From Candidatus Moraniibacteriota bacterium (lineage in GTDB: Bacteria; Patescibacteriota; Minisyncoccia; Moranbacterales; UBA1568), in contig JAYVWV010000035.1 in assembly GCA_043785755.1 (NCBI GenBank), positions 1 to 51,472 of the forward strand: a stretch of 51,472 bases of DNA, given 5' to 3'. The notes beneath the pieces are model-generated. The model was not told the origin of the DNA and made no database searches. It saw only the letters and a list, made by a program, of their open reading frames with translations. Position numbers and translations under genes: made by a program. Shown in pieces: positions 1 through 51,472 of this stretch (its first letter is position 1; every line of letters starts with the position of its first letter).

Positions 1-220
1 TACAGGCGTTGCCATAGCCAGCCGGATTGGCTGGGGCAGAAGCAGTACAACTGCCAGAACAATCGAGCGATCCAGGGTTGGTCTGACCGCAAGCATTGGC
101 ACTCGAGGTACAGGCGTTGCCATAGCCAGCCGGATTGGCTGGGGCAGAAGCAGTACAGTTGGCAGCGCAGTCATAGGTACCGATGCCAGTCTGACCGCAA
201 GCGTTGGGGGTGGAGTAACA
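1..220 (-). repeat. In-frame tandem repeat with 108-nt (36-aa) period inside the Cys-rich protein gene
   Basis: Bases 1-49 are identical to 109-157 (tacaggcgttgccatagccagccggattggctggggcagaagcagtaca). A third, diverged copy follows at about 217. Confidence 0.85.
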
Positions 221-592
221 GGCTAGCACAAGGTACCAAGGGTCAGGTGGCGCCGAGGCGCTACAGATACTGCCACACTGATAGGTACCGGAATTCGTTT
301 GGCCACAAAAATTAGGACTCGAGGTGCAGGCCAGACCGTAATCTGGAGCATCATGAAGATTAGAAGGACACGAGGCCGGTACCACCAAACCACCAGCATC
401 CCCCCGGGGTGATCGGTCGGCGATGCCCAGTTCGGACGAAATCTTTTGCAACGCCACATCGGAAGACTGAGGTACTGGCCGTTGCCATAGCGAGAGACTG
501 AGCACAAACAAAAAAAGAAGGGAAAAACCTCCGAACAAAAAGAGTTTTTTCTTCGCCACTACCTTCCTCACTTTCCGAAAAAAACGCTGCAT
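1..592 (-). CDS. Membrane-anchored/secreted Cys-rich repeat protein; N-terminal part only, the gene runs off the left edge and is absent from the supplied ORF track
   Basis: Own translation from ATG at 592-590: MQRFFRKVRKVVAKKKLFLFGGFSLLFLFVLSLSLWQRPVPQ... (basic N-terminus plus hydrophobic anchor). The frame then stays open to base 1, with repeats of the type C-[TY]-S-[ST]-x-N-x-C-G-Q-T-x-x-G-x-x-x-C-x-x-x-C-[ST]-A-S-A-P. Confidence 0.7.
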   Translation of the reverse strand, partial: MQRFFRKVRKVVAKKKLFLFGGFSLLFLFVLSLSLWQRPVPQSSDVALQKISSELGIADRSPRGDAGGLVVPASCPSNLHDAPDYGLACTSSPNFCGQTNSGTYQCGSICSASAPPDPWYLVLACYSTPNACGQTGIGTYDCAANCTASAPANPAGYGNACTSSANACGQTNPGSLDCSGSCTASAPANPAGYGNAC

Positions 593-701
593 AATTTTTT
601 GTTTTTGTCTTTAGGCGAAAGTCTTTCAACAACGAAATAACTTCACTTCTATTGTACACGAAAAACGTTCCCAAGAAAAGTTTCTACCAAGAAAAAAAGA
701 T

Positions 702-1979
702 TCACAGTAACTGCTTGTAGTTATCCGCCCAGTAGAGAATACCGTTGATATAGGGAGCATAGCTGGTCCCGAGGTAGGCGGCGGCCGCTTTTTTCCAAGC
801 AGAGCGCTTGCCCTGATCGACGCCAGGGATGCGATCGAGCTTCAGGGCCATAGCCGTCACACCGTCGGTCAGGTTCCAAGGACTCGGTGGATTGTGGCCA
901 GTGGCCGAGGTCACATCCGACTGGTAGGCCATCCAGGTATCCGACATGAACTGTGCCACGCCCATCGCCCCACCCGTGCCAATATAGCCCTTGGGATTGC
1001 AAGACACTTTTTGTTTACGATAGTCGATGCCAAGTTCCTTGGTGATGGATTTGAAGATATCGCGCCGGCGTTGAAAAGTCGCCCAGGCCACCTTACCGAG
1101 TTTCTTGGCCTTGTAACTAGCACTGGCCCCATCCTCCACCTCGGCATACGTACAGCCACCGACATTGGCCCCCAGGTTGGTTTCCATCTTAAGCACCCCA
1201 AAGAGGAAACCGACAGGAACGCCTGTTTCCTTGCTGGCAAATTTGACCGCGTCTTGAATATCCTTGGCATTGTAGTTGCCTCCCAAGATTGTGTTCAAAT
1301 CGCTCTGCAACTGTCCGAGGTCCTTTTTGATACGGTCGACCACCGAGGCCTGATCAGCCAGCTCACCCTGTACATCAACCTTGGTGGCGACCAGCACCTG
1401 CTTCTGTTTATTCTGGATGGCAAGCAATGTCTCGTGATCCTTTTTGACATCCTCAAGAGCGGCCTTCTCATCAACCAGTTGAGCCTTAGCCTGAGAGATT
1501 TCGTCGATCAGTCCTGCAATTCTCTCCTGGGTCGAAAGGAGTCCATCGGTGTTCTGAAAAAAATCCGTCACATCATCCTGAGCCAGCAGCACTTCGATGA
1601 GTGGCGAAGCATCAGTCTGTGAAAGCTCCTGAAGCAGGCTCCCCAAAAGCTTTCTCTCCAAAGCAAGCTGATCATCGATATTCCCGATCTCGATCTCCTT
1701 CTCGTCGATGGTTTGAGCAGTCTGATTGAGGAGATTTTGCACCTTGAGAATAGTTTGCTGTGTCTTGGTCAGGTTACTCGTGATCTGACTTAAGTTGTCC
1801 TGAAGCGCTCCATATTTCTTCTGAGCGGCCTGAAGCTTCTTTTCAATCTTGTCGATATCGCTCTGGATCTGGTCAGCTGAATCAGCCGCCCGCGCACTCG
1901 GAGAAGACACGAGAAAAAAAGCGGCCCCAAAAACGAGGCTAAACAAAAGAAAAAACGAAGAGGGAATGATATATTTCAT
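702..1979 (-). CDS. Secreted coiled-coil protein with C-terminal lytic transglycosylase (SLT_2/MltB-like) domain
   Basis: ORF 702..2126, with the start moved to the ATG at 1979 (MKYIIPSSFFLLFSLVFGAAFFLVSSPSARA is a signal peptide). About 230 aa of Q/L/K/E-rich heptad-like sequence is followed by LKMETNLG and GGAMGVAQFMSDTW. The latter resembles the GAMGQTQFMPSTW motif of MltB-type enzymes. Confidence 0.7.
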   Translation of the reverse strand: MKYIIPSSFFLLFSLVFGAAFFLVSSPSARAADSADQIQSDIDKIEKKLQAAQKKYGALQDNLSQITSNLTKTQQTILKVQNLLNQTAQTIDEKEIEIGNIDDQLALERKLLGSLLQELSQTDASPLIEVLLAQDDVTDFFQNTDGLLSTQERIAGLIDEISQAKAQLVDEKAALEDVKKDHETLLAIQNKQKQVLVATKVDVQGELADQASVVDRIKKDLGQLQSDLNTILGGNYNAKDIQDAVKFASKETGVPVGFLFGVLKMETNLGANVGGCTYAEVEDGASASYKAKKLGKVAWATFQRRRDIFKSITKELGIDYRKQKVSCNPKGYIGTGGAMGVAQFMSDTWMAYQSDVTSATGHNPPSPWNLTDGVTAMALKLDRIPGVDQGKRSAWKKAAAAYLGTSYAPYINGILYWADNYKQLL

Positions 1980-2017
1980 GGTGCTTTTTAGTATACCACA
2001 TAGGATTTCTCTGGGGG

Positions 2018-2046
2018 TTGACACAATTTCAGTTATTCCACATAAT
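2018..2046 (+). promoter_or_regulatory. Sigma70-type promoter TTGACA-17 nt-CATAAT
   Basis: ttgaca at 2018-2023, 17-nt spacer, cataat at 2041-2046. This lies about 118 nt upstream of the ATG at 2171. Confidence 0.6.
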
Positions 2047-2170
2047 GGCTTGGTTGGTCCTGTTACCTCAGTCGACCTTTGGGTGTCCACCGGACACTTC
2101 AAGAAACACTGTCCTGACAAGATCAATCTTTTATTTTCACAGTCCCTTCAACAACAGTCGAGGAAGAAAA

Positions 2171-2755
2171 ATGCATTCTGCATATGAACCAGGGCAGCGT
2201 CACGCCATTCTGACCTGCTACGACGATCGCATCGATGGCATCGTTGACGGTGAGATCGCCCGTATTCGGGCCCAGGGCGGCGACATTCGTCCCAAGGACA
2301 TCATCCGCCCCCCCGGCGGTGTTCACCTGTTCACCGGTCACTCTGACTGCCGCAAAGCGTTCTACACGTTGCTCACCAGCTGCAGCGACATCACCAATCC
2401 GGCGGTGTTCCATTTCTGGCCGCACACGAACTGTCTTCACTGCGGCAAGTATCACGCTGAAAAGATTGGGAGTGGCGCTCACAGCGACCTGCGCTTCCAT
2501 CTGACCAGCGCGGTGAAGATGCTGGAAGGAGCGATGGACCACTTTTCCAGGTCCTCAAGGAAGATGCCGGAACTCGATGTACGGGTCATCTTGACGATAG
2601 ACCAGCGCATCGTGACCATCGATGAAGCTCGCGACCTCCTTCCTGATGTGCCCGAACACAGCCATCATGGGGCGCCGTGCATCCATCTTCCGTCGGAGGG
2701 TCATCCGCCACCGCAGAGCTACCACCACCCGGGCGGCCAACAACCAACGGTCTAG
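2171..2755 (+). CDS. Hypothetical protein, possibly a divergent beta-carbonic-anhydrase-like fold, with a His-rich tail
   Basis: Internal ATG at 2171 preceded by aggaag (ORF track 2018..2755). Motifs occur in beta-CA order: TCYDDRID (C-x-D-x-R), IIRPPGG, HTNCLHCG (H-x-x-C). The C-terminus is HSHHGAPCIH...SYHHPGG. Confidence 0.5.
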   Translation: MHSAYEPGQRHAILTCYDDRIDGIVDGEIARIRAQGGDIRPKDIIRPPGGVHLFTGHSDCRKAFYTLLTSCSDITNPAVFHFWPHTNCLHCGKYHAEKIGSGAHSDLRFHLTSAVKMLEGAMDHFSRSSRKMPELDVRVILTIDQRIVTIDEARDLLPDVPEHSHHGAPCIHLPSEGHPPPQSYHHPGGQQPTV

Positions 2756-2780
2756 CCACCTGGCCCTACCATGCCCCATA

Positions 2781-2816
2781 GGCGTACTGCATTGACAGGC
2801 GCCTTTTTTCTTTTTT
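2781..2816 (+). terminator. Weak hairpin plus T-run after the 2171-2755 gene
   Basis: ggcgtactgcattgacaggcgcc followed by ttttttctttttt. The stem is interrupted (3+4 bp). Confidence 0.3.
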
Positions 2817-2890
2817 GAAGCAAACAATCCGCTAGCTGGTGGAAAGTGAAACGAAAGTATTCAGGATTTTCCCAAAAAAGTAGTCTTCTC

Positions 2891-3646
2891 TCATTCTCTA
2901 TTCCCTGCAAACGCCCGGAGGACGGCCTGTTTGTGTTTCCGGAGTGACCGCCACAGAGCCAGGCGCAGTCCGATCACGCCGCAGACCAAAAGAAAAATCC
3001 AAAAATTAAGCGGCGGGAGCGTTTGCTGAGGTGACATAAGCATCGCCCGCCACTCAGGCATGTTTTTGATGAGAAAGTGGAGCGTCGCGAAAATATAGCC
3101 GAGGTAGCCAAGCTGGAGCAGACGACGCCACCACAGACCCCCGAGCTCACTGACCGCGTAACGGTTCGAGATAGCCGCCATCATGGCAAAAATAATAAGT
3201 GCCACGAGAGCTGAGGCGAAGGCATAGAGATTGGAGATGAGAAACGATCCGAAATCCCACTGGTAGTCGAGGATGAAGATGGGACTGGTTTCATAGCCGC
3301 GTGGCTTGAGATAGAGATAAAAAACAAGTGACATGACCGCGTGCCCCAAGGCGAAAGCAAAGCCAGCGAGGCCGAGATATTTACGATAGACGATCTTGGT
3401 ATCGAAAAGATCCCAAAAATAACACAGACCCGAGAGCATGAAAGAAAGACCGATCAAAATCATCGCCCCATCAGCTAAGGCCTTATTGGCCGTGACCGCA
3501 AGCGACCCCGGCTCGGTCAAAGAGAGGTACCAATAACAACATACAAACACGAGCACACTGACCCAGACAGTGTGAAGCGAGAGGCGCAGCGGCAGTGTCG
3601 CCTCCCGTCTCCGTACAATCTCATAAAAGCGCCGCGGGAATAGCAT
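2891..3646 (-). CDS. Polytopic membrane protein, ferric-reductase-like/MsrQ-like transmembrane domain (tentative)
   Basis: 251 aa with about 6 hydrophobic helices and His residues inside helices (ALGHAVMSL, ATLHFLIK). The ATG lies 7 nt after the recA stop. Confidence 0.5.
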   Translation of the reverse strand: MLFPRRFYEIVRRREATLPLRLSLHTVWVSVLVFVCCYWYLSLTEPGSLAVTANKALADGAMILIGLSFMLSGLCYFWDLFDTKIVYRKYLGLAGFAFALGHAVMSLVFYLYLKPRGYETSPIFILDYQWDFGSFLISNLYAFASALVALIIFAMMAAISNRYAVSELGGLWWRRLLQLGYLGYIFATLHFLIKNMPEWRAMLMSPQQTLPPLNFWIFLLVCGVIGLRLALWRSLRKHKQAVLRAFAGNRE

Positions 3647-3652
3647 AGGCTA

Positions 3653-4690
3653 TCATTCGGCTTCTGGCACTGCTGCCGGAACGCCCTCCTCCTTAGATTT
3701 CTTGAGAATAATCTGCTCAATCTCATTTTGGACTTTGAGATTTTCCTTGAGAAAAGCCTTGGCACTTTCGCGACCAGCCCCCAGCTTTACATCGCCATAC
3801 AAGAATGAATTGCCGGATTTCTTGAGCACAGCGAACTTCACCCCGGTATCGAGCACATCGCCAGCCAGTGAAATACCCTCGTTGTACATGATGTCGAACT
3901 CGGCCGTGCGGAACGGGGCGGCCACTTTGTTCTTGACCACCTTCACCTTGACCCGGTTGCCGACCACCTCTTCGCCGCGCTTGATCTGGGCACTCCGTCG
4001 TATTTCGATGCGGACCGAAGAATAAAACTTGAGCGCCTGACCGCCACTCGTCGTTTCGGGGTTACCGAACATGACGCCGATCTTCATGCGAATCTGGTTG
4101 ATGAAAATAACCGTAGCATTGGAACGCGCGATGATAGCCGTCAGTTTGCGCAGAGCCTGCGACATGAGGCGCGCTTGGCGACCGACGTGTTGATCCCCCA
4201 TCTCGCCCTCGATTTCAGCCTTGGGCACCAGGGCCGCCACCGAGTCGATGACGATGACGTCTACCATGTTGGAACGAACGAGCGTCTCCACGATATCGAG
4301 GGCCTGCTCACCTGTGTCTGGTTGGGAAATGAGAAGGTCGGCCGTATTGACACCGATGCGCTTGGCGTATTCCGGATCAAGGGCGTGCTCAGCATCGACG
4401 TAGGCCGCGATACCGCCGGCTTTCTGAGCATTGGCGACGATATGAAGACAGAGTGTCGTCTTGCCGGAAGATTCTGGCCCGTAGACTTCCACGATGCGCC
4501 CACGCGGCACTCCACCGATGCCCAAAGCGATATCGATCGACACCGATCCGGTCGGGATGGCCTCGACATCCACTTTGCGCATATCACCGAGCTTCATGAT
4601 CACGCCCTCACCGAATTTCTCTTCGATGGCATCGACCACACTCTTCAACTTCGCCTGTTCCCCGACGACTGTTTGTTTCGCCTTGGCCAT
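3653..4690 (-). CDS. recA: Recombinase RecA
   Basis: [10 protein letters not shown] Walker [32 protein letters not shown]. Start set at ATG 4690 (MAKAKQTVV...) rather than the ORF-track 4747. Confidence 0.97.
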
Positions 4691-4756
4691 AAGACTCTCG
4701 CTAGTGATTACGTTGTTTACTTCTCTTTCATAATACCATACACTCAAGAAAACTGT

Positions 4757-5740
4757 CTAGGGTTGTTGTAAAGCACGCAGAATCACTACATCCAGAGCCG
4801 GCCCCGGCTTCGTGGTAAGCGACTGTTCCCCCGCGCCGTTACTCTGAACGAACGTCACTTCGCCATGGTCACTCGTTATGAGCACCCGGTCCTTGGCCTC
4901 AAAGCCCTTACTCTCCCCCACCGCGAGCTTGCCACTGTACGAGAGCTCGCCATCGACGGTGACCTTGAGCATGATCGGGCGGACGCGCGCCGTAACCACA
5001 ACCGGAAATGTTTCACTCACTGCCGGTTCAGGTAAGAGAAGAGGCGCTCCCGCCACCGCCGGAACAAAGCGTGTCTCGACCGAAAAAAGCACCGCCTTTT
5101 CCTTACCAAAACGATTGGCCGTTCGTACCCGAATGGTATTGATACCCGGCTGCAATAATAACTTGTCATTGAAAAGACCGTCATTGTCGACGAAGACGCC
5201 CTGATCATTCAGTGTCACTGCGGCCCCCTTGTCGGTACGGCCACGCACCACTGTCTCGCCACCTTCCACCACGGCCCCGTTCTGCGGCTCAAGGATGACC
5301 AGCTGCGGATCAGCCGCAAAGCTCCGAAATTCCCGATAGAGATAGAAAAACGCACCCAAAACCAAGAGAATGATGCCCCCCACCGCCAAAGTGCGTGAGG
5401 TGATGACAAACGAAGCTGGGGAAAACAAATGCTGCGTCCTCTCATCACCACTTTCCTGATTGAGGTTCTTTTGAATATGACTCTCTCGCTCGTAGAGTCG
5501 CACCAGGGCCTGTTCATCGACATTGAGGTAACGAGCATAGCTCCGGAGGAAACCGCGTACATAGACATCGGCCGGCAGTTTCTCATACTGTCCGTTCTCC
5601 AAAAGTTCGAGGTACTTCACCTGGATACGGGTGGCCTTGGAAACATCATGGAGACTCATACGAAAATCGCCCCGCAGTTTGCGTAGCTTCTCACCCAAAG
5701 TGAGCGACTCGACTTTCTTTCTCGTGAATCCCTCTTTCAT
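4757..5740 (-). CDS. rodZ: RodZ-like cytoskeleton/morphogenesis protein (HTH, TM segment, C-terminal DUF4115-like domain)
   Basis: LGEKLRKLRGDFRMSLHDVSKATRIQVKYLELLENGQYEKLPADVYVRGFLRSYARYL, followed by a TM helix and a beta-rich C-terminus. Confidence 0.7.
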   Translation of the reverse strand: MKEGFTRKKVESLTLGEKLRKLRGDFRMSLHDVSKATRIQVKYLELLENGQYEKLPADVYVRGFLRSYARYLNVDEQALVRLYERESHIQKNLNQESGDERTQHLFSPASFVITSRTLAVGGIILLVLGAFFYLYREFRSFAADPQLVILEPQNGAVVEGGETVVRGRTDKGAAVTLNDQGVFVDNDGLFNDKLLLQPGINTIRVRTANRFGKEKAVLFSVETRFVPAVAGAPLLLPEPAVSETFPVVVTARVRPIMLKVTVDGELSYSGKLAVGESKGFEAKDRVLITSDHGEVTFVQSNGAGEQSLTTKPGPALDVVILRALQQP

Positions 5741-5829
5741 ACAGGAAAAGCTGTCTAATATATGACAAGCGATACCTAGAACCTTTCTTCGGTATCTCCC
5801 TCATCCCTCATCAATCACCCCTTATCAAT

Positions 5830-8211
5830 TTAGGCCTGCCATTTATCACGGGTGGCCTGATCAGCCGTCGGATCATCGCCGTACTGCGGTGCTTCTTCCG
5901 TGACCGTCGTATTCTCCGGCGTCTTGGCAATCAGGACTTTTTTCTTGCCATCCACCATCCCGATCACGCCACTCTCTTCCAAAAGGTGCATGAGGCGGGC
6001 AGCCCGTGGATAGCCGATACCGAAGGTTGTCTGGAGATTGGTAGTCGAAGCCCGACCCGTCTGGATAATGAGGTGCTTCACTTCTTCATACAGATCATCA
6101 GACTTCCCACCATCATCAATCGCGTCCATAGCGGCCATGATCCCATCAGGCGCGCCGCTCTCACCGAAGTCCTCACCGATCTCATCATCGCCGAGATCCT
6201 GTTTCTGCTTTTCGAGGAACGTCGTGACTCGCTTGATCTCATCGTCTGAGACAAACACTCCCTGAATTCGACGGATTTCCTTGCCATCGGCCGCCGAATA
6301 GAGCATGTCCCCATTGCCCAAAAGCTTCTCGGCCCCACCAGTATCGAGAATGGTGCGCGAATCGATCTGTGATTTGAGTTGAAAGGAAACACGAGCCGGG
6401 ATGTTGGCCTTGATGAGTCCAGTGATCACCGTCGCCTCCGGCCGCTGAGTAGCCAGGACCAAATGGATACCGACTGCCCGCGACAACGAAGCCAAGCGGA
6501 CAATGAGCACTTCGACATCCTTACCATGCGTGGCCATCAGGTCAGCCATTTCATCCATCATAATGACGACGTAGGGCATGGGCGGAAAAAATTCTTTGGT
6601 CACCCGACCCGTCTCGGCATCGACAATCGTACGCTTCTCACCGCGTGTCAGGAGCTCATGATACCCGGCGATGTCCTGCACCCGGGCCTCTTCCAAAATC
6701 TTGTAGCGATGATCCATCTGGCCAGTTGCCCAGCGCAGAACGTTAATCACCTTTTTATTTTCCACGATGACGTCGGTCTTCAAGTGTGGGATACCGCGGT
6801 AGCGCGAGAATGAAACACGCTTCGGATCGATCAGGATAAGTTGCAAATCATCGGGCGAGTTCTGATAGAGAAGCGAAAGGAGAAAGGTATTCATGCACAC
6901 GCTCTTCCCGGAACCAGTGCGCCCGGCAATCAGAATATGGGGCATCTTGGCCAAATCGGCGAGCACGTACTTCCCAGAAACATCCTCACCCAAAACCACC
7001 ATGAGCGATGACTGACGATGACGGAAGGCATTACTCTCGAGCACGGCCTTGAGACGAACCGTCGCCACCGACTGATTCGGGACCTCGATACCGATGAGCG
7101 CTTGTCCCGGGATGGGCGCTTCGATACGCACGCTCTTGGCAGCCAGGGCTAGTGCCAAGTCGTTATTGAGTGTGGTGATACGAGACAGCTTGACGCCGTA
7201 GGCAGGACGAAACGTATACTGGGTGACCGTCGGGCCCACTTGGACTGCTCCTGGCTCCACATCGATCCCGAAATGTTTGAGGGTACTCTGAATGATGTGC
7301 TTGTTCCGTTCGGTATCACCACCAGCCGCCACCCCGGTCGTCGATTCCAAGAGGTCCACCGGAGGCAATTCCCACTTGTGACTGCGCCGGGCGAGCGATT
7401 GTCTGGGACGGATATAGGCTGGGACCAAAACAGTCTCTTCCTCACTTTTCATATCGGCAGAAGGTAACACTTCCTCACCGGCGAAGGCAATCTTGCGGAT
7501 ATTGTTCTCTTCCAAACCATCCGGAACCACCGGCGCAGGCGCAGACGCTCCCGAAGCTTCCTCTCCGGTAGTTACTGCTATCACCTCATCGGCCAAGGGC
7601 GAGGAGAGGAGCGCTGGATTTCCTTCCACCGGCAGAACCTCCCCTTCTTTTTTCTGTAAACGTTCCACCAGTTTTTCGAAAGTCTGAACAAGTGACACGT
7701 TGAAAGCCGCGATCATCCCCACGGTAAAAAGTGTTAGGGCGATAATCGTCCCAGCGATCTTGCCGGTAAAGTTCCCCAAAACATAGGCGAAGGCGAAACC
7801 GACGTACCCACCTCCTCGGCCATGCTCGGCGACATTCAAAAGTTCCTTGGTCGTCGTACCGCTATAGAGATGGATGAGACCGAGCAGAGCGAGAAATCCC
7901 ACGACCAGACCGATGAACTTCACGGCATCCGCCAGGGTGGTGGTCCGCCGACGCAGAAACATGAGTGCCGCAGTCAAAAGAACGAGTGGTAAGAGCCACT
8001 TCCCAAAACCCAAAAAGAGCCCCAATCCCCGGTCGAACCATTGGCCCAAGACTCCGGCGGCATTGAAAAATCCCAGGAGAAAGAGAATAGCCAAGGCAAA
8101 CAAAAAAACCGCCACGATGCTCCTCTTAGCATCACTGTGGAGAATCTCACCCCAGTGGAAGCCCTCTGCATCAACCTCGTCCGCCGCGACCGCCTTTTTC
8201 TTTCTGCCCAT
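5830..8211 (-). CDS. ftsK: DNA translocase FtsK/SpoIIIE
   Basis: N-terminal TM helices, GRTGSGKS Walker A, VVIMMDEMADLM Walker B, and a C-terminal gamma wHTH (RASTTNLQTTFGIGYPRAARLM). Start at ATG 8211 (MGRKKK). Confidence 0.95.
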   Translation of the reverse strand: MGRKKKAVAADEVDAEGFHWGEILHSDAKRSIVAVFLFALAILFLLGFFNAAGVLGQWFDRGLGLFLGFGKWLLPLVLLTAALMFLRRRTTTLADAVKFIGLVVGFLALLGLIHLYSGTTTKELLNVAEHGRGGGYVGFAFAYVLGNFTGKIAGTIIALTLFTVGMIAAFNVSLVQTFEKLVERLQKKEGEVLPVEGNPALLSSPLADEVIAVTTGEEASGASAPAPVVPDGLEENNIRKIAFAGEEVLPSADMKSEEETVLVPAYIRPRQSLARRSHKWELPPVDLLESTTGVAAGGDTERNKHIIQSTLKHFGIDVEPGAVQVGPTVTQYTFRPAYGVKLSRITTLNNDLALALAAKSVRIEAPIPGQALIGIEVPNQSVATVRLKAVLESNAFRHRQSSLMVVLGEDVSGKYVLADLAKMPHILIAGRTGSGKSVCMNTFLLSLLYQNSPDDLQLILIDPKRVSFSRYRGIPHLKTDVIVENKKVINVLRWATGQMDHRYKILEEARVQDIAGYHELLTRGEKRTIVDAETGRVTKEFFPPMPYVVIMMDEMADLMATHGKDVEVLIVRLASLSRAVGIHLVLATQRPEATVITGLIKANIPARVSFQLKSQIDSRTILDTGGAEKLLGNGDMLYSAADGKEIRRIQGVFVSDDEIKRVTTFLEKQKQDLGDDEIGEDFGESGAPDGIMAAMDAIDDGGKSDDLYEEVKHLIIQTGRASTTNLQTTFGIGYPRAARLMHLLEESGVIGMVDGKKKVLIAKTPENTTVTEEAPQYGDDPTADQATRDKWQA

Positions 8212-8241
8212 ATTTTTGGTATCAGTACGATATATAGTGGC

Positions 8242-8271
8242 AGTATAGCACAAAGAAACGCTCCTGTTCAA
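8242..8271 (-). promoter_or_regulatory. Promoter TTGAAC-18 nt-(TGc)TATACT upstream of ftsK
   Basis: Minus strand reads tcttTTGAACaggagcgtttctttgTGcTATACTg, an extended -10. Confidence 0.55.
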
Positions 8272-8357
8272 AAGAAAAACCCGAAAAAACCGGGCTCCCT
8301 CAAGCCTACGCTCATCCACACAAAGAGGAGACAGTGTATAGAAAAAGAGAACACGTT

Positions 8358-9047
8358 CTAACTGTCCCTGCCCGGGGTCAGAAAGTTTTGAAGAATATCA
8401 TTGGCTTTCTTAATATCCTCCAAATGAGCCTGCTCTGCCTGCCGGACCAACTCTTTGGCTGCCGACTGTGCTGCCAACTGTTCCGTGAGAGTATTGAGAG
8501 CGGTCACCTCGTTAAAATGTTTTAGCGCAAATTCAAGTCGCATGTCTTCAATGGCCTCCGGTCCTTTCTGAAAAAGTTCTCGGACACCAGCGAGGAGTAG
8601 CCTTTCATTCCCTGCAAATCCTAATTCGGGCAGTTTTTTGATTGCTCCTACCATAATGTTTGCTGCCGTCTCTTCTTGTAGTGAAAGTTGGGGCAAGGGA
8701 CCATCAGATCCTTCAGCGGCCACGTTTAAATCGATATCCACCGCGTGCGCGGCCCGCCATCCCTCTAAAAACTTCTTCGCTTGCAAACAGAGCATATCAA
8801 ACTTACGGTAAGCAGTTACCAAAACCTCCTGTTTCGCCACCTGCTCCGCCAATAGTTTCCCTGTCGGCCACACATAAGAAGACTCATTCGCGGACTCAGC
8901 CGCTGGTCTCTCTGCGGGCGATTTATCGTCACTAGTTTCTGGGACTGGAGTCGGTAGCTCAAGTTTTGAAAACGAAGGCATAGTTTCACGTTTCAATGAT
9001 GGAATTCCAATAGTTTCTTGAACCTCTGACTCATACAATAATAACAT
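8358..9047 (-). CDS. Hypothetical protein with acidic, helical character
   Basis: 229-aa ORF with no recognisable motif. The start is uncertain: ATG 9047 abuts a hairpin, and the alternative is ATG 8981 (MPSFSKLE). Confidence 0.5.
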   Translation of the reverse strand: MLLLYESEVQETIGIPSLKRETMPSFSKLELPTPVPETSDDKSPAERPAAESANESSYVWPTGKLLAEQVAKQEVLVTAYRKFDMLCLQAKKFLEGWRAAHAVDIDLNVAAEGSDGPLPQLSLQEETAANIMVGAIKKLPELGFAGNERLLLAGVRELFQKGPEAIEDMRLEFALKHFNEVTALNTLTEQLAAQSAAKELVRQAEQAHLEDIKKANDILQNFLTPGRDS

Positions 9048-9048
9048 A

Positions 9049-9069
9049 AAAACGGGCTTAACCCGTTTT
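9049..9069 (-). terminator. Hairpin AAAACGGG-uuaag-CCCGUUUU plus U, either a second terminator after rpoC or a leader attenuator
   Basis: Perfect 8-bp stem. The U-run ends 1 nt before the ATG at 9047. Confidence 0.5.
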
Positions 9070-9088
9070 CTTAGCTCTTTTCTCTACC

Positions 9089-9117
9089 AGTATAGCACAA
9101 AAACACCCCTTTGGCAA
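9089..9117 (-). promoter_or_regulatory. Promoter TTGCCA-17 nt-(TGc)TATACT
   Basis: Minus strand reads TTGCCAaaggggtgtttttgTGcTATACTgg. The -35 lies in the 3' arm of the rpoC terminator. It shares the 13-mer TTGTGCTATACTG with the ftsK promoter. Confidence 0.45.
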
Positions 9118-9153
9118 GTCACGTCGTTCGCGTAACGACAGTGGCAAGGGGTG
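9096..9153 (-). terminator. Rho-independent terminator of rpoBC
   Basis: Minus strand: CACCCCUU...(inner GUCGUU-acgcg-AACGAC)...AAGGGGUG followed by UUUUUG, about 25 nt after the rpoC stop. Confidence 0.7.
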
Positions 9154-9179
9154 TTTGAGTATAGCGATAGAGAGAATGC

Positions 9180-12100
9180 CTACTCTCCCTTTTTATTGAC
9201 ATCCAACCCGCGGTACCCGGTACCGGCTGGGATGAGACGACCAATAATGACATTTTCTTTGAGTCCGCGCAGACGATCTTCCTTGCCGGCCACCGCCGCA
9301 TTGATGAGAACGCGTGCCGTTTCCATGAATGAGGCAGCCGAGAGGAAAGATTCGGTCGAAAGCGCCACCTTGGTAATGCCCAAGACCATCGGCTCGCCGA
9401 TGGCTTCGCGACCCTTCTTGGCACGAGCCTCGTCGTTGGCTTCCACGAACTGGTCCTTTTCGACGATATCGCCCGGGAGGAGCAGTGTGTCACCCGGATC
9501 AGCCACTCGGATACGAGACATCATCTGACGAATGATCACTTCGATGTGCTTGTCATTGATGGCTTCACCTTGAGTAGCATAGATCTCTTCAATCTCACGG
9601 ATGATGTAGCGATGGACCGCTTCCTGTCCCATGACGGCGAAAAGCTTGCGCAGGTCGATGTGGCCTTCGGAAAGCATCATACCAACCGAAACGAGATCAC
9701 CTTCCTTCACTTTGAGAGCGACGTTGGTCGGAATCTGGTATTCGTATTCTTTCTGGTCGTTGTCGATGACCTGGATTTTCACGACCTTGGCGCTATCACG
9801 AGCGATGGCTTTGACCTGGCCGTCCACTTCGCAGAGGATGGATTCGGTCTTCGGAACACGCGCTTCGAAAATTTCTTCCACTCGCGGCAAACCCTGAGTG
9901 ATGTCACTGCCGATAACACCGCCGACATGGAAGGTACGCATGGTTAGCTGAGTCCCTGGTTCGCCGATAGCCTGAGCGGCCACGACACCCACCGAGGCAC
10001 CGAGTTCCACCAAGGCACTGCGGCCGAGGTCGATCCCATAACACATCCGGCAGACACCACGTCGTGACTTACAGGCCACGAGCGAGCGAATTTTCACTTT
10101 GACAATCGCCTTGCCCTCAATCACTTTGCCCTGGGCCTTGGTGATAAGCGCCCCCTTCTTCACGATTACTTCCTTGGTTTCAGGATCCTTGATCGCTTCG
10201 ATAGCGGTCCGTCCTTCGATGCGGCTCCCATAGCTCTGGCCGATGGCGTCGGAATCTTCACGATAGAGGTAGGTCCCTTCGGTGTCCTGGCAGTCTTCCT
10301 CACGGACGATGATGTCTTGAGAGACATCTACCAAACGACGGGTCAGGTAACCGGCAGTGGCCGTACGGAGCGCCGTGTCAGCCATACCCTTACGAGCACC
10401 GTGGGTCGAAATGAAATATTCCAAGACGTTGAAACCTTCCTTAAACGAGCTCTTCACGGGCAGTTCGATAGTTTCTCCGGTCGGACCAGCCATCAACCCC
10501 TTCATACCCGTCATCTGAACCACTACCGATTCAGAACCACGAGCTTTGGAGTAGATCATGGCATAGACCGGACCTTCCTTGTCGAGCGTCGCGCGCACAG
10601 CATCAGTAATCTTGTTTTTGGTATCGTTCCAGATTTCAATGACACGGCTCTTGCGTTCCTCATTAGTGAGTAGACCCATGTTGTACTGATCTTTCACTTC
10701 CTTGATGTGTTCCTCGGCCACGGCCATCAGGGCTGGCTTTTCTTTCGGTACCACCAAGTCGTTCATACCCCAGCTAATACCAGACCGTGAAACGCTCCGG
10801 AAGGCCAAATCCTTCAGACGATCAGCGAAGAGGGCTGCTTCGTCCTGACCCAAAGTCTCAAGAATACGAGACATGAGTACCTTCAGATCTTTCTTGATCA
10901 TTTCTTCGTTCACGAAGCGCAGACTCTCAGGCAGGATGTCATTCAAAAGAATGCGACCGACCGAGGTCTCGATGATCTTCCCAGCGAAAGAAAGTCTCAC
11001 CTTGGCATTGACGGCAATCAGACTGTTCTCATAGGCGAGAATAGCTTCGTCCATCGTTCCGAAGGCCTTGCCTTCACCCTTACCCCCCGCCTTGATGTGC
11101 GTCAGATAATAGACACCGAGCACCATATCGAGCGTGGCCGAAACGATCGGTTCGCCGGAGGCCGGCTTCAAGAGGTTCTTCGAAGACAGCATGATCGTCG
11201 CACACTCGTGACGAGCCTGCTCGGTGAGCGGCACATGAACAGCCATCTGGTCACCGTCGAAGTCGGCATTGAAAGCGCTACACACCATCGGGTGCAAACG
11301 GATCGCCTTGCCTTCGATCAACACCGGCTGGAAAGCCTGGATCGACAAGCGGTGCAAGGTCGGCGCGCGGTTCAGGAGAACGTAGTGGTGGCCGATGATT
11401 TCATCGAGGATCTCATAGGCTTCCTCAGTCTCAGCATCCACCATGCGACCAGCGGTCCGGACGTTATGAGCGTATTCCTTGGTGATGAGCTTATTAATGA
11501 TGAACGGCTTGAAGAGTTCGAGCGCCATCTTCTTTGGCAGACCACACTGATGCAGTTTCAGATTCGGACCAACGACGATCACCGAACGACCAGAGTAGTC
11601 CACGCGCTTCCCCAAGAGGTTCTGGCGGAAACGTCCCTGCTTCCCCTTCAAAGCATCAGCCAAAGAACGGAGCGGACGACGCTGGCCAGTCGAAGCAGCG
11701 GTCGAAGCCTGACCACGCCGGGCGCTGTTGTCGAAGAGAGCGTCCACCGCTTCCTGCAACATTCTTTTTTCATTGCGGGTGATCACTTCCGGTGCACCGA
11801 TATTCATCAGTTTCTTCAAACGGTTGTTGCGGTTGATGATGCGACGATAGAGATCATTCAAGTCAGAAGTCGCAAAACGTCCACCATCAAGCGCCACCAT
11901 CGGACGAAGGTCCGGCGGAATGACAGGAATCATGAGGGGCAACATCCACTCCAAACGAAGCTTGGCCTTTTCGAAACCCTGGTAGACCTTGAGGCGCTGC
12001 AAAAGTTTTTTCTGATCGAGTGATTCGTCGGCCGAAAGCTGTTCCTTCAAGGCCTGGAGCTGCGACGGAATATCGATCTTCTCGAGAATCTTGCGGATAG

Positions 12101-12776
12101 CTTCCGCACCGATACCGGCGGTGAATACCTGACCGAAGCGACTGGAGAGATTGAAGTACTCCACTTCCGAGAGGATCTGGTAGGCTCGGACATTTTTGAT
12201 GTCTTCCTTAGTATCACGATACTGTTCTTTCAGTTCGTCCAGAGATTCTTCCAGGGCCTTTTCGTTCTTCTCGGCGGCGCGCATCTCCTTCTGCTTGCTC
12301 TTGTATTCTTTTTCCAAGGCATCGAGCGACTGTTCTTTCAGTTTCTCGTCGACACTCATGATGATGTACGAGGAGAAGTAGATGACGCGCTCGAGATCCT
12401 GGGGTGAAATACCGAGGACGAGTCCGATCTTAGATGGTACGCCACGCAGGAACCAGATATGAGAGACTGGTGTGGCCAACTTGATGTAGCCCATCCGTTC
12501 ACGGCGGACGATAGAACGGGTCACTTCGACACCGCACTTATCACAGACGATACCGTTGTAACGGATGCGCTTGTACTTGCCACAGTAACACTCCCAGTCC
12601 TTGGAAGGACCGAAAATCTTCTCGCAGAACAAGCCATCTGGTTCGTAGCGCTGAGTCCGATAGTTGATGGTCTCAGGCTTGGTCACTTCTCCGTTCGACC
12701 ACTCGAGGATTTGGTCGGGACTGGCGAGCGTCAGACGGACGCTGTCGAAATCGCTGACTTTGGTGATGTTTTCCAT
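9180..12776 (-). CDS. rpoC: DNA-directed RNA polymerase subunit beta'
   Basis: 1198 aa with the zinc motif [23 protein letters not shown] and the catalytic [12 protein letters not shown]. Confidence 0.98.
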
Positions 12777-12809
12777 AGGTGTGAGTTGAAACGATGTGGA
12801 TGAAAGGAA

Positions 12810-15800
12810 TTAGACGGTCTCGTTTTGGATCTCTTCAGGCAAGAGATCAGCTTCCGTCCGAGCACCCTTCAGCTCGACATTGAGACACAGACCTTTGAGC
12901 TCGTTCACCAAAACATGGAACGATGCCGGCAGATTCGGACTCTTGATTGGCTCGCCTTTGATGATCGACTCGTAGGCCTTAGAACGACCTAACACATCAT
13001 CGGATTTGATAGTCAACATTTCTTGGAGCGTATACGCAGCACCATACCCTTCGAGGGCCCACACTTCCATTTCGCCGAAGCGCTGGCCACCGAACTGGGC
13101 CTTACCGCCCAAAGGCTGCTGCGTGATAAGCGAGTAGGGTCCGATGGAACGCATGTGGAGCTTATCTTCGATCAAGTGGTTCAGTTTCATGATGTACATG
13201 ACACCCACCGTTGATTCGTTATCGTAGGGCTGACCGCTCTTGCCATCAGTGAGACGGATCTTACCATTCTCAGGCAGGCCGGCTTTCTTCAATTCTTCTT
13301 TGATGTCTCCTTCAGAAACACCATCGAGAGCTACTGAGGCCACCTTGTAGCCGAGTTTCATGGCCGCCCAACCGAGGTGCGTCTCGAGGATCTGGCCGAT
13401 GTTCATACGAGAGGCGATACCGAGCGGGTTCAGAATGACATCCACCGGCGTTCCATCAGGGAGATACGGCATATCTTCTGCGGGAGCGATGATCGAGATA
13501 ACACCTTTGTTACCGTGGCGCCCCGCCAACTTGTCACCGACGGAAATTTTACGCATCTGCGCCACCGAAACCTGAATCTGTTCGAACACACCCATCGGAA
13601 GCTTGTCACCTCGTTCACGAGAGAAGACTTTGACATCAACCACTTTGCCGTGTTCGCCGTGTGGCAGATAGAGTGAAGAATCTTTCACATCACGCGACTT
13701 CTCACCGAAGATTACGCGGAGCAGTCTTTCCTCAGCTGTCAGATCGCCCTCCCCTTTCGGAGTGATCTTTCCGACCAGGATTTCGCCGGAGGAAACTTCA
13801 GCACCGATTCGGATGATGCCACCTTCATCGAGATTCTTCAGACGATCCTCGCCGATATTCGGAATATCGCGGGTCACGACTTCCGGTCCAAGCTTGGTAT
13901 CGCGCACGTCGATCGAGAAGTCTTCGATATGAATCGAGCTCCAGCGATCACCCTGCACGACTCGTTCGGAAATAATGATAGCGTCTTCATAGTTGAACCC
14001 GCCCCATGGGACGAAGGCCACGACCATGTTCTGACCGAGTGCCAGTTCACCATGATCAGTCGAAGCACCGTCAGCTAAGAGATCCCCGGCGGCGACCATT
14101 TGCCCCTTCTTAACGCGCGGCACCTGGTTCATCGAGGTGAAGGCGTTTGATTTTTCAAAACTCTGCAGGAGATATTCGGTATCGATATGATCCTTCTTGG
14201 CACCAGCTGGTGCATCGGAACGGACCAAGATACGACGTGCATCGACAGCGATCACTTCGCCAGCCTGGAGCGAAAGCACCACCTGACCAGAATCACGAGC
14301 GGCCTTGTCTTCGATACCAGTCCCGACGATCGGTGACTGCGGGATGACACACGACACCGCCTGACGCTGCATGTTCGAACCCATGAGGGCACGGTTCGCG
14401 TCATCGTGTTCCAAGAACGGAATGAGGGCCGTGGCGATCGAGATACACTGCTTGACCGACACATCAATATAGTCGAGCGCTTCTGCTTCAATCGTTTCCG
14501 GGTGACCCTTCACGCGAGCACCCACCATCTGTTCGATGATATTACGATGAGCATCGAGATCGATACGAGCATGAGCGATGACCTGACGGTCTTCGACGAT
14601 GGCATTCAGATATTCGATATCAAGCGTCACAAACGGCTTGACCTTGACCTGCTCATCCTTCTTCTTGGTAGCGACCAAAGCAGCTGTCTCTTCCGTCAAC
14701 CGCTCACCCTTCTTAGCAGCACCGGCCACGTCTTCATTCAAGATGCGATTGACCAACTCTTCTTTCTTGGCATCGACTAATTTCTTCACGATGAGGTACG
14801 GAGTCTCGAGGAAACCATATTCATTGACTCGGGCATAGCTGGCCAAATGGCCGACCAAACCAATGTTCGGACCTTCTGGCGTTTCAATCGGACAAATACG
14901 ACCGTAGTGCGAATGGTGCACGTCACGGACTTCGAAGCCAGCACGCTCGCGGGTCAGACCGCCAGGCCCCATAGCCGACAAACGACGCTTGTGTTCCAGT
15001 TCAGCCAACGGGTTGACCTGGTCCATAAACTGGGACAACTGAGAGCTCGAGAAAAATTCTTTGACCGAAGCAGCCACTGGGCGAGGATTGATCAGTTGAC
15101 CAGGCACCACAGTGTCCGGATCACAGGTACTCATGCGGTCCTTGATATTGCGTACCATACGGTACATACCAACACGCAGTTTGTTCTGAATGAGTTCGCC
15201 GACGGCCCGCACACGGCGGTTGCCGAGGTGGTCGATATCGTCTGGCCGTCCCTCTGGATCATTGTTGAGGCGGATCACTTCCTTGATGATGAGCACCAAG
15301 TCGTCCGTGTTCAGGATGCGGTTCTCTTCGGTATCGGCCCGGTCAATAGAGAGGCGCTGATTCAAACGGTAGCGACCAACGGCTCCGAAGTCATAACGCT
15401 CGAAGTTGAAAAACATGGCGATGATCATCTGCTTGGCATTCTCTTCCGTCGCCAGATCGCCCGGACGCAGACGCTTGTACACTTCACGGTAGGCCTCGCC
15501 CTGATTGTGTGACGGGTCCTTAAGGAGGGTCGTCTCAATATATTTGACTGGACCGTTGTCAGCATCGGCGAATTCCTCACGCAAACGCTTCTCGTCAAAA
15601 CCAAAAGCCTTGAAAAGAGCCGTAATCGGCAGCTTGCGCTTGCGGTCAATCTTCACGGAAATAACACCGTCCAAATCGGTCTCGATCTCCAGCCAGGCAC
15701 CACGATTCGGGATGATCTTGCCACCGAACAGCTTCTTACCCTTCTGGTAGTCCATGGTGAAAAACACACCCGGGGAGCGGATGAGCTGCGAAACCACTAC

Positions 15801-16223
15801 ACGTTCTACGCCATTGATAATGAACGTGCCGCGTTCGGTCATCACGGGGAAGTCCCCCAGATAGATCTCCTGTTCCTTCACTTCGCCAGTCTTCTTCATG
15901 AGCAAAGTGGCTTTGGCCCGGAGCGGCGCCTCGTAAGAAATATTCTTGTTCTTGGCAATGAGGGCCGGATACTTGGGCTCGTCGAGATAATAGTCGGTGA
16001 CCGTCAATTCCAGGTCCTTCCCGGTAAAATCGGTGATGGGGTTAATTTCAGAAAAAAGCTCCTTTAAGCCCTTATCCCAGAACCACTGATATGAGTCTTT
16101 TTGCACCTCAATCAGGTCTGGCAGGGAGACCGTGATCCGGTTATTGAAGAACTTCCGCTTGGAGAGTGAGGACTCCTTGCTGAACGTATCTTTCACACGC
16201 AACGCTTTGTCTGCTTGGGACAT
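12810..16223 (-). CDS. rpoB: DNA-directed RNA polymerase subunit beta
   Basis: Motifs GDKLAGRHGNKGVIS, FGGQRFGEMEVWALEGYGAAYTLQE. Start set at ATG 16223 (MSQADK); the ORF-track start 16292 is a GTG. Confidence 0.97.
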   Translation of the reverse strand: MSQADKALRVKDTFSKESSLSKRKFFNNRITVSLPDLIEVQKDSYQWFWDKGLKELFSEINPITDFTGKDLELTVTDYYLDEPKYPALIAKNKNISYEAPLRAKATLLMKKTGEVKEQEIYLGDFPVMTERGTFIINGVERVVVSQLIRSPGVFFTMDYQKGKKLFGGKIIPNRGAWLEIETDLDGVISVKIDRKRKLPITALFKAFGFDEKRLREEFADADNGPVKYIETTLLKDPSHNQGEAYREVYKRLRPGDLATEENAKQMIIAMFFNFERYDFGAVGRYRLNQRLSIDRADTEENRILNTDDLVLIIKEVIRLNNDPEGRPDDIDHLGNRRVRAVGELIQNKLRVGMYRMVRNIKDRMSTCDPDTVVPGQLINPRPVAASVKEFFSSSQLSQFMDQVNPLAELEHKRRLSAMGPGGLTRERAGFEVRDVHHSHYGRICPIETPEGPNIGLVGHLASYARVNEYGFLETPYLIVKKLVDAKKEELVNRILNEDVAGAAKKGERLTEETAALVATKKKDEQVKVKPFVTLDIEYLNAIVEDRQVIAHARIDLDAHRNIIEQMVGARVKGHPETIEAEALDYIDVSVKQCISIATALIPFLEHDDANRALMGSNMQRQAVSCVIPQSPIVGTGIEDKAARDSGQVVLSLQAGEVIAVDARRILVRSDAPAGAKKDHIDTEYLLQSFEKSNAFTSMNQVPRVKKGQMVAAGDLLADGASTDHGELALGQNMVVAFVPWGGFNYEDAIIISERVVQGDRWSSIHIEDFSIDVRDTKLGPEVVTRDIPNIGEDRLKNLDEGGIIRIGAEVSSGEILVGKITPKGEGDLTAEERLLRVIFGEKSRDVKDSSLYLPHGEHGKVVDVKVFSRERGDKLPMGVFEQIQVSVAQMRKISVGDKLAGRHGNKGVISIIAPAEDMPYLPDGTPVDVILNPLGIASRMNIGQILETHLGWAAMKLGYKVASVALDGVSEGDIKEELKKAGLPENGKIRLTDGKSGQPYDNESTVGVMYIMKLNHLIEDKLHMRSIGPYSLITQQPLGGKAQFGGQRFGEMEVWALEGYGAAYTLQEMLTIKSDDVLGRSKAYESIIKGEPIKSPNLPASFHVLVNELKGLCLNVELKGARTEADLLPEEIQNETV

Positions 16224-16513
16224 AAAAAGGCACCCACGGGGATTCTCCTTGCTCAGGAGTCCGCCAGCCGGCGGATTGAACAAGTAGGACACGTGAGGTT
16301 ATCGGATAAACTCTTTACGTTGGGACGGGAAACGGTTCCGTTCCATGTGGTTGGAAAATGTTAGCCTTTGCTTTTCAGCAGCCATTCCAACTCGGTCTCG
16401 CCATAGACCTTTCACCCAAAGGCGATTCGAGACTAGAAAAGTCTGTCACTTTACCTTTCGACGCGCCGAGGAGAATCTTCGGCCATTCGAAAAGTCAAAT
16501 CACAGTACAACCG

Positions 16514-16542
16514 ATTGTAACAACTGCTTCTATTCCTGTCAA
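16514..16542 (-). promoter_or_regulatory. Strong promoter TTGACA-17 nt-(TGt)TACAAT, about 285 nt upstream of rpoB
   Basis: Minus strand reads tatTTGACAggaatagaagcagtTGtTACAATcgg. Confidence 0.65.
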
Positions 16543-16574
16543 ATAAAAACCAAAAAATGGCTCTAATGAGGGCC
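16543..16574 (-). terminator. Weak hairpin plus U-run after the 16638-16934 gene
   Basis: Minus strand GGCCCUCAUUAGAGCC (5 bp plus a mismatch) followed by AUUUUUUGGUUUUUAU. Confidence 0.4.
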
Positions 16575-16637
16575 TTCGTCGAAAATTATTCCTGCTCGGC
16601 GTGCTCGAAAAGCATCGTGGCTGGAATCGTTTGTTGT

Positions 16638-16934
16638 TTATCTTCCGTCCCTCTCTTCTCCTCTCGATTCTCTACCAAAAGTATACACTTTTCTGACCGT
16701 CTCGGCAATACGGGCCGAGGTGTAGACATCCGGGAGGTCGCTCTCCACCTGGAAATCAGTGACATCGATTGCCCGGAGTCCCTGCTCTTTCAGGATCTCC
16801 GCCAGCGCCTCAAACAAGCGCTGCCCCATATCACGTGCCTCAGGCCACTCCCGAACGGCCAGTTCTTTGTCATCACGCAGAAGCGCCAACCTGGATTGCG
16901 CTTTCTCCAATTTCAGTTTGAATGTGTATGACAT
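16638..16934 (-). CDS. Small hypothetical protein (98 aa), possibly a degenerate TsaB-N-terminal-like fold
   Basis: ATG 16934. The sequence pattern ...SRLALLRDDKELAVREW...GQRLFEALAEILKEQGLRAIDVTDFQV...YTSARIAETVRKV loosely parallels the TsaB N-terminal half but lacks the GPGSFTG motif. Confidence 0.45.
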   Translation of the reverse strand: MSYTFKLKLEKAQSRLALLRDDKELAVREWPEARDMGQRLFEALAEILKEQGLRAIDVTDFQVESDLPDVYTSARIAETVRKVYTFGRESRGEERDGR

Positions 16935-16936
16935 AG

Positions 16937-16981
16937 TAAAAAAGAAAAAGTCCCGTGTCAGTCATACTGTACCACGGGATG
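16937..16981 (-). terminator. Rho-independent terminator
   Basis: Minus strand UCCCGUG-(15-nt loop)-CACGGGA followed by CUUUUUCUUUUUU. It starts 9 nt after the stop of ORF 16990..17487. Confidence 0.6.
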
Positions 16982-16989
16982 AACAAAAA

Positions 16990-17638
16990 TCAATCCCATA
17001 CTCCCATCTCATTTGTCCAGTTTGATTTCCTTCGACTGAAGAACAATAGGCAAAGAAAAAAGCTACCGGGTCGAAACCAAATAGCCTGGCATGCGGGGAT
17101 CCCGCGGGTAACGCAACAGGGCCAGCTCGAAACCATTCTGTCCTCTGGCTCGACTTCCCTCATTGACCCAGAGCCAGCGCACAGCCGAGCAAAGCGCTCG
17201 ATGATGGGCTGCCACTCCGGTTCCTCCTGGTACTGCGACGCCTGAGGAAGGAGAGAAACCTGCTCGGCCAGCGTCCTCACACTCCCGCCAGCCCAAGGTA
17301 CCGTGGCCCGATGGACAACATAGGTGTTCCGGGAGACCGTCACACTGACAGTGGCGACGTCACCATTCCTCGATGGTTCTCTCCGTTCCGCCCGGACCTC
17401 AAACACGGTCCTCTGCCAACTCCACCACCCGGTTGACCATTTCCTGATCAGCAGCACAGGCTTTGACATGGATCTGTGAAAAAACATCTTGCCCTCCTGT
17501 TATGATCGGCTTGTGAATTGGAAAAAAACCATTGAAAACCAGCTTCTCAAAATTAAGACCGGGGGTCAAGAGAAAGCTTGCCTGATTGATAGCGGCGCGC
17601 AGGAATCTCCTTTCCTTCTTTACCATCTCTGTACTCAA
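16990..17638 (-). other. Unresolved coding potential: two overlapping reading frames that could be joined by a 1-nt shift near 17400
   Basis: ORFs 17399..17638 and 16990..17487. The first ends ...VVELAEDRV-stop at gtgttTGA. The second reads through the same bases as ...TVFEVRAERREPSRNGDVATVSVTV..., and a terminator directly follows the stop at 16990. Confidence 0.3.
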
Positions 17639-19358
17639 CTTCTAATCCCACCCGCTCTTCTTGTCGTTTCAAGGAAAGAGAGCGTAAACAAGCAGGGGTG
17701 CCGGGCCCCACGACCGTCAGATCTCCGATGCGCGAGAGCATCTCCGCCACTCCATTGTCACCACCGGTGGAACAGGAATTGAGAACGATGACGGCCTCTT
17801 TGATGAAAAAGGTGCGCAGTTCCTCGTAGGCAGCCCCTTTAATTTCTCTTTTTTCTATCGCCCGTCTCGCTTTTTCACCAAACACAATCTTCTCGGTATT
17901 GCCATGCCCACCCACGACTGCAAAAGAAATTTTCTGCTTTACTCCATAACGCCGATTGAGGCGGATCAGTTTTTTGGCCGCATCCAAAACACTCTCACAT
18001 TCAAAGATCCGCACAGCCATCCCCTCTTGCTCAACATTTTCGCCGAATTCTTGGAATATGTCGTCATCTCCATAAAAGCCCCCATTCCAATCTTCTCGAG
18101 GATTAAGCACGATACCATAGGGCACATCAGCTTCGGTCAACTCCAGCTGCCTCAACAAAAGCTTCTTGGGATAACGAGCAAACGTCAGAATCCCATTTTC
18201 TCGCGACAGCGTTTCCGCAGAACCGGCCGCCGCTCTTTCGAGCATAACAGCAGCCGCTATATTCTGGACATAATTGTCCTGGCGCCGGTACTGCTCTTCT
18301 CGCTCACTTGCCTTCTTATCCTTCTTCTTCTTTTCACTCGCTACTTTGTCAGCATCGTACAGTCGAGCAGGGTCCAGCCCCAGCTGCCGCACCAAAGAAT
18401 CCAAAATGAATCTCTTTCTCTCTGTATCCTTTTTCGACGAAAACCTATAAGACTCGATGATCTTGCGAAGTGTCGTTTCATCAGTTCCCGATAGGAGGGC
18501 CTTATACCACACTTCTTGAGCAGCTCTCTGCTCTTCCACACTGCCATCGACAAGCAATGGGCGGAGAATCTCTGCATAGCTCCCAAAAAGCTGTTCACAT
18601 GAAGAATTCTTCTCTGCCTGAGAGACCTTTTCTCTCACCGTCGAAAAAAAAGAACGCGCCAGTGTGAGCGCTTCTGCCGGCTGCCGCCCATGCCGCACAG
18701 CGCTGGCCACAGTCTTAGCAAAGGGCAGTGCCTGTTCGTCCGACACACAGCCTCTCAAAGATTCCTCCCAAAAAGCACTGTGCGCTGATAATACTCGTGT
18801 CCCCATAGCGCACAATCCCTGTGATGTGCGAGCAACATGAGAGTAACTTCCATTGATAGTCGGGTCGTCATCAATATCATTCATGAGGCGTGTCAGAATT
18901 TGCACGGCCTCAGCCTGTGTCTCCGGCTGATCCAGAGCTAGAGACAGGTCGTTTTCCAACCACCGTATCGAATACCGTGCGATCTTTTCGGAAAATCCAT
19001 CAACGGGATCTTGGATCAAGTCCTGAAAAACACCTTTGAACTCCTGCCAAAAACCCCGGGGCCGTGGACCAGCAGGTCTCCGAAAAATACCAAGCAAAGT
19101 GTCGAGGTGTCGCTCTATTTTTTGAAGCGCTGCGTTGGAATGTTCTTCCACTGAAAATGGCTGTGCTGCTTCGCGTGGAGCTACTGGCGCTTGTAGGCGG
19201 GCCAGAATCAACGCTGCCTCTTCGTGGGCGGCCACTTGCGATCTGGCCAGCGCCTGAGAGTCTGCCCCCGGCATCCGTTCACGTACCATAGAGTCATCAC
19301 TCTCCCGTACAACCGGCTGGGCCAGTTCCTTACTTCTCAAGTGTTCCGGATAAGGCAT
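17553..19358 (-). CDS. Large hypothetical protein (601 aa) with a helical N-terminal region and a C-terminal domain carrying a caspase/CHAT-like His...Cys signature
   Basis: ATG 19358 lies 3 nt after the amidase stop. The C-terminus contains ISFAVVGGHGNTEKIVFG and AVIVLNSCSTGGDNG (beta-strand-HG and beta-strand-C-x-[ST]-G). No signal peptide was seen. Confidence 0.6.
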   Translation of the reverse strand: MPYPEHLRSKELAQPVVRESDDSMVRERMPGADSQALARSQVAAHEEAALILARLQAPVAPREAAQPFSVEEHSNAALQKIERHLDTLLGIFRRPAGPRPRGFWQEFKGVFQDLIQDPVDGFSEKIARYSIRWLENDLSLALDQPETQAEAVQILTRLMNDIDDDPTINGSYSHVARTSQGLCAMGTRVLSAHSAFWEESLRGCVSDEQALPFAKTVASAVRHGRQPAEALTLARSFFSTVREKVSQAEKNSSCEQLFGSYAEILRPLLVDGSVEEQRAAQEVWYKALLSGTDETTLRKIIESYRFSSKKDTERKRFILDSLVRQLGLDPARLYDADKVASEKKKKDKKASEREEQYRRQDNYVQNIAAAVMLERAAAGSAETLSRENGILTFARYPKKLLLRQLELTEADVPYGIVLNPREDWNGGFYGDDDIFQEFGENVEQEGMAVRIFECESVLDAAKKLIRLNRRYGVKQKISFAVVGGHGNTEKIVFGEKARRAIEKREIKGAAYEELRTFFIKEAVIVLNSCSTGGDNGVAEMLSRIGDLTVVGPGTPACLRSLSLKRQEERVGLEVEYRDGKEGKEIPARRYQSGKLSLDPRS

Positions 19359-19361
19359 ATG

Positions 19362-20108
19362 CTACTTCAGTTTCTTCCAATCGAAGTTCCAGGGGTCGGT
19401 CTTGCGGCCAGGGGCGATGTCGCTGTGACCGACGATATTCTTGATGGTGTATCCCTTCTTCAACTGCGCTATAAGAGCATTGACCGCCACATATTGAGCA
19501 CTGGTACATTCGGTCGTTTCCTTGTTCATGAGCTCGATGCCAATAGAAAAATCGTTGACGTTGGTGCGCCCGTCCGGCATCTTGCTCGCCCCGGCATGAT
19601 AGGCAATGTTCTGATCCTTTACCAAACGGTATATGGTCCCGCCACGGTCAATCAGATAGTGCGCACTGACGCCGTAGCCTTCATAAATCTTGACCAGTGC
19701 CTCGACAGAATAGGGATCCTTGCCATTGGGATCATAGGATGAATGAATGGCGATGGTATCGATGATACGGTCCTTGGTCGGTACCGCGAAACCGCTCCCC
19801 ATCAAACGATCGATGATCTTCAGAGCGGTTAGCGGCGTCTCTTTTTTCGTCGTGTCCACCACTGGCACTTCTGGTCCCGCCCCTTCCTGGAGGAGCGCTG
19901 CTGCTTCTTTGGCACTTTCTTCAGCAGCACTCTTCGCCGTGTTCGCCTTCTCTTTCATCGTCTCGTAAGCCGCCAATCCTTGGGCCGCTAGCACAGGCGC
20001 GGGCGCATCATTGGTAACCGTCAGCGTCGTTCCGGCTGTACCAAAATAAAAGTACCCCGCTCCGAGGACCATGATGACCACCGTCAATAATAATCCGATT
20101 ACTCCCAT
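19362..20108 (-). CDS. Membrane-anchored N-acetylmuramoyl-L-alanine amidase (Amidase_2/PGRP type)
   Basis: N-terminal TM helix, then IDTIAIHSSY, NIAYHAG, NDFSIGIEL, GHSDIAPGRKTDPWNFDW. Confidence 0.85.
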   Translation of the reverse strand: MGVIGLLLTVVIMVLGAGYFYFGTAGTTLTVTNDAPAPVLAAQGLAAYETMKEKANTAKSAAEESAKEAAALLQEGAGPEVPVVDTTKKETPLTALKIIDRLMGSGFAVPTKDRIIDTIAIHSSYDPNGKDPYSVEALVKIYEGYGVSAHYLIDRGGTIYRLVKDQNIAYHAGASKMPDGRTNVNDFSIGIELMNKETTECTSAQYVAVNALIAQLKKGYTIKNIVGHSDIAPGRKTDPWNFDWKKLK

Positions 20109-20162
20109 AAGTATACTTTCATCACTAGTATAACAAAAAGCTCTCGTTCCTGATACCGAAAC

Positions 20163-20193
20163 GAGAAAAACAAAACCCCGCCTGGTGGCGGGG
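20163..20193 (-). terminator. Rho-independent terminator
   Basis: Minus strand CCCCGCC-acca-GGCGGGG followed by UUUUGUUUUU. Confidence 0.75.
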
Positions 20194-20213
20194 TCATGAA
20201 TGGCAGGAAAACT

Positions 20214-20480
20214 CTATTTCTTCTTGCCCTTAGCTACAGGCGTGGATGTCATCAGTTTGGCAAGTCCTGCACCGATAGCGGCCCCGAGTGCAGCTGTGAT
20301 CATAGCGGCCTTCTCCGGATTCTTCTTCGCGAAACGCTCCACTTTGACGTAGGTACTTTCCAAATACTTCTTGGCCTTGGCAATTTCCTTCTCAGCCTGC
20401 GCCTGTCCTTTCTTCAGCTCCGTCTGCACGACTTTCTTCACCTGCTTGACGACTGCGCCTGCTGTTTGTTTCTTTGCCAT
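20214..20480 (-). CDS. Small tail-anchored protein, ElaB/YqjD (DUF883)- or YtxH-like
   Basis: Start ATG 20480 (MAKKQTAG). Lys/Glu-rich helix, then NPEKAAMITAALGAAIGAGLAKLM. Confidence 0.55.
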   Translation of the reverse strand: MAKKQTAGAVVKQVKKVVQTELKKGQAQAEKEIAKAKKYLESTYVKVERFAKKNPEKAAMITAALGAAIGAGLAKLMTSTPVAKGKKK

Positions 20481-20506
20481 ATACTTTCGTATCACGGATT
20501 AATCAT

Positions 20507-20815
20507 TTACTCTTTCCCATCGCGCGCGGTTGAGTACGACACCAAAGCAACCAGCAGAATGACACTGCCTACCAGTACATCACCCAAACCCGGCCGCTCC
20601 AGCACGTCACTTAACATCCGTGCGCCCCCCACCAGAAAAAATATAATACCCAGCAGGGCTAAGAACAGAAGCAAAAGATTGCGCGCCACTCGGCGGATGA
20701 AATCCTCCGTTGACTGTCTGGCACTTTCGACCACGCCCGCAATAATTGCCTCCACGCTTCCGAAGAGACCATCGAGCACTACCGCCATAAAGCCTTTGCT
20801 GTTCTTGCTTGCCAT
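20507..20815 (-). CDS. Small 2-TM membrane protein, YqjE/Holin-X-like (tentative)
   Basis: Start ATG 20815 (MASKNSKGF...), followed by an amphipathic N-terminus and two hydrophobic helices. Confidence 0.5.
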   Translation of the reverse strand: MASKNSKGFMAVVLDGLFGSVEAIIAGVVESARQSTEDFIRRVARNLLLLFLALLGIIFFLVGGARMLSDVLERPGLGDVLVGSVILLVALVSYSTARDGKE

Positions 20816-20854
20816 GGTATTGATCTTCTCCCTCTTAGTCGAGGATATGGTATC

Positions 20855-20883
20855 ATTATAGCATGTCTTAGCCTTGTTCCCAA
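20855..20883 (-). promoter_or_regulatory. Promoter TTGGGA-17 nt-(TGc)TATAAT, overlapping a plus-strand TGgTATCAT element
   Basis: Plus strand 20847-20864 atggtatcattatagcat is a near-palindrome that carries extended -10 elements on both strands. Confidence 0.5.
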
Positions 20884-20897
20884 GATTCTTCTGCACT

Positions 20898-22931
20898 ATG
20901 CAGCTTGTTTCTCTCTCGCACTCCATTCCGTTTCTTTTCCCCCTTGTTTTGGGCGCTTTTCTTTTGCTCTTTCCCCACCATGGTGTTCTGGCCGCCGCCA
21001 CCGCATCCGGTCAGATTATGCTGAGCGAAATCCAGATTACCGGCGGTACCAAGGCAACGAAAGATGAGTTCGTAGAGCTCTACAACCCAAGTACATCACC
21101 GGTCAATATCAGCGACTGGGAACTGCGCAAAAAAACCAGAGGTGATAACTCTCCTACTGGAACACTTTTTCATAAATTCCTCCCCGTCGCTTGCGTATTG
21201 CCTGCCGGAAGCGCCCTGACCGACACCATCCCGGCTCACGGGTACCTGCTCTGGACGAATAAGGACGGCAACGCCCCTTTCACCCCGCTCTTCGACGTGC
21301 AGAGCGGTAACAAGGAATCACCGAGTCTGGCTGAGAGTAACGGCCTGGCACTCTTCGATAACAGAAAGCAACTCATCGATAGCGTCACTTGGGACGTTTG
21401 CCCAGCGACAGCTAAGGGTAACACGACGTGCTTCCCGAAAGAAAACGCCTTCCTCGGAGCATATCTCGAGCAAGGGACCACGAAGTGGAACGCCATTATC
21501 CGAGATCCCGCGGCGGATACCTGGCGTATCTCGACTGTCCCGACCCCGCAGAATACCGGCCAAAAAGTATGTCCGGAAACGCCACCGCCTCCCACCCCGG
21601 TCAAAGTCTCTGTCCGTTTCAATGAAATCCTGGCCAACCCAGTAGGTGACGAAACCGCTGGGGAATTTATCGAGCTCTATAACAATGACACCACGGCCGA
21701 TATCAGTGGCTTCGTTATTCATGATGCCTCCAAAACCGGGAGCTACACCTTCCCCGCCAACACCACTCTCGCCAGTCATGCATACTATGTTTTGGAGCGC
21801 GCTGTCTCCAAGCTCTCTCTCAACAACACTAATGAAACACTGACCCTCTCCGACGCTGCCGGAACAATCATCGACACCGTGCAGTATCAAACAAGCAAAG
21901 AAGGAGTGTCGTTCAACTTCACCGGCAGCAGCTGGCGCGGTGGCACACCGACTCCCGGCACCGCCAATCAGTTAAACTCTCTCCCCGAAACCAACGAGAG
22001 GGTACCGAAAGACGGTTATCGTGGCGTTGCCGTCTCGTTCAATGCCCGAGGTGATGATACTGATAACGACCAGCTCAAATACACCTGGGATTTCGGTGAT
22101 GGTCACAAGAGCTACCAAGAAGAAACCACCCACACCTACGAAGACACGGGTACCTATACGGTCACGCTCACCACGAGTGATGGCAAGGACGACACGGTAG
22201 AAACATTCTCCATCAAGATAGAACCCCTCCCTGAAAAAAAAGTGCGCATCGTTTCCTTCGTCCCCAACCCGAGTGGTAAGGATAGTGACGGGGAATACCT
22301 CATCATCGAGAATCGCGAGAAGAAACCCGTCAACCTAAAAGACTACGGCATCGCCACCGGTTGGAAGAAACTTTCCAATCATCCCGTGCGTGAAAGCTTC
22401 ATCATCGCCGGCAAGTCACAAGCCAAGATGACCCGGGAATTTTCCCTCTTCACTCTCCCCAACCAAAAGGGTCGCATCGAGCTGCGCGCGCCCGATGGCG
22501 AAGTACTGCAAAAAATTACATACGAACTCGATCGACCGATCGCCGAAGACGCCCTGTACTTCAAAGAAAAAGGCAGTGGCTGGCAGTGGCAAGAAAAAGA
22601 AAGCTCGCCCGGTCGCTCGGTCACCGAAACGCCGACTGTGCCATCAATCCCCGAAGTAGCCACCCTCCCGGAATCATTACCCCCCGCACCGAAAACGTCA
22701 CCAGAAGAAGTCGCCCCAACCCCACCGGAACCAAAAAAACTTTCGCTCTTGCCGCTCTTAAACTACGGCACCGCTGTCACTCTGCCAGAAAACATACAAC
22801 TCTCCTTCGATGACTCTCTGATACAAACATCCTCATCGCAAAAGAGAGAGCACTATGCTCTCGCCTTCGCCAAAGAAGTCTTGGCCGAAATCAACACCAC
22901 GCTCAATAGTATGCAGAATAGGGACAAATGA
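20898..22931 (+). CDS. Secreted surface protein with three lamin-tail (LTD) domains and one PKD domain
   Basis: Start ATG 20898 (signal-like MQLVSLSHSIPFLFPLVLGAFLLLF). LTD signatures: LSEIQITGG..DEFVELYNPS..ISDWEL; VRFNEILANPVGDETAGEFIELYNN; VSFVPNPSGKDSDGEYLIIEN. PKD signature: YTWDFGDGHKS...THTYEDTGTYTVTLTTSDG. Confidence 0.85.
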   Translation: MQLVSLSHSIPFLFPLVLGAFLLLFPHHGVLAAATASGQIMLSEIQITGGTKATKDEFVELYNPSTSPVNISDWELRKKTRGDNSPTGTLFHKFLPVACVLPAGSALTDTIPAHGYLLWTNKDGNAPFTPLFDVQSGNKESPSLAESNGLALFDNRKQLIDSVTWDVCPATAKGNTTCFPKENAFLGAYLEQGTTKWNAIIRDPAADTWRISTVPTPQNTGQKVCPETPPPPTPVKVSVRFNEILANPVGDETAGEFIELYNNDTTADISGFVIHDASKTGSYTFPANTTLASHAYYVLERAVSKLSLNNTNETLTLSDAAGTIIDTVQYQTSKEGVSFNFTGSSWRGGTPTPGTANQLNSLPETNERVPKDGYRGVAVSFNARGDDTDNDQLKYTWDFGDGHKSYQEETTHTYEDTGTYTVTLTTSDGKDDTVETFSIKIEPLPEKKVRIVSFVPNPSGKDSDGEYLIIENREKKPVNLKDYGIATGWKKLSNHPVRESFIIAGKSQAKMTREFSLFTLPNQKGRIELRAPDGEVLQKITYELDRPIAEDALYFKEKGSGWQWQEKESSPGRSVTETPTVPSIPEVATLPESLPPAPKTSPEEVAPTPPEPKKLSLLPLLNYGTAVTLPENIQLSFDDSLIQTSSSQKREHYALAFAKEVLAEINTTLNSMQNRDK

Positions 22932-22939
22932 TTCCGATC

Positions 22940-23854
22940 TCAGAAACCCAGACGATGACTCACTTGGGGTAGGTACTGCCGGAGCGTCATATATATGAAG
23001 TGTCTTTTGGTAATAAGTGCGGCGAGAACAAACGACACAATCATAAGTATCCCGCCCGCTACCTGGAGTGGGGTCGTCGCCTCGTGGAACACGGCCCAGG
23101 ACATGATTGCCCCCGTGAGCGGTTCGACCACGCCATCATACAATGTGGCTACCATCTCATCTGCCCAGCGACTAGCCCACTGGATGATGCCATAGGGGAT
23201 GGTGGTGAAGAGGAGTGTCTGCCAAAGGAGCGGCCACCAATAGGGCTGTGCCACGACAAGCGAAGTGTTCGGATCAAAAACGCTCCATAAAAGACAGATG
23301 GCCGTAATAATGAGAAACTGCTGGATACAGAGGGCGGTGATATGGGTGGCCCGTTCGCGCTCGAAGCGCTCCGAATAGATGAAATAGAACGCCGAAGAAA
23401 GGGCCGAAAGCAAGAGGATGAATTCCCCCACTCCAAATCCACTCATCCCACCAACCAGAAAATACATCCCAACGATGGCGACCAGGATAGCGACATTATC
23501 CGCCCGCTTGATCCGATAACGATACATCGCATACCCGACATACGGGATGATAAGCATGCCGAGATTGGTGAGAAAAACCGTATTGGCGGACGTCGTCAGA
23601 TTGAGCCCAACCATCTCGAGAATTTCCATACCTGAAACAAAGATTCCGAGGACGAGCCCCTCTCGCCAGCGATGCAGGAGCGGAATCTTTTTGAAGAACG
23701 CATAGGGCAGGAATAAGAGCACGGACAAAAGAAAGTTCCAAAAGGTGAAACTAACCGGATTGATATGATCCAAAAGCGGCTTCTGGATAGCGTAACTCGC
23801 CCCCCACAAGAGGGCCGCAATGAAGTACACGAGTTTCGAGCGTTTCTTATTCAT
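22940..23854 (-). CDS. EamA/DMT-family transporter
   Basis: 304 aa with about 10 TM helices arranged as two repeated halves. Confidence 0.7.
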   Translation of the reverse strand: MNKKRSKLVYFIAALLWGASYAIQKPLLDHINPVSFTFWNFLLSVLLFLPYAFFKKIPLLHRWREGLVLGIFVSGMEILEMVGLNLTTSANTVFLTNLGMLIIPYVGYAMYRYRIKRADNVAILVAIVGMYFLVGGMSGFGVGEFILLLSALSSAFYFIYSERFERERATHITALCIQQFLIITAICLLWSVFDPNTSLVVAQPYWWPLLWQTLLFTTIPYGIIQWASRWADEMVATLYDGVVEPLTGAIMSWAVFHEATTPLQVAGGILMIVSFVLAALITKRHFIYMTLRQYLPQVSHRLGF

Positions 23855-23904
23855 AAGGAGTCTTTTATATTTCTATTTAATCACAAAATGTTCTGCTGGC
23901 CTAT

Positions 23905-23945
23905 GAAAAAGAAAAAAGAGCTGGTCAGGCTCTTGTTGTTTTTTG
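23905..23945 (-). terminator. Hairpin AAGAGC-7 nt-GCUCUU flanked by A- and T-runs (bidirectional geometry)
   Basis: gaaaaagaaaaaagagctggtcaggctcttgttgtttttt. Confidence 0.5.
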
Positions 23946-23960
23946 ACCTTGGCCGAGGTA

Positions 23961-24452
23961 CTACTCGGTCCAGTGCGCCAACCCGAGAAGCGGGCGGAGG
24001 TGCGGGTTTCGTTCTTCGCTGATCACATCGCAGACATCGGTCTCCCGCAGTTGGCCAAGGCGGATGGCAAGGACGAACATCGCCGCTTCATCCCAGAGCT
24101 CTGGTAAACCCGAGAAACTGAAGATGAGTTCCCTGCCACGGACGGCGCCGCCCCAACGATCGATTTCCGGCTTCCGACTCTCGTAGCTCGTAAAGTCAGT
24201 CAGACCATAGAGACGCTTGCCCTTCTCGATGGCAAACTCCATTCGCTTATCCACCTTTTCTGGCGAGGAATAACCGAGGCCAACGAGCATCTCGAGATCA
24301 CCGCGCCCGAGCTCGACGATGGCGAGGTAACCGCCACACTTGTCTGGCGGTTGACCAGCGGAACGCAGATGGGCAATAGCGAGCCCCAGTATGCGCTCAG
24401 CATAGTCAACGAGACGGCCCAAACGCACCGAATGAAAGGGCTTGTAGTACAC
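23961..24452 (-). CDS. Hypothetical protein (163 aa)
   Basis: GTG start at 24452 preceded by agggag. Weak resemblance to GlcG/DUF336 (GGAVRGRELIFSFSGLPELWDEA), not secure. Confidence 0.45.
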   Translation of the reverse strand: MYYKPFHSVRLGRLVDYAERILGLAIAHLRSAGQPPDKCGGYLAIVELGRGDLEMLVGLGYSSPEKVDKRMEFAIEKGKRLYGLTDFTSYESRKPEIDRWGGAVRGRELIFSFSGLPELWDEAAMFVLAIRLGQLRETDVCDVISEERNPHLRPLLGLAHWTE

Positions 24453-24557
24453 AGTTATGCACTCCCTGTGAAGTTGCTATTCGTCCGAATTGGACTACAC
24501 AGGATACTATGTTTTTGCTGATTTGTCAACTCTTGGTTCTTAAATTCCATTCTAGGT

Positions 24558-24584
24558 AACAAAAACGAGGCTCTATCAAGCCTC
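24558..24584 (-). terminator. Rho-independent terminator after the NUDIX gene
   Basis: Minus strand GAGGCU-ugauag-AGCCUC followed by GUUUUUGUU. Confidence 0.65.
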
Positions 24585-24647
24585 CTTTTCTAGGCCATCA
24601 CCACAGCATGTGGTGGGCTGAAATAAGTAAACTATAAATAATCCCCC

Positions 24648-25229
24648 CTACCCCACGATGAGATCCTTGATGCCTGCCATTTTCTGTGGGTCACCCTGGG
24701 CCTCCAAAAGCTTGATGCGCAGTTCCAGATCGCCGAAGTTCGGCTGCATCACGATCTGCACGAATTCGTCAAAGTCCACCAGCTTGAGATCGATCTTTTC
24801 CGCCCCATCGAGGTTCTGCTCGGCCACTTTCTTGCACCCTCGGGCGATGAACGTATAGATGGCCCAATCGATCTTGCCGACCGGCTGCACGGCATCAAAG
24901 AGCTGCCACTCCGCGGCCTCATAGCCCGTCTCTTCTAAAAGTTCCCGCTTGGCTGCCTCCAAAGGTTCCTCACCCTCGTCTAATCGCCCACCGACCAAGC
25001 CCATGAACGGGGCCTTGTTCGGCTGTTCCTGCAACGCAACAATGATCTGACCTTCCTCCGTCACTGCGATGATCATAGCCGTGTCAGATCGTTTCACTTT
25101 TTCAAACGTCTTAGGCTTCCCATCGTACCCCATCACTTCCCATTGGTAGACATCAAAAAGAACACCCGAAAAAACTTTTGTCGCATCGTCGGGCATCGGT
25201 TGACGCGAAGCTGGTCGAACTATTTCCAT
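24648..25229 (-). CDS. NUDIX hydrolase
   Basis: Nudix box GGRLDEGEEPLEAAKRELLEETGY. Confidence 0.9.
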   Translation of the reverse strand: MEIVRPASRQPMPDDATKVFSGVLFDVYQWEVMGYDGKPKTFEKVKRSDTAMIIAVTEEGQIIVALQEQPNKAPFMGLVGGRLDEGEEPLEAAKRELLEETGYEAAEWQLFDAVQPVGKIDWAIYTFIARGCKKVAEQNLDGAEKIDLKLVDFDEFVQIVMQPNFGDLELRIKLLEAQGDPQKMAGIKDLIVG

Positions 25230-25238
25230 ACGAAAAGA

Positions 25239-26354
25239 TTATTCCAATGTTATCGCTACAATTTCCGACTGCGTGCCGAGACGCATGGCCGGCCCCCAGG
25301 TGCCAACACCGCTTGAGGTGTAGAGAGTAAAGTCGCCAATCGGATAGAGACCGTAGTCAAAACCGTGGTGCACCAGATACGTGACGAACTGAAACGGCCA
25401 CTGTTGTCCCCGGTGGGTATGACCAGCGAGCATCAAATTGACACCGCTCGCCGCAATCTCGGCGATACGCTGCGGCACATGATACAAGAGAACATTCGGA
25501 TGACCGACATACTGCTCGCGCAGGGTCAAGAGTGTCGTTATCACATCTTTGATCTCTCCGCGCTTGGGGAAATCAATACCGATCAGTCGTAGACCATCGA
25601 CATCACGTACCTCGTCATTCAAGATCGTCACCTGTGTCCCTTCGAGCGCCGCAAAGGCTTTTTCGACTCCGAGATAGGTTTCGTGGTTGCCGGTAATAAA
25701 GAAAACACCCTCCGGAGCCTTGATAGCGTTAAAGGGCTGGACCAGTGAATCCAAGTGACCATCCATCCCGTCAAAGAGATCGCCCGTCAGCACCACCATC
25801 TTCGGATGAAGTTTGTTCACTTCCGCCACGACGCCATTAAGAAAGCCTGCCTGATAGACATGCCCCAAATGCACATCGGATAACTGGACGATGGTCTGCC
25901 CCTTCCAATTCTCTGGCAGCCCCGGGATACGGACCGTGACATGCTCTACGACCGGGTGCAGAGCATTCCACACGCCGTAGAACGAAACAAGCAAGGCAGC
26001 TCCGAGAAACAGCGAGGCCAAGAGTGGCTTGTTCGGAGCGAATGACATCCGTTGCCCAACCCACATGACGATCCACAGGGCCGAACAGGCCAGCATCAGA
26101 TTGACCAAAAGCCCTAACCAGAACCCGGAGAGAAAGTAGACCGCTCGCGTGATGATGTTTTCGTAGTAGTGCGCGATGGCCGAGGAAACAAAAAAGCTGA
26201 GCGAAAGAATAGCCAAAAGTAAAGCAATGGTGAATTTTTGTGGTGCGTCTGTCAGTGAAAAAAAATTAACCAGCGAGATATACACTAAAAAATGGCCCCA
26301 CAACAAAAGAGCCAGGAAGGCGATGAGGAAAACGATGACAGGAATGAGAGGCAT
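25239..26354 (-). CDS. Membrane-anchored metallophosphoesterase (YkuE-like)
   Basis: Four N-terminal TM helices, then QLSDVHLGH, TGDLFDG, GNHE, GHTHRGQ. Confidence 0.85.
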   Translation of the reverse strand: MPLIPVIVFLIAFLALLLWGHFLVYISLVNFFSLTDAPQKFTIALLLAILSLSFFVSSAIAHYYENIITRAVYFLSGFWLGLLVNLMLACSALWIVMWVGQRMSFAPNKPLLASLFLGAALLVSFYGVWNALHPVVEHVTVRIPGLPENWKGQTIVQLSDVHLGHVYQAGFLNGVVAEVNKLHPKMVVLTGDLFDGMDGHLDSLVQPFNAIKAPEGVFFITGNHETYLGVEKAFAALEGTQVTILNDEVRDVDGLRLIGIDFPKRGEIKDVITTLLTLREQYVGHPNVLLYHVPQRIAEIAASGVNLMLAGHTHRGQQWPFQFVTYLVHHGFDYGLYPIGDFTLYTSSGVGTWGPAMRLGTQSEIVAITLE

Positions 26355-26448
26355 AGGATGTTTTTAAAACTGAGCAAAAGATGGGCCCGCCAGAGGCCGG
26401 GTAAAAATCCCTGCCTGTCGGCAGACGGGGAACACCTACAATACTGTG

Positions 26449-26519
26449 AGCGAGATACGGGAATCGAACCCGTGCCCTAACCTTGGGAAGGTCATGTACT
26501 ACCATTATACTAATCTCGC
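26449..26519 (-). tRNA. tRNA-Gly (anticodon CCC)
   Basis: GCGAGATTAGTATAATGGTAGTACATGACCTTCCCAAGGTTAGGGCACGGGTTCGATTCCCGTATCTCGCT folds into a full cloverleaf with T-loop TTCGATT. CCA is not encoded. Confidence 0.9.
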
Positions 26520-26521
26520 TG

Positions 26522-26588
26522 ACTGAAACTTTTAGGGAAGTTTACCCGCCTTTGGCGGAGTCATGCACTACCAATATACTCGTCTCGC
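26522..26588 (-). pseudogene. Degenerate tRNA-like element (tRNA-Gly-like, GCC at the anticodon position), 2 nt upstream of tRNA-Gly(CCC)
   Basis: GCGAGACGAGTATATTGGTAGTGCATGACTCCGCCAAAGGCGGGTAAACTTCCCTAAAAGTTTCAGT. The first 30 nt are about 80% identical to the neighbouring tRNA. Position 33 is C rather than U, the T-arm has 3 bp with no TTCGA loop, and the acceptor stem pairs 5 of 7. Confidence 0.5.
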
Positions 26589-26604
26589 TTCCCCAAGCAG
26601 AGCC

Positions 26605-26633
26605 ATTGTAGCGCATATCCGGAACAGGAGCAA
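26605..26633 (-). promoter_or_regulatory. Promoter TTGCTC-17 nt-TACAAT upstream of the tRNA-like/tRNA-Gly pair
   Basis: Minus strand reads TTGCTCctgttccggatatgcgcTACAATggctctg. The hexamer ends 16 nt before the tRNA-like 5' end. Confidence 0.5.
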
Positions 26634-26694
26634 TGGTAGACAAGACGCTCATTTTCTGGTACGCTGTGAAAGTATAAATTTCTTTTTTCATCTC

Positions 26695-28104
26695 ATGTTC
26701 TCTTTCTTCACTAGAGGACGCATCATCGCGCTTGCCATCATTTCACTCCTCTTAATCAGTGGCATCTCCGTCTTTTTCTTTGCCAAAACGCACAAGGCTG
26801 AATTCGCTACTGGTTCACTCAATCTCTTCCAAAAAGTCTCCAAGCTCCTGCCACTGGCACCCGACACCAAAAAGGAGATTGATGTGGTGAGCGCCCTAGT
26901 CGGTGAACTGACCAAACAGGATAATCAGATACGGACCTTCCTCGTTCTCCTCCAGAACGCTGATGAACTGCGGCCTGGTGGTGGTTTCCTCGGTCAGTAC
27001 GCCATCATCAAGATCAAAAATGGCGCCGTACTCTCAACTTTTGTTGAGGATGCCAACCTCCTTGATCAGCGCATCAGCGCCAAAATTACCCCGCCCTATC
27101 CGTTCGTTAAGAAAATGCAGCTCCGTAACTGGAAATTCCGCGACTCCAACTTCTCCCCCGACTTTCCTACCAACGCTGAGAAGGCTCAGTACTTCTACCG
27201 CCTGGCGGGCGGTCGCGAGAAGTTCGATGGGGTCATTGCCATCAACTCACTCGTCTTCAATAACATCTTGGCCATCTCCGGCCCCATCCAGATCCCGGGC
27301 GATAGCAATACCTACACCAGTACCGATGGCGCTTACAAATTGGAAGACCGGGTAGAACGGGTCTACCTCGGGGAAGATGTCCCGGCGGAACTGAAGCAAG
27401 CCCGCAAAACCATCATGAAACGCCTCGCGACAGAGATCATGAGCCGGGTGGCCACCGTCCAAAACATCCCCAAGCTGGCTGAATTCACCCAAAACGAACT
27501 GCGTAACCGAGACATCATGCTCTATTTCGCCGATGCCAAACTCCAGGATCTGGTGAAGAGCGTCCACTGGGACGGGGCGGTCCAGACCGACTGGAATAAT
27601 GACTACCTGGCTCTGGTCGACGCTAACATGGGGGCGCTCAAGACCGACTACTACATCAAGCGCTCACTCGACTACACCGTCGACTTCACAGACGAAAAGC
27701 CAACCGCCACCATCCTCTACACTTACCAACACACCGCCACGCACGGCGACTGGCGCACCAGTGACTACCATACCTATCTGCGCGCTTATGTCCCGCAGGG
27801 TTCCAAACTCATTGAACGCAAACTGGTCGGTCCGCCACTCACCGATGAGGCCTTCGGTAAAACCTACTTTGGCGTCTCCGTCGACGTTTTGATCGGTGGC
27901 GAAACCATAGGGATGATCAAATACGAGCTGCCCGACACTATCACGGCCGACAACTATCACCTCCTCATCCAGAAACAGTCCGGGGTCGGCACCCTGCCCG
28001 TCACCGTTCATATCAAGACGAAGGATGGCAACACCTATAATCAAACGGCTGACCTTCAAAAAGACCTCAACTTCTCGATAGAGCAGGTGGACGAGAAGAG
28101 GTAA
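26695..28104 (+). CDS. DUF4012-domain membrane-anchored protein
   Basis: Start ATG 26695 (MFSFFTRGRIIALAIISLLLISGISVFFF). LLQNADELRPGGGFLGQYAIIKIKNG is typical of DUF4012. Confidence 0.75.
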   Translation: MFSFFTRGRIIALAIISLLLISGISVFFFAKTHKAEFATGSLNLFQKVSKLLPLAPDTKKEIDVVSALVGELTKQDNQIRTFLVLLQNADELRPGGGFLGQYAIIKIKNGAVLSTFVEDANLLDQRISAKITPPYPFVKKMQLRNWKFRDSNFSPDFPTNAEKAQYFYRLAGGREKFDGVIAINSLVFNNILAISGPIQIPGDSNTYTSTDGAYKLEDRVERVYLGEDVPAELKQARKTIMKRLATEIMSRVATVQNIPKLAEFTQNELRNRDIMLYFADAKLQDLVKSVHWDGAVQTDWNNDYLALVDANMGALKTDYYIKRSLDYTVDFTDEKPTATILYTYQHTATHGDWRTSDYHTYLRAYVPQGSKLIERKLVGPPLTDEAFGKTYFGVSVDVLIGGETIGMIKYELPDTITADNYHLLIQKQSGVGTLPVTVHIKTKDGNTYNQTADLQKDLNFSIEQVDEKR

Positions 28105-28109
28105 CGTAT

Positions 28110-28207
28110 AAAAAAATTTTCCCTCAGGCCAGACATGCTGACCCGAGGGAGTGCCCGGAGGCAAAAGCACAGAAGACTGCGCCAGGAGGAGACAATCCAT
28201 AAGAACT
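28110..28207 (-). ncRNA. Candidate ~100-nt small RNA, from an orphan promoter to a 12-bp hairpin plus U-run
   Basis: See promoter 28214-28242. Minus-strand hairpin CCCUCGGGUCAG-caugu-CUGGCCUGAGGG (28121-28149; its two G-U pairs would be A-C mismatches on the plus strand), followed by AAAAUUUUUUU. Confidence 0.3.
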
Positions 28208-28213
28208 ACCTTC

Positions 28214-28242
28214 TCTATAGCACGCCTAAAGAAGAATGTCAA
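28214..28242 (-). promoter_or_regulatory. Orphan minus-strand promoter TTGACA-17 nt-(TGc)TATAGA
   Basis: Minus strand reads cTTGACAttcttctttaggcgTGcTATAGAgaagg. There is no minus-strand CDS downstream. Confidence 0.4.
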
Positions 28243-28250
28243 GTCTACGC

Positions 28251-28280
28251 TTGCTTTCTCTGTCCCCCAGACGTTATCAT
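28251..28280 (+). promoter_or_regulatory. Possible thrS promoter TTGCTT-18 nt-TATCAT
   Basis: ttgctt at 28251-28256 and tatcat at 28275-28280, with the ATG 37 nt downstream. Confidence 0.35.
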
Positions 28281-28317
28281 ATAAAAGAAAGATCCTTTTA
28301 TCCTTATTTTCTCCCCT

Positions 28318-29586
28318 ATGTCCCAGGACCAGAACGAACCCACCGAAGCGCCGGAGGCATTGGCCAAAAATGATCATCGTCGGCTCGGTCAGGAGCTCGA
28401 GTTGTTTACCTTTTCCGACCTGGTCGGTTCCGGACTTCCTCTGTGGCTCCCCAAAGGTGCCACCGTCAGACGCATTCTCGAGCGTTACATCGTCGATACC
28501 GAAATTGCTTGGGGGTACAGTCATGTCTACACTCCCGACATCGCCAAGCTCGACCTGTACAAGACATCGGGACACTACCCTTACTACAAGGATTCCATGT
28601 ATGCCCCGATCAAAATAGATGAGCATGAGTTCATGCTGCGGCCCATGACCTGTCCGCACCATTTCCAGATCTTTAGCGCTCGGCCCAGAAGCTACAAGGA
28701 GCTCCCTATGCGCATCGCGGAACTGGCCAAACTCTATCGCTACGAAGGATCGGGTGAACTCTCTGGCCTCGTCCGAGTGCGCAGTTTCTGCCTGGCCGAT
28801 GCCCATATCATCTGTACGGACAAAGACCAGGCGGCCGAAGAAGTCGATAAGGCCCTCGATCTCATCGAACACATCGCCTCTGTTTTCAGTCTCAAGCTCG
28901 GAGAAAATTATTCTTATCGCTTGTCGCTCGGCAATCGGACCGATGACAAGAAGTACTATAAAAATGATGCTGCTTGGGATGAAGGCGAGACCATGCTCCG
29001 TTCGGTTCTGACGAAACGCAAGGGTACTTTCGTCGAAGCAGCTGGAGAAGCAGCTTTCTACGGACCGAAGATCGATATCCAGATGATCGATGCTCGTGGG
29101 AAAGAAAATACCGCCTTCACCGTTCAATATGATTTCTGCATGCCCGATCGCTTCAATCTGACCTACGTCGATTCTGACGGAAAGGAAAAACGCCCCGTCG
29201 TCGTCCATCGTTCATCGATTGGTGCCATCGAGCGCGTCATGGCCTTTCTCATCGAACACTACGCGGGAGCCTTCCCAGTCTGGCTCGCGCCCGTCCAAGT
29301 GACCATCCTCCCAATCGGTGAAAGTCACCGTGCCTACGCCGAAGAAGTCGCCACGAAGTTACGCCAAGCGGACATCCGCGTCAGTGTCGATGCTGCTGAT
29401 CTTTCGCTCGGCAAACGCATCCGCACGGCCAAGATGCAAAAAGTCCCTTACCTCATCGTCGCCGGCGACAAAGAAATGACCGGTCAAACGGTTTCTCTCG
29501 AACACCGGACACTGGGTCAGCTCGGCAGTCAGAGTATCACCGAAGCGAGCACCCTCATCACGCAAGCCATCACAGACAAGGCATAG
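28318..29586 (+). CDS. thrS: Threonyl-tRNA synthetase, catalytic plus anticodon-binding domains only (no TGS/editing domains)
   Basis: 422 aa. NDHRRLGQELELF...MLRPMTCPHHFQIF...FYGPKIDIQ...HRSSIGAIERVMAFLIEHYAGAFPVWLAP aligns from about residue 240 of the 642-aa E. coli enzyme. Confidence 0.9.
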   Translation: MSQDQNEPTEAPEALAKNDHRRLGQELELFTFSDLVGSGLPLWLPKGATVRRILERYIVDTEIAWGYSHVYTPDIAKLDLYKTSGHYPYYKDSMYAPIKIDEHEFMLRPMTCPHHFQIFSARPRSYKELPMRIAELAKLYRYEGSGELSGLVRVRSFCLADAHIICTDKDQAAEEVDKALDLIEHIASVFSLKLGENYSYRLSLGNRTDDKKYYKNDAAWDEGETMLRSVLTKRKGTFVEAAGEAAFYGPKIDIQMIDARGKENTAFTVQYDFCMPDRFNLTYVDSDGKEKRPVVVHRSSIGAIERVMAFLIEHYAGAFPVWLAPVQVTILPIGESHRAYAEEVATKLRQADIRVSVDAADLSLGKRIRTAKMQKVPYLIVAGDKEMTGQTVSLEHRTLGQLGSQSITEASTLITQAITDKA

Positions 29587-29599
29587 TCTCTACATCACT

Positions 29600-29629
29600 A
29601 AAAACCCAAGCCTCCTGGCTTGGGTTTTT
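29600..29629. terminator. Bidirectional terminator between thrS and the P-type ATPase gene
   Basis: aaaaaCCCAAGCCtcctGGCTTGGGttttt. Confidence 0.8.
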
Positions 29630-29660
29630 GATTGTCTCAGAAAATATCATCGAATACTCT

Positions 29661-32201
29661 TCAAGCAATTTTTCTTACCGGCACCAAGGCCGGTTGCATA
29701 TGACGGTAGTACAATTTCTTCACTGCTTCCGTGGCGAAGAAGTAGGAAACTACCAAGGCGCCTATAAAGAGGAGGAGGCGCGGTGACGGCACAATAAAGT
29801 GCAGGGCATGGGCAGCTACCGGAATAAACGGCAGTGTCCAACCAATCGCCAGGATGGTGAGTGAAAGTGAAAGAAGTGTCCAAGAAGGCCGGCGCGCCTT
29901 GAAAAAGGAAAACTTGGTGCGGAGGGAAAAGACCAAAATGACCTCGGTCGTGAGACTCAAAAGAAACCAGGCGGTCTGAAGAGTTTCAGGCGAGACATGA
30001 TAGAGAGCGCCAAAAAGAATGAAATCAAAAACAGAGCTGACGATACCGAGCATGGTCGCCATGAGCACCACCGTGTGTACCTGATAGTTCTTGGGCTTTT
30101 CCAATTCCTCGCTATCGACCGTGTCAGTAGCGATGGAGATCATAGGAAAATCTGACAGGAGATCAATCAAAAGAATCTGCATAGGCAAGAGCGGCACGAA
30201 AGGTAGAAACAGTGATGCCAGAGCCACCGAGTAAAAATTCCCGAAATTCGAAGTGAGGGTAATCTTCAAATACTTGAGAATATTAGCGAAGATGGTGCGC
30301 CCCTCTCGAATCCCTTCCACCACTGTTTTCAGGCTCTCATCTAGGAGCACAACGTCAGCCGCCTCGCGAGCGATGTCAGACGCACTCTCTACCACGATAG
30401 CCACATTGGCCAGTTTGAGGGCTGGTGCATCATTGATCCCCTCACCCAAAAACCCCACCTCGTGTTTTTCTTGCAGTGTCTTAATAATTTCAAATTTCTG
30501 CCGAGGCGATATCCTGGCAAAAACCGCTCCCTCTGCAATGGCCTGGCGTCGCTTCGTCTCGGTCATCTCATCGAGTTCTTTCCCTGTCACCACATCCTTC
30601 GGACTCTTGAGCAACCCCACCGCATAACCAACTGCCCCGGCCACCTCCCGACTGTCACCAGTAATGATCTTGATTGCCACGTTGAGAGCCTGGGCCTGTA
30701 CTAAAGTCGCGCGAGCAGTCGTTTTCAGCACATCAGAGAAGGCAATCAGTCCGACGAACTGGAGATCCTGTTCCTCGTACGGAGAATACTTTCGACCGGC
30801 CGCCACTGTCTTGTGGGCGATGGCCAATACTCGCTCTCCCCGTTCACCTGCCAGCGCCACCCACTGCATCAGCTGCTTACTGGTATAGGTATCAATATTA
30901 CGAGAACGACGCAGAATTTCCTCGGGTGCCCCGCGCATGATCAGTTCATGGCCGTGCCCACGATCAAAGAGCACACTGTTACAGCGTCGCTCAGGATCAA
31001 AAGGAATAGCATCCAAACGCTTGCCACGATTCATCTCCTGACGCTCGGTACTGCTCAGTGCCTGCCAAAGAGCTAGGTCAAAGGCATCGTGGAGCTTGCC
31101 CCGTTCTACCGGTACCACTAAGGAACTGGCAAAGGCCAGCTTGAGACAGGTATGTTTATCAGTAGCATTGACGGAAACTACTGAGAGTAAATTTTCCGTG
31201 AGTGTCCCGGTTTTATCGCAACAGAGAATCTCGATGCTCCCCAAATCCTCAATAGCCGAGAGGCGCTTCACCACCACTTTCTTCCGCGCCAAACGGAGTG
31301 ACCCTCGAGAGAGTGCTACCGTCAGAATGACTGGCAACGCTTCTGGAATAACAGAAACGGCCAACGCCAAAGAAAAGATCAGGAGATCGACCCAATCAAG
31401 ACTGCCACCCTTGATAGCGACATTGGCGACATAGATAAGTGTCAAGGTGAAAAAGACCAACTTCAGAATAAAACGGCTGAACTGATTCATTCCCTTCTCA
31501 AAAACCGTTTCCTTTTCCGTATCTTCGGTGAGAAGAGCGATATCACCGAGTGCTGTTTCCTTCCCCGTTGCAAACACCACCCCCTCGCCGGAACCACTCG
31601 TCACCACGGTACCGGCAAACCCGATGTTGAGAGCCTCATACAGTTCGGCCGGCGGCGTCTTCAAAAGCTCAGCCGTCTTTGTCACCGCGATCGACTCACC
31701 GGTCATGATGCTCTCATCGAGTTTCAGGCCATTCGTATGAAGAAAGCGCACATCAGCCGGCAGTCGATCCCCCGCCTCGACCAACACGATATCGCCTGGC
31801 ACGACCGTGGTACTTTCCACCCGTATCACTTTACCATCGCGCCGTACTCGCGCGTGGACGACCAAGTAACGCTTCAAAAGCTGCATGGCCTGATTCGAAT
31901 GATACTCCTGATAGGTCTCAAGACTCAGGTTGATAAGGATAAAGGCCAAGATAAAACACCCCTCCAAATAGTCTTGAAGCAGAAATGACAGGGTAGCGGC
32001 GGCTAAAAGAAGATACAGGAACGAAGAAGCCAAGCGCTGCCTCAAGGCTTTCACCAAGGCTGAGGATCCCGATTTGACCACGTTGGCACGAACCGAAGCC
32101 AAGCGCTCTCCTGCTTCGTGGGACGACAAACCATTCGTAGAACTCACTAATTCCACTAAGACATTGTCCTCTGCCTCTGCCGCAAACTTTTTCCACACCA
32201 T
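29661..32201 (-). CDS. Cation-transporting P-type ATPase (P2/P3-type, Mg2+/Ca2+-like)
   Basis: 846 aa with TGES, the CCDKTGTLTEN phosphorylation site, TGDSREVA, GEGINDAPALKLANVAIV, and IPEALP in TM4. Confidence 0.9.
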   Translation of the reverse strand: MVWKKFAAEAEDNVLVELVSSTNGLSSHEAGERLASVRANVVKSGSSALVKALRQRLASSFLYLLLAAATLSFLLQDYLEGCFILAFILINLSLETYQEYHSNQAMQLLKRYLVVHARVRRDGKVIRVESTTVVPGDIVLVEAGDRLPADVRFLHTNGLKLDESIMTGESIAVTKTAELLKTPPAELYEALNIGFAGTVVTSGSGEGVVFATGKETALGDIALLTEDTEKETVFEKGMNQFSRFILKLVFFTLTLIYVANVAIKGGSLDWVDLLIFSLALAVSVIPEALPVILTVALSRGSLRLARKKVVVKRLSAIEDLGSIEILCCDKTGTLTENLLSVVSVNATDKHTCLKLAFASSLVVPVERGKLHDAFDLALWQALSSTERQEMNRGKRLDAIPFDPERRCNSVLFDRGHGHELIMRGAPEEILRRSRNIDTYTSKQLMQWVALAGERGERVLAIAHKTVAAGRKYSPYEEQDLQFVGLIAFSDVLKTTARATLVQAQALNVAIKIITGDSREVAGAVGYAVGLLKSPKDVVTGKELDEMTETKRRQAIAEGAVFARISPRQKFEIIKTLQEKHEVGFLGEGINDAPALKLANVAIVVESASDIAREAADVVLLDESLKTVVEGIREGRTIFANILKYLKITLTSNFGNFYSVALASLFLPFVPLLPMQILLIDLLSDFPMISIATDTVDSEELEKPKNYQVHTVVLMATMLGIVSSVFDFILFGALYHVSPETLQTAWFLLSLTTEVILVFSLRTKFSFFKARRPSWTLLSLSLTILAIGWTLPFIPVAAHALHFIVPSPRLLLFIGALVVSYFFATEAVKKLYYRHMQPALVPVRKIA

Positions 32202-32238
32202 AATACTTCCTTTGGTTTTTCATTTTTGTCCCGAAACT

Positions 32239-32559
32239 TCACGCATCGCGAGCTGCTTTCTTCCGAGCCAGTCCGAGCAATGCCTCAAAATCATCTTCTT
32301 CCTGCACCTTGTTCTTGCGTTCAAAGCCACATTTCTCACAGCGCTGCAACAATTTCTCCTGTCCCCCTTCTTTCTCAGACGAAAGTGGCTCCATCAATCC
32401 GCCGCACGTGGCCAAACGATCACCCGGATGGACGTCGACGTGCTTGCTATAAAGACAGTGCGGACAATGATTGGTATAACCATCACCAGTCACAGGCAAC
32501 CCGCAGTGCTCGCACGCGAAATCCTCCCTCCGTTTCTGAAATACTTTGGTGGCAGTCAT
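32239..32559 (-). CDS. RNHCP-domain zinc-ribbon protein
   Basis: FACEHCGLPVTGDGYTNHCPHCLYSKHVD...CGGLMEP...CEKCGFERKNK. Confidence 0.7.
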   Translation of the reverse strand: MTATKVFQKRREDFACEHCGLPVTGDGYTNHCPHCLYSKHVDVHPGDRLATCGGLMEPLSSEKEGGQEKLLQRCEKCGFERKNKVQEEDDFEALLGLARKKAARDA

Positions 32560-32640
32560 ATCTTCTGTCCCAGCGTAACCTTAATAGTATAGCAAATTGT
32601 CTGTCTTCTCGGTACTTTTTTCAAAGACACCCATCCACAA

Positions 32641-33897
32641 TTATTTTGCTTGGCTCAAAATATCATTGATCGTGTCCTCATCCTGACAGGAATATTTTCG
32701 ACTGGCGGAATAGAAACGTTTCTTGGGACCGCTACAGCCTCCGTTGTCGCGATTGAGGGTGGCCAACATGGGCATGAGAAACCCTACCTGGCGCGCTGAG
32801 AAAAAGGCGAAGAGTCGCTTCAGCGTGAGCGTCCGTTCCCGCCTGTCCATCCGGGTAAAGACACTCATGTCATCGCCGATCTTGCCACTCCAATCAAAAT
32901 GAACAAAAACGTTGTTGGCTTTGGAGGCAAAGCGCGGATGCCACAGAAGTGCCCAACACCAATCCCCCGGTGCCTGCCACCAGCGCGAGAAACAAGCCTC
33001 ACTCTCGACACTGCCATCACTCGCGAGTCCAACACCTCCCTCGATGTAGTCGAAGAGCCGCAGATACGCTTCGTTTTCGATATCGTTCGTCTGCGCCCCG
33101 ACGACGATTGTTAATCCCAGATACTGAGCGTGCTCGCGCATCCCGCGAATGATCTCGGGTATGTGACTCAGCGCCACATCAGAACTGTCCTGGTAGAACA
33201 CCTCTCCAAAAAGAAAACTCTGAATGCCCATGTTCATGGCCTCATCGCTAATATACTGCACATATTTACGGTACTCTTCCCGCTCGAGCGTCGGCTTACA
33301 GGTATGTTCGCCCCAATAATTCTCGCTACCCTGGCGGCACATCGCCTTGAAATCAAATTCACGATACTCATCCGGATAGAAATAATGCGCCCGGGTATCA
33401 ATCGCCTCAGCCAGAAACATTCCATAGACAGTATTGGGTTTCGTCACCTGTTCCATGATCATGCGGGCCAGCTCAAAATCAGGCGGCTTGAGCCACGTCT
33501 CGAGCGCCCGATGCAGATAGTAGCACTGCGAGCGATTGATGAGAGCCACCGAACTGTTGATGTCCCCGCCATAGCCAGACAACAACCCATCCGTCACGCA
33601 GCCGTGCGTCTTCATCTTGGCCATGACGGGTGGTGGTGGCGGCGGCAACACAGGATATTCTTTCTCGGCTACACCGACTTTTTTCGGTTCAAGATTGAGC
33701 ACCGGCTGTTCATCAACCCAGTCGGTGAGGGTCGAAGTATTTCCCCCCACGTTCTCATCAGACGCAGTTTCTTGCCCGGGCGTCCGATGGAAAACGATGA
33801 AGTATAGTCCAACTGCTACCGAGAGCGCCCCAAAAACCACCCACAGGAGTATGCGAGGAAACAAGCGACGTTTTTTTTGATAAGAGAATGGCAACAT
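32641..33897 (-). CDS. Membrane-anchored hypothetical protein with a Pro linker and a Cys-containing extracytoplasmic domain
   Basis: Start ATG 33897 (MLPFSYQKKRRLFPRILLWVVFGALSVAVGLYFIVF), followed by PPPPPPV. No family was recognised. A TATAAT hexamer sits 12 nt upstream of the ATG. Confidence 0.6.
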   Translation of the reverse strand: MLPFSYQKKRRLFPRILLWVVFGALSVAVGLYFIVFHRTPGQETASDENVGGNTSTLTDWVDEQPVLNLEPKKVGVAEKEYPVLPPPPPPVMAKMKTHGCVTDGLLSGYGGDINSSVALINRSQCYYLHRALETWLKPPDFELARMIMEQVTKPNTVYGMFLAEAIDTRAHYFYPDEYREFDFKAMCRQGSENYWGEHTCKPTLEREEYRKYVQYISDEAMNMGIQSFLFGEVFYQDSSDVALSHIPEIIRGMREHAQYLGLTIVVGAQTNDIENEAYLRLFDYIEGGVGLASDGSVESEACFSRWWQAPGDWCWALLWHPRFASKANNVFVHFDWSGKIGDDMSVFTRMDRRERTLTLKRLFAFFSARQVGFLMPMLATLNRDNGGCSGPKKRFYSASRKYSCQDEDTINDILSQAK

Positions 33898-34085
33898 ACG
33901 CGTACCTCTATTATACACTTTACAGAAAACATAGGTTTTTTCTCTCAAAGACATCCTCCTCCCAAGCGACTCCTTTATTCCCTTACTCTATAGTTTCCCG
34001 GAAATGCCTCAAAACATTTGCCACCACTCATTCTCTCTCAAAAAAATAGCCTAAGAATTACCCGCTCCTTGCCCGAATTTTTCCA

Positions 34086-34112
34086 CCAAAACAAAAACAC
34101 CCCGAGAGGTGC
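34086..34112 (-). terminator. Terminator after the GNAT gene
   Basis: Minus strand GCACC-ucucgg-GGUGU followed by UUUUGUUUUGG. Confidence 0.45.
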
Positions 34113-34178
34113 TTTTATGGTTTGCTTGAATCGATGCGTCAATGATGGTCGAACTGGATTTATGAAAAAATGCTTTAT

Positions 34179-34694
34179 CTATCTCCCTTGAACCTTATTC
34201 ACTCTTACAAGAACAAGTCTCGGCTCACCATCACCATAATAATCTTCTCCTCTTGATTCAATTTGAAACCCAAGGGAAAGATACAACTGTAACGCTACAC
34301 TATTTTCTGGATGGACCGTTAGATCAATTCTTTCTGTTGTTTCGAGTTCCCTCAACACGTTCGTCAAAGCTTCACGCCCAATTCCTTGTCTTTGAAATTC
34401 TGGATCAATAACGAGACTACTCAAATAAGCGTGTCCTTCTGATTTTATTTCATAGGAAACATACCCAACAACTTTAGCATCTTTTTCAATAAGGTAAGTT
34501 ACGGTCTTTTCTAATTCTTCTCTTTGTTCTTCCAAATCATCCATCGCCGAGTAAGTACGGACGTCCTTCATTTTCTGGTTGAGTGCACAAACAACTTCCG
34601 CATCGGAAACGGTTGCCAATCTCAAAACGACAGAAGGTCTCTCCTTGGCTTTTTTTTCTACTGTCTCTGGTCGTGGAAACACGGGCTCTTTCAT
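34179..34694 (-). CDS. GNAT-family N-acetyltransferase
   Basis: LVIDPEFQRQGIGREALTNVL acetyl-CoA motif; 171 aa. Confidence 0.85.
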   Translation of the reverse strand: MKEPVFPRPETVEKKAKERPSVVLRLATVSDAEVVCALNQKMKDVRTYSAMDDLEEQREELEKTVTYLIEKDAKVVGYVSYEIKSEGHAYLSSLVIDPEFQRQGIGREALTNVLRELETTERIDLTVHPENSVALQLYLSLGFQIESRGEDYYGDGEPRLVLVRVNKVQGR

Positions 34695-34761
34695 ATGTGC
34701 GTTCGAATCAATTTGTCTACCAAGTTACTCTATTTTATCACAATCCGAACGCGTTTCTTGG

Positions 34762-34790
34762 GCAATAAAAAACAAGGCTCTAGTGAGCCT
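34762..34790 (-). terminator. Terminator after tRNA-Gly(UCC)
   Basis: Minus strand AGGCUC-acua-GAGCCU followed by UGUUUUUUAUUG. Confidence 0.65.
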
Positions 34791-34802
34791 CATTTTTGAC
34801 TG

Positions 34803-34875
34803 AGCGGGCGATGGGAATCGAACCCACATCCTCAGCTTGGAAGGCTGATATAATAAGCCACTATACGACGCCCGC
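34803..34875 (-). tRNA. tRNA-Gly (anticodon UCC)
   Basis: GCGGGCGTCGTATAGTGGCTTATTATATCAGCCTTCCAAGCTGAGGATGTGGGTTCGATTCCCATCGCCCGCT, with anticodon arm TCAGC-CTTCCAA-GCTGA. Confidence 0.88.
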
Positions 34876-34942
34876 TTGTTTCTCCTTTATCAAAGTTCTC
34901 AAAAATTCTTTTCCAGAACCATTCTTTAAATACTTTTCTTTT

Positions 34943-35689
34943 TTACGGCCGGCTACTTTTATTATCCTGGACCATTCCGGCGAAGGGATCACACACCTGG
35001 TGTTCTTTGGTCGCGCCCATCTCCGAAAGCATCTTTTCCATCGCCTCGATGAAAGCCGGTGCCCCCACCAGATAAAACCACGCTCCGGCCACATCCGCTA
35101 CGTACTTCCTGACCATCGCTTCACAAATGTACCCACGCTCATCATTGCCTCCGGCGCAGGGAAGAGTTTCCTGGGAAAAGGTGGTGACGCAGTGCAGATT
35201 TTTCAGCTTCAAATCCTTCAGCTCCTCATGAAAAGCAGCGTCCCTTTGAAAACGATTCGAGTAAAGAGCGATGAATGTCCGTTCACTCCCTTCGTGCTCC
35301 GCCTGCTTCAAGATGCTCCTCATTGGTGTTACCCCGATGCCACCGACCAAGAAAACGATGGGTTGCGAGTCGGCAGCGTTGACCAGTGTGAAGTGACCGG
35401 CCGGTCCATTCGCAGCGATGGTGTCCCCGGGCTTCAGGGCGTACATCGTCTGTTTGAAACCACTGATGCCCTGGCGCATGGTAAAGGTCAATTGCTCTTC
35501 GAACGGTGCCGAGGAAATGGAGAACGAGCGTACCCCGGCTCGGCTGTCCGGTGCCACCAAATTGGCCAAACGGATGACTACATACTGACCCGCTTCGAAG
35601 GTAAAATCAGCCGGCTTGTCGAAAATGAACATCTCCGTCCGATCAGCCACGGTCTTCTTTTCCCGAAAGGTCAGCGTGTAGTTGGCCAT
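34943..35689 (-). CDS. Ferredoxin-NADP reductase-like FAD/NAD(P)-binding oxidoreductase
   Basis: Start ATG 35689 (MANYTLTF). RSFSISSAP (R-x-[YF]-S FAD motif) and VGGIGVTPM (NAD(P) motif). Confidence 0.8.
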   Translation of the reverse strand: MANYTLTFREKKTVADRTEMFIFDKPADFTFEAGQYVVIRLANLVAPDSRAGVRSFSISSAPFEEQLTFTMRQGISGFKQTMYALKPGDTIAANGPAGHFTLVNAADSQPIVFLVGGIGVTPMRSILKQAEHEGSERTFIALYSNRFQRDAAFHEELKDLKLKNLHCVTTFSQETLPCAGGNDERGYICEAMVRKYVADVAGAWFYLVGAPAFIEAMEKMLSEMGATKEHQVCDPFAGMVQDNKSSRP

Positions 35690-35730
35690 AGGACAATCAG
35701 CAGTCAGCAATTAACAATCAACAATAAGCA

Positions 35731-35753
35731 CAAAAAAACAGAGATAACTCTGT
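35731..35753 (-). terminator. Terminator after the yvcK-like gene
   Basis: Minus strand ACAGAG-uuau-CUCUGU followed by UUUUUUUG. Confidence 0.7.
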
Positions 35754-35860
35754 GGCTTCAGTCTAGCTCTTTTTCACCATTACTGTCAAAAGATGGAAAA
35801 TGATAACCCATCCTGCCAACCCTGTCAACCACCGTCGTTCACGAGCGACGTGGTCAACCT

Positions 35861-36874
35861 CTAAACGATATCGCGTAGGATATTTTCGTATTCCCCGAGC
35901 TCGAGAAGCATCACCAAAACCTGGGCCAGTTTTTCCGAATCATGCCGGATGAACGCCCGAGTAGAAGCAATCTTGTCCCCTTTTTGGCGCACCAAGCGCT
36001 TTTCACTCAAGAGGTCAGCCTGAATGACCCGAAAAGTACGGTCGGCGTTATTGAGAAATGGTACCAATAGCCCCTCCCCCTGGTACTTCTTGAGCAACTG
36101 TGGGGTCGGCTTCTTGGTATTGTAGGTGACGAAATTGATACGATCCCGCCCGATATAGCCGTTGATCTCACGCACATAGTCCTCAAGCGAAAACAGATCT
36201 GTCTGCCCGTGTTTACTCACCAGGTTACAGTTATAGACGACCTTGGCCTTGGTCTGTTGCAGCGCCTCGGCGATGCCCGGTACCAGGAGATTAGGGATGA
36301 TGGCACAGTAATGACTGCCCGGGCCGATAACGATGAGATCAGCTTCCAGAATCTTTTTGATAGCTAACAGATTAACCTTCGGTCGCGGTTTCAGAAAAAC
36401 TCTCGTCACCCCCACCTGCTCAAATTTCGAACTGGTATTGATCTCGTGTTCACCAGAAAGAAGTTCGCCGTTAGCCAACCCCATAAAGAGCCTCGTATTA
36501 GAAAGCGTCACTGGGATGACTTCACCCCGGACATTCAAAATTTTGGCGGCCTCTTCCACACCCAGTCCAAAATCACCGGTGATTTTTTCCAGAGCGGAAA
36601 GAAAAATATTGCCGAAGCTATGTCCCTCTAAACCGCCTTCAGCGAAACGATAGTTCATGAGTTCCCGCAGCATGTCCGGCGTATCAGAGAGCGCTACCAG
36701 ACACTGGCGCACATCACCCGGCGGCAACACCCCCAGCTCATCACGAAGAATGCCGGTCGACCCGCCATCATCAGCCATCGAAACGATGGCCGAGAGTTCC
36801 AGCGGATATTTTTTCAGCCCAGAGAGGAGCATGAAGCTGCCTGTCCCGCCGCCAATGGTCACTACCTTTTTCAT
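35861..36874 (-). CDS. yvcK: YvcK/CofD-like (UPF0052) gluconeogenesis-factor family protein
   Basis: MKKVVTIGGGTGSFMLLSGLKKY...IVSMADDGGSTGILRDELGVLPPGDVRQCLVAL. Confidence 0.9.
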   Translation of the reverse strand: MKKVVTIGGGTGSFMLLSGLKKYPLELSAIVSMADDGGSTGILRDELGVLPPGDVRQCLVALSDTPDMLRELMNYRFAEGGLEGHSFGNIFLSALEKITGDFGLGVEEAAKILNVRGEVIPVTLSNTRLFMGLANGELLSGEHEINTSSKFEQVGVTRVFLKPRPKVNLLAIKKILEADLIVIGPGSHYCAIIPNLLVPGIAEALQQTKAKVVYNCNLVSKHGQTDLFSLEDYVREINGYIGRDRINFVTYNTKKPTPQLLKKYQGEGLLVPFLNNADRTFRVIQADLLSEKRLVRQKGDKIASTRAFIRHDSEKLAQVLVMLLELGEYENILRDIV

Positions 36875-36875
36875 G

Positions 36876-36946
36876 TCGGAGCACCCGGAATCGAACCGGG
36901 ACTAAATGGTCCCAAACCACTCGTACTACCACTATACTATGCTCCG
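36876..36946 (-). tRNA. tRNA-Pro (anticodon UGG)
   Basis: CGGAGCATAGTATAGTGGTAGTACGAGTGGTTTGGGACCATTTAGTCCCGGTTCGATTCCGGGTGCTCCGA. CCA is not encoded. Confidence 0.9.
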
Positions 36947-37055
36947 AAGCGACAATCCCGCTACCGCCGTCCGCCGGATGGCGGAAGCGGAGCGGAATTG
37001 CAACTCTATCTTTTTTCGTCTTGTGGACGAGTCCACCCTGTGTGGGCCGACAGAA

Positions 37056-37337
37056 CTATTTTACAGCTTCCTTCAAAGTCTTACCAGCAGTGAACTTCGG
37101 AACAGTCATTGCCGGAATCATGATCTTGGCCTTGGTCTGTGGGTTGATACCCTCGCGAGCTGCACGGTTGGAAACCTTAAACGTCCCGAAACCGGTGAGC
37201 GTTACTTTGTTGCCAGCGGAAAGTTCGCGGGTGATCTCGTCGGTCATGGCCTCAAGCATCGCTTCCACATCCTTCTTGGAAAGCTCAGTCTTGTCGACGA
37301 TAGCGTGGACGAGCGTGTCTTTGTTGATATTTTTCAT
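37056..37337 (-). CDS. hup: HU-family DNA-binding protein
   Basis: MKNINKDTLVHAIVDKTELSKKDVEAMLEAM...GFGTFKVSNRAAREGINPQT. The ATG at 37337 is preceded by aggtga, whereas the ORF-track start 37346 is a GTG. Confidence 0.93.
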   Translation of the reverse strand: MKNINKDTLVHAIVDKTELSKKDVEAMLEAMTDEITRELSAGNKVTLTGFGTFKVSNRAAREGINPQTKAKIMIPAMTVPKFTAGKTLKEAVK

Positions 37338-37441
37338 AGTACTCACCTGCCTTTCTAGTTTAGACTTTGCGTCCTCCTCTTGTATCTTCCGAAGAAGATC
37401 CTGAGAAACGAAAGTGCAAATTACCTTCTGTCCTTTATTCT

Positions 37442-37506
37442 AAGCCATTATTTCAAAGTATGCAATACCTAAGCCATTCCTTAGAAATACCGCTAAAGCA
37501 AGCCAT
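37442..37506 (-). repeat. Three phased copies of AAGCCAT (minus strand ATGGCTT) at exactly 29-nt spacing upstream of hup
   Basis: AAGCCAT at 37442-37448, 37471-37477 and 37500-37506. The first two copies extend to the 10-mer ctaagccatt. Confidence 0.6.
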
Positions 37507-37512
37507 GCATAG

Positions 37513-39036
37513 TTAGCGAGCGTACTCCACCGCGCGGGTTTCGCGGAACACATTGACCTTGATTTCTCCTGGGTACTTCAGTTCTTCTTCGATCCGTTTG
37601 GCGATATCACGCGCCAGTTTCATGGCACCGAGGTCATCCACTTTTTCTGGACTGACAAAGATGCGGACTTCACGGCCAGCCTGGATAGCATAGGACTTCT
37701 CCACTTCTGGGAAGGAATTGATGAGCGCCTCCAATTCTTCCAACCGCTTGATGTACTTCTCGGCTGTTTCCTTGCGAGCCCCGGGACGGGCTGCCGACAG
37801 AGCATCAGCAGCCGTGACGATGAAAGACTCAATCGTCTGGTGCGGGTACTCATCGTGGTGACACTTCATGGCGTCGATGACATTCTGGCCAATGTTGAAT
37901 TTCTCCAGAATGCGCATACCGATCTTGACGTGGGTTCCTTCGATTTCGTGATCGACCGCCTTGCCGATATCATGGAGCAAACCAGCCTTTTTAGCACAAG
38001 CGACATCCGCTCCCAGTTCGGCAGCCAGAGCACCAGCCAGATAGGACACTTCGAGCGAATGAAGCAAAACGTTCTGTTTATAACTGTAACGATAGCGCAG
38101 GCGGCCCAAGATATAGAGGAGCTTGGGGTGTAGTCCTGCGATACCAGCATCGTAGGCAGCTGCTTCGCCAGCCTCTTTGATTTTCTGATCGATTTCTTTC
38201 TTCCCCTCCTCGACCGCTTCTTCGATGCGGGCTGGGTGGATACGACCGTCACTGATAAGTTTTTCCAAAGCAATCCGAGCGATTTCGCGCCGCACCGGAT
38301 CGAAACCAGAAATAACGATGGAACCTGGCGTATCATCGACAATGAATTCCACACCGGATTCCTTTTCCAGGGCCCGGATATTGCGACCCTCCTTGCCAAT
38401 AATCTTGCCTTTGATGTCGTCAGAAGGAATGGACACTGTGGTCGTCGTAAATTCCGAGACGTGGGAACGGGAATACTTCTGGATAACCGTGGCCATGATA
38501 TTGAGCGAGCGCTTCTCGAGTTCATCGTGCGCCTCGTTCTCAAGCTTCGACATCCGTTTGACCAAGGCCTCCTTACTCTCTTCTTCAACCAACTGAAACA
38601 ACTTCCCCTGGGCTTCTTCCTGGGAAAGCTTGGCGACCTCCTGGAGGCGCACCATTTCTTCTTCACGCAGTTTCTCTGATTCCTCACGAATGGCCCGGAT
38701 CTCGTCTGCCTTCTGAAGTAGTTTGCGCTTCTCGGCCTCCGACTGCTCAGCCATCTTCTCTACCTGCTCCTCACGTTTTTCGATGCGTTTCTCCTGCAGG
38801 ATGATCTTTTCCTCCCGAGCCTGCTCATTCTTCTTGGCGTCCTCCAAAATCTGGACAGCCTTGTTCTTGGCCTCCAGTGTCACTTCCTGAGCCTTCACAC
38901 CGGCCTCTTCCACCATCCTGGCGGCTTGACCCTCCGCTGTAGAAAGCTGTTTCTTCGCCAGATTCTGCCTGACTAAATATCCGACCGTCACTCCTATAGC
39001 CAACGTGGCCATGCTAATAAGTATGTACCCTATCAT
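37513..39036 (-). CDS. rny: Ribonuclease Y
   Basis: N-terminal TM helix, coiled coil, KH domain ([15 protein letters not shown]), HD domain ([12 protein letters not shown]). Start ATG 39036, with an alternative TTG at 39078. Confidence 0.95.
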
Positions 39037-39251
39037 ATCGATGTAGGGCGCGTCCGCTCGAGATTTTCGTGCTACCAAAAAATATTCTCTCCCTCCTGGA
39101 AAATAGGGGTTGGACTCATAATTATGCCTCCTTGTGCTTCATATTCTCTCATCATATGGGGCAATAGATGCCATTTTCGTAGCCGCATTCGAGTCTTCGC
39201 GCCATTCACTGTTTAAAACCTGTAAACCCATCATAGTCTTCGTTTTGCCTT

Positions 39252-39281
39252 TTGTCAAAAGGTAAATAAGGGTGCTATGAT
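39252..39281 (+). promoter_or_regulatory. Promoter TTGTCA-18 nt-(TGc)TATGAT upstream of gpmI
   Basis: ttgtca at 39252-39257 and tatgat at 39276-39281. Confidence 0.5.
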
Positions 39282-39312
39282 AAGAACGTCCTAAAGAAAA
39301 ATACCAAAAAAC

Positions 39313-40878
39313 ATGTATCGACCTATCGTACTCATCGTCCTCGACGGCTGGGGGCTCTCCAATAACGTGGCCGGCAACCCCATCCGCGAAGCCACGCTCC
39401 CTACTTTCGACAAACTTAACCGCTTTTACCCGATGACCACCCTCCAGGCCTCGGGTATTTCGGTCGGTCTCCCCTGGAATACCGCCGGTAATAGCGAGGT
39501 CGGTCACATGACCATGGGCGCCGGACGCGTCATCTACCAAAACATGCCCCGCATCTCGCTCTCTATCCAGGATGGCAGTTTCTTCAAAAATACCGTTCTC
39601 CTCGAAACTGTCTCCGCTGTCAAGGAGCACAAAGGCGATCTCCACCTGATGGGTCTGGTCAGCTCCGGCTCTGTTCATTCCCATAAGGACCATCTGATCG
39701 CCCTCCTGCGCTTGGCCAAAAACGAAGGCCTGGGAGAAGTGTATGTCCATGTCTTCACTGACGGACGTGATTCCGCCCCGACCGCCGGTATCCAACAACT
39801 GAAGGAGCTGCAACGCGAGATGCGCCTCGTTGGCATTGGCAAGATTGCCAGTCTTTCCGGGCGCAACTTTTCCATGGATCGCAACAACAACTGGGATCGC
39901 ATCGAAAAGTCCTACCGCATGCTGACGGAAGGCAAGGGCGAGCACAGTGATGATCCCGCTCTCATTCTCGAACAGTCTTACGGTAAAAACATCACCGACG
40001 AATACATCGAACCGACCAACATCACAGAGAAGGGTGTCCCCGTGGCCCTCATCAAAAAAGGCGACTCCGTCATCTTCTTCAACTTTCGTGAGGATCGAGC
40101 CCGTGAACTGACCCAGGCTTTCGTCCTACCTGATTTTTCCGGATTCACTCGGGAAAAACTCGACCTTCATTTCACCACCCTGATCGAATACGAACTCGGC
40201 CTGCCCGTAAACATCGCCTTCCCCCGAGAAGACATCAAGAACAGTCTGGGCGAGGTCTTGAGTCTGAGTAACAAGAAGCAGCTCCGCATCGCTGAGACGG
40301 AAAAGTACGCCCATGTCACCTACTTCTTCAATGGCGGTAATGAAAAAGCCTTCCCAGGAGAAGACCACCTGCTCATCCCTTCACCGGCCGTCTCGCACTT
40401 CGACGAGGTCCCCGAGATGAGCTCACCCCAGATTACCAACACGCTCCTCGAAAGCCTCAAGAAGAACCAGTACGATTTTATCCTCGCCAATTACGCCAAT
40501 GCCGATATGGTCGCTCACACCGGCAATGAAGAGGCTTCTATCAAGGCCGTCGAAGCCACTGACAAAAGTCTCTCCATCCTCGTACCAGCCATCCTGAAAG
40601 CCGGCGGGGCCATTGTCATCACCTCCGATCACGGCAACGTCGAGGAATTGAAAAAGCCTTCCACCGGAGCCATCGACACCGAACACTCCGTCAATCCCAT
40701 CCCACTCTGGTACCTGACGCCCGATAATCATCGCGAAAAAAGTGCCGAGGTGATGATGCGTGAACAGAACGAAGTCAATGGTCTCCTCTCCGATGTCGCT
40801 CCCACCATCCTCGATATGATGGAGATCCAAAAGCCACCGGAAATGAACGGCGCCAGTCTCTTGCCTATTCTCCAATAG
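39313..40878 (+). CDS. gpmI: 2,3-bisphosphoglycerate-independent phosphoglycerate mutase
   Basis: IVLDGWG...GNSEVGHMTMGAGRV...DGRDS...ADMVAHTG...TSDHGN. Confidence 0.95.
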   Translation: MYRPIVLIVLDGWGLSNNVAGNPIREATLPTFDKLNRFYPMTTLQASGISVGLPWNTAGNSEVGHMTMGAGRVIYQNMPRISLSIQDGSFFKNTVLLETVSAVKEHKGDLHLMGLVSSGSVHSHKDHLIALLRLAKNEGLGEVYVHVFTDGRDSAPTAGIQQLKELQREMRLVGIGKIASLSGRNFSMDRNNNWDRIEKSYRMLTEGKGEHSDDPALILEQSYGKNITDEYIEPTNITEKGVPVALIKKGDSVIFFNFREDRARELTQAFVLPDFSGFTREKLDLHFTTLIEYELGLPVNIAFPREDIKNSLGEVLSLSNKKQLRIAETEKYAHVTYFFNGGNEKAFPGEDHLLIPSPAVSHFDEVPEMSSPQITNTLLESLKKNQYDFILANYANADMVAHTGNEEASIKAVEATDKSLSILVPAILKAGGAIVITSDHGNVEELKKPSTGAIDTEHSVNPIPLWYLTPDNHREKSAEVMMREQNEVNGLLSDVAPTILDMMEIQKPPEMNGASLLPILQ

Positions 40879-40894
40879 GCAATCAACAAGAAAC

Positions 40895-40922
40895 AAAAAA
40901 CGAGCCCGCAGGCTCGTTTTTT
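40895..40922. terminator. Bidirectional terminator between gpmI and clpP
   Basis: aaaaaACGAGCCcgcaGGCTCGTtttttt. Confidence 0.8.
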
Positions 40923-40948
40923 CGATAGTGGCTCTTCATTGTCTCCTG

Positions 40949-41545
40949 CTACTTCTTTCCAGCTGAAAGGATCTTGTCGACCAAACCATACGTGGTGGCC
41001 TCTTCCGCTGTCATGAAGTAATCGCGCTCGGTATCCTTCTCGATCTTGGCCAATTTCTGACCGGTATGTTTGGCCAGAATTTTATTCAAACGATCACGCG
41101 TCTTCAAAATATGACGAGCATGAATGTCGATATCCGTCGCCTGGCCCGATGCTCCCCCGAGCACCTGATGGATCATCACTTCGCTATTCGGGAGGACCAT
41201 ACGTTTCCCCTTCTCGCCAGCAGCCAAAAGGAGTGCTGCAGCCGAAGCCGCCATCCCGATACAGATGGTCTGGATCTCTGGCCGGACATACTGCATGGTG
41301 TCATAGATGGCGAGGGCCGCCGTCACTGACCCACCCGGCGAATTGATATACATCTTGATATCCTCCTTGGGGTTGGCCGACTCCAAAAAAAGAAGCTGGG
41401 CGATGATGGCATTGGCCACTCCATCATCAATCGGTGAGCCGATGAAAATGATGCGGTCTTTGAGGAGGCGCGAGTAGATATCGTAGGCGCGTTCGCCAAA
41501 ACTCGTCTTCTCAACCACCATCGGAATGAGATATTGGTTGTTCAT
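40949..41545 (-). CDS. clpP: ATP-dependent Clp protease proteolytic subunit
   Basis: Start ATG 41545. [20 protein letters not shown] (catalytic Ser), MIHQ (catalytic His). Confidence 0.95.
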
Positions 41546-41555
41546 AGGAAGATTC

Positions 41556-42845
41556 TTACAAGGTCTCCAACCACGCGAGCACTTTCTCATTACGCAACTG
41601 CCCTTCGATCGCGTGATAGAGGCGCTCCAAGTCCATGTTTTTCTCGATATCCTTGACGTTCTTGTAGTACTGCATGGCCTTGTTCATTTCCATTTCGATC
41701 TCCGTATGATCCACAACGAGATCTTCCTCCTTGGCCAAAGACTCCACCACCAAATGGGCGGCCAGGCGCTTCTTGGCCTGCGGTTCCCACTCTTTGAGTA
41801 GTCCCTCTTTGGTCTTTTTCATTTGCTCGAGGTAGACATCAAACGTGACGCCCATGGGCTCTAGTTGTGTTTCGAAATCATGGGTCATGCGGAGCAACTC
41901 CTGTTCGATCAAAAGCTTTGGAGGATCGATAGTCGCTTTGTCCACCAAGGCATCGAGAATATCTGTCCGGTGATCACTCTTATGCTGCTCTTTCTTTTCC
42001 ACGAGCATGCCCGTCTTCAGATTTTCCTTCACCTGTGCCAACGTCTCAAAGTGACCCAGACTCTTGGCAAAAGCATCATCGAGCACTGGCACCTCACGTT
42101 CCTCTACCACCCCCATCTTGACCTCGAAAGTGGCAGGCTTGCCAGCCAGATGTTTGGCATGATATTCGCTCGGAAAAGTGAGCTCAAAAGATTTTTCGTC
42201 ATATTCCTTCATCCCGACCAACATTTCCTCGAACCCAGGAATGAACACACCCTTCCCCAAAACGAGGGGGTGTTGGTCGCTCTTGCCACCTTCGATGATG
42301 ACGCCATCCTGCTTGACGATGAAGTCCACCAAGACGTTATCACCGAGCCGCGCTTCGCGGTTGACGGTCACCAATTTGGCTCGCATCCCGGCCAGACGTT
42401 CCAATTCTTTCGTGACATCTTGTTCCTCCACCACCACTTCTTTCTTTTTGAACGTAACATTCACTTTCTTCACGGCATCACGCCACGAAGCAAGCTTCAC
42501 TTCCGGCATAACGGTCGTCACGGCCGTGTAGGTGAATTCGGCACCTTCTTTCACTTCGCCTAAATGTACTTCCGGCTGACCGATAGCATCCACCTTTTCT
42601 TGTTCCAAAACTTTGGCATACGAATGAGACACGACATGCTCGGCTGCTTCCAGAAGAAGCGCCGGCTTACCGACTCGTTGTTCAACGACATGGAGAGGAA
42701 TTTTGCCCGGACGAAATCCTGGCACCTTCATCTGACCTGCCAATCCGGTCGCAGCGTGTTCGATCTCGCCCTGCCATTCTTCCCACGGCAACGTGACGGT
42801 CATCTCTACACGCGACTCCGGTAATTTTTTTACCGTTACTTGCAT
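41556..42845 (-). CDS. tig: Trigger factor
   Basis: N-terminal ribosome-binding motif GFRPGKIP, a central FKBP-like region, and a position upstream of clpP. Confidence 0.9.
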
Positions 42846-42875
42846 ACATTCTATAGGTTAAGTGCAATTCGAGAA

Positions 42876-43415
42876 TTACTTCTTGCCAAACTTTTCTTGA
42901 TACATCACAATTGATTTTTTGACAGCTTCAAGAGTCGCCTCTTTTCCCTTAAAACCAAGAATTTCTACCACTGCCGGCTTCCCCTTCAAAGCCTTGTAGG
43001 TTTCGAAGAAATGTTGGATCTCCTTGATGGTATGTTTATTGATATCATCGAGATCTTGCACATCTTCCCAACGCTTATCATCAACTGGTACACCGATAAC
43101 CTTATAGTCAGATTCGCCAGTATCGATCATTTCCATCAGCGCCACTGGGCGCACCTTTACCAAAATACCAGTCGGAATTGGAAAAGTGGCGAGGATGATC
43201 ACATCCAAGGCATCACCATCGTCCCACAATGTCTGAGGAACAAATCCATATTCAGCTGGAAACGCCGCCGATGAATAGTTCGCACGATCAAGCTTGATAA
43301 GACCAGTCTCCTTGTCGATCTCGTATTTGTTGAGTGATCCTTTGGGAACTTCAACAATAACGTTTATAATATTGGGAACTTCATCGCCCGAACCAACTTC
43401 ATGCCACAGATTCAT
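42876..43415 (-). CDS. ppa: Inorganic pyrophosphatase (family I)
   Basis: VVEVPKGSLNKYEID...YGFVPQTLWDDGDALDV...DYKVIGV. Confidence 0.93.
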   Translation of the reverse strand: MNLWHEVGSGDEVPNIINVIVEVPKGSLNKYEIDKETGLIKLDRANYSSAAFPAEYGFVPQTLWDDGDALDVIILATFPIPTGILVKVRPVALMEMIDTGESDYKVIGVPVDDKRWEDVQDLDDINKHTIKEIQHFFETYKALKGKPAVVEILGFKGKEATLEAVKKSIVMYQEKFGKK

Positions 43416-43457
43416 AGGATTGATAAATTATGAATTATTTTTTCAAAGCCCAACTTT

Positions 43458-43558
43458 CAAAACCCAAAGTCCAAACAAATCACAATTTTCAAAACACAAT
43501 TCTTCGTTTTCAAGTTTTGTGCTTTGAATTTTGTTTGGTTTTTGTGCTCTGGGTTTTG
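43458..43558 (-). promoter_or_regulatory. About 100-nt interrupted hairpin in the nusA-ppa intergenic region
   Basis: Arms CAAAACCCAGAG/CUUUGGGUUUUG, CCAAACAAA/UUUGUUUGG and UUCAAAGCACAA/UUGUGUUUUGAA. Both arm differences are G-U pairs only on the minus-strand RNA. Confidence 0.45.
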
Positions 43559-43570
43559 TGTTTTTCAGTA

Positions 43571-44899
43571 TTATTCCTTGGCCTCTTCCACCGGAGCCTC
43601 TTCGACGGCAATGTCAGTAACAGCTTCCCCGGCAGCCTCTTCCGCTGGCTTGCCAGCACCAGTCACATCGATCTTCCAACCAACCAACTTGGCTGCCAAA
43701 CGCACATTCTGACCGCGCTTACCGATAGCGAGCGACAGTTGATCTTCCGGCACCGTGACGAGCGTGCGCATCTCTTCTTCGAAAAGCTTCACGTTCAAAA
43801 CTTTGGCGGGAGACAGAGCAGCCGCGATAAACTTCTCGGTGTTCTCGTTCCATTCAATGATATCGATCTTCTCACCACCGAGCGCATCGATGATCGTCTG
43901 GACACGCGTCCCCTTCTGACCCACGCAGGAGCCAATCGGGTCGACCCCTTCCTCATCGGAAAAGACAGCGATCTTGGTCCGAGAACCAGCCTCACGGGCC
44001 AGCGCCTTGATCTGTACCGTGCCAGTGAAAACTTCTGGTACTTCCAAAGAAAATAAATGACGCACCATTTCTGGATGAGTACGCGACAAAAGCATGCCCG
44101 GACCCTTACTGTCGGACTCGACTCGCACCAGATACACCTTGATGTGCTGCCCCGTGCGGTAGGTTTCGCCTTCGATCTGCTCCGAAGGAAAGAGGACGCC
44201 TGTGGACTTGCCGAGATCAACAAAGACATTGCGACCCTCGACTCGCTGCACGGTTCCATTGACCACTTGGCCTTCTTTTTCTTTGTATTCGTCGAACATG
44301 CTCTGACGTTCCGCCTCGCGGATACGCTGGATGATCACCTGCTTGGCCGTCTGAGCAGCCACGCGACCGAACTCCTCATAAGGAGGAAGTGGCAATTCGA
44401 TCAGCTCGCCAAGAGTTGTGTCCTTCTTGATTTTTTTGGCTTCTTCCAAAAGCATATCGCGCTCCGGGTTGTAGCGTGGCAAGCGTTCCTCATCACCGTC
44501 GCCCATGGGTGTGATGATGTCATCCTCCCTGTGGCCAACCCGCCTTTTGTCTGCTATCGCCTCGGCCTCAGTCGCGGCCAATTCTTCATCAGAAACCTCG
44601 ACAAATTCACGGGTGTTTTCATCCACCACTTCCTTGACCAAAAAGAAGCTGGCGCTCTTCGCCACCTCATCAAACTTGGCCCGGATGACCTGGCCCTTCT
44701 TGCCATAGTCCTTCTTGTAGGCAGCGGCCAAGGCGGCCTCTACTACTTCGAGCACCCGCTCGCGCGAGATACCCTTCTCATCGGCGATCTGCATGACGGC
44801 ACTCCCGAATTCGCCTAAGCGCCCCGAAAGACTGCCTTCATCGGCTGCCCCTTCTTCCTCTTCTATGACTTCTTCTTTGACTGCTTTTTTCCTGGCCAT
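43571..44899 (-). CDS. nusA: Transcription termination/antitermination factor NusA
   Basis: S1 domain (VNGTVQRVEGRNVFVDLG) and KH domains (GSRTKIAV...DPIGSCVGQKGTRVQ; AIGKRGQNVRLA), with acidic N- and C-terminal extensions. Confidence 0.93.
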   Translation of the reverse strand: MARKKAVKEEVIEEEEGAADEGSLSGRLGEFGSAVMQIADEKGISRERVLEVVEAALAAAYKKDYGKKGQVIRAKFDEVAKSASFFLVKEVVDENTREFVEVSDEELAATEAEAIADKRRVGHREDDIITPMGDGDEERLPRYNPERDMLLEEAKKIKKDTTLGELIELPLPPYEEFGRVAAQTAKQVIIQRIREAERQSMFDEYKEKEGQVVNGTVQRVEGRNVFVDLGKSTGVLFPSEQIEGETYRTGQHIKVYLVRVESDSKGPGMLLSRTHPEMVRHLFSLEVPEVFTGTVQIKALAREAGSRTKIAVFSDEEGVDPIGSCVGQKGTRVQTIIDALGGEKIDIIEWNENTEKFIAAALSPAKVLNVKLFEEEMRTLVTVPEDQLSLAIGKRGQNVRLAAKLVGWKIDVTGAGKPAEEAAGEAVTDIAVEEAPVEEAKE

Positions 44900-44993
44900 A
44901 CGGTTGTATGAAAATTAGTAGTTTTCTTCAAATTAACACTCAAAACCCCTACTCTGACATGTCCCGAAAAACACTTTTCCCGGACGAGGAACG

Positions 44994-45017
44994 AAAAAAG
45001 CTCGCTTACTAGCGAAC
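44994..45017 (-). terminator. Terminator-like hairpin inside the predicted nusA leader (candidate attenuator)
   Basis: Minus strand GUUCGCU-agua-AGCGAGC followed by UUUUUU. A second hairpin lies at 44961-44985. Confidence 0.5.
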
Positions 45018-45043
45018 CCTTCATACCTTGAGACTGTAGCCCT

Positions 45044-45072
45044 AGTATAGGCGAAAAAATCGATTTTGTCAA
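45044..45072 (-). promoter_or_regulatory. Promoter TTGACA-17 nt-TATACT upstream of nusA
   Basis: Minus strand reads tggTTGACAaaatcgattttttcgccTATACTagg. Confidence 0.65.
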
Positions 45073-45269
45073 CCACCCATAATATTTCGATACCTTTGCA
45101 TCACCCATATGCTCTGGACCCAGGGCCATTTAAGGCAAAGATGTGTCCTAAATAAACACTTTAGAAGACTTCTCTACCCCCCACAACCTTATTTTTTGTC
45201 CATCCCCACATGCGCACGCACAGTAACGGTCGTTACTATATGTGTGCATATTATAAGACTGAGGAAATC

Positions 45270-45851
45270 TTATGGAAGGCCAAACGACTTTCTTAGTCTT
45301 GCATCGTCTTCGACCCTCTCCACTGTCATATAGAGAAGCTCCCCACCCAAATGACACTCGGCTTTCAAAAGCGCTACCAGCTCTTCGCACTGGTAGGGGT
45401 ACACCCAGACGCTGTCCTGGAGTCTCAGGAATCCAAATCGGAAAATACTTTTCCTTATCTGATCCCTTCTGCCTCTTTTCGTTTCACAAATATCGAAAAT
45501 AACCACCCGCCACTTCCCGTCCCAGCGTTGTTTCTTCTGCCCTGACTCCTTGAGCTTGTGTTTCAAAAGCTCACGTTCTCCCTTTTCGGTGAGTTTTGCG
45601 ATCAAAATACCACCCTCCCGATACGTCGTGATCAATCCTCTTTTCTGCAGCCTTCCGACCATTCCCGCCACATACGTCGGCGTGCGATAGCGACGCTTTT
45701 GCCGAACGAAAGGCGCGATCGCTTTCATCACCCCAGGGACCACTGCTACCAGCGGGACGACGCCGAGCACAGCGATAAAAGCGAGAGCTGTCTTTACAAG
45801 CTCAATCTGTTTCTTCCTGTTTTTTTCGTCTTTATTTTCCTCTTGCGACAT
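45270..45851 (-). CDS. Membrane-anchored wHTH protein with a PaaX_C/Cas2-fold C-terminal domain (PaaX-like regulator)
   Basis: Start ATG 45851 (MSQEENKD). TM helix ALAFIAVLGVVPLVAVVPGV, wHTH-like MVGRLQKRGLITTYREGG..LTEKGERE, then WDGKWRVVIFDICETKRGRRDQIRKSIFRFGFLRLQDSVWVYP. Confidence 0.55.
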   Translation of the reverse strand: MSQEENKDEKNRKKQIELVKTALAFIAVLGVVPLVAVVPGVMKAIAPFVRQKRRYRTPTYVAGMVGRLQKRGLITTYREGGILIAKLTEKGERELLKHKLKESGQKKQRWDGKWRVVIFDICETKRGRRDQIRKSIFRFGFLRLQDSVWVYPYQCEELVALLKAECHLGGELLYMTVERVEDDARLRKSFGLP

Positions 45852-46074
45852 ACTCGAGTTACTCGCCTCATTGAACCAGAGCTTATTGAGCAAAGACAGA
45901 GTATTTCTATTTCTTTCCCTCTGCACACAGTATAGCACGACCGTTACCTTGTGTGTGCAGTGAAAAGAACGGGCGAGGAAAGAAAGTAGATATGTATAAA
46001 AGTGCTGTTTTTCTTCTTATATAAGCCATTTCTTGTGCTTATGCACCTCAAGAGTAGTATTTGGCCGCTTTCCA

Positions 46075-46103
46075 TTGACTTTTCTGCTTTTTTATGCTAT
46101 AAT
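46075..46103 (+). promoter_or_regulatory. Consensus promoter TTGACT-17 nt-(TGc)TATAAT
   Basis: ttgact at 46075-46080, 17-nt spacer tttctgcttttttatgc, tataat at 46098-46103. Confidence 0.7.
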
Positions 46104-46130
46104 GGACGGTTACAGAATCATCCACCGCGA

Positions 46131-46184
46131 GGTGCGGGGACTGTGACACTTGTGGGGAGAATTCGCTTTCCACAAGCCCGCACC
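46131..46184 (+). promoter_or_regulatory. Structured 5' leader: nested hairpin with a competing GNRA mini-hairpin
   Basis: GGUGCGGG (46131-38) pairs with CCCGCACC (46177-84), and the inner CUUGUGG (46149-55) pairs with CCACAAG (46170-76). The alternative hairpin CACC-GCGA-GGUG (46123-34) reuses the first four bases. Confidence 0.45.
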
Positions 46185-46214
46185 TTTACAACCAACTGAT
46201 CTAAGGAGATCACC

Positions 46215-47201
46215 ATGGCCCTCGGAAGCATTGCCGAAATCTTGGCCGACCTCGGCCTCACCTCTGCGTTTATTTCTCAGTTCTTGAGAAAGCCAGTTCC
46301 GCCCGGCACACCACCTGCCGCGGCTCCCGCTGCCAAAATCGAGGATCCGCTCAAGCAGCAGGTAGCGTCGGTGAATCCGTTGGCGCGTGACGACAAGGCG
46401 ATTCTCATCGCTGTCGACACCGCCCTGGCGCAGCTCTCAGGTGGTGCAGATCACCTGGCGAGCGTGATCCAGGTACGGGTAGCGCTCAAGGGACATCAGC
46501 GGACCGATTGGCGCAAAAACCTCACTTCGCTGACCCTGACCGAGCGGTTCAAAGAGGTACGGGTCTGGAGGACCATTACCAAATTTGAACAACTCGGCGA
46601 TCCGCTCCAACAGCCAGCAGCCGCACAACCGCGGCGGCGAGGCAACCAACAGGGCGGTCAACAGGACCCACTGCCAGGCACAGAGAAGACGGAGCATAAG
46701 TTCGAACGCCTACCCCTCGACTATGAATGGACGGCGGATGACCCTCGGGTCAAACACCTGATACTCGTGTCCGAGCTGGTAAAGAGCCAGGCAGTAGCGG
46801 GAGCCATCGCCTACCTCATCTCGGCTGGCTTCATTCAAGAGAAGTCTGTCGACGAAATAACCGCGGAATGGGCGGCGGCGGCTGGCACGAAAGTGGCCGG
46901 CGGCGCCTACCACGCGGCAGCAAAACTGGTGCTCGATCGTGACACGAACGAGCACCTCCGAAGCCTCCCCGAGGGTGATGCGCGTGAGCAAGAGCTGTCA
47001 AACGCTCTTGACCAGGGCCTTGTTGCCATCACGCAGGAGACTGAGGACCTGAAGAAAGCTCCGCTCCCGAAGTGGTTCAAGATCGCCATGGGTGCGGGGA
47101 CGACATTCCTGCTCATCCTGTGGCTGCCCTGGATCTTTAGCTTAGTGGGTGGTGCAATCGCACTACTCGGTACCGCCATCTGGTGGTTCAAATTTCACTG
47201 A
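46215..47201 (+). CDS. Hypothetical protein with Pro/Ala- and Gln-rich linkers and a C-terminal double TM anchor
   Basis: SD aaggag at 46203-08. 328 aa ending FKIAMGAGTTFLLILWLPWIFSLVGGAIALLGTAIWWFKFH. No family was recognised. Confidence 0.7.
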   Translation: MALGSIAEILADLGLTSAFISQFLRKPVPPGTPPAAAPAAKIEDPLKQQVASVNPLARDDKAILIAVDTALAQLSGGADHLASVIQVRVALKGHQRTDWRKNLTSLTLTERFKEVRVWRTITKFEQLGDPLQQPAAAQPRRRGNQQGGQQDPLPGTEKTEHKFERLPLDYEWTADDPRVKHLILVSELVKSQAVAGAIAYLISAGFIQEKSVDEITAEWAAAAGTKVAGGAYHAAAKLVLDRDTNEHLRSLPEGDAREQELSNALDQGLVAITQETEDLKKAPLPKWFKIAMGAGTTFLLILWLPWIFSLVGGAIALLGTAIWWFKFH

Positions 47202-47215
47202 TCAAGGAGATTGGC

Positions 47216-48400
47216 ATGGCAGTCGAAAGAAACACTGATGCCGAACTGGGCATCATCAAGAGTCGGCTGGAGGCCAAGGCGCACACCATCAGGAAGTGGT
47301 ACTTCCTAGGCTTCTGCTCGGTGGTGGCCTCGGCGTTGGTCTTGGTGAGTGTGGGAGCCGCGTTCAACACGGCAGGATATGCGATTGTGAACTTCGTGTT
47401 CGCCGCCGCTTTCCTGATCGTCTGGGCATACTTCACCCATCACCCCTGGGGAATCCTGGGGGCAGCCACCGTAGGAGTCGCCGATGGACTCCCGAAGGAC
47501 TGGAGTATCAATCGGTTGAAGGAGCTTTTGTCTGAGGGCGGGAAACCGTTCCCAGACTTAAGCCTCAGCAACATCGCCGATGAAGCCTGGAAGTGGATCG
47601 GGCGTTACGTCCGTATGTCGGCGCAACTGGCCTACTTCGTGACGGTGGTCTTTGTCGTCATGGGGACGTTTCACATCAAGAACCCCTACGCGATCCTCCC
47701 GATCTTCATCGTCCTGGCAGGACTTCTCATGTGGCTGGTCTTCAAAGGCTCGCCTCTCAAGTGGTACCCGCGCATCACCTCGCTCATTCTGTTCGTGTCC
47801 CTCTCCGTGTTTGTCTACAAGGCATTCGTCGGTGAGCCGCAACATGATGAACCGACGGGCGGTGTGGTGATACCGAGTCCGCAAGCCATAGCCAGCGGGG
47901 TCACCAATGTCCTCAACGGTTTCACTTCTGCCCGATGGGTGGTGGTCGACGAGTTCGACTGCGAACTTGGTTTGAAGTCTTGGCAGCAAAGCCAGGGCGT
48001 CTGCCAGAGCGTGGCCGTAGACAAAGACGGACGCTACCGTCTGGCCATCAAGTCACACAAGATGACTCTGGCCCGGGAACGAGACAAGACCGGCGGCGGT
48101 GGTATCGAGCAATTGGTCCTTCGCCCGGAAGGGATTTTCCTCGCCTACTGGAGCGGAAACCCAGACGCGGTGAGGGAGTTACGCCGACAAGCACCCTTCA
48201 ATGAGCACGTCGGTGCCATCATCGCCAGAGCTGGTCAGGCCGGCCGGTGGGCACTGGCATTCTCGCAAGAGGTGCGAGCGCCGGAGTTCGAGCTGAAGAA
48301 GGGACAGGTCATCCAGGCCAGCCTCAACCTCCCTCCGAGGAAGGATTGGTTTGATGACAACACGGGCCACTACAGCCTGGAAATAGAACGGCTGGAATAG
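47216..48400 (+). CDS. Polytopic membrane protein with a C-terminal beta-rich domain resembling the LecA/PA-IL lectin fold (tentative)
   Basis: SD aaggag at 47203-08 and ATG 47216. About 5 TM helices. The C-terminus ...HVGAIIARAGQAGRW...KKGQVIQASLNLPPRKDWFDDNTGHYSLEIERLE compares with LecA ...[13 protein letters not shown]...[28 protein letters not shown]. Confidence 0.7.
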   Translation: MAVERNTDAELGIIKSRLEAKAHTIRKWYFLGFCSVVASALVLVSVGAAFNTAGYAIVNFVFAAAFLIVWAYFTHHPWGILGAATVGVADGLPKDWSINRLKELLSEGGKPFPDLSLSNIADEAWKWIGRYVRMSAQLAYFVTVVFVVMGTFHIKNPYAILPIFIVLAGLLMWLVFKGSPLKWYPRITSLILFVSLSVFVYKAFVGEPQHDEPTGGVVIPSPQAIASGVTNVLNGFTSARWVVVDEFDCELGLKSWQQSQGVCQSVAVDKDGRYRLAIKSHKMTLARERDKTGGGGIEQLVLRPEGIFLAYWSGNPDAVRELRRQAPFNEHVGAIIARAGQAGRWALAFSQEVRAPEFELKKGQVIQASLNLPPRKDWFDDNTGHYSLEIERLE

Positions 48401-48420
48401 CGATCCAGTGCTCCGAAGTC

Positions 48421-48470
48421 AAAAAGGCGGATACTGTGCAACACACAGTACCCGCCTTCTTTTTTTGTTT
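48421..48470. terminator. Bidirectional terminator between the plus-strand cassette and the pilin-like array
   Basis: aaaAAGGCGGATACTGTGcaacaCACAGTACCCGCCTTctttttttgtttt (15-bp stem with 1 mismatch). Confidence 0.8.
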
Positions 48471-48483
48471 TGATTTTCGAGGA

Positions 48484-49119
48484 CTATGGCGTGAAAAACG
48501 TAGCGATCTGCGTGACGATAATCAGCGCGGAAAAAGCGATAGCGATACCGATGATGGAATAAGTAACAATCTTCTTCCCCGTTTCGGCCCGATTCTCGTC
48601 GCCGGCCGCCGTCAGATAGGCCAAGCCGCCGATAACCAGCATGATAAGCGCGATGACGCCCAAGATAGAAAGGAAGAATTCTAATACCTTGGTGGCAATC
48701 TGAGTGAAAGTCGTCGCACCCGCCACAGTGCCAGTAGCGTCGACGATGTTGTTCCAACCGAGGATCGTGGCGATTTCTTTGAGGAACGATGGTGCCGCCA
48801 AACCGAGGGCGAGTCCGATGAGGGCCGCCACGATAGCACTTTTGGCCAAAGTCATCCGACTATCGTTGCCAGCCGAGGTGATATAGAGGAGAGCACCAAT
48901 GATAATAAAGATGATGGCCAAGATGACGATAATCTTCTGAAGCTGGAGCAGTGCCTCACCAAGGACACCCCCTATAGAATTGAACTTAAGCGGATTAATG
49001 TACATATCAGGGCCCCCACTCGAACCCGCAGCCAATGTCAATTCAGGCGTCAACGCCAAGAGACCGCCAAAAAAAACGAAGCCCATCAAAACCACCGTAT
49101 TTCTTTTTAGAATTTGCAT
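48484..49119 (-). CDS. Double-module TrbC/VirB2-like (T4SS-pilin-type) membrane protein
   Basis: Start ATG 49119. The two modules are ...IIGALLYITSAGNDSRMTLAKSAIVAALIGLALGL... and ...VIGGLAYLTAAGDENRAETGKKIVTYSIIGIAIAF... Confidence 0.7.
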   Translation of the reverse strand: MQILKRNTVVLMGFVFFGGLLALTPELTLAAGSSGGPDMYINPLKFNSIGGVLGEALLQLQKIIVILAIIFIIIGALLYITSAGNDSRMTLAKSAIVAALIGLALGLAAPSFLKEIATILGWNNIVDATGTVAGATTFTQIATKVLEFFLSILGVIALIMLVIGGLAYLTAAGDENRAETGKKIVTYSIIGIAIAFSALIIVTQIATFFTP

Positions 49120-49124
49120 AGCGT

Positions 49125-49760
49125 TTATGAGGAGAAGAATCCTGCGACCCAAGAAACAATGACGAGTGCTGCTAAAGCGATAGCAATCCCGATGATAGAG
49201 TAGGTGACGATTTTCTTACCCGTTTCGGCCCGGCTCTCATCCCCAGCGGCAGTCAAGTACATGAGTCCACCGATGATCATCATGATGATACCGATGACGC
49301 CGATGACCGAGAGGAGAAAGTCGAGCACCCCTCTCACGATTTCGACCAGTGACTTGGCGCCGGCAGCCGCAGCACTATCGGTGGCGCCCCAGCCCAAGAT
49401 ATCACCAATCTGTTTGAGAAACGACGGTGCCGCCAAACCGAGGGCCAAGCCCACCATCGCCGCAGTGATGGCACCCTTGCCGAGCGCCAGGCGATTTTCG
49501 TTGCCAGCCGAGGTGATGTAGAAAAAGGCCCCGATGACGATAAAGATGAGCGAGAGGATGACGATAAGCCCCTGTAACCAACCAAGGAGTGACCCAAGTA
49601 CTTCTTGAACCGTATTAAAATCAAGAGGATTCTTGACATCAACAATAGTATCGCCGCCAGACCCCGCCCCATGAGCCACCAACACCACGAAAAAGAACAT
49701 CATGAGACCCATCAGTATCACCCCCCCAACAGCAACGCCTCTCTGCCGACCGCTCGTCAT
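49125..49760 (-). CDS. Double-module TrbC/VirB2-like membrane protein, paralog of 48484-49119
   Basis: Start ATG 49760. The two modules are ...VIGAFFYITSAGNENRLALGKGAITAAMVGLALGL... and ...IIGGLMYLTAAGDESRAETGKKIVTYSIIGIAIAL... Confidence 0.7.
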   Translation of the reverse strand: MTSGRQRGVAVGGVILMGLMMFFFVVLVAHGAGSGGDTIVDVKNPLDFNTVQEVLGSLLGWLQGLIVILSLIFIVIGAFFYITSAGNENRLALGKGAITAAMVGLALGLAAPSFLKQIGDILGWGATDSAAAAGAKSLVEIVRGVLDFLLSVIGVIGIIMMIIGGLMYLTAAGDESRAETGKKIVTYSIIGIAIALAALVIVSWVAGFFSS

Positions 49761-49770
49761 AACAAAAGCA

Positions 49771-50163
49771 TTAGAAATTGGAAGAGGTGGCTTTGAGAGC
49801 CGTGTTGACTGCTTGAATGACGATGAAGCCTGAAAGAGCCACGATGATACCAATGATGGAATACTTCATGTTGGTCTTAGCTGTCTCGGCGGTCTTCTCA
49901 TCACCGGCTGACAGGAGATACTGCATACCAGAAATGACAAAGGCCATAATACCAATGACGCCGAGGATACCCAGGAGCCACGACATGAGATTACTCAGAA
50001 TACCAGAGACAGGGGCCGAGGACAGTCCAGTATTGGTCGGGATACAGACACCTGTGCTCCCATCATAGTTGGCCGGACAGGGCACCGCCTGCGCCGTCGT
50101 CACCAACGCGGTCAGCAAAAAAAAGGAAGCGGCCAAGGAGTAAAATAAACGCTTCATCTTCAT
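49771..50163 (-). CDS. Single-module TrbC/VirB2-like pilin-type protein
   Basis: Start ATG 50163 (MKMKRLFYSLAASFFLLTALVTTAQA signal peptide). The mature end VPCPANYDGSTGVCIP has a Cys pair. Module: VISGMQYLLSAGDEKTAETAKTNMKYSIIGIIVAL. Confidence 0.7.
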   Translation of the reverse strand: MKMKRLFYSLAASFFLLTALVTTAQAVPCPANYDGSTGVCIPTNTGLSSAPVSGILSNLMSWLLGILGVIGIMAFVISGMQYLLSAGDEKTAETAKTNMKYSIIGIIVALSGFIVIQAVNTALKATSSNF

Positions 50164-50218
50164 AAGGGAGATTACTATTTGTATTAGACTGCCGGAGGGC
50201 AGCACGGACTCACACGTG

Positions 50219-50231
50219 CCTCCATGATAGC
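50219..50231 (-). promoter_or_regulatory. Conserved 13-mer GCTATCATGGAGG (minus strand), a candidate -10 region, copy 1
   Basis: Minus strand reads TTGTTT-17 nt-TATCATgg, about 25 nt after the preceding terminator and 55 nt upstream of ATG 50163. Confidence 0.45.
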
Positions 50232-50259
50232 TTTTTTCGAGCGAAAAAACAACTGCATC

Positions 50260-50290
50260 GAAAACAAAAAGCCACCCGCCACGCGGATGG
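50260..50290 (-). terminator. Rho-independent terminator after gene 50310-50684
   Basis: Minus strand CCAUCCGC-gug-GCGGGUGG followed by CUUUUUGUUUUC. Confidence 0.7.
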
Positions 50291-50309
50291 TTTTTGAAAA
50301 TACCAAAAA

Positions 50310-50684
50310 TCAGAAGCCAGCATTGTTCCCCTGAAGCCACGAGTTGACAGCCTGGATGACGACAAAGCCAAGTAGAGCGACAACGACTCCGATGATAGAG
50401 TACTTCATCGCTTCCTTGGCCTGTTCAGCCCGTTTCTCATCTCCCGCCGCGGTGAGATAGAGAATGCCGGAAATGACGAAACCAATGATGCCAAGAAAAC
50501 CGAGGAGGCCCAACAGCCAGTCCATGGTGTACCACACGATATCCGTGAGCGTACCCTGCGGGACACCGGAAGCTTGGGCACGGTTATACCCGGTAGTCCA
50601 CGGGTCCACAGCAAATACCGTAAGTGGGGTCAAAGCCAAACCAGTAGCCGCTACTCCGTACAAAACGTTTTTTATTTTATTCAT
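50310..50684 (-). CDS. Single-module TrbC/VirB2-like pilin-type protein
   Basis: SD ggaggtg 7 nt upstream of the ATG. Signal peptide MNKIKNVLYGVAATGLALTPLTVFA. Module: VISGILYLTAAGDEKRAEQAKEAMKYSIIGVVVAL. Confidence 0.75.
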   Translation of the reverse strand: MNKIKNVLYGVAATGLALTPLTVFAVDPWTTGYNRAQASGVPQGTLTDIVWYTMDWLLGLLGFLGIIGFVISGILYLTAAGDEKRAEQAKEAMKYSIIGVVVALLGFVVIQAVNSWLQGNNAGF

Positions 50685-50782
50685 ATCTTCTCACCTCCTT
50701 TCTTTTAAAACTTTTCTTTTTAGCTCAGCTTCTTCGTTGCACTCAGAGTGACACACTGCTTCATTGCACCAACAACATTACT

Positions 50783-50795
50783 CCTCCATGATAGC
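50783..50795 (-). promoter_or_regulatory. Conserved 13-mer GCTATCATGGAGG, copy 2
   Basis: Identical 13-mer located just after terminator 50806-50838 and 99 nt upstream of ATG 50684. Confidence 0.4.
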
Positions 50796-50805
50796 GCTTT
50801 TCACT

Positions 50806-50838
50806 CCAAAACAAAAGCCACTCGACGAAACGAGTGGC
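50806..50838 (-). terminator. Rho-independent terminator after gene 50870-51238
   Basis: Minus strand GCCACUCG-uuucgu-CGAGUGGC followed by UUUUGUUUUGG. Confidence 0.7.
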
Positions 50839-50869
50839 TGCTTTGTCGATTGCTGTACATCTCCTCACA

Positions 50870-51238
50870 CTAGAATGTGGAGCTTGCGCCTCCGAGCCAG
50901 GTGTTGACGGCCTGGAGGATGACGTAACCCAGAAGAGCGACAACGACTCCGATGATGGAGTACATCATAGCCTTCTTGGCTCGATCGATCTGATCCTCGT
51001 CACCAGCTGCGGTGAGATAAAGGATACCAGCGATGACGAAACCGATAATACCGAGGAAACCGAGGAGAGCCAAAAGCCAGTTCATCGTCTGTCCGATAAT
51101 ATCAGTGATAGTCCCCTGCGGGGTACCACCCGTACCAGCATTGGTCACGCCCTTCCCCCACTGGGCCGAGGCGACGGCCGGTGCCAAAGCGATAGCCGCT
51201 CCAGCTGCACCATACAGAACGTTTTTAATTTTGTTCAT
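50870..51238 (-). CDS. Single-module TrbC/VirB2-like pilin-type protein
   Basis: Start ATG 51238 preceded by ggaggtg. Signal peptide MNKIKNVLYGAAGAAIALAPAVASA. Module: VIAGILYLTAAGDEDQIDRAKKAMMYSIIGVVVAL. Confidence 0.75.
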   Translation of the reverse strand: MNKIKNVLYGAAGAAIALAPAVASAQWGKGVTNAGTGGTPQGTITDIIGQTMNWLLALLGFLGIIGFVIAGILYLTAAGDEDQIDRAKKAMMYSIIGVVVALLGYVILQAVNTWLGGASSTF

Positions 51239-51319
51239 AGTTCTCACCTCCTTTCTTTTTTTCATGTCACTCCCTCACCAAAGAGACTAACGATGAATAT
51301 TTCTTTTTATGTTTCTGTT

Positions 51320-51472
51320 TTACGAAATGATTTGGGTCAGCGTCGTCACAATCACCAGTGCCCCCAACACAATCACCAAACCGATAACTGAAAAATAGGT
51401 GGCTCGTTTGGCGAGTTCTATTCGATGCTCATCGCCGGCGGCCGTGAGGTAGAGAAGACCGGCGACTACTAG
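51320..51472 (-). CDS. 3' end of a further TrbC/VirB2-like gene whose 5' part lies beyond the right edge (not in the ORF track)
   Basis: Own translation: LVVAGLLYLTAAGDEHRIELAKRATYFSVIGLVIVLGALVIVTTLTQIIS-stop (TAA at 51322-51320). Confidence 0.65.
   Translation of the reverse strand, partial: LVVAGLLYLTAAGDEHRIELAKRATYFSVIGLVIVLGALVIVTTLTQIIS

Follow-up and report, generated by a model that had tools for sequence, protein, structure and literature searches.

A chromosomal array of seven VirB2/TrbC-type pilin paralogues, including fused double-module pilins, in a Moranbacteria lineage

The array and its genomic setting

The window analyzed here spans an NCBI contig from end to end (51,472 bp) and breaks off within an array of pilin-type genes. 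A first-pass annotation had placed six such genes on the minus strand between positions 48,484 and 51,472, and all six open reading frames are present there, each above the gathering score of the Pfam family PF18895 (T4SS_pilin). The rightward extension that this annotation had recommended was made with a Logan contig, L001, which matches the window at 100% identity over 11,163 bp and continues for 4,816 bp past its end (window coordinate = 56289 minus L001 coordinate). It adds the rest of gene B (94 aa) and one more pilin gene upstream, A (151 aa), then bipA, a solute-binding protein gene and a methyltransferase gene, not transfer genes. Because the 3′ fragment at the window end is gene B and gene A lies upstream of it, the full array comprises seven genes with nine modules; it is flanked by bipA and nusA. 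Of this chromosomal, operon-like series of VirB2/TrbC-type pilin paralogues, the window covers the 3′ six-sevenths.

Gene A (L001 4225-4680, outside the window) scores 29.5 bits against PF18895. It is followed by B (B_94), a small pilin gene whose 3′ part occupies 51320..51472 and which continues 132 nt past the contig end (L001 4685-4969; 39.4 bits for the full gene, 30.5 for the fragment). The C-type single-module pilins C (C_122, 50870..51238, 45.2 bits) and D (D_124, 50310..50684, 46.4 bits), each with a strong ribosome-binding site (SD), are candidate major subunits, and E (E_130, 49771..50163, 42.4 bits) is a single-module pilin with two Cys residues in its N-terminal outer segment. The last two genes encode double-module VirB2-type pilins, F (F_211, 49125..49760, 63.6 bits in two stretches) and its paralogue G (G_211, 48484..49119, 66.8 bits in two stretches), the latter with a predicted signal peptide and two helical hairpins; an alternative start of G at 49086 would give 200 aa. 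All six array genes in the window lie on the minus strand. C and D are 72% identical in their modules and 65% as whole proteins, and D is, on sequence grounds, a lineage-specific duplicate of C, while F and G are 55% identical over their full length.

Three independent assemblies share an identical array, and a module HMM run over every frame detected no further copies of the module in the window. GC3 of the array equals that of the neighboring genes, and the bipA-array-nusA locus is conserved in synteny, recurring in many species. Since homologues and 80 syntenic species loci carry the names Moranbacteria, Moraniibacteriota or Minisyncoccota, we assign the source lineage to Moranbacteria, within the ultra-small Patescibacteria (CPR).

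Pilin family identity

The assignment to T4SS_pilin/TrbC-type families made in the first-pass annotation was borne out by the profile search that it had suggested, with gathering scores of 26.6 bits for PF18895, a family typical of Patescibacteria, and 27.9 bits for PF04956 (TrbC/VirB2). The six window genes match PF18895 at 30.5-66.8 bits (E-values 2e-18 to 4e-7), gene B also exceeds the PF04956 threshold (30.2 bits), and some double-pilin homologues do so as well (35.6 and 34.9 bits). The motif described earlier, Y-L/I-T-A/S-A-G-D/N-E ... K ... Y-S-I-I-G, is seen in the module alignment, and parts of it are invariant among 52-60 homologues. The loop between the helices is of mixed charge; that of canonical pilins is clearly basic. 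Identity between module pairs is mostly 22-49%, with the exceptions of C/D (72%), the first and second modules of F and G (64% each) and D/E (56%).

Two other families were considered and rejected. The five complete window genes score 33-40 bits against NCBIfam NF045849 (the Mbov_0395 family of pilin-like conjugal transfer proteins), all just below its cut-off of 40, and a type IV pilin (PilA-like) identity is at odds with ordinary leaders, two helices per module and the lack of a G/FxxxE prepilin motif; the window pilin genes have no Pfam N_methyl match at E<=1.

Topology and predicted structure

Hydropathy profiles show an N-terminal hydrophobic leader followed by paired hydrophobic helices in each module, and leader cleavage is predicted from A-x-A-like sites. 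AF2 models place helices at residues 29-38, 46-78 and 83-117 of D, and at 49-81, 86-119, 138-169 and 175-209 of G (pLDDT 80.4). A Sec-type signal sequence is predicted at the N-terminus of each product, with uncertainty for B, whose N-terminus is short and whose leader is atypical, and each would enter the membrane as a helical hairpin whose conserved A-G-D/N-E loop is presumed cytoplasmic and whose two ends are presumed outside. An outside C-terminus is required by the C-terminal lytic transglycosylase (SLT) fusions borne by A-type pilins of relatives. Foldseek searches against PDB, a method that discriminates short hairpins poorly, returned only generic helical hairpins, ATP synthase subunit c among them (best E-values 0.13 and 1.0), and none of the solved T4SS pilins was matched significantly when profiles were searched against PDB sequences.

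Expression signals and intergenic elements

The sequence AAGGAGGTGA occurs upstream of both C and D, 7 nt before the ATG in the case of C. Directly after D lies a terminator-like hairpin with a T-run on the minus strand (50272..50290 = L001 5999-6017; 8 pairs, 6 of them G-C, then CTTTTTGTTT), and another follows C on the same strand (50816..50839 = L001 5450-5473; 9 pairs, 6 G-C, then TTTGTTTTGG). The short gene starts chosen in the first-pass annotation are backed by AAGGAGGTGA before C and D and by the position of the hairpin at 50272-50290, which falls within a longer alternative open reading frame of E. Just 3′ of the D terminator is a 34-nt conserved intergenic element, GCTATCATGGAGG on the coding strand (50219..50252, minus strand; direct repeat family D5), of which a second minus-strand copy lies 3′ of the C terminator (50783..50816). 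The two copies are 76% identical and are possible promoters for E and D, respectively.

Across the 80 species loci, a strong SD precedes 56 of 90 C-type genes, compared with 0-8% of A, B, E and F genes and 4 of 31 G genes, and a terminator follows 51 of 90 C-type genes but only 1-3 of 47-63 (2-6%) for each of A, B and E. C-type proteins are also of constant size, ∼121-124 aa. Since the C-type alone tends to have both a strong SD and its own terminator, these signals suggest a division into a major subunit of this type and minor subunits of types A, B and E.

Double-module pilins

The head-to-tail fusion of two modules first proposed for both 211-aa genes is confirmed by their two PF18895 stretches each, by alignment and by the AF2 model of G. 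The first modules of F and G are 64% identical, as are the second, but identity between the two modules of a single protein is only 26-27%. The fusion, called unusual for pilins in the first-pass annotation, is not peculiar to this genome and typifies a large conserved subfamily of at least 375 clusters at 50% identity, and a double-module gene is the last of the array in 78 of the 80 species loci. Members of this subfamily have the double module as a conserved anchor at the C-terminus, preceded by highly variable N-terminal extensions or ectodomains of 0-830 residues that include LamG plus sulfatase. We found no mention of double-module pilins in the papers searched.

Orthology and selection across relatives

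The paralogues fall into five types (A, B, C, E and F), which are one-to-one orthologous and occur predominantly in the order A-B-C-(C)-E-F/G in the 80 Moranbacteria-type species loci. The E orthologue is the fourth gene in the arrays of relatives (49-61% identity), and F orthologues in L003, L005 and L007 are 60-65% identical. A-type proteins of relatives are often fused to SLT at their C-terminus, and the ectodomains and enzymes carried by A-type or double-module anchors include sulfatase, SLT and S8 peptidase.

Values of dN/dS of 0.09-0.18 indicate purifying selection. Gene F is 98.6% identical to its counterpart in strain L009, and because it is nearly identical there (dS 0.006) beside neighboring genes at dS 0.3-0.5, this mosaic DNA identity indicates recombination. 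Where two close strains differ in amino acid sequence, the differences are clustered in the outer segment, which lies between the signal peptide and the first helix. Among the paralogues themselves DNA identity is only 62-76%, and their DNA contains no long identical tracts or inverted repeats able to drive gene conversion or switching.

Separation from secretion machinery

The reported absence of secretion machinery from the 51 kb holds, and it extends to the 4.8 kb past the contig end: T4SS machinery was found neither within 51 kb on one side of the array nor within 4.8 kb on the other. Pfam searches of the ∼37 window open reading frames detected no VirB4, VirB6, VirD4, relaxase or pilin peptidase, and no integrase, only housekeeping genes. 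FtsK (5830-8319) was rejected as a coupling protein given its full chromosomal FtsK architecture. Nor do the available flanks (up to 10 kb per side) of the 80 related species loci contain virB3, virB4 or virB6. Table S1 of PMC12102498 lists four of five array-bearing Moranbacteria genomes as VirB4-positive and one, the incomplete MAG GW2011_GWC2_37_8, as VirB4-negative; the arrays of these relatives are placed between bipA and nusA, and VirB4 is missing from their flanks. Unlinked pilin genes have been reported more widely, as pilins lie near virB4 in only 1,135 of 1,948 assemblies (PMC12102498). Arrays of this lineage thus normally lack adjacent machinery, which is no sign of an orphan system.

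Relation to known arrays and pilins

The first-pass annotation described such multi-paralog arrays as experimentally uncharacterized, a statement that is outdated. In total, 441 arrays of 2-11 VirB2-like genes, defined as at least two PF18895/PF04956 genes in tandem or one gene apart in a Patescibacteria genome, have been described in 383 Patescibacteria assemblies (Quinonero-Coronel et al. 2025, PMC12102498), and Southlakia epibionticum ML1, by Tn-seq, requires its pilin series for epibiotic growth (Wang et al. 2023, PMC10633639; reviewed in PMC12857230). The kind of array reported here, with seven consecutive genes, was thus already described in 2023-2025 and is not new; its five-type layout and fused double-pilin gene are added detail, absent from the papers searched. 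It is like known Patescibacteria arrays, including those of ML1 and N. lyticus TM7x, in its tandem PF18895/PF04956 genes, chromosomal setting, divergent paralogues and lack of a relaxase, and its seven genes are within the reported range. However, the six-pilin series of ML1 lies inside an essential T4SS cluster (PMC10633639), whereas the present array lies between bipA and nusA, unlinked to virB4. Reported arrays are most abundant in Microgenomatia and Saccharimonadia, whereas this one belongs to a Moranbacteria lineage (class Paceibacteria), and the reported paralogue identity (mean 25%, maximum 54%; PMC12102498) is exceeded here by the recent duplicates C/D and F/G.

Canonical VirB2/TrbC/TraA pilins of diderm T4SSs (PF04956) are likewise small pre-proteins with a cleavable leader, two hydrophobic helices and a short polar loop. 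Those systems have one pilin; here there are seven paralogues in a monoderm-type host lineage, with no adjacent virB3/virB4, a PF18895-specific A-G-D/N-E loop motif and no cyclizing or acetylating enzyme in view, and filament formation is putative. Mbov_0395-family proteins align with the hairpin region over nearly the whole 80-position model, but these are single genes inside the transfer modules of mycoplasma ICEs, unlike the array. A functional analogy may be drawn with type IV pili (pilA plus minor pilins) and with VirB2 plus VirB5, which likewise pair one small, strongly signaled subunit gene having its own terminator with several weakly signaled paralogues, one of them with variable outer domains; the array is unrelated in sequence to type IV pilins and lacks a VirB5 homologue.

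Proposed role and alternatives

We consider it probable, on balance, that this is a chromosomal pilin array whose hairpin proteins are subunits of a pilus-like or conduit part of the Patescibacteria T4SS-like machine, with a division of labor among five types and a function in host contact. The VirB4/VirB3/VirB6-type core would be encoded elsewhere in the genome. The C-type, duplicated here as C and D, would be the abundant major subunit, and A, B and E low-copy minor subunits; the lytic transglycosylase on A-type proteins of relatives would open the cell wall in a VirB1-like manner. The terminal double-module protein, duplicated here as F and G, would be a covalent pilin pseudo-dimer that anchors a variable outer domain and serves as an adaptor or tip subunit. 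The most likely use would be contact or exchange with a host cell, not conjugation. Weighing against this reading are the lack of T4SS core genes in the 56 kb available, the mixed charge of the loop, the generic nature of the hairpin fold, the VirB4-negative listing of GW2011_GWC2_37_8 and the assignment of the visible pili of N. lyticus to type IV pili. A bolder reading, which we put forward tentatively, is that the locus specifies the whole of a heteromeric T4SS-type filament in a monoderm-like cell, at a distance from its assembly motor. The fused pilin dimer would then be a modular tip-display subunit that nucleates or caps the filament and functionally replaces VirB5, its exchangeable outer domains (adhesins, sulfatase, Cys-rich repeats) would set which host the epibiont engages, the C-type would supply the bulk subunit, and the A-type, often transglycosylase-fused, would open the wall.

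Antigenic or host-range variation has been proposed for the VirB2 paralogues of Bartonella and Anaplasma. It has been tentatively voiced for Patescibacteria arrays (PMC12102498) and was among the roles offered in the first-pass annotation, and would make the paralogues interchangeable variants of one pilin. The lineage-specific duplications C/D and F/G, the clustering of strain differences before the first helix, the recombination indicated around F and the highly variable extensions of the double pilins are all in its favor. It is nevertheless a poor fit to five types that are one-to-one orthologous and mostly kept in order in ∼80 species, that have distinct architectures (SLT fusions, double module) and expression signals, and that are under purifying selection; the divergence of the paralogue DNA, with no tracts or repeats for switching, and the identity of the array in three independent assemblies also argue against it, and we regard it as unlikely.

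Somewhat less likely still is that these are two-TM proteins that act within the membrane, independently of any T4SS, and form no pilus, serving as scaffold, channel or surface-enzyme anchor, such that "pilin" reflects distant ancestry. No machinery lies within 56 kb or in the flanks of the 80 species loci, fold searches return only generic hairpins, and the double module and A-type often anchor large ectodomains or enzymes. A T4SS pilus has not been observed in Patescibacteria: we found no published filament of these proteins in the papers searched, and a cryo-ET study of N. lyticus assigned the visible pili to type IV pili. Against this stand the TrbC/VirB2 profile matches above threshold, the placement of the S. 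epibionticum series inside an essential T4SS cluster and the occurrence of pilins near virB4 in 1,135 assemblies (PMC12102498), and strong expression signals on a small, ectodomain-free type are more in keeping with a polymer subunit than with an anchor. That the array marks the border of an ordinary conjugative element (plasmid or ICE), with transfer genes just past the contig end, might be suspected from a window that ends inside the array and from a family related to conjugative pilins. This is highly improbable and refuted as far as the data allow, given bipA and its neighbors past the array on the longer contig, the recurrence of the bipA-array-nusA locus in many species, the lack of relaxase, integrase or coupling protein among the window open reading frames (Pfam) and the unremarkable GC3. 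Both findings that would have spoken against the original proposal are thus lacking: the profile matches are significant, and no canonical conjugative T4SS lies immediately to the right.

What the T4SS-like system of Patescibacteria does is acknowledged to be an open matter, its role in Saccharibacteria having been termed "completely unknown" (PMC11665869), and a pilin series has proved essential in the one species tested. The locus described here is no new kind of system. The five-type order, the single high-expression type, the fused double pilin, the peptidoglycan-lytic fusions of the first type and the stable separation from virB4 are the basis on which the comparative picture turns "many divergent pilins" into specific, testable roles.

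Extent and family of the array

The six minus-strand ORFs that the first-pass annotation reported at 48484-51472 are present, and comprise G (48484-49119), F (49125-49760), E (49771-50163), D (50310-50684), C (50870-51238) and a 3' fragment of B (51320-51472). When the array genes were run against Pfam, as had been proposed, all six scored above the T4SS_pilin (PF18895) gathering score of 26.6 bits, with 66.8 bits for G, 63.6 for F, 42.4 for E, 46.4 for D, 45.2 for C and 30.5 for the fragment of B. The 211-aa products of F and G each contain two PF18895 stretches and are double modules (a module being one helical hairpin unit), as the first-pass annotation had described them. The window is the entire NCBI contig (51,472 bp), and the proposed rightward extension was provided by the Logan contig L001, which is 100% identical to it over 11,163 bp and runs on for a further 4,816 bp. 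There the 3' fragment proves to be part of a 94-aa gene B, which scores 39.4 bits against PF18895 and 30.2 bits against TrbC/VirB2 (PF04956; cut-off 27.9). Upstream of B lies gene A (151 aa; PF18895, 29.5 bits), followed by bipA/typA and genes for a solute-binding protein and a methyltransferase. The complete array is seven genes (A-G) with nine modules and housekeeping genes on either side, and its sequence is identical across three assemblies. An HMM built from the nine modules detected no additional copy when all frames of the window were searched, and Rfam and tRNA scans gave no match in the array region.

The assignment to the T4SS_pilin/VirB2-type family was right, on the evidence of PF18895 for all genes and PF04956 for B. 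The closest NCBIfam model is NF045849 (pilin-like conjugal transfer protein, Mbov_0395, of mycoplasma ICEs), against which the five complete genes in the window score 33-40 bits, just under the cut-off of 40, and the fragment 22. These scores hint at VirB2-like proteins in MPF-FATA-type systems of Tenericutes, and touch the published question of whether Patescibacteria pilins were co-opted from another T4SS class.

In every product, with B a possible exception, a hydrophobic leader at the N-terminus is followed by a short outer segment, after which come the paired hydrophobic helices. The AF2 model of D (pLDDT 72) has hairpin helices at residues 46-78 and 83-117 and a short helix at 29-38, and that of G (pLDDT 80) has two hairpins, at 49-81/86-119 and 138-169/175-209. 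Foldseek searches of both models against the PDB returned generic helical bundles and hairpins alone, which neither confirm nor deny a VirB2 fold, and searching PDB sequences with profiles of both alignments yielded only chance matches. The modules of C and D are 72% identical. Because the first modules of F and G (F1/G1) share 64% identity, as do the second (F2/G2), versus just 27% for F1/F2, the F/G duplication is much younger than the module fusion.

Conservation across relatives

GTDB species genomes were scanned, and 80 of the 110 loci found were retained. Arrays in these mostly hold 5-7 pilin ORFs, predominantly in the order A-B-C-(C)-E-F/G when genes are typed by best match to those of the window, and a double-module gene closes the array in 78 of the 80. 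Positional orthology is one-to-one with three relatives, to which the pilins are 45-65% identical, BipA 86-90% and two other neighbours 55-73%. The 211-aa protein has 473 homologues in a 90%-clustered database, named as 'pilin' of Moranbacteria, Moraniibacteriota or Minisyncoccota where a name is given, and both modules are C-terminal in all 120 of the 473 that were listed. A double-module profile retrieved at least 375 clusters (50% identity) with E<=1e-30; among the best 150, every one matched the complete core of about 175 residues, which is C-terminal in nearly all, behind N-terminal extensions of 0-830 residues. One double-module homologue carries LamG plus sulfatase, and several exceed the PF04956 threshold.

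Large N-terminal regions occur on the double-module pilins P0245 (1005 aa), P0133 (911 aa), that at L035 676-3474 (932 aa) and others, and include LamG_3 + sulfatase + SGSH_C, Cys-rich repeats, and weak Sushi/defensin-like matches. In these large homologues the pilin pair, at the C-terminus, anchors enzymes or adhesin-like domains to the membrane. At the other end of the array, the A-type pilin is fused C-terminally to an SLT lytic transglycosylase in several relatives (L003 7490-8566; L083 5563-8052; L019, L024, L027, L040, L045 and L066), and one species combines an S8 peptidase, a pilin hairpin and SLT in its A-type gene. Such fusions are consistent with a VirB1-like role and a C-terminus that lies outside. 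Gene A of the window organism is without an SLT domain, and an SLT_2 protein is encoded 46 kb away, at 702-2126. Many third-party-annotated MAG records with this Moranbacteria-type array and synteny (L011, L014, L021, L022, L024 and many more) are titled 'uncultured Bdellovibrionales bacterium', which looks like mislabelling.

Directly downstream of the array, and convergent to it, are two plus-strand ORFs: one of 328 aa (46215-47201), soluble with a C-terminal TM anchor, and one of 394 aa (47216-48400; longest ORF from 47183), with an N-terminal membrane domain of ~5 TM and a soluble C-terminal domain. Neither product has a Pfam match, and a homologue search of 5.8 billion proteins with the 394-aa product found itself and one close strain only. 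Local G+C is 57% at the pair versus about 52% elsewhere, and between two strains the 328-aa and 394-aa proteins are just 59% and 29% identical, with flanking DNA at 93-100%. In at least 13 of the 80 species loci, weak homologues of the pair occupy the equivalent position, likewise convergent and directly behind the double pilin. Between the pair and nusA sits a minus-strand gene (45270-45938) for a 222-aa protein that matches the PaaX central Cas2-like domain (PF20803, 71.6 bits) and, weakly, Cas2; its DNA is 100% conserved between the two strains.

Expression signals

Among the array genes, AAGGAGGTGA precedes C and D alone. G+C-rich hairpins with a T-run, resembling terminators, follow C (50816-50839) and D (50272-50290), and after each of these comes a conserved 34-nt element (50783-50816 and 50219-50252, respectively), which on the coding strand reads ...AAAAGC(G)CTATCATGGAGG. 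The element was probably duplicated along with its gene, and may be a promoter of the next gene downstream. Expression signals differ by type across species. In related species loci a strong SD lies upstream of 56 of 90 C-type genes, compared with 1/47 for A, 0/49 for B, 5/63 for E, 4/58 for F and 4/31 for G; terminator-like hairpins follow 51 of the 90 C-type genes, 3/47 of A, 1/49 of B and 3/63 of E, and at array ends 22/58 of F and 5/31 of G.

Strain variation and alternative readings

Between the window and the close strain L009, genes D, E and G have dS of 0.30-0.48 and dN/dS of 0.09-0.18. Gene F is 98.6% identical to its counterpart (L009 971-1606) at a dS of 0.006, between neighbours E and G at 0.30 and 0.48. 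DNA identity along the array is mosaic between the strains, and the pattern at F suggests recent inter-strain recombination inside the array. Amino-acid changes are concentrated in the outer segment, from the leader to the first helix. The variation agrees with hairpins under purifying selection, together with local diversification and recombination between strains. A switching system does not fit this pattern: paralogue DNA within the array is only 62-76% identical, a search for gene-conversion or switching substrates found neither long identical tracts nor inverted repeats, and the three assemblies are identical.

The flanking genes, GC3 (equal in the pilin genes and bipA) and synteny led us to reject a conjugative element. 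Among some 37 ORFs of the window that were scanned, Pfam identified rpoB, rpoC, recA, nusA, pyrophosphatase, trigger factor, clpP, iPGM, RNase Y, cofD, a P-type ATPase, a class II tRNA synthetase and others, together with an ftsK of complete chromosomal FtsK architecture, and detected no VirB4, VirB6, VirD4, relaxase or pilin peptidase, bearing out the earlier report that secretion machinery is missing from the window. Type IV pilin identity was rejected, the prepilin motif being absent. Other genes in the window, envelope-related or uncharacterised, encode a 601-aa protein without a Pfam match (17553-19358, minus strand) adjoining an Amidase_2 gene (19362-20108), a 685-aa surface protein with three lamin-tail domains and a PKD domain (20874-22931, plus strand) and a 513-aa DUF4012 protein (26563-28104, plus strand).

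VirB4 linkage and interpretation

Screening ORFs of at least 550 aa with a strict Walker A motif turned up no VirB4-like ORF at any of the 80 loci, in flanks retrieved for up to 10 kb in each direction. The sole such ORFs near arrays encode two PilB-type (T2SSE + MshEN) ATPases (L047 438-2210; L086 1-2947), probably a chance proximity in compact genomes, in 2 of 80 species; the remaining large P-loop-containing ORFs checked were BipA, IF2 or NusA. Table S1 of PMC12102498 gives four of the genomes with an array as VirB4-positive, GW2011_GWE2_35_2-, RIFCSPHIGHO2_01_FULL_54_31, RIFCSPLOWO2_12_FULL_48_12 and RIFCSPHIGHO2_01_FULL_55_24, and one incomplete array-bearing MAG as VirB4-negative. In all four VirB4-positive genomes housekeeping genes flank the array, with bipA upstream confirmed in 3/4 and nusA downstream in 3/4.

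The first-pass annotation held that the role of such multi-paralog arrays lacked experimental characterisation, a view now outdated. Quinonero-Coronel et al. (2025; PMC12102498), who screened 3,035 Patescibacteria genomes for PF18895 and PF04956, described 441 arrays, each with 2-11 pilin genes, across 383 assemblies (identity mean 25%, maximum 54%), with pilins near virB4 in just 1,135 of 1,948 assemblies. By Tn-seq, Wang et al. (2023; PMC10633639) found the pilin series inside the Southlakia epibionticum T4SS cluster to be essential. A 2025 review considers a possible pilus in the monoderm Patescibacteria (PMC12857230); in the literature searched we found no report of a Patescibacteria T4SS filament, and no mention of a double-module subfamily or a conserved five-type layout.

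The reading with most support is of a chromosomal array, typical of its lineage, that provides pilins to a T4SS-like machine whose genes lie elsewhere. On this reading C/D would form the major subunit, with A, B and E as minor subunits and the double-module F/G as a fused adaptor or tip subunit. Family membership, predicted topology, synteny and expression signals derive from sequence analysis; filament formation, the major and minor roles and VirB4 dependence we infer. The double-module subfamily and the five-type layout refine a phenomenon already described rather than amounting to a new system.
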